Assembly (NCBI GenBank): GCA_947489925.1
Contig: CANLFK010000002.1
Location: forward strand, 1-33,175
DNA: 33,175 nt
Reading direction: 5' to 3'
DNA from: Candidatus Caenarcanales bacterium
GTDB taxonomy: Bacteria; Cyanobacteriota; Vampirovibrionia; Caenarcaniphilales; Caenarcanaceae
How positions within the stretch are numbered: position 1 is the stretch's first letter; every line of letters begins with the position of its first letter. The notes below the pieces were generated by a model. The model ran no database searches, was not told the DNA's origin, and saw only the letters and a list, made by a program, of their open reading frames with translations. A program made the translations under genes and the position numbers. This document shows positions 1-33,175 of the stretch, piece after piece.

Positions 1-199
1 CTTTTAATTGATTACGGCTTTCACTAATTTCTGGCTCGCCAGTTACAAAATTCATTACCCGACCTTGAGGTTTATCCAAAGCAAAACATTGATAATGACA
101 ATTCAATTCATCGATTGCCAAAAGACTTAAAGTTGCTTCATGGATTTCAGAACCATCTAAGTTTCCCGCTCCACAAAGAATTATCGCAAAGTTTTTCAT
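1..199 (-). CDS. elbB: ElbB-like DJ-1/PfpI-family protein, N-terminal part (gene runs off the window start)
   Basis: Hand translation of the minus strand from ATG (complement of 197-199) gives MKNFAIILCGAGNLDGSEIHEATLSLLAIDELNCHYQCFALDKPQGRVMNFVTGEPEISESRNQLK. This closely parallels the E. coli ElbB N-terminus (GVILSGCGVYDGSEIHEAVLTLLAI...CFAPDK). It is absent from the ORF track because it is truncated by the window edge. Confidence 0.6.
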   Translation of the reverse strand, partial: MKNFAIILCGAGNLDGSEIHEATLSLLAIDELNCHYQCFALDKPQGRVMNFVTGEPEISESRNQLK

Positions 200-256
200 A
201 TAAAAAGTTTATTGATATTTGTATAACTTTTAGGATAGCATTCAATTACGCTTAAT

Positions 257-1285
257 TTAAAAGGTCTTCTTTTCTTTCACTTCCTTTAGTTTCTCAACCG
301 CACAACACTTTATCAAAGCATTTGCAATATGCCACATTAAAACTGGAGGAACTGCATTTCCAATTGCTCGATATTGTCTGTTTTCTGAAACTACATCCAA
401 TTTGAATGATTCAGGGAATGATTGAATATTTGCTGCTTCTCTAGGTGTAAATCTTCTGTATTTTCCATCCACCATCAAAACCGGGTCAGTTCCGTTCAAA
501 CTCACTTTTGCCAAATGAGAACTAATAGTATTGCAAGGTTGCTCTAAATCTTGAACTCTGCCTTTGTTCATTTTCTCCCGAACACGAAGCATTCCGTCAA
601 CTGCTCTTTGACTAAAAAACCATTTATCGTCTTGGTCTGCTTGTGGGTCAATTACTTGTTTAAGTTTAACTTTTGAGCCATTGAGTGTATTAGGTTGCGG
701 AAATCGAAACTTGAAATAATCATCAAATTCTCTAAAACCAACAATAAACACTCTTTCTCGCTTTTGTGGTACGCCAAATTCAGAAGCATTTAAAAGTTTG
801 TGATGAATGTAATATCCTGCTTTTTCAAATTCTTTTACAATCATTGGAAAAGCTTGCCCTTTGTTTGCTGATAAAAGCCCTTTCACATTTTCGCCAATGA
901 AAAAACGAGGTTTTTTCTCTTTCAAAACATTAACCATTTCAAAAAATAATTTTCCTCTATCGTCTTTATAGCCAAGTCTAGGCGGGTTTTGAGCACTTAT
1001 TGAAAATGATTGACAAGGAAAGCCACCAAGTAAAATATCGTGGTCTGGAATTTTACTCGGTTCAATATCTCTAACATCTTTGGTTTCGCTTTTAAGCTCA
1101 AAATTGCTGTTGTATATAGCAGTTGCATAACTGTCATTATCTGCTGCATATACAACTTCAAAAGGCGATTCTTCAAAATGCTTTCCAAGAAAATTAAAGT
1201 CTCCTTGAATTCCTAAATTCATTCCTCCGCATCCCCAGAATAATGAAGTTACTTTTAGTTTCTTATTTCTAATAGCTTTTCCCAT
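257..1285 (-). CDS. DNA (cytosine-5)-methyltransferase (MTase B of the island)
   Basis: 342-aa ORF with the ordered m5C-MTase motifs: FWGCGG (I), GGFPCQSFS (IV), ENVKGL (VI), QKRERVFIVG (VIII), AIGNAVPP (X). Confidence 0.9.
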   Translation of the reverse strand: MGKAIRNKKLKVTSLFWGCGGMNLGIQGDFNFLGKHFEESPFEVVYAADNDSYATAIYNSNFELKSETKDVRDIEPSKIPDHDILLGGFPCQSFSISAQNPPRLGYKDDRGKLFFEMVNVLKEKKPRFFIGENVKGLLSANKGQAFPMIVKEFEKAGYYIHHKLLNASEFGVPQKRERVFIVGFREFDDYFKFRFPQPNTLNGSKVKLKQVIDPQADQDDKWFFSQRAVDGMLRVREKMNKGRVQDLEQPCNTISSHLAKVSLNGTDPVLMVDGKYRRFTPREAANIQSFPESFKLDVVSENRQYRAIGNAVPPVLMWHIANALIKCCAVEKLKEVKEKKTF

Positions 1286-1871
1286 TGTCCTGATGTTTTA
1301 GAAAATTCAACAACTAAATTTTTATCCACTTTCAAATTCCCTTGTTCATATTGTTTAACAGGGTTTTGAATCATAAATATGTTTTTGCTATCATCATTTA
1401 CTACCAAGTAATAATTGAAATAATTATCGCCCATTGTTTCGGCTGTGTCCCATTCGTTTGGTGTTAGTTTAAAGCGATTATTGTTAATGGCTTTTTCTTG
1501 ACTTCGTTGTTTTTACTTCGATATAGCGTTTCTTCTTTTCTAATTCAACGCTTTGAATATCGTAACCAACCCCAAGCGGAGTAGGGATTTTATTTATTAA
1601 ATGTTGTCTGTTTGATTTGTCTTTGGTTCTCAAATATTCGTGAGCCAAGATTAAACTTTCTCCATAATCTCCAATGATTTTTGTCGGTACTTTTCTGTCG
1701 CCAGTCATTCGAGAATAATATTCTTGAATTAAAGCTGAAATATTTTCTTGCTCTGATTGGTCAAGGTGTGGAGCAAAGGCTTCTATACCATCAAACTGAT
1801 TTACAAATGAAAACCAAGTTTCTTCAACTGCTGAAATTTCAGGATTTGTAACTTTCTTTTTTGAATTTTTT
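1255..1871 (-). pseudogene. DUF3883-type (PD-(D/E)xK-like, NO VEIN C-terminal family) nuclease-domain gene, interrupted by a +1 frameshift in an A5 run
   Basis: The track ORF 1484-1999 ends ...KIIGDYGESLILAHEYL...GVGYDIQSVELEKKKRYIEVKTTKSRKSH*. The next frame continues KAINNNRFKLTPNEWDTAETMGDNYFNYYLVVNDDSKNIFMIQNP...EFSKTSGQWEKLLEIRN* and stops at 1255-1257. Together these reproduce the DUF3883 pattern (GE..l...E, YDI.S, YIEVKTT, f.LT.NEW, Y.lY.V). Removing one A from the coding-strand A5 run (complement of 1492-1496) fuses the two frames. There is no ATG between the GC-rich insert and the domain. Confidence 0.6.
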
Positions 1872-1953
1872 GGCGTGCCCCTACGGGTCGGGCTATCCGT
1901 TCCAAGTCCTCGCTCGTTCCTCGCTGTGGGCTTTCCACTTCTATCCCTCACGC
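1872..1953. repeat. 82-bp GC-rich insert (about 63% G+C by hand count) in an AT-rich context; possible miniature repeat or REP/MITE-like element
   Basis: Sequence: ggcgtgcccctacgggtcgggctatccgttccaagtcctcgctcgttcctcgctgtgggctttccacttctatccctcacgc. It contains two about 20-nt imperfect direct repeats (gggctatccgttccaagtcc / gggctttccacttctatccc). Its ends are short inverted repeats (GCGTG...CACGC). It starts 2 nt after the HNH gene stop codon. Confidence 0.4.
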
Positions 1954-1955
1954 AA

Positions 1956-2723
1956 CTACTTCTGAAAAATAACATCATTGTGATATTCAATAAATTCATC
2001 CCCAGGAAGAAATTTGATTGGTAAATTCATCCTAATATTTTCAAACCTTTTAATTTCAGTTTCAAAAAATCCTTCTTTTGAATATCGTGTTAATTTGTTT
2101 GAAAAAATAACTTCAAAATCTTTGTTAATGCTAATTAACCCTTTGTCAAATGCTCTATCCAATGTAGCTGATAAACAAATTCCATTTGCAGGATTTAATC
2201 TATTCTTTTCATCTTTTGACCAAGGTTTAATATGCGATGCAATCAATAGTTCAGGTATTGTGATGCCTGTTAATGCACAACCAAAAGTATAATTTGACAA
2301 AACAATGCTTCGGAAATAATCTTGGTTTTTTCTTGCTGTTGTTACACGAATTATATTTTCTCCGTTTTTTGTTTCATCTATTTTAATCTCGACATCAATA
2401 GGAATATCTTTAATATCATTTGTTTTCTGTTCGAGTAGTTTTTCACTTTCAACAAATAATTCATCAAAATTTTGAGTAAATTCAACAAACACTTCTTTAT
2501 CTAATTTCCCAATGTTTGTCGCACCTTTTCTCCCTAATAATTTTTGTTTTGGGTCAAGACTTACGAAATTGACTAATTTGTAAGCAATTGCACCTGAGGA
2601 CCTACCGAGTATTTCAGCTAATTTTTTTACTTCAGCATTTCGATTATTGAATTGACCATAAGGTAATTTGCAATAAAGATTAAATGCCAAAATCAATTCA
2701 TCTCTAGTCCAATTGTTTCTCAT
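1956..2723 (-). CDS. HNH-family endonuclease (HNH_2 / COG3183-like putative restriction endonuclease)
   Basis: 255-aa ORF. The N-terminus WTRDELILAFNLYCKLPYGQFNNRNAEVKKLAEILGRSSGAIAYKLVNFVSLDP and the C-terminal core CALTGI...LLIASHIKPWS...NPANGICLSATLDRAFDKGLISI are the pattern I know from HNH_2-type restriction nucleases. Confidence 0.8.
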   Translation of the reverse strand: MRNNWTRDELILAFNLYCKLPYGQFNNRNAEVKKLAEILGRSSGAIAYKLVNFVSLDPKQKLLGRKGATNIGKLDKEVFVEFTQNFDELFVESEKLLEQKTNDIKDIPIDVEIKIDETKNGENIIRVTTARKNQDYFRSIVLSNYTFGCALTGITIPELLIASHIKPWSKDEKNRLNPANGICLSATLDRAFDKGLISINKDFEVIFSNKLTRYSKEGFFETEIKRFENIRMNLPIKFLPGDEFIEYHNDVIFQK

Positions 2724-2910
2724 ACTTAAAATCTATGTAGTGTGTTGCTTCATTATTACAGTCTTTTACTCCGCAAATCAGATTAGCAATTGGTAATTCA
2801 TCCAAAAAATCAGAATCAATATGATTTTCAATACAACTATCGCATATCTGTGACCAAGAACCATTTTCTTCAATCACAATGTCATCAAATTCTATTTCTT
2901 TATGTTTCAT
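2704..2910 (-). CDS. Small Cys-rich hypothetical protein (about 68 aa, possible Cys4 zinc ribbon)
   Basis: An internal ATG at 2910 lies 1 nt after the upstream MTase stop codon (2912-2914). The 3' end overlaps the HNH start by 20 nt, an operon-style packing. The translation contains CDSC...CGVKDC. I recognise no family. Confidence 0.35.
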   Translation of the reverse strand: MKHKEIEFDDIVIEENGSWSQICDSCIENHIDSDFLDELPIANLICGVKDCNNEATHYIDFKYEKQLD

Positions 2911-2911
2911 A

Positions 2912-3934
2912 TTATGCACATTTTTTATATTGGATTTCATATAGAACAGCATTACCAACTTGTTTATATTGACTTGTTTTGCTTCCTAAAAAAATGAAAG
3001 TGTCAGGAAATGATTGAATTCTAGCACTTTCCCTCACCGTTGGCACACGATTAAATTTATAATGAAAATGGTGTCTGTGCCCTGTATCTATTGTGAAACT
3101 TGGTTTTTTACTGTTTAGCCTAGTCCAAGCAATATTTACATTTCGTGTTTTGTGAAGATGTTCGGGTAAGTTTTTGTAATTACCACCATCAGGAACCATA
3201 GAAATAATTTCAATCGTTTGGTCATTGTGGTTTGTAATTTCGTGATTAAACAAACCTTTTGAGCCTTCACGAATTTTTTCTTGAAATTCAGATTTTGCTT
3301 TTAGTGGATATTTTGCTCCGTCTGATATTGATTTTTCAGGTAAATCAGAAATGGCTTCACTTGATGAAACAAATTCAGGGTTTTTAATTTCAGGGAATTT
3401 GAAAACTTCCTTTCCTTTTGTTCCAATAAAAAAGGCTCTTCTTCTGTTTTGGGGAACGCCAAATTCAGATGCTAAAAGTACTTTGTAAACTACATTGTAG
3501 CCCAATCTTTCAAAATCTTCAATGATATTGTCTTTAACAATACCTTTCCCCATTGAAACAATGTTTGGTACGTTTTCCATTAAGAAAACATGCGGTTTAT
3601 AGAATTCTACAAAACTTACAAATGATTTATATAGCTTGTTTCTTTCATCATCTACAATTCTTTTTCCTGCAATAGAAAAACCTTGACAAGGTGGTCCACC
3701 AATAATTATGTCAGCTTTTTTGATTCCTGTTTTTTTGCATAGCTCTTTTGGTGTTTCATTAAATAAGTCTGCAACTAAACCTATTGAACCTTTGTGATTG
3801 TGTTCAAATGTTTTTATGGCATCTTGCCAATGGTCTATACCAAGTACAACATCATAGCCAGCTTCAATAAAGCCGAAAGAAAGACCTCCGCAACCACAGA
3901 ACAAATCTATAACTGTCGGTTTTACTTTACTCAT
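2912..3934 (-). CDS. DNA (cytosine-5)-methyltransferase (MTase A of the island)
   Basis: 340-aa ORF with motifs DLFCGCGG (I), GGPPCQGFS (IV), ENVPNI (VI), QNRRRAFFIG (VIII), QVGNAV (X). Only a 13-aa tail follows motif X. Confidence 0.88.
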   Translation of the reverse strand: MSKVKPTVIDLFCGCGGLSFGFIEAGYDVVLGIDHWQDAIKTFEHNHKGSIGLVADLFNETPKELCKKTGIKKADIIIGGPPCQGFSIAGKRIVDDERNKLYKSFVSFVEFYKPHVFLMENVPNIVSMGKGIVKDNIIEDFERLGYNVVYKVLLASEFGVPQNRRRAFFIGTKGKEVFKFPEIKNPEFVSSSEAISDLPEKSISDGAKYPLKAKSEFQEKIREGSKGLFNHEITNHNDQTIEIISMVPDGGNYKNLPEHLHKTRNVNIAWTRLNSKKPSFTIDTGHRHHFHYKFNRVPTVRESARIQSFPDTFIFLGSKTSQYKQVGNAVLYEIQYKKCA

Positions 3935-3975
3935 TCCTGTTAATTTACTTTTACTCTTTTTTCAGATTCTTTCTT

Positions 3976-4290
3976 TTAGTCCAAGATAACACCGTTTTCG
4001 GTTAAATAATTTTCTAATTCGGTTACGCTAACCACAATACGACCGTCTTCTTTTCTATTTTTAATAAAGCCTTGTCTTCTTAAGGTTGCACCTTGTTTAA
4101 GAGCAAAATTTAAAGATATTTCAGCTTGTCTTGATAATTTGGGCATATTTAAGCCTTCAGGCAATAAAGCTCCGTGTTCGGTCATAACACCGCTATTGAG
4201 AACCAATAAATAAACAGCATATGCAAATCTGGTTTCAGGGGTAAGGTTTGTATCGCTATTTTGTTCGGTTTGCTCGACTTGATATTCCAT
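3976..4290 (-). CDS. Hypothetical protein (104 aa), first gene of the minus-strand island
   Basis: The ORF is co-oriented with MTase A and lies 41 nt upstream of it. I recognise no motif. Confidence 0.4.
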   Translation of the reverse strand: MEYQVEQTEQNSDTNLTPETRFAYAVYLLVLNSGVMTEHGALLPEGLNMPKLSRQAEISLNFALKQGATLRRQGFIKNRKEDGRIVVSVTELENYLTENGVILD

Positions 4291-4332
4291 AAAAAAAACT
4301 AATTACTATATTTGATTATAAATTTTAACAAT

Positions 4333-4959
4333 CTAATAAAGACTTTTGGCTAAATTTTTTAAACCAGAATCAACTTGAGATAAAGTTTTTTCAATTTCAC
4401 CTGAATTATCGATGACAAAATCAACCAAATTTATTTTATTTTCCTGCGGAATTTGAGCTTTTAATCTGGCGGAAACTTCCTGATCTGAAAGGTTGGGATT
4501 GCGTTTTTGAAGTCTTAATTTTTGTATATTTGACTGACAAGAAATTAACCAAATTTTGTCATAATATTTTTGCAAATTATTTTCAAATAATAAAGGAATT
4601 AAATTAATAGCCAATTCAAAACCTTGATCTGATTTTTCCTGAAAGAATTTTTCGGTAATTTCACGGCATTTCGGATGAATAATTTCTTCAATTTGTTTTT
4701 TTAAACTTGAATCAAAAAATAAAAGTTCACCCAGTTTTTGTCGATTAATAAAAGAAATATTTTGGTCTAAATAATTTTCATTAATAATATTATTTGGCTG
4801 GCATAGTTTAATTATTTTAGTGCTTGCTTCATTTGAATGAGAGAGCAAATCATGCACAATATTATCACTGTCAATAATTGGTATTTTAAGCTTATCTAAG
4901 TAATTACCAATTAAAGTTTTTCCGCAAGCGATATTGCCAGTTATAGCCAGTTTAATCAA
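4333..4959 (-). CDS. coaE: Dephospho-CoA kinase
   Basis: 208 aa. The N-terminal P-loop IKLAITGNIACGKT and the overall length and layout are typical of CoaE. It overlaps the upstream thioesterase gene by 8 nt. Confidence 0.8.
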   Translation of the reverse strand: MIKLAITGNIACGKTLIGNYLDKLKIPIIDSDNIVHDLLSHSNEASTKIIKLCQPNNIINENYLDQNISFINRQKLGELLFFDSSLKKQIEEIIHPKCREITEKFFQEKSDQGFELAINLIPLLFENNLQKYYDKIWLISCQSNIQKLRLQKRNPNLSDQEVSARLKAQIPQENKINLVDFVIDNSGEIEKTLSQVDSGLKNLAKSLY

Positions 4960-5389
4960 TTTTATAAATATTTTCTAATAAGGGATAATAAACATCTTTG
5001 GGTGCTCTCCAAGCTTTGCCTTCTTTGTTTGAAATTATATGAACCGTATAACCTTCAACCAATAATTCATTATTCTCAGAAATAATTTTGCAGTGCATTT
5101 TAAATCTTAATTGTTTATGTATTTCTCGGCTCATTTTAGTTTTAATAATCAAAATATCATCGTAACGAGCGGGCTTAATATATTTTAAATGAGCTTCAAT
5201 TACTGGCAAATAAACATTTCGCGATTCTAAATATTTATAAGTAAAATTGGCCTCTCTTAGCATTTCATTGCGGCCAATCTCAAAATATTTTAAGTATTTA
5301 CTATGATAAACTACGCCCATTTGGTCTGTATCGGCGTAAATTACTCTTATTTGGGTATTAAACTCTTTCGAGATAAGCTCTTCAGTCAT
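4952..5389 (-). CDS. Acyl-CoA thioesterase, YbgC/4HBT hot-dog family
   Basis: 145 aa. IRVIYADTDQMGVVYHSKYLKYFEIGRNEMLR matches the YbgC signature (RVYYEDTD..GVVYH..Y..). Confidence 0.8.
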   Translation of the reverse strand: MTEELISKEFNTQIRVIYADTDQMGVVYHSKYLKYFEIGRNEMLREANFTYKYLESRNVYLPVIEAHLKYIKPARYDDILIIKTKMSREIHKQLRFKMHCKIISENNELLVEGYTVHIISNKEGKAWRAPKDVYYPLLENIYKID

Positions 5390-5482
5390 TTATTTTAATT
5401 TCAGATTAAATTAGTTATTTCTTTCTTTGTTTAATATGCTAAATTAAAAAGCCTGTTTTTAACAGATATACTTAATAATAAA

Positions 5483-6112
5483 TTGAATACTCGTTCCGCT
5501 GGCAGAGAATTAGCTTTTTTAGCCTTAAATCAACTATCTCAAAATACTAACCCCGACCCAGACCAATTGCTTTTGGCGGCTACTAGAACTTTGCGTAATT
5601 ATGCCAAAGACCAAGTCAAAAGAGTTAGAAGACATTTGGCAACTTTGGGAGAAGCTTTTTTTAATGATAATTTAACTCAACAAGAAAATCCGCAAAAACT
5701 TGATTTTGAGAAAATACATAAAAATATTATCAAGCTAGAAACTTGCACCTTTCAAATTTTAGAATCTTTGGAATTACCAGAATTATTGAATCAATCAAGA
5801 GAGGCTTATTCTTTTGCTGGTGAAATTGTTTTGTTTGTCCGTAAAAATAAATCTCGCATTGATGAATTAATTATTTCTGCTTTGCAAATCCGCAAAGACA
5901 AAGAAAAACATTGGAATTTTGACCGTATTTTAAGTGTTGAAAAAAATATTTTTAAAATTGCCACTGCCGAATTTTTAATGAAACCCGATTGTCCACCAGC
6001 TATTATTATTGATGAAGCTCTTAAATTAGCTGAAAAGTACGGAGCTGAAGAATCCACTAAATTTGTGAATGGTGTACTTTCTGATTTAAGTAATAATGTT
6101 TTAACTAGCTAA
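5483..6112 (+). CDS. nusB: Transcription antitermination factor NusB (long form)
   Basis: 209 aa with a TTG start. The N-terminus is RSAGRELAFLALNQL. The C-terminus DEALKLAEKYGAEESTKFVNGVLSDL is the conserved NusB end. Confidence 0.8.
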   Translation: MNTRSAGRELAFLALNQLSQNTNPDPDQLLLAATRTLRNYAKDQVKRVRRHLATLGEAFFNDNLTQQENPQKLDFEKIHKNIIKLETCTFQILESLELPELLNQSREAYSFAGEIVLFVRKNKSRIDELIISALQIRKDKEKHWNFDRILSVEKNIFKIATAEFLMKPDCPPAIIIDEALKLAEKYGAEESTKFVNGVLSDLSNNVLTS

Positions 6113-7534
6113 ATTAAAAGCCAATTTAAAAGTATTAATTAAATAATTCACTTCTTCCAGACCAACTGATACTCTAATTAAATGTCGATCAACACCACAA
6201 GTCTCGACCCAATCAAGCTCATTATAATGTGCAAGCAAAACATAAGGACAAACCAAGGTATAATTTGTGCCTAAGCTTGGCCCTTTCAGTAAATTTAAAT
6301 TATCATAAAATTTGGATGATTGACTTTTGTCTTTTAAAACTAGTGAAAATAAACCTCCAAAGCCAGTTCCAGTTTTCATTTTATTTAAATAATTATTATT
6401 AGTCGAATATTTAGGATAATAAATCTTCTCAATTTCATCATGATTAGCCAAAAAGTCGCATAAAGTTTCAGTATTTTTATTTATAATTTTCATTCGGTCA
6501 GCAAAATCAATTGAGTTTTTTTCCAAAATAATTAAATCTTCAGCCCAACAAATATCTTCAAATATTAAATCTAGTGAGTTTTTCAGACTTTTATAATTAT
6601 TGCTTTTCGGGTTTAAAATTAAAGCTCCGCCCATCACATCACCAACTCCGCTAAAAAATTTACTTAAACTAGTAGCAATAATGTCCACGGAAGACACTAA
6701 ATCAAGATTAAAATAAGTGCCAATCGTATCATCAACAATTAAAGGGCAATTTTTATTTTTAGCTAATTGATTTAAAATTTCTAAATTTGGACTCTCTAAA
6801 AGAGGATTACTGGGAAATTCACAAAAAATACCAGCTAATTCTTGCTCAGATAATTCATTCAGTTTTTGCTCATTCAAACACAGTATATTTCCAAAGCCAA
6901 ATTTTTCTTGAATTTTCAAGGTGTCTGTGTAAGGAAAGCCAAATTGCAAAGTTTTTGTTTGAGGTTTTAATTTTATACAAATTTGGTGAGCGGCAAATAA
7001 AGCACTCATTCCATTCGGAAACAAATAAATATTTTCAGCATTTTGTTCGGTCAAAGAAGCAATTCTCTTTTTTATTTTATTATTGGCTTCTTTGCCAGCT
7101 TCAATCAAGTCATTATTAATTTTGTCTGTTTGTAAATAATATAAAGCTTGTCTCGAAGAGATTATTTGTCCAGTATGTTGCCAAAAGCTTTTTAATTGAC
7201 TTAATTGTTCAGGTTTATTTGTTTTGAGACCAGCTAAGTTTTGATTAATTAAAGTAATTTTGTCTGCTGGAATTTTGGCAAATTGACTGGCTTCTAAAGC
7301 TGACTGATATGATGGAAAAATAAAGTCAAGATTGTATTTTTGGCATAAATCCTTTACAAAATGATGAATAACAAAACGAGGATAACCAGCTTTCAGAGCA
7401 TTGCAAATCAAAGGATTTTTTTCTTCATAGCCAATTATATCGCTCCAGTTAGGTAAACTTACTGAAATTGAATGCAAAGAATTTTGAGGAATTGGCTCTC
7501 CGAGTAAAAGCATTTGAAATAAATTTTTAAGCAA
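6101..7534 (-). CDS. PLP-dependent enzyme of the Cys/Met-metabolism family (cystathionine gamma-synthase-like)
   Basis: 477 aa. The N-terminal HSISVSLPNW...GYPRF block and the SLSKFFSG lysine motif are typical of the Cys_Met_Meta_PP family. The start is uncertain (TTG at 7534 or ATG 7 codons downstream). Confidence 0.7.
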   Translation of the reverse strand: MLKNLFQMLLLGEPIPQNSLHSISVSLPNWSDIIGYEEKNPLICNALKAGYPRFVIHHFVKDLCQKYNLDFIFPSYQSALEASQFAKIPADKITLINQNLAGLKTNKPEQLSQLKSFWQHTGQIISSRQALYYLQTDKINNDLIEAGKEANNKIKKRIASLTEQNAENIYLFPNGMSALFAAHQICIKLKPQTKTLQFGFPYTDTLKIQEKFGFGNILCLNEQKLNELSEQELAGIFCEFPSNPLLESPNLEILNQLAKNKNCPLIVDDTIGTYFNLDLVSSVDIIATSLSKFFSGVGDVMGGALILNPKSNNYKSLKNSLDLIFEDICWAEDLIILEKNSIDFADRMKIINKNTETLCDFLANHDEIEKIYYPKYSTNNNYLNKMKTGTGFGGLFSLVLKDKSQSSKFYDNLNLLKGPSLGTNYTLVCPYVLLAHYNELDWVETCGVDRHLIRVSVGLEEVNYLINTFKLAFNLAS

Positions 7535-7728
7535 GATAATTTTATAAAACTTATTAAAAAAACACCTGATTAGTTTATTTTTATTTAGACTATTAGTTCA
7601 TACAGTATTGTGAAAATAACCGCCAGTTGGTTTAATTATTAAAGACTGAAAATGATTCTCAAGTCCGTTTAACTAAGTTGTTTTAGTTTACAATTACTGG
7701 GCTACCTAAAAATGGTTGAAATAATTGT

Positions 7729-9573
7729 ATGGATATAAATGCTCCCTCGTATGTTAAAAACTCGAAATTAATTAAATGGGTTGAAGAAATAGTGGCTTTA
7801 TGCAAACCGTCAAGTATTTATTGGTGTGATGGCTCTCAGGAAGAATATAATAAATTATGCCAAGAATTAGTTGAAGCTGGAACTTTTAAAAAGCTAAATC
7901 CAGAGAAAAAGCCAAATAGTTTTTTAGCCTTATCTGACCCTTCTGATGTCGCAAGAGTTGAAGATAAAACTTTTATTAATAGTTATAAAAAAGAAGATGC
8001 AGGCCCGACTAATAATTGGATACACCCAAATGAAATGAAAGAAACGCTGAATAAGCTTTATGATGGCTGTATGGCTGGCAGAACTTTATTCGTAATTCCT
8101 TTTAGCATGGGACCAGTCGGTTCTGATATTGCTCAAATTGGCGTAGAAATAAGCGATTCAGCATATGTAGCCGTAAATATGCGAATTATGACTCGTATGG
8201 GCAAAAAAGTAATAGAAGCCCTCGGTGAAAATGATTTTGTTAAAGCCTTGCACTCAGTTGGTTCACCTTTAAAAGCTGGTCAAAAAGATATTCCTTGGCC
8301 TTGCAATCCGACCACTAAATATATTTGTCATTTTCCAGAAGAGAAGCTGATCATGTCATATGGTTCTGGTTATGGCGGAAATGCTTTATTAGGTAAAAAA
8401 TGTTTTGCACTTCGTATTGCTTCTACAATGGCTCGTGCCGAAGGCTGGTTAGCAGAACATATGCTGATTTTGGGTGTTGAGTCTCCAACCAAAGAAAAAA
8501 CATATGTAGCGGCCGCTTTTCCTTCAGCTTGCGGTAAAACTAATTTTGCAATGTTAATTCCACCAAAAGAAATGGACGGCTGGAAAGTTACGACAGTGGG
8601 AGATGATATTGCTTGGCTCAAACCAGACAAAGATGGAAATTTAAGAGCTATTAATCCGGAAGCTGGCTTTTTTGGAGTAGCACCTGGTACTAATTATCAC
8701 ACCAATTCTAATGCCATGGAATCTTTGTCCAAAAATACTATTTTTACTAATGTAGCTTTAACTCCAGATGGTGATGTTTGGTGGGAAGGTTTAACCAAAG
8801 AAGTGCCAGATGGTTTAATTGACTGGACTGGAAAACCATATGATAAAAATTCAGGTAAACCAGCGGCTCATGCTAATTCTCGCTTTACGGCTCCAGCTTC
8901 TCAATGTCCTTGTATTGACTCTGAATGGGAAAATCCAAAAGGTGTTTTAATTGAAGCCTTAATTTTTGGAGGAAGACGGTCTACAACAGTTCCTTTAGTT
9001 TATCAATCATTCAACTGGAATTTTGGTGTTTATATGGCGGCTACCATGGGTTCAGAAACGACAGCCGCCGCTTTTGGTCAGCAAGGTGTTGTCAGAAGAG
9101 ATCCTTTTGCAATGTTACCTTTTATTGGTTATCATGCAGCTGATTACTTTAATCATTGGTTAAACTTTGGTAGAACTTTACCTAATCCTCCAAGAATTTT
9201 TGGTGTAAATTGGTTTCGTAAAGACTCTGAGGGTAAATTCGCTTGGCCTGGTTTTGGCGAAAATATGAGAGTTCTAAAATGGATTGTGGATCGTGTTCAT
9301 GGTCGTTCTTATGCAATTGAAAGTCCTTTAGGATGGGTTCCTCGTTATGAAGCTATTGACTGGAAAGGTTTAGATTTTAGCAAAGAAGAATTTAATACCG
9401 TTATGTCAGTTGATCGTGAAGCTTGGAAGTCTGAGATTGCTGATCATGAATCTTTATTTATGAAACTCTATGATAAATTACCTAAAGAGTTTATCTGGAT
9501 TAGAGAGCTTATAACTTCGGCTTTATGGCGTTCACCTGAAAAATGGGAATTAGCTTCTGAGCATTTGGATTAG
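7729..9573 (+). CDS. pckG: Phosphoenolpyruvate carboxykinase (GTP)
   Basis: 614 aa. Typical GTP-PEPCK blocks are present: YWCDGS, GPTNNW, the kinase-1a FPSACGKTN, and DDIAWLK. Confidence 0.95.
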
Positions 9574-9584
9574 AGTTTAATTTA

Positions 9585-9626
9585 AGTACCCTGATATTTA
9601 ATACTTTGGGGTACTATTTTTATTTT
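9585..9626 (+). terminator. Putative intrinsic terminator downstream of pckG
   Basis: AGTACCC (9585-9591) pairs with GGGTACT (9609-9615) and is followed by atttttatttt. The loop is large (17 nt), so the call is only moderately convincing. Confidence 0.4.
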
Positions 9627-10454
9627 ATGACTATTTCTCCATTATTAATTCAAAGAGCTAAAGCTTTCCGTACCAAAAAGAGTTTGGGGCAGAATTTCCT
9701 TGTTGATTCAGATATTTTGCACACAATCAAAAATTCCTTAAACAGTCCAATTGAAACTAATATAATTGAAATTGGGCCTGGAATTGGCTTTTTGACGGAA
9801 ATTTTGTATAAAGATTTTAAAAATTTAAATGTTATTGACCTTGATAAATACGCACTAGACCGTTTAGACAATTCTAATAAAATAAATATTATTCATGCAG
9901 ATGCTTTGCATTTTGATTTTAATAGTTTGGCTAAGCCCCTGACTGTTATTGGGAATTTACCTTTTAATGTTGGTACTTTAATTTTGATGAATTTTTTGGG
10001 CGAAATAGACAATCCAGATTGGAAAGTATCAAATATCAATGAAATGGTTTTAATGTTTCAACTGGAAGTAGCTCAACGATTAACGGCATCTTCTTCCAGT
10101 AAAGCTTATAATGCACTTAGTATTACAGCTCAATCTAAGGCTGATATTGAGTTTTTATTCGAAGTTCCAGCTCAAGCTTTTTGGCCAATTCCAAAGGTAA
10201 AAGCTGGAATTATTAGAATTAAGCCTAAAAGCAATAATATTTTGCAAACTCTTTCGGAAATAGAATTGAAAAATTTAAAAAAAATTATCAAAATGGCTTT
10301 TTCAACAAGACGCAAAAACTTAAAAAACTCTTTAGCTAATTTATTTACAGTTCAAGACTTTGAAAATTGTCATATTTGTTATACAGAAAGAGCTGAAAAT
10401 TTAGATTTACCTGATTATATTGAATTAAGCAAATATTTAAGCCAAAAGAATTAG
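9627..10454 (+). CDS. rsmA: 16S rRNA (adenine1518/1519-N6)-dimethyltransferase
   Basis: KSLGQNFLVDSDIL, the SAM motif IIEIGPGIGFLT and GNLPFNV are classic KsgA/RsmA. I prefer the ATG at 9627 over the track start at 9606 (TTG), which lies inside the putative pckG terminator. Confidence 0.9.
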   Translation: MTISPLLIQRAKAFRTKKSLGQNFLVDSDILHTIKNSLNSPIETNIIEIGPGIGFLTEILYKDFKNLNVIDLDKYALDRLDNSNKINIIHADALHFDFNSLAKPLTVIGNLPFNVGTLILMNFLGEIDNPDWKVSNINEMVLMFQLEVAQRLTASSSSKAYNALSITAQSKADIEFLFEVPAQAFWPIPKVKAGIIRIKPKSNNILQTLSEIELKNLKKIIKMAFSTRRKNLKNSLANLFTVQDFENCHICYTERAENLDLPDYIELSKYLSQKN

Positions 10455-10507
10455 ATCTTTGAGTCATCAATTGTTAAGCATTTTTAAACAGAGTTTATTA
10501 TAGAATT

Positions 10508-11884
10508 TTGGGTTATATTAAACTAAAAGTGTTTTCTTTGTGCAGCCAATTGAAAAAGTTTTTTCTAATTTTAATTCTAATTTTCATTAGTCCTCTGCGT
10601 CAATTATCTTTAGCTGAGAGTGATTTTACAGAACAGCAAAAAAAAGATATTTCTTCGCTTGAGAGTAGATTCTTTGGCTTAACTTATCCAGCGGACAAAC
10701 CTTCTAGTAGAATATCTAGGATTGAAGAATTAGTTTTTGGACACAATAATAGTCAGAGTACTTTGCCTGAGAGGCTTGTCAAATTAAATAAAGCTACCAA
10801 AGTTGCACAATCATCAGCTCCTTTACCAGAATTACCACCAGATGATGAAATTGCTAATCAACAAAAAGAACAAATATCACCCAAAAATAATAATCAAATT
10901 GCCAAAGCACCCAATAATACACAAAATAAACAAATAATTTCTTTAAACAACCTAGATGATTTAAGCCAAGAAATGCTTCAAATTATTAATCAGGAGCGTT
11001 CATTAAGATCTTTACCAAATTTAAATACTGATCAAATTGCTTACAGAACGGCTTATCAACAAGCTAATTATTTAATTCAGACAAGGCAATTTTCGCATTA
11101 TAGTTTGCAAAATAAAAATCCAGACCAAAGATATACTGAACAAAGTGGAGATGGAAGAATTGAAGAATTAGTAGAAGGTTTTTTTGCTTCGGTTAATGAT
11201 AAAGGTATTGTTATTCCGATAGAAATAAACCGTGAAATTCCTCATCAATTAATGGATGCTATTTTAAAAGTACCAGACAAAGCAGATATAATTTTTAATA
11301 GTTTAGCTAATGGTATTGGTATAAGTTTTATTTTAGCCCCAGATAAAAGCCAATTAGTGGTAGTAGCTGAAATTAGTGTTGATTATGGAGATTTAGCTAT
11401 TCTTCCTCCTAAGGCTTCAATTTCGGAAGATATTGGTGTTAGCGGTAGCCTGAGCCGAGGTTATAAATTTGCTTGGGTTGGAATCTCAAAGTCTGATTTA
11501 GATGAAGAGGAAAAGTCCGAAACGGAAGCTTCTGCTTATTTTGCTCCGATTGATCAAGTAATTTATTTAAACAAATCTGGAGACAGAGCCAAAAATATAG
11601 CTAAAGCAGGTGGAGCAATATTGGCTATGGTAGCCGCTCCTTTTACATATGGGGCTAGTGTTTTAATTGCTAATGTTTTAATGCAAAGTATTGCCCAAAC
11701 CTATCAATCTCAAGATGTTGAAGTTAGAGATGGAGCTAAAGCGGATATGGGTGGTGGAAACTTTAATAGTAGTATTACTTTGGGTGAATGGGGAAAAGGC
11801 ATTTATTATATTACTGTTTGGGCTATTCCTCCTTCCGAAAAAAAACCAGTAATTATTAGCAGAAGAGCTGTAAAAGTAATTTAG
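10508..11884 (+). CDS. Secreted or membrane-anchored CAP/SCP (YkwD-like) domain protein
   Basis: 458 aa. There is an N-terminal signal-like segment KKFFLILILIFISPLRQLSLAE. The central part, MLQIINQERSLRSLPNL..D.IAYRTAYQQANYL..T.QFSHYS, resembles the CAP domain. There is also a C-terminal hydrophobic helix. The start codon is uncertain (non-ATG; alternatives up to 10550). Confidence 0.5.
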   Translation: MGYIKLKVFSLCSQLKKFFLILILIFISPLRQLSLAESDFTEQQKKDISSLESRFFGLTYPADKPSSRISRIEELVFGHNNSQSTLPERLVKLNKATKVAQSSAPLPELPPDDEIANQQKEQISPKNNNQIAKAPNNTQNKQIISLNNLDDLSQEMLQIINQERSLRSLPNLNTDQIAYRTAYQQANYLIQTRQFSHYSLQNKNPDQRYTEQSGDGRIEELVEGFFASVNDKGIVIPIEINREIPHQLMDAILKVPDKADIIFNSLANGIGISFILAPDKSQLVVVAEISVDYGDLAILPPKASISEDIGVSGSLSRGYKFAWVGISKSDLDEEEKSETEASAYFAPIDQVIYLNKSGDRAKNIAKAGGAILAMVAAPFTYGASVLIANVLMQSIAQTYQSQDVEVRDGAKADMGGGNFNSSITLGEWGKGIYYITVWAIPPSEKKPVIISRRAVKVI

Positions 11885-12116
11885 TATAAAAGTAGCACCA
11901 AAAAAGGGCAGGATTTATGTGTTATTTGGGGCTCTCAATAATTATCTTTTGTTTATTCAAATGAAGTTTTAATATTCAACTTTCCTGTCTAATTTCAAGG
12001 GGTTGGGGCTTTTAAAGCAAAATTCTTTAGTAAAAAGACTCTCTCAATTAGTTACTTCAGAGTTTTGTACCGTAGTCAGCTTAAAATTATCTATTTTTCT
12101 TGATCACTGCCGTTTT

Positions 12117-12692
12117 TTACAACTTATTTTGAGATCTGTGAGCTTGAATAATTTGTATAATGCTTTGAGCAGTTTCTTCAATTTTGCCTTCTTCATTTAT
12201 GACTAAATTTTCAAATTGATTTATTTCTTGTAATTCTTGTTTTGATTTTTCCACTCGAGCTAATATTTTTTCTTCTGATTCAGTCGATCTTTCTTTTAAT
12301 CGTTTATATAAAACCTCAATTGAAGGCGGAGCCAAAAAGATAAATAAGGCATTTGGCAAAATTTGTTTTATTTGCTTAGCACCTTCCACTTCAATTTCTA
12401 AAATAATATCTTTATTAGCTTTAACTTGATCTTCAATATATTTTTTTGGTGTTCCGTAAAAATTGCCGACAAATTCAGCCCATTCAATTAATTCACCTTT
12501 TTCAATCATTTGTTTAAATTCTTGCTTGCTTTTAAAAAAATAATTTATACCTTCTATTTCTCCAGCTCTTTTTGGTCTAGTAGTGGCTGAAACCGAAAAA
12601 ACTAAATTATCCAAATCTTGAAAGACTTTTTTTAAAACAGTTCCTTTACCAACTCCCGAAGGACCAACTATTACAATCAGATTTCCTGCCAT
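12117..12692 (-). CDS. gmk: Guanylate kinase
   Basis: 191 aa. It shows IVIVGPSGVGKGT, SATTRPKRAGEIEGINYFF and GNFYGTP. Confidence 0.95.
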   Translation of the reverse strand: MAGNLIVIVGPSGVGKGTVLKKVFQDLDNLVFSVSATTRPKRAGEIEGINYFFKSKQEFKQMIEKGELIEWAEFVGNFYGTPKKYIEDQVKANKDIILEIEVEGAKQIKQILPNALFIFLAPPSIEVLYKRLKERSTESEEKILARVEKSKQELQEINQFENLVINEEGKIEETAQSIIQIIQAHRSQNKL

Positions 12693-12698
12693 TTTTTA

Positions 12699-13448
12699 TT
12701 AAATTACCTCAAGTTTGCACTCATTATTTAAAGCAATTTCAGTGCCAATTTTTTTACCAAGCACAAGATCCATTAAAACGCCTTCTCGGGCAAAATCAAA
12801 AACTCTTATTGGTATTTTATTATCACGACAAATCGACACCGCCGCCGCATCCATTACTTTGTAGTTTTCGCTTAAAACCTTTTCAAAACTTAAAGTTTCA
12901 AATCTTTGAGCATTTTGATCTTGCCTTGGATCAGCATTATAAACTCCATCAACACCGTTTTTTGCCATTAATAAAACAGATGCTTCTATTTCTGCCGCTC
13001 TTAGGGCCGCTGTTGTGTCGGTTGTGAAAAATGGATTACCTGTTCCACCCCCAAAAATAACAACTCTCTTTTTTTCTAAATGTCTAATGGCTTTGCGTCT
13101 AATATAAGGTTCTGCAACCGAAGGCATTTCAATCGCTGTTTGTACTCGGGTTGGAATACCGCTTCTTTCTAAAACTCCTTGCAAAATCAAACTATTCATA
13201 ATGGTGGCTAGCATTCCAACATAATCAGCGGCGGCTCGATCCATTCCTAACTGAACGCTTGAATTTAAACCTCTAAATATATTTCCACCGCCAACTACCA
13301 AAGTAATTTCAACGCCTAATTTATAAATATCACCAATTTCTTTTGCCACTCTTTCAATAACTAAAGGCTCAATTCCAAAACCTTTTTCCCCAGTTAAAGC
13401 TTCACCACTCAGTTTAAGCAAAATTCTTTTATAAACTAAATTTGTCAT
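12699..13448 (-). CDS. pyrH: UMP kinase
   Basis: 249 aa. It shows [23 protein letters not shown] and [17 protein letters not shown]. Confidence 0.95.
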
Positions 13449-13532
13449 TATTTTTTATTTTATTTTTATGCTCTAAATTATAAAGCTGGTCTTCGGTTTT
13501 ATGTTTTACCAAATTATTAAAATGCTTAAAAC

Positions 13533-14000
13533 TTATGTCCATTTAGTAATTAAAAATTGAATTTGCTCATTAATCCAGCCAGTTTTATGATTAAGCAAAA
13601 TTTCTTCTTTTATATCTGGATAAACAATTAATTCATTTAAGTTTTTCAAATTATGATATTTAACTTCAGCAATTATGTCTTCATCTGATCCAATTATAAT
13701 TTCTTGACCTTCAAAAACCTTTACTAAAGCAAAAATATTAATTATATGTCTTGAATTATTTGGTGCAATTGATTCGGATAAAAAAACAATTCTCTCAAAT
13801 TTTCCTGTCAGAGAAGTCTCTTCTTTCAATTCACGCAAAGTACCAGCTTCAATTGTTTCCCCAAACTCCAAATGTCCGCCTGGTAAAACCCAATATTCAC
13901 GGTCTTTTTTGCGATGTTTAATTAATAAAATTTCTTGTTTTTCATTAATGATAATAGCTGAAACTCTAATTGTAGGACTTCCAATACTGTCTGCTGTCAT
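13533..14000 (-). CDS. NUDIX hydrolase
   Basis: 155 aa with the Nudix box LPGGHLEFGETIEAGTLRELKEETSL. Confidence 0.8.
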   Translation of the reverse strand: MTADSIGSPTIRVSAIIINEKQEILLIKHRKKDREYWVLPGGHLEFGETIEAGTLRELKEETSLTGKFERIVFLSESIAPNNSRHIINIFALVKVFEGQEIIIGSDEDIIAEVKYHNLKNLNELIVYPDIKEEILLNHKTGWINEQIQFLITKWT

Positions 14001-14079
14001 AATTACTTGATTTTTTAGGTTTTAGAGGGATTGAATTGATTTTTATAATTATAAAGAAATCTAAATATAAAGAAAGTTA

Positions 14080-14589
14080 TTAGGTCTGCAATTTATCAAA
14101 AGGTCTTTCAGTAATAATTAAATTTAACAAAAATAAAAATGCTCCAATATTAATAAAACTGTCAGCCAAATTAAAAATAGGAAAATTACCAGGCAAAATT
14201 AATAAATCAATGAAATCAGTTACTTGTTTAAAATACAAACGATCTATCAAATTGCCAATTGCTCCACCCGAAATTAAAGCCAAAGAAATTGTATTAAAAA
14301 GATTTTTGTCTTGATTAATAATTTGCCAACTATAAAATAATAAAAAAATACTAAAAACAAAACTAATTAAAGATAAAACTTGAACTTGACCACTCAAAAA
14401 ACTAAAAGCCGCTCCAGTATTAAAAACTAAATGCCAATTTAAAATATGTTTGACAAAAATTAAGCTCTCATCAAAAGGCAAATTATGTCTTGCCCAATAT
14501 TTACTTATTTGATCAGCCAAAACAGAAAAAATAAAAATACTTAGCCAAATTAAAATAGCGGTTTTTTTTAATTTTTCAATTTCTTTCAT
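14080..14589 (-). CDS. lspA: Lipoprotein signal peptidase (signal peptidase II)
   Basis: 169 aa and multi-pass hydrophobic, with NTGAAFS, GGAIGNLIDRL, VTDFID and FNLADSFI. Confidence 0.85.
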   Translation of the reverse strand: MKEIEKLKKTAILIWLSIFIFSVLADQISKYWARHNLPFDESLIFVKHILNWHLVFNTGAAFSFLSGQVQVLSLISFVFSIFLLFYSWQIINQDKNLFNTISLALISGGAIGNLIDRLYFKQVTDFIDLLILPGNFPIFNLADSFINIGAFLFLLNLIITERPFDKLQT

Positions 14590-14829
14590 TTTGTAATTTT
14601 ATACTTTTTTGAATAAATATTATTAAAAGTAAGTGTAAATATAAAGAAAATATGAGTCTTTCTGTTTTTATCTTTATATTTTATTTATTATTCGCCTTGA
14701 ATTTTATTGATTTGTAAATTTTAAATTCATTTATTAATCAATTATTAGTTTTAAGGGGTTTGGCAAAAAATGGGTTTATGCTTTTAACACTTAAATTTTG
14801 AAGCAAGCAAATTTCAAAAAGAGAATCAA

Positions 14830-15066
14830 ATGCAAGTCAATAGTTCACCATCTCATCCTTTTCCTGCAGCTAGTCGATATACTACTAGTTCTACAACAGT
14901 AGCGTCTGCCGCAGATTCAAACAAAACTTGCCAAGGTTGTCTTTCCGCTCCTAAATCAAGCCAAACTGTTTATTCTGGCCGTTCTTTAAGTTCAGCTCCT
15001 CAAAGAGAAATTAGAGGAATAGAAGAAAAAACTAATAATCCATGGCTTGTTATGCTTGGGCTTTAA
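14830..15066 (+). CDS. Hypothetical S/T/A/P-rich small protein (78 aa)
   Basis: ORF only. It is somewhat GC-richer than its surroundings, and its stop codon shares a TTAA with the stop of the convergent 15063-15890 ORF. No family recognised. Confidence 0.25.
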   Translation: MQVNSSPSHPFPAASRYTTSSTTVASAADSNKTCQGCLSAPKSSQTVYSGRSLSSAPQREIRGIEEKTNNPWLVMLGL

Positions 15067-15890
15067 ATTGAAAGTCTAATCGTTGAATTAGGTTGTAAGC
15101 TTGGAGACCAATTTATATTTGGATTATTATTGTTTAAGTTTGAATAATCATGTGAATGGTTGTAATTATGACTGGAATTGTTAGTATTATAATTGCTTGA
15201 AGTTGTGTCTGGGGGTAAATTAATTATGATTGAGCCATCACTTGCTTGATAAACGCTAATATTATTGGTTGAATTTGCATTAGTATAATTATAATCTCCA
15301 GCTGAAGTTAAGCCACCATTACCAGAATAATTTGAATGATGATAACTTGAATTTGGATTAGTATAATTACAATCCCCTGACGAAGTTAAGCCGCCATTAG
15401 TAGCACAATTACTTGAATAATTATTATAGTCAAAATAAGGACTAGATTGATTTTGTAAACCATTAGAGCTTAAACTGCCAGTAGTTTTTAGAGTATCAAA
15501 AATATTTTTAGCTAAAGAAGATAAATTTTCATTTGATTGAGGAGTATCAGTTTTATTCGAGGCAGTCTTGGATAAAGTATCAGCTATGGCTAAAAGAGCA
15601 TTCCATAATTTTTGTTCTTTAGTTTCAGTAACTTGATTATTTGTGTAATTAGCATTTGTGTAATTATTGTAATTTGGTTGTTGATGGGAATGATTCCAAC
15701 TATCATAATTAGTATTTGCAGGATTAACGCTGTTTTGGCGATAAGAATTTGAACTTGGTAAAATAATAATAGACTGTGCTTGTTGTCCATCAATTGTTGA
15801 TGATGATCTATTATTTGCTGAATTTAGTTGAATACTACCGCTCAGACTTGCATTACCATTTAAACTTACACCACCGCTAATAACTGCCAT
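15063..15890 (-). CDS. Hypothetical Asn/Ser/Tyr-rich low-complexity protein with an internal 26-aa tandem duplication
   Basis: 275-aa ORF. The repeat is NGGLTSSGDCNYTNPNSS / NGGLTSAGDYNYTNANST, encoded by 41-nt direct repeats at 15280-15320 and 15358-15398 (35/41 identical). There is no obvious signal peptide. Confidence 0.5.
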   Translation of the reverse strand: MAVISGGVSLNGNASLSGSIQLNSANNRSSSTIDGQQAQSIIILPSSNSYRQNSVNPANTNYDSWNHSHQQPNYNNYTNANYTNNQVTETKEQKLWNALLAIADTLSKTASNKTDTPQSNENLSSLAKNIFDTLKTTGSLSSNGLQNQSSPYFDYNNYSSNCATNGGLTSSGDCNYTNPNSSYHHSNYSGNGGLTSAGDYNYTNANSTNNISVYQASDGSIIINLPPDTTSSNYNTNNSSHNYNHSHDYSNLNNNNPNINWSPSLQPNSTIRLSI

Positions 15891-16093
15891 ATTAATCTTT
15901 TAACCTCTAACTTTAAGAAAGTTCCTTTGTTTGGAGAATAAGAATATTAAATTAAGCTCTCATTACTATTGACTCGGGGTTTTACCTTGATTTGTAAGCA
16001 CAAAACTTTAAAGACCTTAATAATAAAAAAATAAATATTTATAACTGAATGAGTTAAAATACAATAAGTTTTTTTAATCACTTTTATTTATTT

Positions 16094-17875
16094 ATGAATC
16101 ATTTAATAAGAAATATTGCTATTGTAGCCCATGTAGACCATGGAAAGACAACTTTAGTTGATAGTATATTCAAACAAAGCGGAATTTATCGTTCTAACCA
16201 AGAAGTTGAAGAAAGAGCCATGGACTCAAATCCTCTGGAAAAAGAAAGAGGAATTACTATTCTGGCAAAAAATACCGCTATTCCATATAAAGAATATAAA
16301 ATCAATATTTTGGACACACCTGGCCACGCTGACTTTTCGGGTGAAGTTGAAAGAGTTTTAAATATGGTTGATGGTGTTTTATTAGTTGTAGACTCGGTTG
16401 AAGGACCAATGCCACAAACTCGCTTTGTTTTGCGTAAAGCTTTAGAAAGAGGCTTAAAAGTAATTGTGGTTGTAAACAAAATAGACAGACCAGCCGCTGA
16501 TCCAGATAAAGTTATTGATAAAACCTTAGACTTATTTATTGAATTAGGTGCTAATGATGAACAATTAGAATTTCCAGTCGTTTACGCAAGCGGTTTGGCT
16601 GGCAGAGCTGGACATACTCAAGACACAGTTGGAGAAACAATTTATCCTTTGCTTGATACAGTTTTAAAAGAAGTTTCAGCACCTTCTGGCTCGGTTGATG
16701 AACCTTTACAAATACAAGTTGCAACTTTAGATTATAGTGATTATTTGGGACGAATTATTATTGGCCGCATAAGTAATGGCAAAGTAAAAGTTGGACAAAG
16801 TATTGGCTTAAGTAGCGGCGAAAGCAAAATGGTACAAACCAGAATTACCAAATTATTTACCTTTGAAGGCTTAAAACGCATTGAAGTTGAAGAATGTTTT
16901 GCTGGCGATATTGTAGCTTTGGCTGGTTTAGAAGACGCTCAGATTGGCGATACAATTGTTGATTTAAATAATCCTAAACCTTTGCCACCTATTAATGTTG
17001 AAGAGCCGACTTTGCAAATGACTTTCTCGGTTAATTCCAGTCCATTTGCAGGACAAGAAGGTAAATTTGTTACTTCCCGTCAATTAAGAGACCGCTTATT
17101 AAAAGAGATTAAAACAAATGTTAGCTTAAGAGTCGAAGAAATGAATTCAACTGATTCTTTCTTGGTGAGCGGTCGTGGTGAATTACATTTAAGTATTTTA
17201 ATTGAAACCATGAGAAGAGAAGGCTATGAATTTGAAGTCAGTAAGCCTAAAGTTTTATTAAAAGAAATTGACCATAAAACACATGAACCATTTGAGCAAT
17301 TAGTAACAGATGTGCCAGATGCCATGAATGGAGCTTGTATAGAAGCTTTAGGTAGACGAAGAGCAGAAATGCAAACTATGCACTCTTTTCAGGGACGCAC
17401 TACCACTGAATTTAGAATTCCATCACGAGGTTTATTAGGCTTTAGAAGTACTTTTGTCCGTTTAACCAAAGGGCAGGGCATAATGTCTAGTGCTTTCCTC
17501 GAATATGCTCCCCAGGTAGGAGAAGTTGGCAATATTAGAAATGGAGCTTTAATTTCGCATGAAGATGGAGTTGCCACTGAATATGCTTTAAAAGCCCTTG
17601 AAGACCGTGGAGTTTACTTTTTAGCACCCGGTACTAAGGTCTATAGGGGAATGTTGGTTGGTGAGAATAATAGACCTCAAGACTTGGTAATTAATGTTTG
17701 CAAAGCCAAAAAACTAACTAATATGCGTAGTGCGGGAGCTGATGTTTTAGAAAGTTTAGCTACTCCAATTCAATTGACTTTGGAATTTGCACTTGACTAT
17801 ATTGCTTTGGATGAACTTTTGGAAGTAACGCCCGAAAATATTAGAATTCGCAAAATCGATTTGAATGTAAAATAA
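16094..17875 (+). CDS. typA: Translational GTPase TypA/BipA
   Basis: 593 aa. It shows IRNIAIVAHVDHGKTTLVD, DTPGHADF and NKIDR, with BipA-type C-terminal domains. Confidence 0.95.
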   Translation: MNHLIRNIAIVAHVDHGKTTLVDSIFKQSGIYRSNQEVEERAMDSNPLEKERGITILAKNTAIPYKEYKINILDTPGHADFSGEVERVLNMVDGVLLVVDSVEGPMPQTRFVLRKALERGLKVIVVVNKIDRPAADPDKVIDKTLDLFIELGANDEQLEFPVVYASGLAGRAGHTQDTVGETIYPLLDTVLKEVSAPSGSVDEPLQIQVATLDYSDYLGRIIIGRISNGKVKVGQSIGLSSGESKMVQTRITKLFTFEGLKRIEVEECFAGDIVALAGLEDAQIGDTIVDLNNPKPLPPINVEEPTLQMTFSVNSSPFAGQEGKFVTSRQLRDRLLKEIKTNVSLRVEEMNSTDSFLVSGRGELHLSILIETMRREGYEFEVSKPKVLLKEIDHKTHEPFEQLVTDVPDAMNGACIEALGRRRAEMQTMHSFQGRTTTEFRIPSRGLLGFRSTFVRLTKGQGIMSSAFLEYAPQVGEVGNIRNGALISHEDGVATEYALKALEDRGVYFLAPGTKVYRGMLVGENNRPQDLVINVCKAKKLTNMRSAGADVLESLATPIQLTLEFALDYIALDELLEVTPENIRIRKIDLNVK

Positions 17876-17969
17876 TATTTAAGAGATAAGCCTTATAATT
17901 CAAAAGCTGTTCAGGGGAAGAAACTGTCAGTTTTAATTTTAAGTCTTTTCTTTTTTTATCCAAATAATT

Positions 17970-20339
17970 ATGGCCCTCTCTAATACTGCTCAAAATATTA
18001 TGATTCCTCAGTCAATTGAAGCTGAGCAAGCTGTTTTGGGTTGTATTATGACAAATAATGAAATCTTTGGTGAAATATTAGAAGTATTTAGCGAAAATTA
18101 TCGTATTTTTTATGATTTAACTCATCAGAAAATTTTTGAAGTATTTGTAACTTTAAATCGTGAAAAAAAGCCAATTGACATTATTACCGTTATTGACAGA
18201 TTAACAATTAATGGACAATTAGATGAAGTTGGCGGACATGAATATTTAGTTAATTTGGCAGAAAGTGCTTCAATTGGTGGAAATGCAATTTATTATGCTC
18301 AAATTATCCAAGAAAAATTTACGCTTAGGCAATTAATCAAGGCTGGCAATAAAATCATTGAGAATTCTTTTAAATCAAATAATGTTGATGAAGTTTTAGA
18401 TGAAGCTCAACAAAGTATTTTTGCGATTGGAGCTAAGCGGTCAAATAATAGCTTAATGCGTATCGATGAAATTACTACGCCAGTTTGGAAGCAAATAGAA
18501 GAGAGATATGAAAATCAGGGTTCATTACTGGGTACTTCTTCTGGATTTATTGATTTGGATAATATGACGGCTGGATTACAAAAATCAGATTTGGTTATTG
18601 TTGCTGCTAGGCCATCTATGGGGAAATGCTTAGGAAAAGGAACAAAAGTTTTAATGTTTGATGGTTCTCTCAAAAAAGTTGAAGACATTAAAGAAGGTGA
18701 TACCTTAATGGGTGATGATTCCCTGCCAAGAAAAGTTTCCTCAATAGCTTCTGGTATAGAAAAAATGTATTGGGTTAAACAAAACAAAGCCATTGATTAT
18801 AGAGTAAATGAAAGCCATATTTTATCCCTGAAGCGTAGTAGAAATGAGGGTAAATTTAAAAAAGGTGAAGTTTTAAATATTTCGATTAAAGATTATTTAG
18901 CAAAATCTGATAAATTCAAGACAAATTACAAAGGATATAAAGTAGCCGTAGAGTTTGCCGAAAAAGAATTGGCGCTTCAACCTTATTTTTTAGGTCTATG
19001 GTTAGGAGATGGTCATTCATATAGTTCAAGAATTACGACTATTGATAATGAAGTTATTGAATATTTGAGTGAATATGCAGAGAGCTTGAAATTAAAACTT
19101 GTTAAATATAGTCAGATTAATCGAACACCAGACTATGGTATTACAAAAGGCGGCATAAAAAAAACTAAAACAGACAATAATATACAAGCTGAGCTAAGAA
19201 AGCTGAATTTACTTAGAAATAAACATATTCCAAATAATTATTTAATAAACTCAACTCAAAATCGCTTAAATTTATTGGCTGGTTTATTGGATAGCGACGG
19301 TTATTATGATAAAAATTTTAATTGCTATGAAATCGTTCAGAAAAATTTACAACTCGCAAATCAAATTAAATTTCTTTGTGATTCTTTAGGATTTAAAGTT
19401 TCATTAAAAAAGAAAAATGCAACTATAAAATCAATTGGTTTTAAAACTGAGGTTTATCGTATAAGGATTTTTGGTGATTTAGATAAAATACCTGTTCTGA
19501 TTCAACGCAAAAAAGCTCGCCCTTTACAATCAAAAGCCGACTGGAGAGTTACTGGAATTCAAGTTGAATATGATAAAGAAGATGAATATTATGGATTTAC
19601 AATAGACGGAAATCATTTGTTTTTGCTAGAGGACATGACTGTTACCCACAATACCGCATTTTGTTTGAATATTGCTGAATATGTTGGTGTGGTGGAAAAG
19701 TGTCCAGTAGCGGTTTTTAGCTTAGAAATGTCTAAAACACAACTTGTAAACCGTATGATTTGTAGCATTAGTGGAGTTGATTCACAAAGAATAAGAACTG
19801 GTAATTTACGAAATGAAGATTGGGATCGAATTAGCCATGCAATTGGTGTTTTGTCGGGAGCACAAATTTATATTGATGATACAGCCGCTTTAACGGTCAT
19901 GGATATTAGAACTAAAGCTCGTAAACTTAAAACCGAAAAAAAAGACTTAGGTTTAATTGTGATTGATTATTTACAACTTATGTCTGGGTCTGGCAAAGAA
20001 AACCGTACTCAAGAGATTTCTGAGATTTCAAGAGGTTTAAAAAGTTTAGCTCGTGAATTGAATGTACCAATTATTGCTCTTAGCCAGTTATCTCGTGGTG
20101 TAGAAGCCAGAACTGATAAAAGACCAATGCTTTCAGATTTAAGAGAATCGGGTGCTATTGAACAAGATGCTGATATGGTGGTGTTTTTGTATCGACATGA
20201 ATATTATGAGCCAAATGACACTTCCCGAAGCGGAGAATGTGAAGTTATTATTGCCAAACAAAGAAATGGCCCAGTTGGAACGGTTAAATTAAGCTTTCAT
20301 GGAGCGACAACTCGTTTTAATAATTATGCAAAGGAATAA
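17970..20339 (+). CDS. dnaB: Replicative DNA helicase DnaB, interrupted by an intein (447-aa extein plus 342-aa intein)
   Basis: The N-terminus IPQSIEAEQAVLGCIM is typical of DnaB. Walker A is split as ARPSMGK|C...HN|TAF. The C-terminal part has the DnaB/RecA-like blocks (IVIDYLQLM, EISRGLK.LARELNVPIIALSQLSR, AKQRNGP). Confidence 0.95.
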   Translation: MALSNTAQNIMIPQSIEAEQAVLGCIMTNNEIFGEILEVFSENYRIFYDLTHQKIFEVFVTLNREKKPIDIITVIDRLTINGQLDEVGGHEYLVNLAESASIGGNAIYYAQIIQEKFTLRQLIKAGNKIIENSFKSNNVDEVLDEAQQSIFAIGAKRSNNSLMRIDEITTPVWKQIEERYENQGSLLGTSSGFIDLDNMTAGLQKSDLVIVAARPSMGKCLGKGTKVLMFDGSLKKVEDIKEGDTLMGDDSLPRKVSSIASGIEKMYWVKQNKAIDYRVNESHILSLKRSRNEGKFKKGEVLNISIKDYLAKSDKFKTNYKGYKVAVEFAEKELALQPYFLGLWLGDGHSYSSRITTIDNEVIEYLSEYAESLKLKLVKYSQINRTPDYGITKGGIKKTKTDNNIQAELRKLNLLRNKHIPNNYLINSTQNRLNLLAGLLDSDGYYDKNFNCYEIVQKNLQLANQIKFLCDSLGFKVSLKKKNATIKSIGFKTEVYRIRIFGDLDKIPVLIQRKKARPLQSKADWRVTGIQVEYDKEDEYYGFTIDGNHLFLLEDMTVTHNTAFCLNIAEYVGVVEKCPVAVFSLEMSKTQLVNRMICSISGVDSQRIRTGNLRNEDWDRISHAIGVLSGAQIYIDDTAALTVMDIRTKARKLKTEKKDLGLIVIDYLQLMSGSGKENRTQEISEISRGLKSLARELNVPIIALSQLSRGVEARTDKRPMLSDLRESGAIEQDADMVVFLYRHEYYEPNDTSRSGECEVIIAKQRNGPVGTVKLSFHGATTRFNNYAKE
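18627..19652 (+). mobile_element. DnaB intein with a LAGLIDADG homing-endonuclease domain (342 aa, residues 220-561 of the ORF)
   Basis: It starts with Cys (CLGKGTKVLMFDG, block A) and has a block B-like VNESHILSL. Two LAGLIDADG motifs are present (YFLGLWLGDGHS and LLAGLLDSDGYY). It ends ...LFLLEDMTVTHN, followed by Thr, which restores the GKT of the P-loop. Confidence 0.9.
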
Positions 20340-20344
20340 ATATT

Positions 20345-22078
20345 TTAAGCATTTACCGTTAATTGTTTCTTCCAGAGCTTTTGATAAATTTCACTATTTT
20401 TCAATAAATAATCACTATTTCCAGACTCAATACAAGCTCCTTTTTCAATAATATAAATTTGTTCAGCTTGTCTTAAAGACGAAATACGATGAGTAATTAA
20501 AATTAAAGTTTGTTTTTGTTCTTTTAAATATTCTTGTAATTCATTTAAGATTTTTAAGCCAATTTCATTATCTACGCTCGACAAGGCATCATCCAAAATT
20601 AAAATGCGTGGTTTTTTGATAATTGCTCTAGCTAATGCAATTCTTTGAGCTTGCCCACCCGATAAAGAAACTCCTTTTTCACCGACTAAAGTATTGTAAG
20701 CTTCTGGCATTTTACTAATTTCTGTGTGTATTTGAGCAATCTCAGAGGCTTTTATCATTTCCTCCTCTGAAGCTCCAGAGCCTAATAAAATATTGTCTTT
20801 AATGCTTTTATTAAATAAAAATGTTTCTTGCGGTATTAAAGCAACTGATTGTCTTAGAGAGCTTAAAGAATAATTATTTATATCTTGTTCATCAATAAAA
20901 ATCGAATTTGGTTTTATATCAATTAATCGCATTAAAGCATTAGCCAAAGTACTTTTTCCAGAGCCAATTAAACCGACAATACCAACAAATTTTCCACCTT
21001 TAATTTCGATATTTAAATTATTTAAGGCTTTTTGTTCAGTGTCTGGGAATTGAAAGTCTAAATTTTGAATTTTAATATTAGCTTCTTTTACTACGATTAA
21101 AGCCGGGTTAGCAGAATTATCAATAATATGTGCTTTTTCATCAAAGACTTCTTTTATTCTTTGTACGCTAACAGCCCCTCTCTGAAAAATGGTAATTAAC
21201 CAGCCCATAATAGCGGTGGGGAATAAAAGCCTTTCTAGGTAAATTAAAAAAGCCGCAATTGTGCCAGCTGACAAAAGCCCTTTGCTGACATAAAAAAGCA
21301 ATATAAAAAAACTAATACCTCGAGCAAGTTCCATAATTGGCCAAATAATACCTCTCCAGCGGGCTAATTCGGTTGAAGTATTTAAATATTTATTATTAAC
21401 TTTTTCAAATCTTTCAATTTCTCGGGTTTCTTGGCTATAAGATTTAATTACTTGTATGCCATTTAAATCTTCTTCGATGAATGAGCTTAATGAGCCTAAT
21501 TGTTCTTGAGCTTCAATTTGTTTGGTTTTGAGTTGTAGGCTTAAATGCCTGACTAACATAAATATGGGTAAATAACCTAGCAAAATATAAAAAGTTAGTG
21601 ATGCATTGAGCTTAAACATAATCGGTAAAGTCAAAAGATAAACCCAGACAATATTGACAATATTTAATAAACCAAAACCCATCATTTGCCTAATAGCTAA
21701 AATATCATTGGTCGCACGGGAAATTAAATCGCCAATTCTTTGTGTACTAAAATAAGCTAAATCAAGCTTTAATAAATGTTCATAAAAGTTTTGTTTCTGC
21801 TCTGATTCAACACGCCGACCAATACCAAATAATACAATTCGTGATGCTGTGCGAATACCAGCCATTAAGAGAGCTAAAATTATAACCAAACTTAAATTAA
21901 ATAAAATATTTTGATCTATTTTTAAATTATTTTTGACTAAATTATCAATTAAAGACTTGATCAGTAAAGGTATATAAACGCCTAGTCCATTTGTGGCGAT
22001 TAGCAAAAAAGTACCCAAAGAAATTTCTTTTGCGTAAAGCTTAACCTGATTAAAAAAGAATTGAACTGAAATAGACAT
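20345..22078 (-). CDS. ABC transporter, fused permease/ATP-binding protein (MsbA/multidrug-exporter type)
   Basis: 577 aa. The N-terminal half has six hydrophobic helices. Walker A is GLIGSGKST, the signature is LSGGQAQR, and Walker B is ILILDDALS. Confidence 0.9.
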   Translation of the reverse strand: MSISVQFFFNQVKLYAKEISLGTFLLIATNGLGVYIPLLIKSLIDNLVKNNLKIDQNILFNLSLVIILALLMAGIRTASRIVLFGIGRRVESEQKQNFYEHLLKLDLAYFSTQRIGDLISRATNDILAIRQMMGFGLLNIVNIVWVYLLTLPIMFKLNASLTFYILLGYLPIFMLVRHLSLQLKTKQIEAQEQLGSLSSFIEEDLNGIQVIKSYSQETREIERFEKVNNKYLNTSTELARWRGIIWPIMELARGISFFILLFYVSKGLLSAGTIAAFLIYLERLLFPTAIMGWLITIFQRGAVSVQRIKEVFDEKAHIIDNSANPALIVVKEANIKIQNLDFQFPDTEQKALNNLNIEIKGGKFVGIVGLIGSGKSTLANALMRLIDIKPNSIFIDEQDINNYSLSSLRQSVALIPQETFLFNKSIKDNILLGSGASEEEMIKASEIAQIHTEISKMPEAYNTLVGEKGVSLSGGQAQRIALARAIIKKPRILILDDALSSVDNEIGLKILNELQEYLKEQKQTLILITHRISSLRQAEQIYIIEKGACIESGNSDYLLKNSEIYQKLWKKQLTVNA

Positions 22079-22083
22079 TTTTT
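22045..22083. repeat. 39-bp direct repeat, copy A (covers the ATG and the first 11 codons of the ABC exporter gene)
   Basis: cctgattaaaaaagaattgaacTgaaatagacatttttt. It is identical to 22447-22485 except for one base. Confidence 0.9.
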
Positions 22084-22099
22084 ATTGAATTAATTGTTA

Positions 22100-22432
22100 T
22101 TAAATTAGTTGTTTTGCTCTAGTTTTTGCACACTCAGCAATAAATTTATTTAAACTTGTGCCAGCTTTTTTTGCTGCTAAAGAAATAATTATATGATCTT
22201 GTGGTTCAATTCTTAAAGTTATATTTCCAGAGTATGGCTTTTCAGGTTTAAGCCCGAGCTTTTCGCAAAAATTAAGATAATCATTTACTGCTTCTTGAAA
22301 ACCTTTTCTCAATGAATTAACGGAATCACCTTCAAAACTAATCAGAGATTTAATCCCAGCAATTTTTCCATAAAATAAATTATCTTCGTCTGAATAGTCT
22401 AATTCAGCATAAAAATTTTTATATTTCATCAT
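22100..22432 (-). CDS. hicB: HicB-family antitoxin (COG4226-type, RHH C-terminus), with no cognate hicA
   Basis: 110 aa. YKNFYAELDYSDEDNLFYGKIAGIKSLISFEGDSVNSLRKGFQEAVNDYLNFCEKLGLKPEKPYSGNITLRIEPQDH...AAKKAGTSLNKFI follows the HicB consensus almost block for block (YKGY.GSVEFS.ED..F.GK..GI.D.ISFEG.SV.EL...F.EAVDDYL..C...G..PEKP.SG.F.LR..PELH...A...G.SLN.F). Confidence 0.8.
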   Translation of the reverse strand: MMKYKNFYAELDYSDEDNLFYGKIAGIKSLISFEGDSVNSLRKGFQEAVNDYLNFCEKLGLKPEKPYSGNITLRIEPQDHIIISLAAKKAGTSLNKFIAECAKTRAKQLI

Positions 22433-22446
22433 ATTTATATCTTAGT

Positions 22447-22485
22447 CCTGATTAAAAAAGAATTGAACCGAAATAGACATTTTTT
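22447..22485. repeat. 39-bp direct repeat, copy B (relic copy of the ABC exporter 5' end, now a 12-codon mini-ORF upstream of hicB)
   Basis: cctgattaaaaaagaattgaacCgaaatagacatttttt. On the minus strand it reads ATG TCT ATT TCG GTT CAA TTC TTT TTT AAT CAG GAC TAA (22480-22442). The stop lies 9 nt before the hicB ATG. Confidence 0.9.
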
Positions 22486-22591
22486 GTAATTTTATTATAA
22501 TAAAGAACTTTTACTCATAATGAAAGCACGGCAAATTACTGATAAACAATGTTAAGATCTGAAAAAATTTTGTTTAAAAAGGTAATCTTCT

Positions 22592-23506
22592 GTGAGCTTA
22601 TATCCAAATGTTTATTTTGAAGGAAAATTTGTAAGTGCCGAAAAAGCCAAAATTAGTGTTTCAACGCATGCTTTTTTGTATGGAACTTCAGTCTTTGAAG
22701 GAATTAGAGCTTACTGGAATGAAAAAGAAGGCAAATCTTATATTTTTCGCCCTTTAGAGCATTATCAAAGATTAAAACAAAGTGCCAAAATCCTAAGAAT
22801 TGAAATTAAGCAATCACCTGAACAATTAGTCGAATTAACAAAAGAATTAATTAATTTAAATAAACCAAAAGAAGATGCTTATATCAGACCAATTGCTTAT
22901 AAAGCTGATTTACGAATTGGGCCAGCTCTTTTAAATAATAAAGATGAATTTTGTCTTTTTGCTCTTCCAATGGGTGATTATATTGATACAACTAAAGGTA
23001 TTTCGGTAACGGTATCCAGCTGGCGAAGAGTAGAAGATAATGCTATACCAGCCAGAGCCAAAATTGCTGGTAGTTATGTGAATACGGCTTTGGCTAAAAC
23101 CGATGCACTTTTAAGTAATTTTGCTGATGCTATTGTTTTGGACGAAAGAGGTCATGTAGCGGAAGGAAGTGCCATGAATTTAATTTTAGTGCGGAATGGC
23201 AAATTAATTACTAGCCCTGTAACCGATAATATACTCGAAGGAATTACCAGAAGTACAATTATTCAATTAGCCAAAGACGAATTAGGACTTGAAACCGAAG
23301 AAAGAACGATTGACCGCACCGAATTATATATTGCTGATGAAATGTTTTTCTGTGGAACTGGAGCACAAATTAGCCCAATTACTTCGGTGGATTATTATAA
23401 AATTGGAGATGGTGAAGTTGGAGCAATTACCACTAAATTAAAAGATTTGTATTTTGCTTTGGTGCATAATCAATTGCCTAAATATTCAAACTGGTGTATT
23501 TCTTAA
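22592..23506 (+). CDS. ilvE: Branched-chain-amino-acid aminotransferase (class IV PLP fold)
   Basis: 304 aa with a GTG start. It shows YGTSVFEGIRAY, EGSAMNLILVRNGKLITSP, ILEGITR and FFCGTGAQISPI. Confidence 0.8.
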   Translation: MSLYPNVYFEGKFVSAEKAKISVSTHAFLYGTSVFEGIRAYWNEKEGKSYIFRPLEHYQRLKQSAKILRIEIKQSPEQLVELTKELINLNKPKEDAYIRPIAYKADLRIGPALLNNKDEFCLFALPMGDYIDTTKGISVTVSSWRRVEDNAIPARAKIAGSYVNTALAKTDALLSNFADAIVLDERGHVAEGSAMNLILVRNGKLITSPVTDNILEGITRSTIIQLAKDELGLETEERTIDRTELYIADEMFFCGTGAQISPITSVDYYKIGDGEVGAITTKLKDLYFALVHNQLPKYSNWCIS

Positions 23507-23594
23507 ATTATTTAGCTTAAGAATAAAAATTAATTTCAATTTCGTTTTATAATCAAAAAATGTTTTCCAAATTAAATAATTATAAAGATTAATT

Positions 23595-24959
23595 ATGACT
23601 ATAACCAGCAAATCAAATTCAGCTCGCAAAGAATTAAGTAGCTCTCAAATTACCGAAATTGCTAGAGCGGAAGATGTCCAGCATATTCAATTACAATTTG
23701 TAGATTTGCATGGTCGTCCTAAGCAAATGACTGTTCATGTCGATATGCTAGACAAAGTTCTTAATAATGAAATTATGCTTGATGGCTCTTCGATTGCTGG
23801 TTTTCGTTCGATTGAAACCTCAGATATGTTTTTCTTCCCCGATAAAGCCACTTTTCAGGTTTTGCCTTGGACTCAAGGTGGAAAAAAAGCCGCTAGATTA
23901 ATTTGTGATATTTATAATCCAGACGGAACTCCTTTTGAAGGCTGTCCACGCAATAATTTAAAAAGAGTTCTCAAAAAAGCTTCTGACCTTGGTTATGTTT
24001 TTAATGTTGGCCCAGAGCTTGAATTCTTCTTATTCAAAAAAGACAGTAAAGGCAATGTTACGATGGATACCCACGATGCGGCTGGTTATTATGATTTAGC
24101 ACCCGATGATTTAGCTGAAGATGTCAGAAGCAGAATTACGGAAGTTTTAGAGAGCTTAGGTTTTAATATTGAAGCGTCTCACCATGAAGTAGCTGAAGGA
24201 CAACATGAAATTGATTTTCAATACGGTGATGCTTTAATGACTGCTGATAATGTTGTTAATTTCAAAATTGTAACTCGCAAAATTGCCTCTGATTATGGTT
24301 TGCACGCCACTTTTATGCCTAAGCCAGTTTTTGGTATTAATGGATCTGGTATGCATTGTAATCAATCTTTGGGTGATATTAATGGCAATAATACATTTTT
24401 AGATGAAAAAGCTGAATATCAATTGAGCCAAAAATCACTTTATTATATTGGTGGGCTTTTAAAATATATTCGTGAATTTGCCGTTGTAACCAATCCTTTG
24501 GTCAATAGCTATAAACGATTAATACCTGGATATGAAGCACCTGTTTATATTGCTTGGTCACCTTCCAATCGTAGTGCCTTAATTAGAGTTCCAGCCAAAA
24601 GAGGAAAATCTACTCGTATTGAACTTCGCTCTCCAGATCCAAGTTGTAATCCTTATTTAGCTTTTGCGGTTATGCTAACGGCTGGCTTAAAAGGAATTGA
24701 AGATAAAATCGCTCCACCAGCTCCAACTCAGGTTAATATTTATGATATGAATGAAGCGGAAAGATTAGAGCATTCAATACCAAGTTTGCCGGGTAGTTTG
24801 TATGAAGCACTTGAAGAATTCAAAAAAAGTGATTTAGCGAGAGAAGCTTTGGGCGAGCATATTTATAATGAATTTATTAAAGCGAAAACTCGTGAATGGG
24901 ATGAATACAGAACTTATGTTTCAGCTTGGGAAGTAGATAAATATTTGCAAAGATTTTAA
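23595..24959 (+). CDS. glnA: Glutamine synthetase, type I
   Basis: 454 aa. It shows LQFVDLHG, DGSSIAGF, GPELEFFLF, HHEVAEGQHEIDF, KPVFGINGSGMHCNQS, NSYKRL and RIELRSPDPSCNPYLAFA. Confidence 0.95.
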   Translation: MTITSKSNSARKELSSSQITEIARAEDVQHIQLQFVDLHGRPKQMTVHVDMLDKVLNNEIMLDGSSIAGFRSIETSDMFFFPDKATFQVLPWTQGGKKAARLICDIYNPDGTPFEGCPRNNLKRVLKKASDLGYVFNVGPELEFFLFKKDSKGNVTMDTHDAAGYYDLAPDDLAEDVRSRITEVLESLGFNIEASHHEVAEGQHEIDFQYGDALMTADNVVNFKIVTRKIASDYGLHATFMPKPVFGINGSGMHCNQSLGDINGNNTFLDEKAEYQLSQKSLYYIGGLLKYIREFAVVTNPLVNSYKRLIPGYEAPVYIAWSPSNRSALIRVPAKRGKSTRIELRSPDPSCNPYLAFAVMLTAGLKGIEDKIAPPAPTQVNIYDMNEAERLEHSIPSLPGSLYEALEEFKKSDLAREALGEHIYNEFIKAKTREWDEYRTYVSAWEVDKYLQRF

Positions 24960-24972
24960 ATTTTGTTAAAAA

Positions 24973-25143
24973 ATGAAAACCGAAATAATTATCCGTTTAC
25001 TTATTTCGGTTTTAGTATCTCTATGCTTATTTATTTTTAACTTTTTATATATTCCTCCTTCTCCTCTTCCCGAGTATCATTGTGGATTGGCGGTGACTAT
25101 TAAGCCTTACACGACAAAGATAAAAATAAAATTATTTACATAA
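24973..25143 (+). CDS. Possible 56-aa single-pass membrane peptide upstream of the SIR2 gene (speculative)
   Basis: Hand translation: MKTEIIIRLLISVLVSLCLFIFNFLYIPPSPLPEYHCGLAVTIKPYTTKIKIKLFT*. It has one clear hydrophobic helix. It falls below the ORF-track length cutoff and overlaps the terminator hairpin, so it may be fortuitous. Confidence 0.2.
   Translation: MKTEIIIRLLISVLVSLCLFIFNFLYIPPSPLPEYHCGLAVTIKPYTTKIKIKLFT
24976..25014 (+). terminator. Putative intrinsic terminator of glnA
   Basis: There is a 13-bp perfect stem, aaaaccgaaataa (24976-24988) with ttatttcggtttt (25001-25013), and a 12-nt loop. It begins 17 nt after the glnA stop and runs into a T tract. The stem is AT-rich. The same sequence can also be read as the start of a 56-codon ORF (next feature). 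Confidence 0.5.
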
Positions 25144-25262
25144 TAAATATCTGAAAAAAGTTTGTCTTTAATTAATATGTTTAAAATAGAATTACTCTTT
25201 CTAAAGTTTTAAAATTAAGTTTGCTATTCTTGATCTTTATATTTATTTGATTATTTGGATTT

Positions 25263-28200
25263 ATGAGTGAAACGATTCCATCTAAAGAAAAGTATGAGCT
25301 AATTGAGAATGCTTATAAAAATGGCAAATTGTGTCTGTTTATTGGTGCTGGAATATCTAATTTAGCTGGTTGTCCTACATGGACAGAGTTGTGTCAAGCA
25401 ATTATAAAAGATGAGCAAATAGGTACTAATGATTTCCAGTATAAAGAGTCTTTAAAGAAAGAAACAGATAATAAAAAACTTTTGACAGTTATTTATAAAT
25501 TATTTGAAGACAAAAGAGAAGATAAAGAAGAAGCTAAAAAAAGTTTTTTTAATATTATAAAAACCCATTTGGAATCAAAGGAAAAAAAACACGATCAAGA
25601 AAAAGATAAAAATATATACAAAATTATTCAAAAATTACAAAATGTTTTAAAAATAACTACTAATGCGGATAAAGTAATCGATAAATATCTAAAAGGTCTT
25701 AGAGAAGTTACTTATAAAGATTTTACAAGTGACAAGTTACCTTTAATAGAAAATTCTTCAAGTAGAAATAAGCTGAATCAACTTTTTAAAATTCATGGAA
25801 CGGTTTCGCCTCAAGAACAGGGAGATTATGAGCAGCTAATTTTTACAACACCAAATTATTTAAAAAGATATAAAGACTTAGAGTTTATAAAATTCTTAAA
25901 AGATTTATTTGAACAGTACACAGTATTATTTATTGGTTATGGATTAAAGGAATTTGAGCTACTGCAATATGCTCTCCCAGAAAAAGAATTAACAAAAAAA
26001 CATTTTCTTTTAAAAGGTTATTGTTCTTTTGAAAAAATAGAAAAAGACTTTGACGAGATTTATCTTGAAGAATTAGGTATTGAATTAATTGATTTTAATC
26101 ATGATAAGTTAGGCTATGAGCAGTTAATTGTTGTTTTGGAAAAGTGGGTTAATTCATTACTTATAAAAGATTTTGCTATAGCTAGAGAAACTATTAAAAA
26201 GTCAGACATTTCATTTGAAGAGATTAACGCTTTGTTAATAGAACATAAAGTAAAAGAAAAATATGATACACAAGAGCAAATTTTTAGAGATGCTTTGAAT
26301 CATGTACCGAAAGAGACTTATTTGAAATGGTTAGAAGGACTGAAACGCAATGGATTTTTAGAACCACAAAACTTTATGAAAATAGGTTTAAGCAAAGATG
26401 AAGAAGGAAAAGACTGGGCTTCTTACTCATCTCTTTTTACTTTTCTGATCAAAATAAACAAAGAACCTTCTCAGAAAAGTGATACTGATAATCTTTTTAT
26501 TGAATTAGTTGATAGTTTTATAGATTTTCTGAAGGATAAAAAAGATAAGCAAGAGGAAGTAATATATAATCCTAATTCAAGAGCGTGTTTAATCGAAATA
26601 ATTTGTAATTTTGAGCTTGAACAATTAAGTGAAAAACACATTGAATTTTTAGGAGAAAAGTATTTAAGTCGTTCAACTATTAGTATTAAAGAAAAACTAT
26701 TACCCAAATTATTAAAAAAAGACAGTGAGCCAAAATTATTTTTTTGTTTTATTAAAAGTGTTTTACTTTCAAGCTCAGTAGATCAACTTTCAATTGAAAA
26801 GCTTTTAGAAAATTATTATTCAAAAATTATAAATAAAGATAGAGAAAAATTAATTGATATTTGCGAAGAGCGTATAAATTTTATTGAAAAAGAAAGTACT
26901 TCAAAAAATTCAAACCTAATTAGTTTTTGGGCTTTTAGAATAAGGAAAATAATAAAACAACAGAAGCCAGATTCTAAATACCGTGATTCTGATTTCTTTG
27001 AGAAACTATCTGTTTATTTTTTATATATGACTTTATTAGAACAAAGTACTGATTACTTAAAGAATAAAGTTCAAGAATATTTAAAGAAAGACAAATCTAT
27101 TTATCAAAGAATAGCAATATTTGTTATTAATCATAAATACGATGAACTGAAAGATTTGCTTTGGAATTTACCTTTCAATCCATTTATTAATTATTCAATT
27201 AAGCCCGAATTTTTTATACTTTTACAGAATCATCAAGACTTAAACACGGAAGAAGTAGATAAGTTTTTTAGCTGGTTAGATGAATATGACTTAAATAAAA
27301 AATTTTATAATGAAGAAGATGAAGCACAAAAAGAAGAAATAAGAGCATATCAGAGACAGCTAAAAATAGTTTTATTACAAAAAGAAGATAAAACCTTTTG
27401 CAATCAAAAGCTTGCTGATGAATATAAAAAGCTGGCAGAAAAAACAGGAAAAGATAAGTGGTCAAAAGAAGACTTAGATGGTTCTCTTATAGGAGAAGTT
27501 AAGCTTTATACAATTAATGAAGTTCATATTGCTGAAACATTGGACTTAGGTACTCAGCTTAGTTCAAAAAATTCCGTAAAAGAAGTACTTGAATATATTA
27601 AAAATTATAAACCTTCAGAAGATGAATTAAAAAAATTAAAACATAATTCGTTTGACTGGACTTCTGGGCTTGGTGAAGCTTTAGAAAATGATATAAAACA
27701 AAAACCTGAAAAATATTTGACCAAAGAAATATACGAATTTTTAGATTCAGCAAATTTCATACAAATAGAAACTAATTCTTGGGATTATGATTGTTCTCAA
27801 AAATATACTCTCTCTTTATTTATAGAATCATTGCAAAGCTTAAATCTTTTAGAGCTTGTGTCAGAAGAAGAAATTCAATGTTTATTAGTTTTTTTAGAAG
27901 AGTTAATAAATTCTCGTGAAACTGATAGTGATGATTCTTTATTGCGTCATATCAGTGAATTACTAATCAAATTAATTAATAAATCAACACTTTCAAATAT
28001 TGAAAAATTATTATTACAATGTGCAGAAAAAACAGAAGATAATAAGACTTATGATCACTGGAAAGATGAGCCACTAAATGGTTATTTAAATGCTCCAAGA
28101 GGTGTAATTTTAGATAATCTAATGCAATTTGTTTTAGAAGAAGCAAAAATAAAAGAAAGTAAATTATTTAATTCAAATATTTTAGATTATTTTGAAAAGT

Positions 28201-29054
28201 GTTTAGATTCAGCTAGTACATCAGATTATCCACATTTATGGTGCTGTCTAGGATTATTCTTTTTTTATATTAACTCCGCCAATAAAGATTGGGCAGAAAA
28301 GAATGTGAATAAAATATTTCCAAAAGATAAAGACGATAAGTGGTATGCTGCATTTTACTCTTATTGTTACCGAGCATGGCATATTGGCTTAAATGAAAAG
28401 CTAAGTAAAGTTTTTATAGAAGCTGGACATTATGATAAAGCAATAAAATATCAAGTACTTAAAGAAGGAAGTGATTTTTATAGAATAATAGCAAATCAAA
28501 TAGCTTCACTATCAGTATTACCAAAAGGAGACACTGAATTAATACTGCTAAATGATTTAATATCAAATGGTACTAATGATTTATTTAAAAGCTTTCTTGG
28601 AGAATTTAGAGTAGGTAGATATTCAGACTCACAAAAAATTGACCTTAAAAAGATTTGGCAACAATGCTTAGATAGATTAAACAAGGAAGAGAAAAAAGAT
28701 ACTTATTTGTACTTATCTTTAGCGGAATGGATAGAGTTAATAAAAGACTTAGATGCAGGTTTTGAAAAACTTTTAAGAGATACTTTAGAACTTCCTCTTG
28801 AGAAGCATTCACAAATTGATGACTTTTATTTTTTATTTGAAAGCTTTGCTAAATTATCTGAGAAATCTGAAGAGCAAGCTAAATTTGTAGCTGATTTATG
28901 GATATTTTTAATTGAGCACCCTTACTCAAGACTAATTAACTATCCCGAAGAAGAGATTAAACAAACTTTAGAAAATATCCAAAAGCATTCATTTAGAGAA
29001 GCGGAAAGCATTAAAGATATTTATAAAAATAGATGGGATTATACTTTTTCTTAG
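25263..29054 (+). CDS. Large SIR2-domain protein: N-terminal SIR2_2-type NADase-like domain (about aa 15-300) plus about 960-aa unassigned alpha-helical region; DSR-like candidate defence protein
   Basis: Uninterrupted 1263-aa ORF. The motifs, in canonical SIR2_2 order, are LFIGAGIS (GAG at 25344-25352), the ITTNAD Asn motif (Asn134 at 25662-25664), FKIHGT (His178 at 25794-25796) and LFIGYGLKEFEL (aa 222-233). The rest is K/E/L/I/N-rich with no motif I can assign. Confidence 0.8.
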   Translation: MSETIPSKEKYELIENAYKNGKLCLFIGAGISNLAGCPTWTELCQAIIKDEQIGTNDFQYKESLKKETDNKKLLTVIYKLFEDKREDKEEAKKSFFNIIKTHLESKEKKHDQEKDKNIYKIIQKLQNVLKITTNADKVIDKYLKGLREVTYKDFTSDKLPLIENSSSRNKLNQLFKIHGTVSPQEQGDYEQLIFTTPNYLKRYKDLEFIKFLKDLFEQYTVLFIGYGLKEFELLQYALPEKELTKKHFLLKGYCSFEKIEKDFDEIYLEELGIELIDFNHDKLGYEQLIVVLEKWVNSLLIKDFAIARETIKKSDISFEEINALLIEHKVKEKYDTQEQIFRDALNHVPKETYLKWLEGLKRNGFLEPQNFMKIGLSKDEEGKDWASYSSLFTFLIKINKEPSQKSDTDNLFIELVDSFIDFLKDKKDKQEEVIYNPNSRACLIEIICNFELEQLSEKHIEFLGEKYLSRSTISIKEKLLPKLLKKDSEPKLFFCFIKSVLLSSSVDQLSIEKLLENYYSKIINKDREKLIDICEERINFIEKESTSKNSNLISFWAFRIRKIIKQQKPDSKYRDSDFFEKLSVYFLYMTLLEQSTDYLKNKVQEYLKKDKSIYQRIAIFVINHKYDELKDLLWNLPFNPFINYSIKPEFFILLQNHQDLNTEEVDKFFSWLDEYDLNKKFYNEEDEAQKEEIRAYQRQLKIVLLQKEDKTFCNQKLADEYKKLAEKTGKDKWSKEDLDGSLIGEVKLYTINEVHIAETLDLGTQLSSKNSVKEVLEYIKNYKPSEDELKKLKHNSFDWTSGLGEALENDIKQKPEKYLTKEIYEFLDSANFIQIETNSWDYDCSQKYTLSLFIESLQSLNLLELVSEEEIQCLLVFLEELINSRETDSDDSLLRHISELLIKLINKSTLSNIEKLLLQCAEKTEDNKTYDHWKDEPLNGYLNAPRGVILDNLMQFVLEEAKIKESKLFNSNILDYFEKCLDSASTSDYPHLWCCLGLFFFYINSANKDWAEKNVNKIFPKDKDDKWYAAFYSYCYRAWHIGLNEKLSKVFIEAGHYDKAIKYQVLKEGSDFYRIIANQIASLSVLPKGDTELILLNDLISNGTNDLFKSFLGEFRVGRYSDSQKIDLKKIWQQCLDRLNKEEKKDTYLYLSLAEWIELIKDLDAGFEKLLRDTLELPLEKHSQIDDFYFLFESFAKLSEKSEEQAKFVADLWIFLIEHPYSRLINYPEEEIKQTLENIQKHSFREAESIKDIYKNRWDYTFS

Positions 29055-29182
29055 TCCAGAACCTCATAGCCAGAGTCCAAATTTAGCGGATAAATGGATT
29101 GTTTAAGTATTAAAGAAATGAGTAAAATAAAACTATGAGAGCAAATAAAACAATGAAAATTTTAGAGTTAATCAATAAAGAA

Positions 29183-29422
29183 TTAATTATTTGAAGGCTT
29201 AAAGCCATTTTGTATTCCAAAGCCTTTTATTGAGTCAAGGTTTATATTATTATTACTGTTTAGTTTGAATGAATCATCGGCTAATTGATTGGGTTTAAGA
29301 TTATTAGACTCATTAGTTTTAGTTTTATCTTTATTAGTATGATTTAAAGCTTTACTTAAAATGTTGTCTAAATCACTTTTTTTTCCTAAAAATGGATTTT
29401 CTCTTTCAAAATTAATACTCAT
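29183..29422 (-). CDS. Hypothetical low-complexity small protein (79 aa), downstream of pyrG
   Basis: ORF only; N/K/S-rich with no recognisable motif. Confidence 0.3.
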   Translation of the reverse strand: MSINFERENPFLGKKSDLDNILSKALNHTNKDKTKTNESNNLKPNQLADDSFKLNSNNNINLDSIKGFGIQNGFKPSNN

Positions 29423-29580
29423 AAAAAGCTAAACTCTCAGTTCGGTTGATTTATATAATTTATTAAAAAAGACTTTCTTTAAATTTAAGTTAAATATACT
29501 CTTTTAATGGGGCTTAATATCAATTTTCTAGGGTTATACAAATTTAATTTTGGTGTTTTCCCATTAAGTTTTATTTTTAT

Positions 29581-31215
29581 TTAAAACCCCAAGCAAGCCT
29601 TTATAAAAGATAAAAATAAAGGATGAACTTTGTCTGGGCGAGATTTGTATTCTGGATGAAATTGTGTACCAACAAAAAATGGATGTTTGTCTTTTGGTAT
29701 TTCAATAATTTCAACTAATTTACCATCTGGCGACCGACCCGCCACAATTAAACCAGCTTCTTTTAGTTTATTACCAAATAAATTATTAAATTCATATCTA
29801 TGTCTATGTCTTTCATTTATAGTTTTAGTTTTATAAGCTTCCAGCGAAATACTATTATTTTCCAATTCACAAGGATAGCTTCCCAGCCTCATAGTACCGC
29901 CTTTATCGGTATTATCTGATTGACCTGGCAAAAAGTCTATTACTGGATGAGGAGTATCATTAGCAAACTCGGTACTATTTGCCCCCGAAAGCCCCGCCAC
30001 ATTTCTGGCAAACTCAATAACCGCACATTGCATACCCAAGCACAAACCCAAAAATGGAATTTTATTTTCACGAGCGTATTGAATAGCTCTTATTTTGCCT
30101 TCTATTCCACGATCTCCAAATCCACCTGGTACTAAAATACCTTTTACATCTTCAAAAGCTTCTTCCAGAGACAAATTCTTTTTATTAAATTCTTCAATAT
30201 CTTCAGATAAAACCCACTTAACTTCGATTTCAGAATCCTGCACGGCTGAAGCATGACGCAAAGATTCAATTACGCTGATATAAGCATCGCTTAGTTTTGT
30301 ATATTTACCGACAATGGCGATTTTAATTTTTTGAGTTGGATTTTTAATTTTCTCGACAACCGACTTCCAAGAATCAATATTTAAAGCTCTTTCTTCCAAT
30401 TGCAAGCGATTTAATAGTCTTTTGGTTAAATTTTGTTCTTCTAAGTTTAAAGGAACTTCATAAATTGATTTAACATCTCGACATTCAATAACCGAATCCA
30501 GAGCGACATCTGAAAATAAAGATAATTTTTCTCTAATTTGTTTGGAAACTGGCTTTTCTGCCCGACAGACTAAAATATCTGGATTTATGCCACGACCACG
30601 CAATATTTCGACTGAATGCTGAGTTGGTTTGGTTTTTAGCTCATTGGTTGCTTTTAAATTAGGAATTAAAGTTACATGCAAATAAGCGACATTATTCCAA
30701 CCAACATCTTTTTTTATTTGTCTGATTGATTCAAGAAAAATTAAGCTCTCAATATCTCCGACTGTGCCACCAACTTCGACTATTACAATTTCAGATTCAG
30801 TTGTATAAGCGGCTTCAAAGATTTTAGTTTTAATTTGATTTGAAACATGAGGTACCATTTGAACTGTTCCGCCCAAATATTCACCTTTTCGCTCTTTATT
30901 AATTACCGAAAGATAAATTTGTCCAGCCGTTACATTATTGATTTTAAATAAATTAGAACCAGTAAACCTTTCATAATGCCCTAAATCCAGATCTGTTTCG
31001 GCACCGTCTTCAGTTACAAAAACTTCTCCGTGCTGATAAGGACTCATAGTACCTGGATCAACATTTAAATATGGATCGAGTTTTTGAATAGTAACTTTAT
31101 AGCCCCGCCCTTTGAGTAAAAGCCCCAAAGAAGAAGCAATTATACCTTTACCTAAGCTACTGACGACTCCACCAGTAATAAAAACATATTTTGGATTAAT
31201 TGAATTAGTTGGCAT
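29581..31215 (-). CDS. pyrG: CTP synthase
   Basis: 544 aa. It shows [53 protein letters not shown], the GATase Cys in GLCLGMQ, and HRHRYEFN. Confidence 0.95.
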
Positions 31216-31218
31216 TGT

Positions 31219-31521
31219 TTAATCAGCCATTTTAGGCACTTTAAAGAAATTACCTTCCATTTGGGGAGCTATTTTGATCATTTTATCAATTATATTTTTG
31301 CTTAAATCATTTAATTCATCTGCTCTCAAAGGAGTTTCATTTAAGCCGCCAGAAGGCTGAGCCAAAGGTTGAATATTGTCAGTATTTATAGAATTTAAGC
31401 TTTCAACATAATTAAAAATTTTACTTAATTCACTCGCAAAGACAGGTAATTCATCTTCAGGAATAGCTAAGCGGGCTAATTTGGCAATATTGGCAATTTC
31501 TAAGGTTGAGATTTCAGTCAT
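31219..31521 (-). CDS. gatC: Asp-tRNA(Asn)/Glu-tRNA(Gln) amidotransferase subunit C
   Basis: 100 aa. IANIAKLARLAIPEDELPVFASELSKIFNYVESLNSINTDNIQPLA is the GatC pattern. The gene ends 3 nt upstream of pyrG. Confidence 0.85.
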   Translation of the reverse strand: MTEISTLEIANIAKLARLAIPEDELPVFASELSKIFNYVESLNSINTDNIQPLAQPSGGLNETPLRADELNDLSKNIIDKMIKIAPQMEGNFFKVPKMAD

Positions 31522-31606
31522 TATAAATTAATTTTTTAATTACAAATAATGCTTCATTTTAATTCTTGAAGTGTGATTTTAGCTAATTTATTTGACCAGT
31601 TTGAAA

Positions 31607-31895
31607 ATTACTATAACAATCCCAGACTAAAATAGACCTTGAATATTTTATGACTTAATAAACCCCCCAGCCCCCTTGACAGAGGGAGTTCTGGAATTTT
31701 TATTGAAAAACTATCAAGTTTAAAGCTAGACTTAAACCATCAGATAAGCTTTTAACTGATTAAAAAATATAATCTTGGGAATACTAAAACATTTAGTTCC
31801 CCCTGTCAAGGGGGCGAAGGGGGTTTAGCAAATGAAATTCTTTAGAAACTAATTAAACACTAGTTCACTTTATTTCGGGATTGCTATAATAAAAT
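31607..31895. repeat. Nested imperfect inverted repeat (about 290 bp) with GC-rich inner arms; MITE-like element or structured RNA
   Basis: The inner arms are taaaccccccagcccccttgacagagggag (31659-31688) and ttccccctgtcaagggggcgaagggggttta (31797-31827), which are reverse complements apart from small indels. The outer arms are attactataacaatccc (31607-31623) and gggattgctataat (31877-31890). The right inner arm itself contains the hairpin CCCCCT-gtca-AGGGGG. Confidence 0.6.
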
Positions 31896-32304
31896 ATGTA
31901 AAACACTTAACAATAAACTATAAAAGTTAAATTTATTACTATGAAAATCCCAGTTTCCAACGGATCAATTAAGGCTTTATCTAATTTAAAAACATCTAAA
32001 TCTCAGGCTGGGTTCAGTAATAAAGTACCTGCATCATTGGTTAGTAGCATAGAAGCACTTAAGGAAATAAAAACTTTGTATTCTTTTTGATTTAATAAAA
32101 GCAGTAATGAAATTACGAGAGAGTATTAAATTCTCAGAAATTCCAGCAGTAAATGATTATTTCAAGCAATTAAATATAGGGATTTCTTGTAAATCAAATA
32201 CTTTTAAAGTTAAAACACCTTGGATAAGCCCAACTAATGTAATAACAATAAATTAATTGTATAAATAAATTATAATATTTTGATTATTAAATACTTTATT
32301 TTGC

Positions 32305-33175
32305 ATGAATCCTTTACCAAATAAAGAACAAAAACCAAAAAAAAGAATTTTTATTATAAAGCTTATATTATTGAGTTTTACGCTTTTGATCAGCTTTGGA
32401 TTTACTTATTCTCATTATTATTATAAAAATTCTTTAAATATTCCTAATCCGCTTAATTATAATTTGCAAAAGCCAGTCATTATCATGGTTGCTGGCACTG
32501 ATCAAGAATATAAAACAAGTAAATATGGTTATGCTGTTAAAGTCAAAAATACTTTTCATGGAAGAACAGACACTATTATTTTATTCAAATTTGATCCAAT
32601 AAATAAAAGAATAGTTGCTCTCAATATACCAAGAGATACAAGGGTTTTTATCAATGGCAAAAGTCCAGATAAAATCAATTCGATTAATGTTTTGGGTGGA
32701 CCAACTGCTTTAAGAAATTCACTTGAAAGACTTTTTGATTTAAAAATAGACCATTTCATTTTAGTTGATACAAAAGGTGTTGAAAAAATTATTGATGAAG
32801 CAGGTGGCATTGCAGTTGATATTCCCAAGAGAATGGTTTACAGAGATAAAACTGATGGCTTAAATATTAATCTGGAAGCTGGAAGACAAACTTTAACTGG
32901 TAAGCAAGCTGTTGGTTTTTTGCGTTTTCGGCATGATAATTTGGGCGATATTGGTCGTATTCAAAGGCAACAAATTTTCTTGAGAGCTATTAAACAAAAA
33001 CTAGCTGATCCATCTTTGTATGCCAGAATTCCACAATTAATTAAAGCCTCTCTGGATAGTGTTTTAACCGATTCAAATTTAACTTTTATTGATTTAATTA
33101 AATTAAGTAATTTCACCAAAAGCTTGCCCGAAAATTCACATATTTTTGCTACTTTACCAGGTGATTTTTCAATGC
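32305..33175 (+). CDS. LytR-CpsA-Psr (LCP) family protein, N-terminal 290 aa (runs off the window end)
   Basis: Hand translation from ATG 32305: MNPLPNKEQKPKKRIFIIKLILLSFTLLISFGF (TM anchor) ...GTDQ...GRTDTIILFKFDPINKRIVALNIPRDTRV...KINSINVLGGP...LKIDHFILVDTKGVEKIIDEAGGIAVDIP...LTGKQAVGFLRFRHDNLGDIGRIQRQQIFLRAI. These are the hallmark LCP blocks (RTDT, SIPRD, R.R, D..R..RQQ). It is missing from the ORF track because there is no stop codon inside the window. Confidence 0.85.
   Translation, partial: MNPLPNKEQKPKKRIFIIKLILLSFTLLISFGFTYSHYYYKNSLNIPNPLNYNLQKPVIIMVAGTDQEYKTSKYGYAVKVKNTFHGRTDTIILFKFDPINKRIVALNIPRDTRVFINGKSPDKINSINVLGGPTALRNSLERLFDLKIDHFILVDTKGVEKIIDEAGGIAVDIPKRMVYRDKTDGLNINLEAGRQTLTGKQAVGFLRFRHDNLGDIGRIQRQQIFLRAIKQKLADPSLYARIPQLIKASLDSVLTDSNLTFIDLIKLSNFTKSLPENSHIFATLPGDFSM

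Follow-up and report, generated by a model that had tools for sequence, protein, structure and literature searches.

Which nuclease do two cytosine methyltransferases serve when two nuclease genes lie between them, and what is the other nuclease doing there? The question is raised by a block on the minus strand of the window, the 33,175-nt stretch analyzed here, between the 5′ end of an ElbB/DJ-1-type gene (1–199) and coaE (4333–4959). Upon re-examination of open reading frames (ORFs) and profile matches, all seven elements of the preliminary description were found again on this strand, with their order and junctions, at the coordinates given below. The answer proposed here is that the locus began as a BpuJI-type Type IIS restriction-modification (R-M) system, that a module carrying an HNH nuclease was inserted into it, and that this nuclease is now autonomous. 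We hold this reading, taken as a whole, with moderate confidence.

Organization and Extent of the Block

The m5C methyltransferases M1 (MTase A, 2912–3934, 340 aa; PF00145, 9.5e-71) and M2 (MTase B, 257–1285, 342 aa, ORF intact; PF00145, 1.8e-74, and TIGR00675) bracket the other genes. M1 is separated by 1 nt from a 68-aa mini ORF (2704–2910) with the Cys4 pattern CxxC...CxxxxC. The mini ORF overlaps the start of an HNH_2 endonuclease gene by 20 nt, so the two are possibly translationally coupled. The endonuclease (1956–2723, 255 aa; PF13391, 4e-14) is complete and stand-alone. A GC-rich repeat (∼1872–1961) forms its junction with R′, the remnant of a BpuJI-like nuclease. R′ is present as an N-terminal piece (1484–1871) with the NOV_C/DUF3883 catalytic domain (PF13020, 4.6e-7), which lies within a called 171-aa ORF that reads through the repeat (1484–1999), and a C-terminal piece in a 59-aa ORF (1255–1434). 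The DUF3883 gene overlaps M2 by 31 nt. The identical ORF set, including a frameshift in R′, is called in four independent assemblies (L001–L004), and the frameshift is therefore not a sequencing artifact.

The block from ∼272 to 3935 recurs at ∼90% identity in contigs from soil, sludge, hot springs, and freshwater. These foreign contigs cover only 272/304 to 3914/3935, similarity ending at 272–304 within the last codons of M2. A 104-aa ORF (3976–4290), previously counted as a member of the island, lies beyond this shared mobile block and is a neighboring host gene; relatives have an HTH_3 gene at its position, and its few homologs are in methylase-free contexts. The same type of architecture is seen in a Cytophagaceae MAG (L021, HNH 92% identical), in Chryseobacterium aquaticum (L022, 73%), and also in L005, L014, and L016. 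M1, the mini ORF, HNH, and M2 all have intact reading frames that evolve under purifying selection, with dN/dS values of 0.04–0.16, 0.06–0.18, 0.06–0.12, and 0.04–0.09, respectively.

A BpuJI-Type Origin

The origin of the methylases is evident from two loci that have no HNH gene, L009 and L010, in which both methylases flank a single BpuJI-like nuclease in the order M1-R-M2. Identities of M1, R′, and M2 are 72%, 74%, and 77.5% to L009 and 68%, 65%, and 73% to L010; M2 is 67% identical to L011_M2, and the mutual identity of M1 and M2 is only ∼30%. The N-terminal part of the L009 nuclease matches the recognition domain of R.BpuJI (2vla/5hlt, E 1e-12; BpuJI_N, 1.5e-79), and homologs of R′ carry PF11564 (BpuJI_N) together with PF13020. 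In the published BpuJI system, too, bpuJIR is flanked by bpuJIM1 and bpuJIM2 (PMC1874659). Judged by sequence, MTase A and MTase B are the orthologs of M1 and M2 in the HNH-free loci, and the earlier view of them as a strand-specific pair of the Type IIS kind is upheld. The block moves horizontally as one unit and descends from a Type IIS R-M system of the BpuJI type. In that system M1 and M2, each serving one strand of an asymmetric site, flanked a single nuclease R, which combined a BpuJI_N domain for recognition with an AHJR/NOV_C domain for catalysis. Since the pair is orthologous to that of the HNH-free loci, the methylases belong with the DUF3883 gene, not with HNH. The roles first assigned to the two nucleases are thus reversed: the DUF3883 gene encodes the original cognate enzyme, which lost its recognition domain to a newcomer, HNH.

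Replacement of the Recognition Domain

A module of ∼1.08 kb, consisting of the Cys4 ORF, the HNH_2 nuclease gene, and the repeat, was inserted into the BpuJI-type locus where it took the place of the final ∼16 codons of M1 (after GNAV) and of the ∼275 codons with which R opened. R thereby lost precisely its DNA-recognition domain, BpuJI_N, in full. On the methylase side, homology to the HNH-free M1 stops at 2945, and 2915–2944 encode a new 10-aa tail. In a C-terminal comparison, MTase A ends in GNAV-LYEIQYKKCA, where the HNH-free orthologs have GNAVPPLLAKAIAQEI... and their loci continue GNAVPPLLAK.... The complete set of motifs I–X once ascribed to both methylases therefore needs an exception, as motif X of MTase A (GNAV plus the new tail) is not canonical.

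On the nuclease side, R′ begins directly after the repeat, at approximately residue 55 of the 256-aa C-terminal ORF (alignment A1), which is about residue 275 of the ∼478-aa full-length R protein. The N-terminal piece is an AHJR-type PD-(D/E)XK domain with a D...ExK motif (GYD...IEVK), and the 59-aa piece aligns with positions 175–256 of the BpuJI-like R profile. Removal of one A makes the two pieces continuous, and relatives in runs X5, X10, and X17 have one base fewer at the A-run (1492–1496). In L021, R′ is an uninterrupted 227-aa ORF, and dN/dS against it is 0.22 (20.2 nonsynonymous and 20.8 synonymous changes; binomial p 6.6e-6). R′ is the catalytic/dimerization domain. At least one sister copy, that of L021, retains it as an intact ORF under selection; one extra A breaks it in the window. 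The preliminary description was right that one nuclease is damaged, though beyond the frameshift it also lacks ∼275 N-terminal codons.

The GC-rich element, noted before for its composition (GC 0.63 against a background of ∼0.31), is here reassigned as a Flavo-1-type dispersed repeat. It matches the full Rfam model RF01705 with 34.8 bits (gathering score 42; E 7.7e-6) and our own model R1 with 76.7 bits; in other metagenomes it shows a depth spike and contig breaks.

The HNH Family and Its Recurrence at R-M Loci

The HNH protein consists of a helical N-terminal domain (1–100) and an HNH domain, and PADLOC model PDLC04132 matches it over its full length (1.4e-81). Among the matches listed from 3581 homologs found, the length is about 255 aa throughout. 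The best PDB match is VcaM4I (6yex, 2.8e-13), and Foldseek returned VcaM4I and TagI, both modification-dependent enzymes. Comparison with the PDB gave no significant match for the N-terminal fold, and none of the reader domains SRA, EVE, or PUA for modified bases is present in the protein. The Cys4 mini ORF, which has no match in Pfam, keeps all four Cys in L005, L014, L016, L021, L022, and L024, in each case directly upstream of HNH.

The family is mostly solitary and is not a methylase-linked Type II family: the gene immediately upstream encodes an m5C methylase at just 9 of 76 loci, and no R-M gene or remnant lies beside HNH in about two thirds of 80 species-level loci. Methylase genes or stumps adjoin HNH in ∼22 of the 80, far above chance. 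A pattern recurs in which HNH is flanked by two gene stumps, the 5′ part of M on one side and the 3′ part of R on the other, as in BpuJI-like, HpaII-like, and MvaI/BcnI-like loci. The NgoFVII-like L019 also shows the pattern (its R gene, like that of L072, is complete), as does the pheS-pheT locus of N. gonorrhoeae, where N. meningitidis carries NmeDI. Take-overs of this kind by the HNH family are seen at broken restriction loci with cytosine methylases that represent at least four enzyme families besides that of the window.

Role of the HNH Nuclease

In the reading we favor, the original system would have lost its sequence-specific restriction arm, while methylation of the asymmetric site by M1 and M2 probably continues. 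The HNH enzyme would act alone, its helical N-terminal domain binding DNA and its VcaM4I/TagI-type HNH domain cutting. Its most likely role is that of a Type IV-like nuclease, independent of methylases, that attacks foreign (modified) DNA and spares host DNA methylated by M1 and M2. The Cys4 protein is its probable partner or regulator. At R-M loci with cytosine methylases, the module would repeatedly take the place of sequence at the 3′ end of M and at the 5′ end of R and then spread, with surviving gene stumps serving as homology arms. A 5mC-dependent nuclease expressed from one operon with active m5C methylases would be a danger if its target included their motif, and the missing reader domain and unmatched N-terminal fold also count against this reading.

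A doubtful but serious contender is a working hybrid R-M system, in which HNH took over as the site-recognizing nuclease, M1 and M2 protect the host, and the Cys4 protein and, in unbroken copies, end-directed R′ as a second cutter are possible helpers. Such a system resembles the Type IIS-like R-M system with an extra nuclease envisaged at first. Purifying selection on M1, M2, the mini ORF, HNH, and (formerly) R′ since the insertion is easier to explain if restriction still needs them, and the entire block travels as a unit across hosts and habitats. An HTH_3 controller-like gene upstream of M1 in six HNH loci (L005, L014, L019, L021, L022, L023), absent from the HNH-free L009 and L010, together with operon-like abutting and overlapping genes, looks like a working C-M-R unit. 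The order Vsr-M-x-HNH in L016 recalls V-M-R systems, a PADLOC HNH model named “Type II restriction enzyme” covers the protein from end to end (E 4.7e-41), and HNH_2 includes true Type IIS enzymes such as HphI and AlwI, the latter joining a BpuJI_N-like domain to HNH_2 (PMC5714182). Against this stand the mostly solitary state of the family and an N-terminal domain that is highly conserved across contexts of at least five R-M families differing in specificity. Moreover, HNH is intact beside a truncated or broken M1 in L016, L018, L019, L023, L072, and gonococcal L104, as it is despite a similarly damaged methylase in L032, L036, L056, L071, and L078. It persists where M2 is destroyed (L005, L014, L016, L024) or bears a nonsense codon (L021), and R′ is frameshifted in the window.

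It is improbable that HNH and the Flavo-1-type repeat form a selfish, homing-like mobile module targeting methylase/nuclease junctions, in which the nuclease could recognize conserved methylase-coding sequence, e.g., motif X, and would serve its own spread rather than defense. Nine of 14 Flavo-1-like matches in 929 kb do abut an HNH ORF within 25 nt in consistent orientation (upstream antisense, downstream sense), but several share ancestry, leaving fewer independent events than matches. One Flavo-1-HNH unit is found behind unrelated methylases (L034 versus L023/L072). Breakpoints in M cluster around motif IX-X in the window, L014, L019, L022, L023, and L072 but fall at motif I or IV in L036, L071, and L104. 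Among the loci examined, none has repeats directly on both sides of HNH, a target-site duplication and an empty site were looked for and not found, and HNH_2 is no known homing-endonuclease clade.

There is little to recommend a role as a functional analog of Vsr, nicking DNA to start T:G repair after 5-methylcytosine deamination. This role would explain the association of HNH with m5C methylases of many specificities (at least five, arguing for a generic consequence of m5C), its frequency beside them, and its vsr-like position directly downstream of M or between M and R. However, true Vsr genes already co-occur with HNH in L016, L018, L099, L104, and others, the neighboring methylase is destroyed in many loci, which would leave a repair enzyme purposeless, and HNH has no similarity to Vsr or known mismatch nucleases. 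Scarcely credible is a chance head-to-tail joining of two independent units (MTase A with HNH; the DUF3883 nuclease with MTase B), as once proposed: L005, L014, and L016 do lose R′ and the 5′ part of M2 jointly while keeping M1-mini-HNH, but single replacement events (Bro-N, DUF1016) account for this, the HNH-free M1-R-M2 loci L009 and L010 contradict such an origin, M1, R′, and M2 diverge from them in parallel as one unit, and R′, lacking a recognition domain, is unable to pair with M2 as a specific R-M system.

Comparison with Known Systems

As the preliminary description had supposed, the composite arrangement matches no described system in the libraries and literature searched. Its closest parallel is BpuJI of Bacillus pumilus (5′-CCCGT; bpuJIM1-bpuJIR-bpuJIM2), with which it shares two m5C methylase genes flanking one nuclease gene and, in its HNH-free relatives, a nuclease with BpuJI_N recognition and AHJR/NOV_C catalytic domains. 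The BpuJI catalytic domain, which starts at T303, is a stand-alone, end-directed nuclease (PMC1874659). In the window, by contrast, the recognition domain (∼275 codons) is deleted in favor of a foreign HNH module and R′ is frameshifted; identity to the B. pumilus proteins themselves is low.

The nuclease domain of HNH is most similar to those of VcaM4I and TagI. PcaRCII of Pectobacterium carotovorum, a solitary 5mC-dependent enzyme, has a three-helix N-terminal domain and a VcaM4I/TagI-like HNH domain (PMC8989522); the shared outline of a helical N-terminal DNA-binding domain and C-terminal HNH is a likeness by description alone. The solitary state of these modification-dependent enzymes is common to most members of the family. 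In contrast to them, the window protein has no SRA, EVE, or PUA domain, and its gene lies in one operon with two m5C methylases that appear to be active. With HphI, AlwI, and BbrI it has the Pfam nuclease family in common, and these enzymes belong, like the window pair, to asymmetric-site systems with two methylase activities; the AlwI fusion indicates that the two nuclease modules are naturally interchangeable. HNH differs from them in its small helical N-terminal domain and in a family not consistently linked to methylases.

V-M-R systems and dcm-vsr, e.g., NmeDI at pheS-pheT in Neisseria meningitidis, likewise have a small nuclease gene that closely follows or overlaps one for an m5C methylase, and Vsr genes are frequent neighbors of the HNH family; the gonococcal counterpart of the NmeDI site consists of Vsr, a methylase stump, and HNH. 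HNH, however, does not have the Vsr fold, is a different protein from R.NmeDI (351 aa), and takes the place of M and R instead of joining them. The 90-bp GC-rich element, finally, is likened to the Flavo-1 RNA motif by sequence alone: it aligns to the full model, although below Rfam's gathering score, and also behaves as a Bacteroidota multicopy element, but in the window it is a recombination junction that is read through by the R′ ORF.

Gene Content and Origin of the Block

Between an ElbB/DJ-1-type gene, which starts at ~199 and continues past the left end of the window, and coaE (4333-4959, minus strand, 208 aa, PF01121), ORF calls and Pfam searches recovered the gene set of the preliminary description, all of it on the minus strand. 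MTase A (M1; 2912-3934, 340 aa, PF00145 9.5e-71) is followed by a Cys4 ORF (2704-2910, 68 aa, no Pfam match), an HNH_2 gene (1956-2723, 255 aa, PF13391 4e-14), two pieces of a NOV_C/DUF3883 gene (piece 1, 1484-1999, 171 aa, PF13020 4.6e-7; piece 2, 1255-1434, 59 aa, aligning with 175-256 of the nuclease profile), and MTase B (M2; 257-1285, 342 aa, PF00145 1.8e-74). The tight junctions described earlier were also recovered: a 1-nt gap between M1 and the Cys4 ORF, a 20-nt overlap of the latter with HNH, and a 31-nt overlap of DUF3883 with M2. The frameshift proposed for the DUF3883 gene is real, because the same set of genes, with this one split, recurs in four metagenome assemblies that are independent of each other. 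An apparent internal deletion of MTase B in one of these (L001) was rejected; it is a 100-N scaffold gap.

The 104-aa ORF upstream of M1 (3976-4290, minus strand, no Pfam match) had been counted as an island member. It lies outside the block shared with other genomes, and its few homologues are all found away from methylases. The idea that it encodes a divergent controller protein was rejected, as no HTH match was found (best E 0.23). A contig from the same lake study (L101) is 99.6% identical to window positions 4331-4106 and diverges completely from 4105/4106, within this ORF, yielding a 121-aa chimeric ORF and then a different gene. To the left of the R-M block, this point forms a second junction that varies between strains.

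When the frameshift is read through, homologues of the DUF3883 remnant (R′) combine PF11564 (BpuJI_N) with PF13020 (NOV_C). Such BpuJI-like nucleases (R) adjoin m5C methylase genes in three unrelated contigs, with the order M1-R-M2 in L009 (GCA_013298025.1) and L010 and, at a contig end, R-M2 in L011. The window M1 is 72% and 68% identical to its counterparts in L009 and L010, R′ is 74% and 65% identical, and M2 is 77.5%, 73%, and 67% identical to those of L009, L010, and L011, respectively; MTase A and MTase B share only ~30% identity with each other. In L009, the N-terminal ORF of the nuclease is similar to both BpuJI_N (Pfam, 1.5e-79) and the solved R.BpuJI recognition domain (2vla/5hlt, E ~1e-12). 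In the BpuJI system, which has the asymmetric site CCCGT, the m5C methylase genes bpuJIM1 and bpuJIM2 lie on either side of bpuJIR (PMC1874659). Likewise, two PF00145 m5C methylase genes flank one nuclease gene in the window. Taken together, homology and gene order show that the block descends from a BpuJI-type M1-R-M2 system. In the two HNH-free loci, R itself is damaged, by one frameshift in L009 (4327-5771) and one nonsense codon in L010 (4452-5882), despite which both methylases are intact in each; single-lesion inactivation of the nuclease thus seems common.

An Inserted Segment Replaces the Recognition Domain

The homology of MTase A to the M1 of HNH-free loci stops after GNAV, at position 2945, where orthologues continue PPLLAKAIAQEI... 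and the window reads LYEIQYKKCA-stop. Similarity to R begins again immediately past the GC-rich element, at ~residue 275 of the ~478 aa reconstructed for the full-length nuclease (~residue 55 of its C-terminal ORF). The inserted segment (~1866-2944, roughly 1.08 kb) comprises, besides the 68-aa ORF and the HNH gene, the GC-rich element and the new tail of M1. R has lost its entire recognition domain, and R′ corresponds to the whole of the catalytic/dimerization domain. In BpuJI, the C-terminal domain begins at T303 and acts by itself as a dimeric nuclease whose activity is end-directed (PMC1874659). One inserted nucleotide, four codons past the catalytic Lys, disrupts the R′ ORF. The A-run at 1492-1496 is one base shorter in three foreign relatives, so the frameshift is an insertion of the window lineage. 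These alignments show both breakpoints, the frameshift, and the loss of the recognition domain.

All four cysteines of the 68-aa ORF are kept in seven loci, where it always lies just upstream of HNH and overlaps the HNH start; judged by this conservation and by its dN/dS (0.06-0.18), it is a real gene. It is confined to a clade whose HNH identity is 59% or more; outside that clade, no relatives were detectable. Conceivably, it is a partner or regulator of HNH. Its interpretation as a frameshifted C-terminal extension of MTase A was rejected, since no methylase homologue is so extended and the family occurs only as a separate ORF.

The HNH Protein and Its Genomic Neighborhoods

A total of 3581 HNH homologues was found, and the 120 listed all end at ~255 aa, which indicates that HNH is a complete stand-alone protein. 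A single HNH-DUF3883 gene split by the insert would fit the frame arithmetic (element length ≡ 1 mod 3); it was rejected on the length of these homologues, and because DUF3883 homologues carry BpuJI_N upstream instead. PADLOC HNH models match over the full length (PDLC04132, 1.4e-81; PDLC03546, "Type II restriction enzyme", 4.7e-41), and the HNH_2 catalytic residues H164, N177, N180, D189, and D193 are invariant in alignment A2. The sole solved relative by sequence is the VcaM4I nuclease domain (6yex, phmmer 2.8e-13), and Foldseek retrieved 6yex (prob 0.99) and TagI (6ghs, prob 0.90). Residues 1-108 are all-helical in the AF2 model (pLDDT 91). A fold search of this N-terminal domain against the PDB gave no significant match, with weak matches to Myb, SANT, and homeodomain folds only, and domain profile searches found no SRA or EVE domain in the protein.

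Eighty species-representative HNH loci were surveyed. An m5C methylase is the immediate upstream neighbor in 9 of 76 loci, and no N6/N4 or other methylase family occurs among the 25 upstream families listed. Downstream genes include MvaI/BcnI (3), HpaII (2), NgoFVII (2), and Eco47II (1) nucleases, DUF559/MTES_1575 genes (2), and m5C methylases (3 of 74 loci). An R-M gene or remnant adjoins HNH in ~27 of the 80 loci and none does so in the remainder. The remnants are polar, the methylase keeping only its 5′ part and the nuclease only its 3′ part. Methylase HMM positions 1-32 are retained in L036, 5-46 in L071, 5-69 in L056, 5-102 in L032, and 25-214 in L078. HpaII-like nucleases retain 143-354 of 359 (L062) and 110-358 (L086), and MvaI/BcnI-like nucleases 47-227 (L095) and 24-227 (L036). 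L072 reads M-HNH-intact NgoFVII-like R, and L019 reads M-repeat-HNH-second-methylase stump-NgoFVII-like R. This polarity indicates that HNH has repeatedly taken the place of the M 3′ end and the R 5′ end, in at least five kinds of cytosine-methylase system.

In N. gonorrhoeae (L104; NZ_CP119142.1, 369365-380099), a 249-aa HNH homologue (40% identity) lies between pheS and pheT behind Vsr, an m5C methylase cut at motif IV, and a 113-aa ORF. The PLSDB gene table has no feature at this interval; the record is labelled plasmid, yet it is 2.17 Mb. In N. meningitidis the pheS-pheT locus holds the V/M/R NmeDI system (PMC7973814). R.NmeDI was rejected as a characterized HNH homologue, as it is a different, 351-aa protein.

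A Flavo-1-Type Repeat Adjoins HNH

The GC-rich element scored 34.8 bits (E 7.7e-6) against the full Rfam Flavo-1 model (RF01705), for which the gathering score is 42, and an Rfam search at gathering thresholds gave no match in the window or in seven loci. Its RNA folding energy is not better than that of shuffled sequence (z -0.25 and +0.29). In other metagenomes, depth rises several-fold and contigs break at the element, which marks it as a multicopy dispersed repeat. A covariance model made from five copies found 14 matches in 929 kb of HNH-containing loci, 9 of them within 25 nt of the HNH ORF. The repeat is antisense and just upstream of HNH in L019, L023, L034, and L072, and sense and just downstream in the window, L021, L022, L036, and L099. 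An inverted pair in this same layout brackets the entire island in L016. In L019, L023, and L072, the repeat interrupts M at motif X or ahead of it, and its sequence is read as part of the methylase ORF. Several copies share ancestry, so independent events are fewer than matches; even so, the adjacency of repeat and HNH is far beyond chance. The orphan Flavo-1 motif thereby gains a concrete, testable genomic association.

Two other repeats were seen in the window. A 28-nt GC-rich inverted repeat (31660-31687 and 31798-31825, 82% complementary, 110-nt AT-rich spacer) resembles a MITE or a large hairpin and has no sequence relationship to the Flavo-1-type element. A 39-nt direct repeat (22045-22083 and 22447-22485, 97% identical, copies 402 nt apart) lies at and just beyond the 5′ end of a 577-aa minus-strand ORF (20345-22078).

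Mobility and Selection

The composite is old. Its order, (HTH_3)-M1-mini-HNH-repeat-R′-M2, where mini is the Cys4 ORF, was found in L021, a Cytophagaceae MAG (HNH 92% identical; R′ an unbroken 227-aa ORF), and in L022, Chryseobacterium aquaticum KCTC 12483 (HNH 73%; R′ further shortened). In soil, sludge, hot-spring, and freshwater runs, foreign contigs with a similarity of at least 88% match the window only between 272/304 and 3914/3935, and the unit accordingly extends from M2 to M1, excluding elbB and the 104-aa ORF. Such boundaries show that the block is mobile as a unit. The source is a low-GC freshwater organism, for which both the Flavo-1-type repeat and the nearest kin of the block suggest Bacteroidota.

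More than one exchange has affected the middle of the M1...M2 frame. In place of R′ and the 5′ portion of M2, L005 (6774-8239) and L014 (5772-7513) have a Bro-N gene, and L016 (5813-7419) has a DUF1016/YhcG gene. Downstream of the L005 copy (8457-12768) are an OLD-family AAA/TOPRIM nuclease gene, a 343-aa ORF, and an AEP-TOTE/helicase gene, neighbors that place this copy in a defence island. Of the M2 copies, those of the window and L022 are intact, that of L021 has motif I interrupted by a stop codon, and those of L005, L014, L016, and L024 are truncated. An intact M1 is present in the window, L005, L014, L021, and L022. In L019, L023, and L072, M1 ends at or before motif X; in L016 it is cut at residue 281, and in L018 IS200 disrupts it. 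The M1 target-recognition region (window 3185-3634) has only 67-77% DNA identity to L021, compared with ~90-96% elsewhere in the block. This indicates mosaic recombination, and the mosaic allele could mean a change in specificity.

Values of dN/dS are low for M1 (0.04-0.16), the Cys4 ORF (0.06-0.18), HNH (0.06-0.12), and M2 (0.04-0.09). For R′ the value is 0.22 (window versus L021, which has the same breakpoint), with 20.2 nonsynonymous and 20.8 synonymous changes where 80% nonsynonymous is expected if neutral (p 6.6e-6). The excess of synonymous substitutions shows that selection maintained the truncated nuclease domain once the insertion had occurred. The substitution patterns show that M1, the Cys4 ORF, HNH, M2, and, in relatives, R′ have been under selection.

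Function of the Rebuilt Locus

We favor the reading that a BpuJI-type M1-R-M2 block was invaded by a module of Cys4 ORF, HNH, and repeat. The original sequence-specific restriction would have been lost with the recognition domain of R, and HNH would act as an autonomous, Type IV-like nuclease. Its autonomy is inferred from the family-wide solitude, the conservation of both domains across contexts, the Type IV relatives, and the survival of the ORF beside destroyed methylases.

The main argument against this reading is that both methylases and R′ are under purifying selection and that a controller-like HTH_3 gene lies upstream of M1 in L005, L014, L019, L021, L022, and L023; these features fit a working hybrid R-M system, in which HNH became the recognizing nuclease. 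In the window, that upstream position is held by the unrelated 104-aa ORF, and across the HNH family linkage to a functional methylase is inconsistent, many of the adjacent methylases being stumps. A hybrid system of this kind appears doubtful, although a serious contender. The adjacency of repeat and HNH could also reflect a selfish, homing-like module, which is possible but weaker and is compatible with the other readings. A Vsr-like repair role for HNH is likewise a weaker possibility, as the protein gave no match to the Vsr fold (PF03852) and true Vsr genes stand as separate neighbors in L016, L018, L099, and L104.

The locus shows how defence loci are rebuilt. Within a conserved frame of two methylase genes, the recognition half of one nuclease gives way to a second nuclease module, and the product spreads among Bacteroidota of lakes, soil, sludge, and hot springs. 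The HNH family marks cytosine-methylase R-M systems that are dead or half-dead; these are of at least five types and include the one at pheS-pheT of N. gonorrhoeae. Its presence at broken R-M loci hints that a solitary nuclease systematically conflicts with R-M systems or takes them over. A more far-reaching combination is speculative and, in our estimation, improbable. In it, the Flavo-1 "RNA motif" would be the end or junction of a mobile HNH module that invades cytosine-methylase R-M operons and removes the M 3′ and R 5′ parts in one step. In the BpuJI-type case, a cut at the domain boundary would have left a three-part nuclease set (the Cys4 protein, a Myb-like HNH enzyme, and R′, the released AHJR domain with end-directed activity that selection retained) restricting DNA under the cover of M1 and M2.

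Comparison with Known Systems

Every component of the locus is of a known kind. In agreement with the preliminary description, the composite is not described in the libraries and papers searched, nor are the selected R′ remnant, the recurrent polar replacement of the M/R junction, and the Flavo-1 adjacency. For annotation, "two methylases + HNH" should not be classed here as a simple HNH-based Type IIS system. The likeness to the BpuJI system lies in M1 and M2, which are orthologous to the flanking methylases of L009 and L010. In contrast to its homologues, which carry PF11564, the window R′ is without any BpuJI_N-coding sequence, and its AHJR/NOV_C domain is present with the D...ExK motif, but in a broken ORF. 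VcaM4I and TagI are modification-dependent enzymes, and HNH resembles them in the HNH nuclease domain. PcaRCII from Pectobacterium, a solitary, 5mC-dependent enzyme, is described as combining an hTRF1-like three-helix N-terminus with a VcaM4I/TagI-like HNH (PMC8989522), an outline that HNH resembles at the level of the published description. Most of the HNH family is without a cognate methylase; the window locus differs in that it keeps two intact m5C methylases.

Follow-up and report, generated by a model that had tools for sequence, protein, structure and literature searches.

The window analysed here, the whole stretch of 33,175 nt (positions 1 to 33,175, forward strand), belongs to contig CANLFK010000002.1 of a Candidatus Caenarcanales bacterium (GCA_947489925.1). 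Relatives of its glnA place the host in an uncultivated, non-photosynthetic cyanobacterial lineage of the Melainabacteria type. Downstream of glnA (23595-24959) lies a single large gene on the plus strand (25263..29054), an ORF of 1263 aa with an ATG start and a TAG stop that is matched by the PADLOC profile Dsr1 PDLC04166 and represents the intact allele of a DSR1-family gene. It is followed by a convergent 79-aa ORF (29183-29422, minus strand), for which no relatives were found in metagenomes, and then by pyrG (29581-31215) and gatC (31219-31521), both also on the minus strand. The spacers on either side measure 303 bp upstream (24960..25262) and, as delimited by the ORFs, 128 bp downstream (29055..29182). 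Both lengths, and the solitary position of the gene between glnA and the small ORF, pyrG and gatC, are as the first-pass annotation had described them. The upstream spacer is AT-rich (GC 0.23) and is where the gene's own promoter is presumed to lie. Its plus strand contains no consensus sigma-70 site, and terminator-like sites are absent from the whole of 24800-29700, both spacers included. Neither an Rfam family nor a tRNA gene was detected in the entire window.

Pfam searches of the neighbouring genes and PADLOC detected no other defence genes around the DSR1 gene, and PADLOC applied to ten neighbouring ORFs returned no credible defence partner. The genes flanking the window gene, its relative P0002 / L003 and the split relatives L084-L089 (described below) differ from one another, and are unrelated housekeeping genes. 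No conserved partner gene was met for the window gene, which stands as a single-gene system. SIR2-HerA and SIR2-pAgo systems were considered and rejected, as the flanks consist of glnA, the 79-aa ORF, pyrG and gatC and include neither a HerA ATPase nor a short pAgo.

The reading frame is far longer than expected by chance, because 200 mononucleotide shuffles of this DNA yielded a longest open stretch of 123 codons. Four SIR2 motifs follow one another in its N-terminal portion: LFIGAGIS from aa 25, ITTNAD from aa 131, FKIHGT from aa 175 and LFIGYGLKE from aa 222. Coordinates and codons were checked, and both the ORF and the order of the motifs agree with the earlier reading. SIR2_2 (PF13289, E 5.2e-14, aa 131-237) is the sole Pfam domain of the protein. 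Walker A motifs, CxxC pairs and hydrophobic segments of transmembrane grade are all missing from the 1263 aa, which bears out the previous claim that ATPase and transmembrane motifs are lacking.

The SIR2_2 NADase effector module comprises aa 1 to about 316 (25263..26210, plus strand), based on Pfam, the Dsr1 profile, an AF2 model and Foldseek, and it ends in the window protein where the gene boundary falls in the split relatives. Pfam SIR2_2, ThsA and Dsr1 profiles all match this part, as the profile check proposed in the first-pass annotation called for; against the Dsr1 profile the SIR2 half alone scores E 1.2e-60 (profile positions 15-281). The codons of G28-A29-G30 (25344..25352, plus strand) specify the predicted NAD+-binding Rossmann residues. 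The N134-A135-D136 codons (25662..25670, plus strand) include that of N134 (AAT, 25662-25664), and H178 is encoded by CAT (25794-25796, plus strand). G28, A29, G30, N134, D136 and H178 are invariant in alignments of 28 and of 32 homologues. N134 lies opposite N107 of KomC and H178 opposite H146, which is the substituted position in the PDB entry 9xvc, 'KomC(H146N)'. This conservation supports N134 and H178, named as catalytic from the start, as the catalytic pair of the predicted NADase.

The AF2 model of the N-terminal module (pLDDT 84, pTM 0.84) retrieves ThsA, the SIR2 domain of DSR2 and KomC as its top Foldseek matches (E 1e-10 to 1e-11, TMq 0.60-0.65). Of the solved SIR2 domains, those of ThsA and KomC come nearest in both sequence and fold, the KomC match having an E of 2.9e-5 that improves to 7.4e-12 with the family profile. 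However, ThsA and KomC respond to small-molecule signals, which activate them by way of other domains or of partner proteins, whereas the window protein carries no SLOG/STALD domain and has no ThsB or KomA/KomB neighbours. Thoeris was rejected as an assignment: the ThsA profiles cover the SIR2 part only (E 2e-10) and there is no TIR gene among the scanned neighbours. Lamassu of the LmuA-SIR2 type was likewise set aside, the LmuA profile covering aa 12-289 only, with no adjoining SMC-like gene (LmuB, LmuC).

In canonical sirtuins, CxxC pairs form a zinc ribbon. A canonical sirtuin deacylase (PF02146, CobB type) was rejected, as SIR2_2 is the only match and the protein has no CxxC and hence no Cys4 zinc ribbon. 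More broadly, the location amid core metabolic genes, outside any defence island, and a GC content inside the range of the window would suit a sirtuin of housekeeping or regulatory function, acting on host targets as a protein deacylase or ADP-ribosyltransferase and not in immunity. The match to SIR2_2 instead of the canonical SIR2 family argues against such a role, as do the missing CxxC pairs, the nearest folds (defence NADases) and a disrupted copy of the gene in a near-identical population. In the distant relatives available, the gene is also missing near glnA and pyrG. The glnA relatives, taken from one genome per GTDB species, amount to 80 loci, all of the Melainabacteria type and 59-66% identical, without synteny; neither DSR1 nor pyrG occurs within 10 kb in any of them (0/80). 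Relatives of pyrG in metagenomes are at most 60% identical and equally without synteny, and DSR1 is near 0/80 of their loci. A housekeeping function is accordingly given next to no probability.

The DSR1 gene has a GC content of 0.265 compared with 0.360 for glnA and 0.345 for pyrG, so the first-pass annotation was right that it is the more A/T-rich. It is no outlier in the window, though: the 26 other ORFs have a mean GC of 0.317 (sd 0.038), which puts the gene at z = -1.4 (z = -1.0 for GC3), and two window ORFs are lower still. AT-richness as a mark of horizontal acquisition was rejected on these values, which are not significant. The lowest GC of the gene by codon position is that of the second position (GC2, 0.240). 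As GC2 mirrors amino-acid composition, this low value fits a protein rich in Lys, Glu, Leu and Ile.

The remainder of the protein, from aa about 317 to 1263 (26211..29051, plus strand), forms a DSR1-type alpha-solenoid sensor module according to the Dsr1 profile, the AF2 model and the relatives. Counts over the C-terminal 963 aa (K 11.7%, E 10.5%, L 12.9%, I 8.3%) confirm the composition noted before. The AF2 model of aa 291-1263 consists entirely of helices (pLDDT 80), in keeping with the all-helical appearance remarked on earlier, and the sensor is confidently predicted to be an all-helical solenoid. Aligned alone, aa 301-1263 match Dsr1 PDLC04166 at E 1.7e-62 in a single stretch covering profile positions 303-1211 of 1227. 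A sensor-only phmmer search of 1.84 billion representative proteins recovered 222 relatives; all those tested match the same Dsr1 profile, and the 150 nearest of the 222 do not exceed 1285 aa.

These data bear on whether the C-terminal 960 aa could be an undescribed sensor module attached to a DSR-like NADase. Neither Pfam nor NCBIfam has a model for the region, Foldseek comparison of the sensor model with the PDB yields only generic HEAT/ARM solenoids (TM 0.17-0.30), and identity to other DSR1 sensors is 13-22%, the exception being P0002 at 41%. Against this stand the nearly full-length match of the sensor alone and the fit of every tested relative to the Dsr1 profile, and a new sensor family is therefore very unlikely. 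The first-pass annotation had raised a new module while naming a full-length C-terminal match to DSR1 as the result that would speak against it, and the suggestion falls with that match. The structural comparison that it proposed did recover a helical solenoid of HEAT/ARM type, but DSR2 is not among the top 50 Foldseek matches of the sensor model, although the library contains DSR2 chains. No DSR1 structure, and neither a DSR1 nor an Avs7 sensor, was met among solved structures in searches by PDB sequence, family profile or Foldseek.

A DSR2-type protein sensing the phage tail tube would have the same overall layout: a single gene, an alpha-solenoid C-terminus and an N-terminal SIR2 NADase whose fold is similar (TMq about 0.62). 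However, neither sequence nor profile searches linked the window protein to DSR2. The Dsr2 profile gives no match at E <= 1, DSR2 chains are missing from the PDB sequences recovered with the family profile, and the sensor model fails to bring up DSR2 among its top 50 matches. The chance that the window gene is of this type is minimal.

In contrast, the whole protein matches PADLOC Dsr1 PDLC04166 at E 2.9e-124, with aa 13-1256 aligned to profile positions 15-1211 of 1227 in one stretch, and all 28 aligned homologues match this profile as well. The window gene is very probably a DSR1-family single-protein anti-phage system that combines a SIR2 NADase with a predicted capsid-sensing solenoid, an assignment made solely through the curated profile. 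The protein is of an already known kind, a full-length, ordinary member of the DSR1 family and not a new type of system; PADLOC names it Dsr1 over its full length, and the locus needs no new category. Of the earlier alternatives, a DSR-like protein or a new family, the stand-alone SIR2_2 protein of defence type with a helical sensor is upheld, and the new family is not. The DSR1 family (defence-associated sirtuin 1) was reportedly described by Gao et al. in 2020 and Garb et al. in 2022. The window protein shares with it the size of one polypeptide of about 1200-1270 aa, the N-terminal SIR2_2 domain that carries the Asn/His pair, a homologous helical sensor (about 900 aa) that follows the curated profile collinearly over its whole length, and the single gene without partner. 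It differs in its divergence: most full-length homologues are about 25% identical to it and the nearest 41%, and the Dsr1 profile gives it 414 bits, compared with 527-950 bits for other proteins with this sensor. It also differs in its setting amid housekeeping genes instead of a defence island, and in its host, through which DSR1 is recorded from an uncultivated Melainabacteria-type lineage that has been little sampled.

The experimentally tested DSR1s named are EcDsr1 (WP_029488749.1) and a DSR1 expressed in B. subtilis. A profile search of a 5.8-billion-protein set reached the same metagenomic clade only, with no members from E. coli or Bacillus subtilis. Among plasmids, tblastn yielded a SIR2 protein from Bacillus (1324 aa); it too is Dsr1 by profile, which does not imply identity with the experimentally tested DSR1. 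DSR1 reduces NAD+ during phi29 infection and protects without collapse of the culture (10.1101/2021.12.14.472415). In a preprint the Dsr1 sensor is described as homologous to that of Avs7, and the major capsid protein is the sole trigger found for EcDsr1 (PMC12803255). Avs7 is a STAND NTPase whose TPR-type sensor recognises phage major capsid proteins, so that the two systems have this trigger in common (PMC12803255). Unlike Avs7, the window protein lacks an NTPase module, with neither a Walker A motif nor an NB-ARC, STAND, NACHT or AAA Pfam match.

Direct observations on the window protein cover its family, its domain layout and the conserved catalytic residues, while its NADase activity, defence phenotype and trigger are put forward here by analogy with characterised family members. 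An NADase (aa 1 to about 316), with G28-A29-G30 binding NAD+ and N134/H178 acting in catalysis, would be fused to a solenoid sensor of roughly 950 aa and kept inactive in the uninfected cell. During infection the solenoid would bind a phage structural protein, most likely the major capsid protein by analogy with the sensors of E. coli Dsr1 and Avs7; this trigger is a transfer from one preprint on a distant relative. Capsid binding would free the SIR2 domain to hydrolyse NAD+ to ADP-ribose and nicotinamide, and the resulting drop in NAD+ would block phage replication.

Several of the closest relatives are split, the SIR2_2 protein (295-317 aa) being encoded by one gene and the sensor (919-930 aa) by the next. 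In the pair at L084 the SIR2 gene (7054-8004) and the sensor gene (8001-10784) overlap by ATGA. The SIR2 protein is 47% identical to aa 14-317 of the window protein and the sensor 39%, and the two proteins jointly span the Dsr1 profile (positions 7-281 and 326-1212), whereas the window has one fused ORF. The split gene boundary coincides exactly with the module boundary of the window protein. Such operons could aid the study of how the sensor controls the NADase. Activity of the split forms would mean that the DSR1 sensor can control its NADase in trans, and would open the activation mechanism to direct dissection.

The window protein, P0002 and the split P0035 are 39-42% identical to one another and about 20-25% identical to the rest. 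Tentatively, and with rather more doubt than confidence, the window protein, P0002 and the split operons may be viewed as a deep DSR1 subclade with a recent effector-sensor fusion or fission, whose trigger may differ from the capsid protein. A sensor that has drifted away from the major capsid protein to another phage protein, with the mechanism otherwise the same, would be consistent with this small, deep subclade and with the fast evolution of sensor surfaces in such families. However, the capsid trigger is reported across Avs7 and Dsr1, which are far wider apart than the members of Dsr1 (PMC12803255), and a drifted trigger is considered unlikely.

Two other assemblies, L001 and L002, are about 99.95% identical to the window over the region upstream of a 108-bp insertion that cuts the protein to 746 aa. 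Comparison of both with the window by blastn, together with direct reading of the sequences, places the insertion in this sister allele at ACTTA (27472..27476, plus strand), a site across which the homologues align without gaps. The insert has no further copy in any sequence searched, no terminal inverted repeats and no Rfam match, and a 30-base stretch of it has no exact match in viral contigs. Because a near-identical population carries the broken allele, dispensability of the DSR1 gene is supported. In the window gene and its disrupted sister, one population offers a natural pair of alleles, one intact and one broken.

The DSR1 (defence-associated sirtuin 1) family gene occupies positions 25263..29054 of the forward strand, from an ATG start to a TAG stop, and encodes 1263 amino acids. 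The uninterrupted 3.8-kb open reading frame described in the first-pass annotation is real: shuffling this AT-rich sequence gives open stretches of 123 codons at most. The four SIR2 motifs claimed there are all in place (aa 25, 131, 175 and 222), with the codons of N134 and H178 at 25662-25664 (+) and 25794-25796 (+). SIR2_2 is the sole Pfam match in the protein (E 5.2e-14, aa 131-237), and a sequence scan for a Walker A motif, a CxxC zinc-ribbon motif or a transmembrane segment was negative.

The protein matches the curated PADLOC Dsr1 profile, PDLC04166, in a single collinear stretch (E 2.9e-124; aa 13-1256 against positions 15-1211 of 1227), and no Dsr2 profile matches it at E <= 1 in the PADLOC scan. 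Scanned alone, aa 1-300 match positions 15-281 of PDLC04166 (E 1.2e-60) and aa 301-1263 match positions 303-1211 (E 1.7e-62). The latter is the full-length, high-coverage DSR1 match that the first-pass annotation had set in advance against a novel C-terminus, and the novel-sensor reading is contradicted by it. Judged by sequence, the protein is a divergent new member of DSR1, and is neither a new sensor nor a new system. A search of 5.8 billion proteins gave 34 relatives. The nearest full-length relative (P0002, 1268 aa) shows 41% identity over 99% of the query, and a dozen homologues of 1206-1262 aa show ~25% identity over 81-95% of it. All 28 aligned homologues match the Dsr1 profile. The window protein also matches 114 Bacillus plasmid records (tblastn), the majority being predicted conjugative plasmids; in each of the 15 records listed the match is the same one, a 'SIR2 family protein'. 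In the Bacillus paranthracis plasmid NZ_CP085414.1, a 1324-aa protein with this annotation (locus L091, 3965-7939) matches the Dsr1 profile at E 2.6e-143.

Six residues of the SIR2 module (G28, A29, G30, N134, D136 and H178) are invariant across the homologue alignments. The best PDB-sequence match is the SIR2 NADase KomC, in which N107 aligns with N134 and H146 with H178; H146 is the position altered in the deposited H146N mutant. Both observations support N134 and H178 as the catalytic pair, as originally proposed. A search of PDB sequences with the family profile also retrieved ThsA and the antiphage-like human sirtuin FAM118B; it yielded neither a DSR2 chain nor any chain that matches the sensor (the C-terminal part, aa ~317-1263). 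The model of aa 1-320 is confident (pLDDT 84, pTM 0.84), and the PDB structures closest to it are those of ThsA, the DSR2 SIR2 domain and KomC (TMq 0.60-0.65, E about 1e-10). The C-terminus had been described as looking all-helical, and the model of aa 291-1263 is indeed an all-helical solenoid of >50 helices (pLDDT 80). Its only resemblance is to generic HEAT/ARM solenoids, CAND1 and karyopherins among them (TM 0.17-0.30), and DSR2 is absent from its top 50 fold matches, though present in the searched library.

The protein has a two-module layout with an intact catalytic set, and its gene has no partner gene. By analogy with characterised members, the solenoid sensor would recognise a phage protein, with the major capsid protein as the most likely candidate; binding would lift inhibition of the SIR2 domain, and the freed domain would then hydrolyse NAD+. 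The DSR1 tested in B. subtilis depleted NAD+ transiently and blocked phi29 with no collapse of the culture (10.1101/2021.12.14.472415).

The sensor alone has 222 relatives, 111 at E <= 1e-10, among 1.84 billion representative proteins (phmmer), and these form three length classes. The first (~1200-1270 aa) is SIR2-fused and represents DSR1 proper. In the second (~1050-1150 aa), all four proteins tested have an N-terminal module of ~165-200 aa ahead of the Dsr1 sensor; this module has no Pfam match in those four or in four more proteins of ~1050-1150 aa. The third (~850-1000 aa) consists of the sensor only and is the largest class among the best 150 of the 222 relatives. The longest of these best 150 does not exceed 1285 aa, so none of them is STAND-type. 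Four proteins of ~1080-1150 aa (P0049, P0051, P0074 and P0092) match the Dsr1 profile from position 274-311 to ~1225 (E 1e-158 to 1e-286), and their non-SIR2 N-terminal modules of ~165-200 aa, which lack a Pfam match, may be alternative effectors. The gene for P0051 (L174, 3001-6249) lies near a phage-type integrase gene.

In all four sensor-only lineages with a readable upstream gene, the sensor gene is immediately preceded by a separate SIR2_2 gene (295-317 aa), which overlaps it in three of them. The sensor genes of these split operons encode 919-930 aa. The operons are found in relatives' loci L084 (7054-10784), L085 (853-4520), L086 (911-4644), L088 (3102-6763), L172 (2078-5760) and L173 (1672-5380). 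The SIR2 protein of L084 shares 47% identity with aa 14-317 of the window protein, its gene overlaps the sensor gene by ATGA, and the two products jointly cover the Dsr1 profile. According to a 2026 preprint (PMC12803255), the Dsr1 sensor and the TPR-type sensor of Avs7 are homologous, sensors of this type are joined to varied effectors, and the sole trigger found for SeAvs7 and for EcDsr1 is the phage major capsid protein. The length classes and split operons agree with this picture. The recurrence of split SIR2/sensor operons among the closest relatives is a residual point of interest.

A second such point is an insertion allele. Conspecific sequence was found in two ENA contigs only: L001, with 99.95% identity to the window before position 27476 and 99.6% after it, and L002, with 99.97%, which ends just beyond 27476. 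In both, the DSR1 gene is interrupted after window position 27476, at ACTTA (27472-27476). In L001 (12215-12322) the insertion measures 108 bp and has ACTTA on either side as a 5-bp direct repeat; L002 ends inside the insert (8550-8599). The insertion adds a stop after eight codons, giving a 746-aa product. Homologues align ungapped through the site, which marks the allele in the window as the intact one. The insert lacks inverted termini, matches nothing in Rfam and has no further copy in the sequences searched, and a 30-base stretch of it has no exact match in viral contigs. The presence of a disrupted allele in near-identical contigs indicates that the DSR1 gene is dispensable in nature, as expected of a defence gene.

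With GTDB species represented by one genome each, the nearest glnA sequences all come from Melainabacteria (= Vampirovibrionia; Gastranaerophilales and Vampirovibrionales) at 59-66% identity, which places the host in a poorly sampled non-photosynthetic cyanobacterial lineage. DSR1 is nearby at none of 80 glnA loci (59-66%) and none of 80 metagenomic pyrG loci (<=60%), and no locus is syntenous with the window. The neighbours glnA, pyrG and gatC (Pfam) and the measured spacers of 303 bp and 128 bp are as first described. The gene is indeed lower in GC (0.265) than glnA (0.360) or pyrG (0.345), but the horizontal-acquisition signature read from this is not statistically distinct: against the 26 other window ORFs it is no outlier (GC z = -1.4, GC3 z = -1.0), and composition is therefore weak evidence for horizontal transfer. 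The lowest value is at GC2 (0.240), the codon position that mirrors amino-acid composition.

Pfam and PADLOC scans of neighbouring ORFs revealed no defence island around the gene. A 79-aa ORF between DSR1 and pyrG (29183-29422, -), for which L001 likewise has a gene call, matches nothing in Pfam, NCBIfam or PADLOC, and a metagenome scan gave no relatives. Farther upstream of the DSR1 gene, Pfam identifies a class IV aminotransferase, a HicB-type protein, an ABC exporter and an intein-containing DnaB. The HicB-family antitoxin gene lies at 22100-22432 (-), with no HicA-sized ORF (>=25 aa) in 22050-22600. The DnaB helicase gene (17970-20339, +) is interrupted by an intein (Hint domain) with a LAGLIDADG homing endonuclease. 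A 155-aa ORF 11 kb from the DSR1 gene (13533-14000, -) matches the PADLOC candidate defence family PDC-S07 (E 3.3e-11). Downstream of gatC is a repeat of ~275 bp (31615-31888), with an inverted, 87% identical copy ~4.7 kb on, past the window end (L001, 21398-21673); the two copies bracket LytR_cpsA_psr and RNase HII genes.
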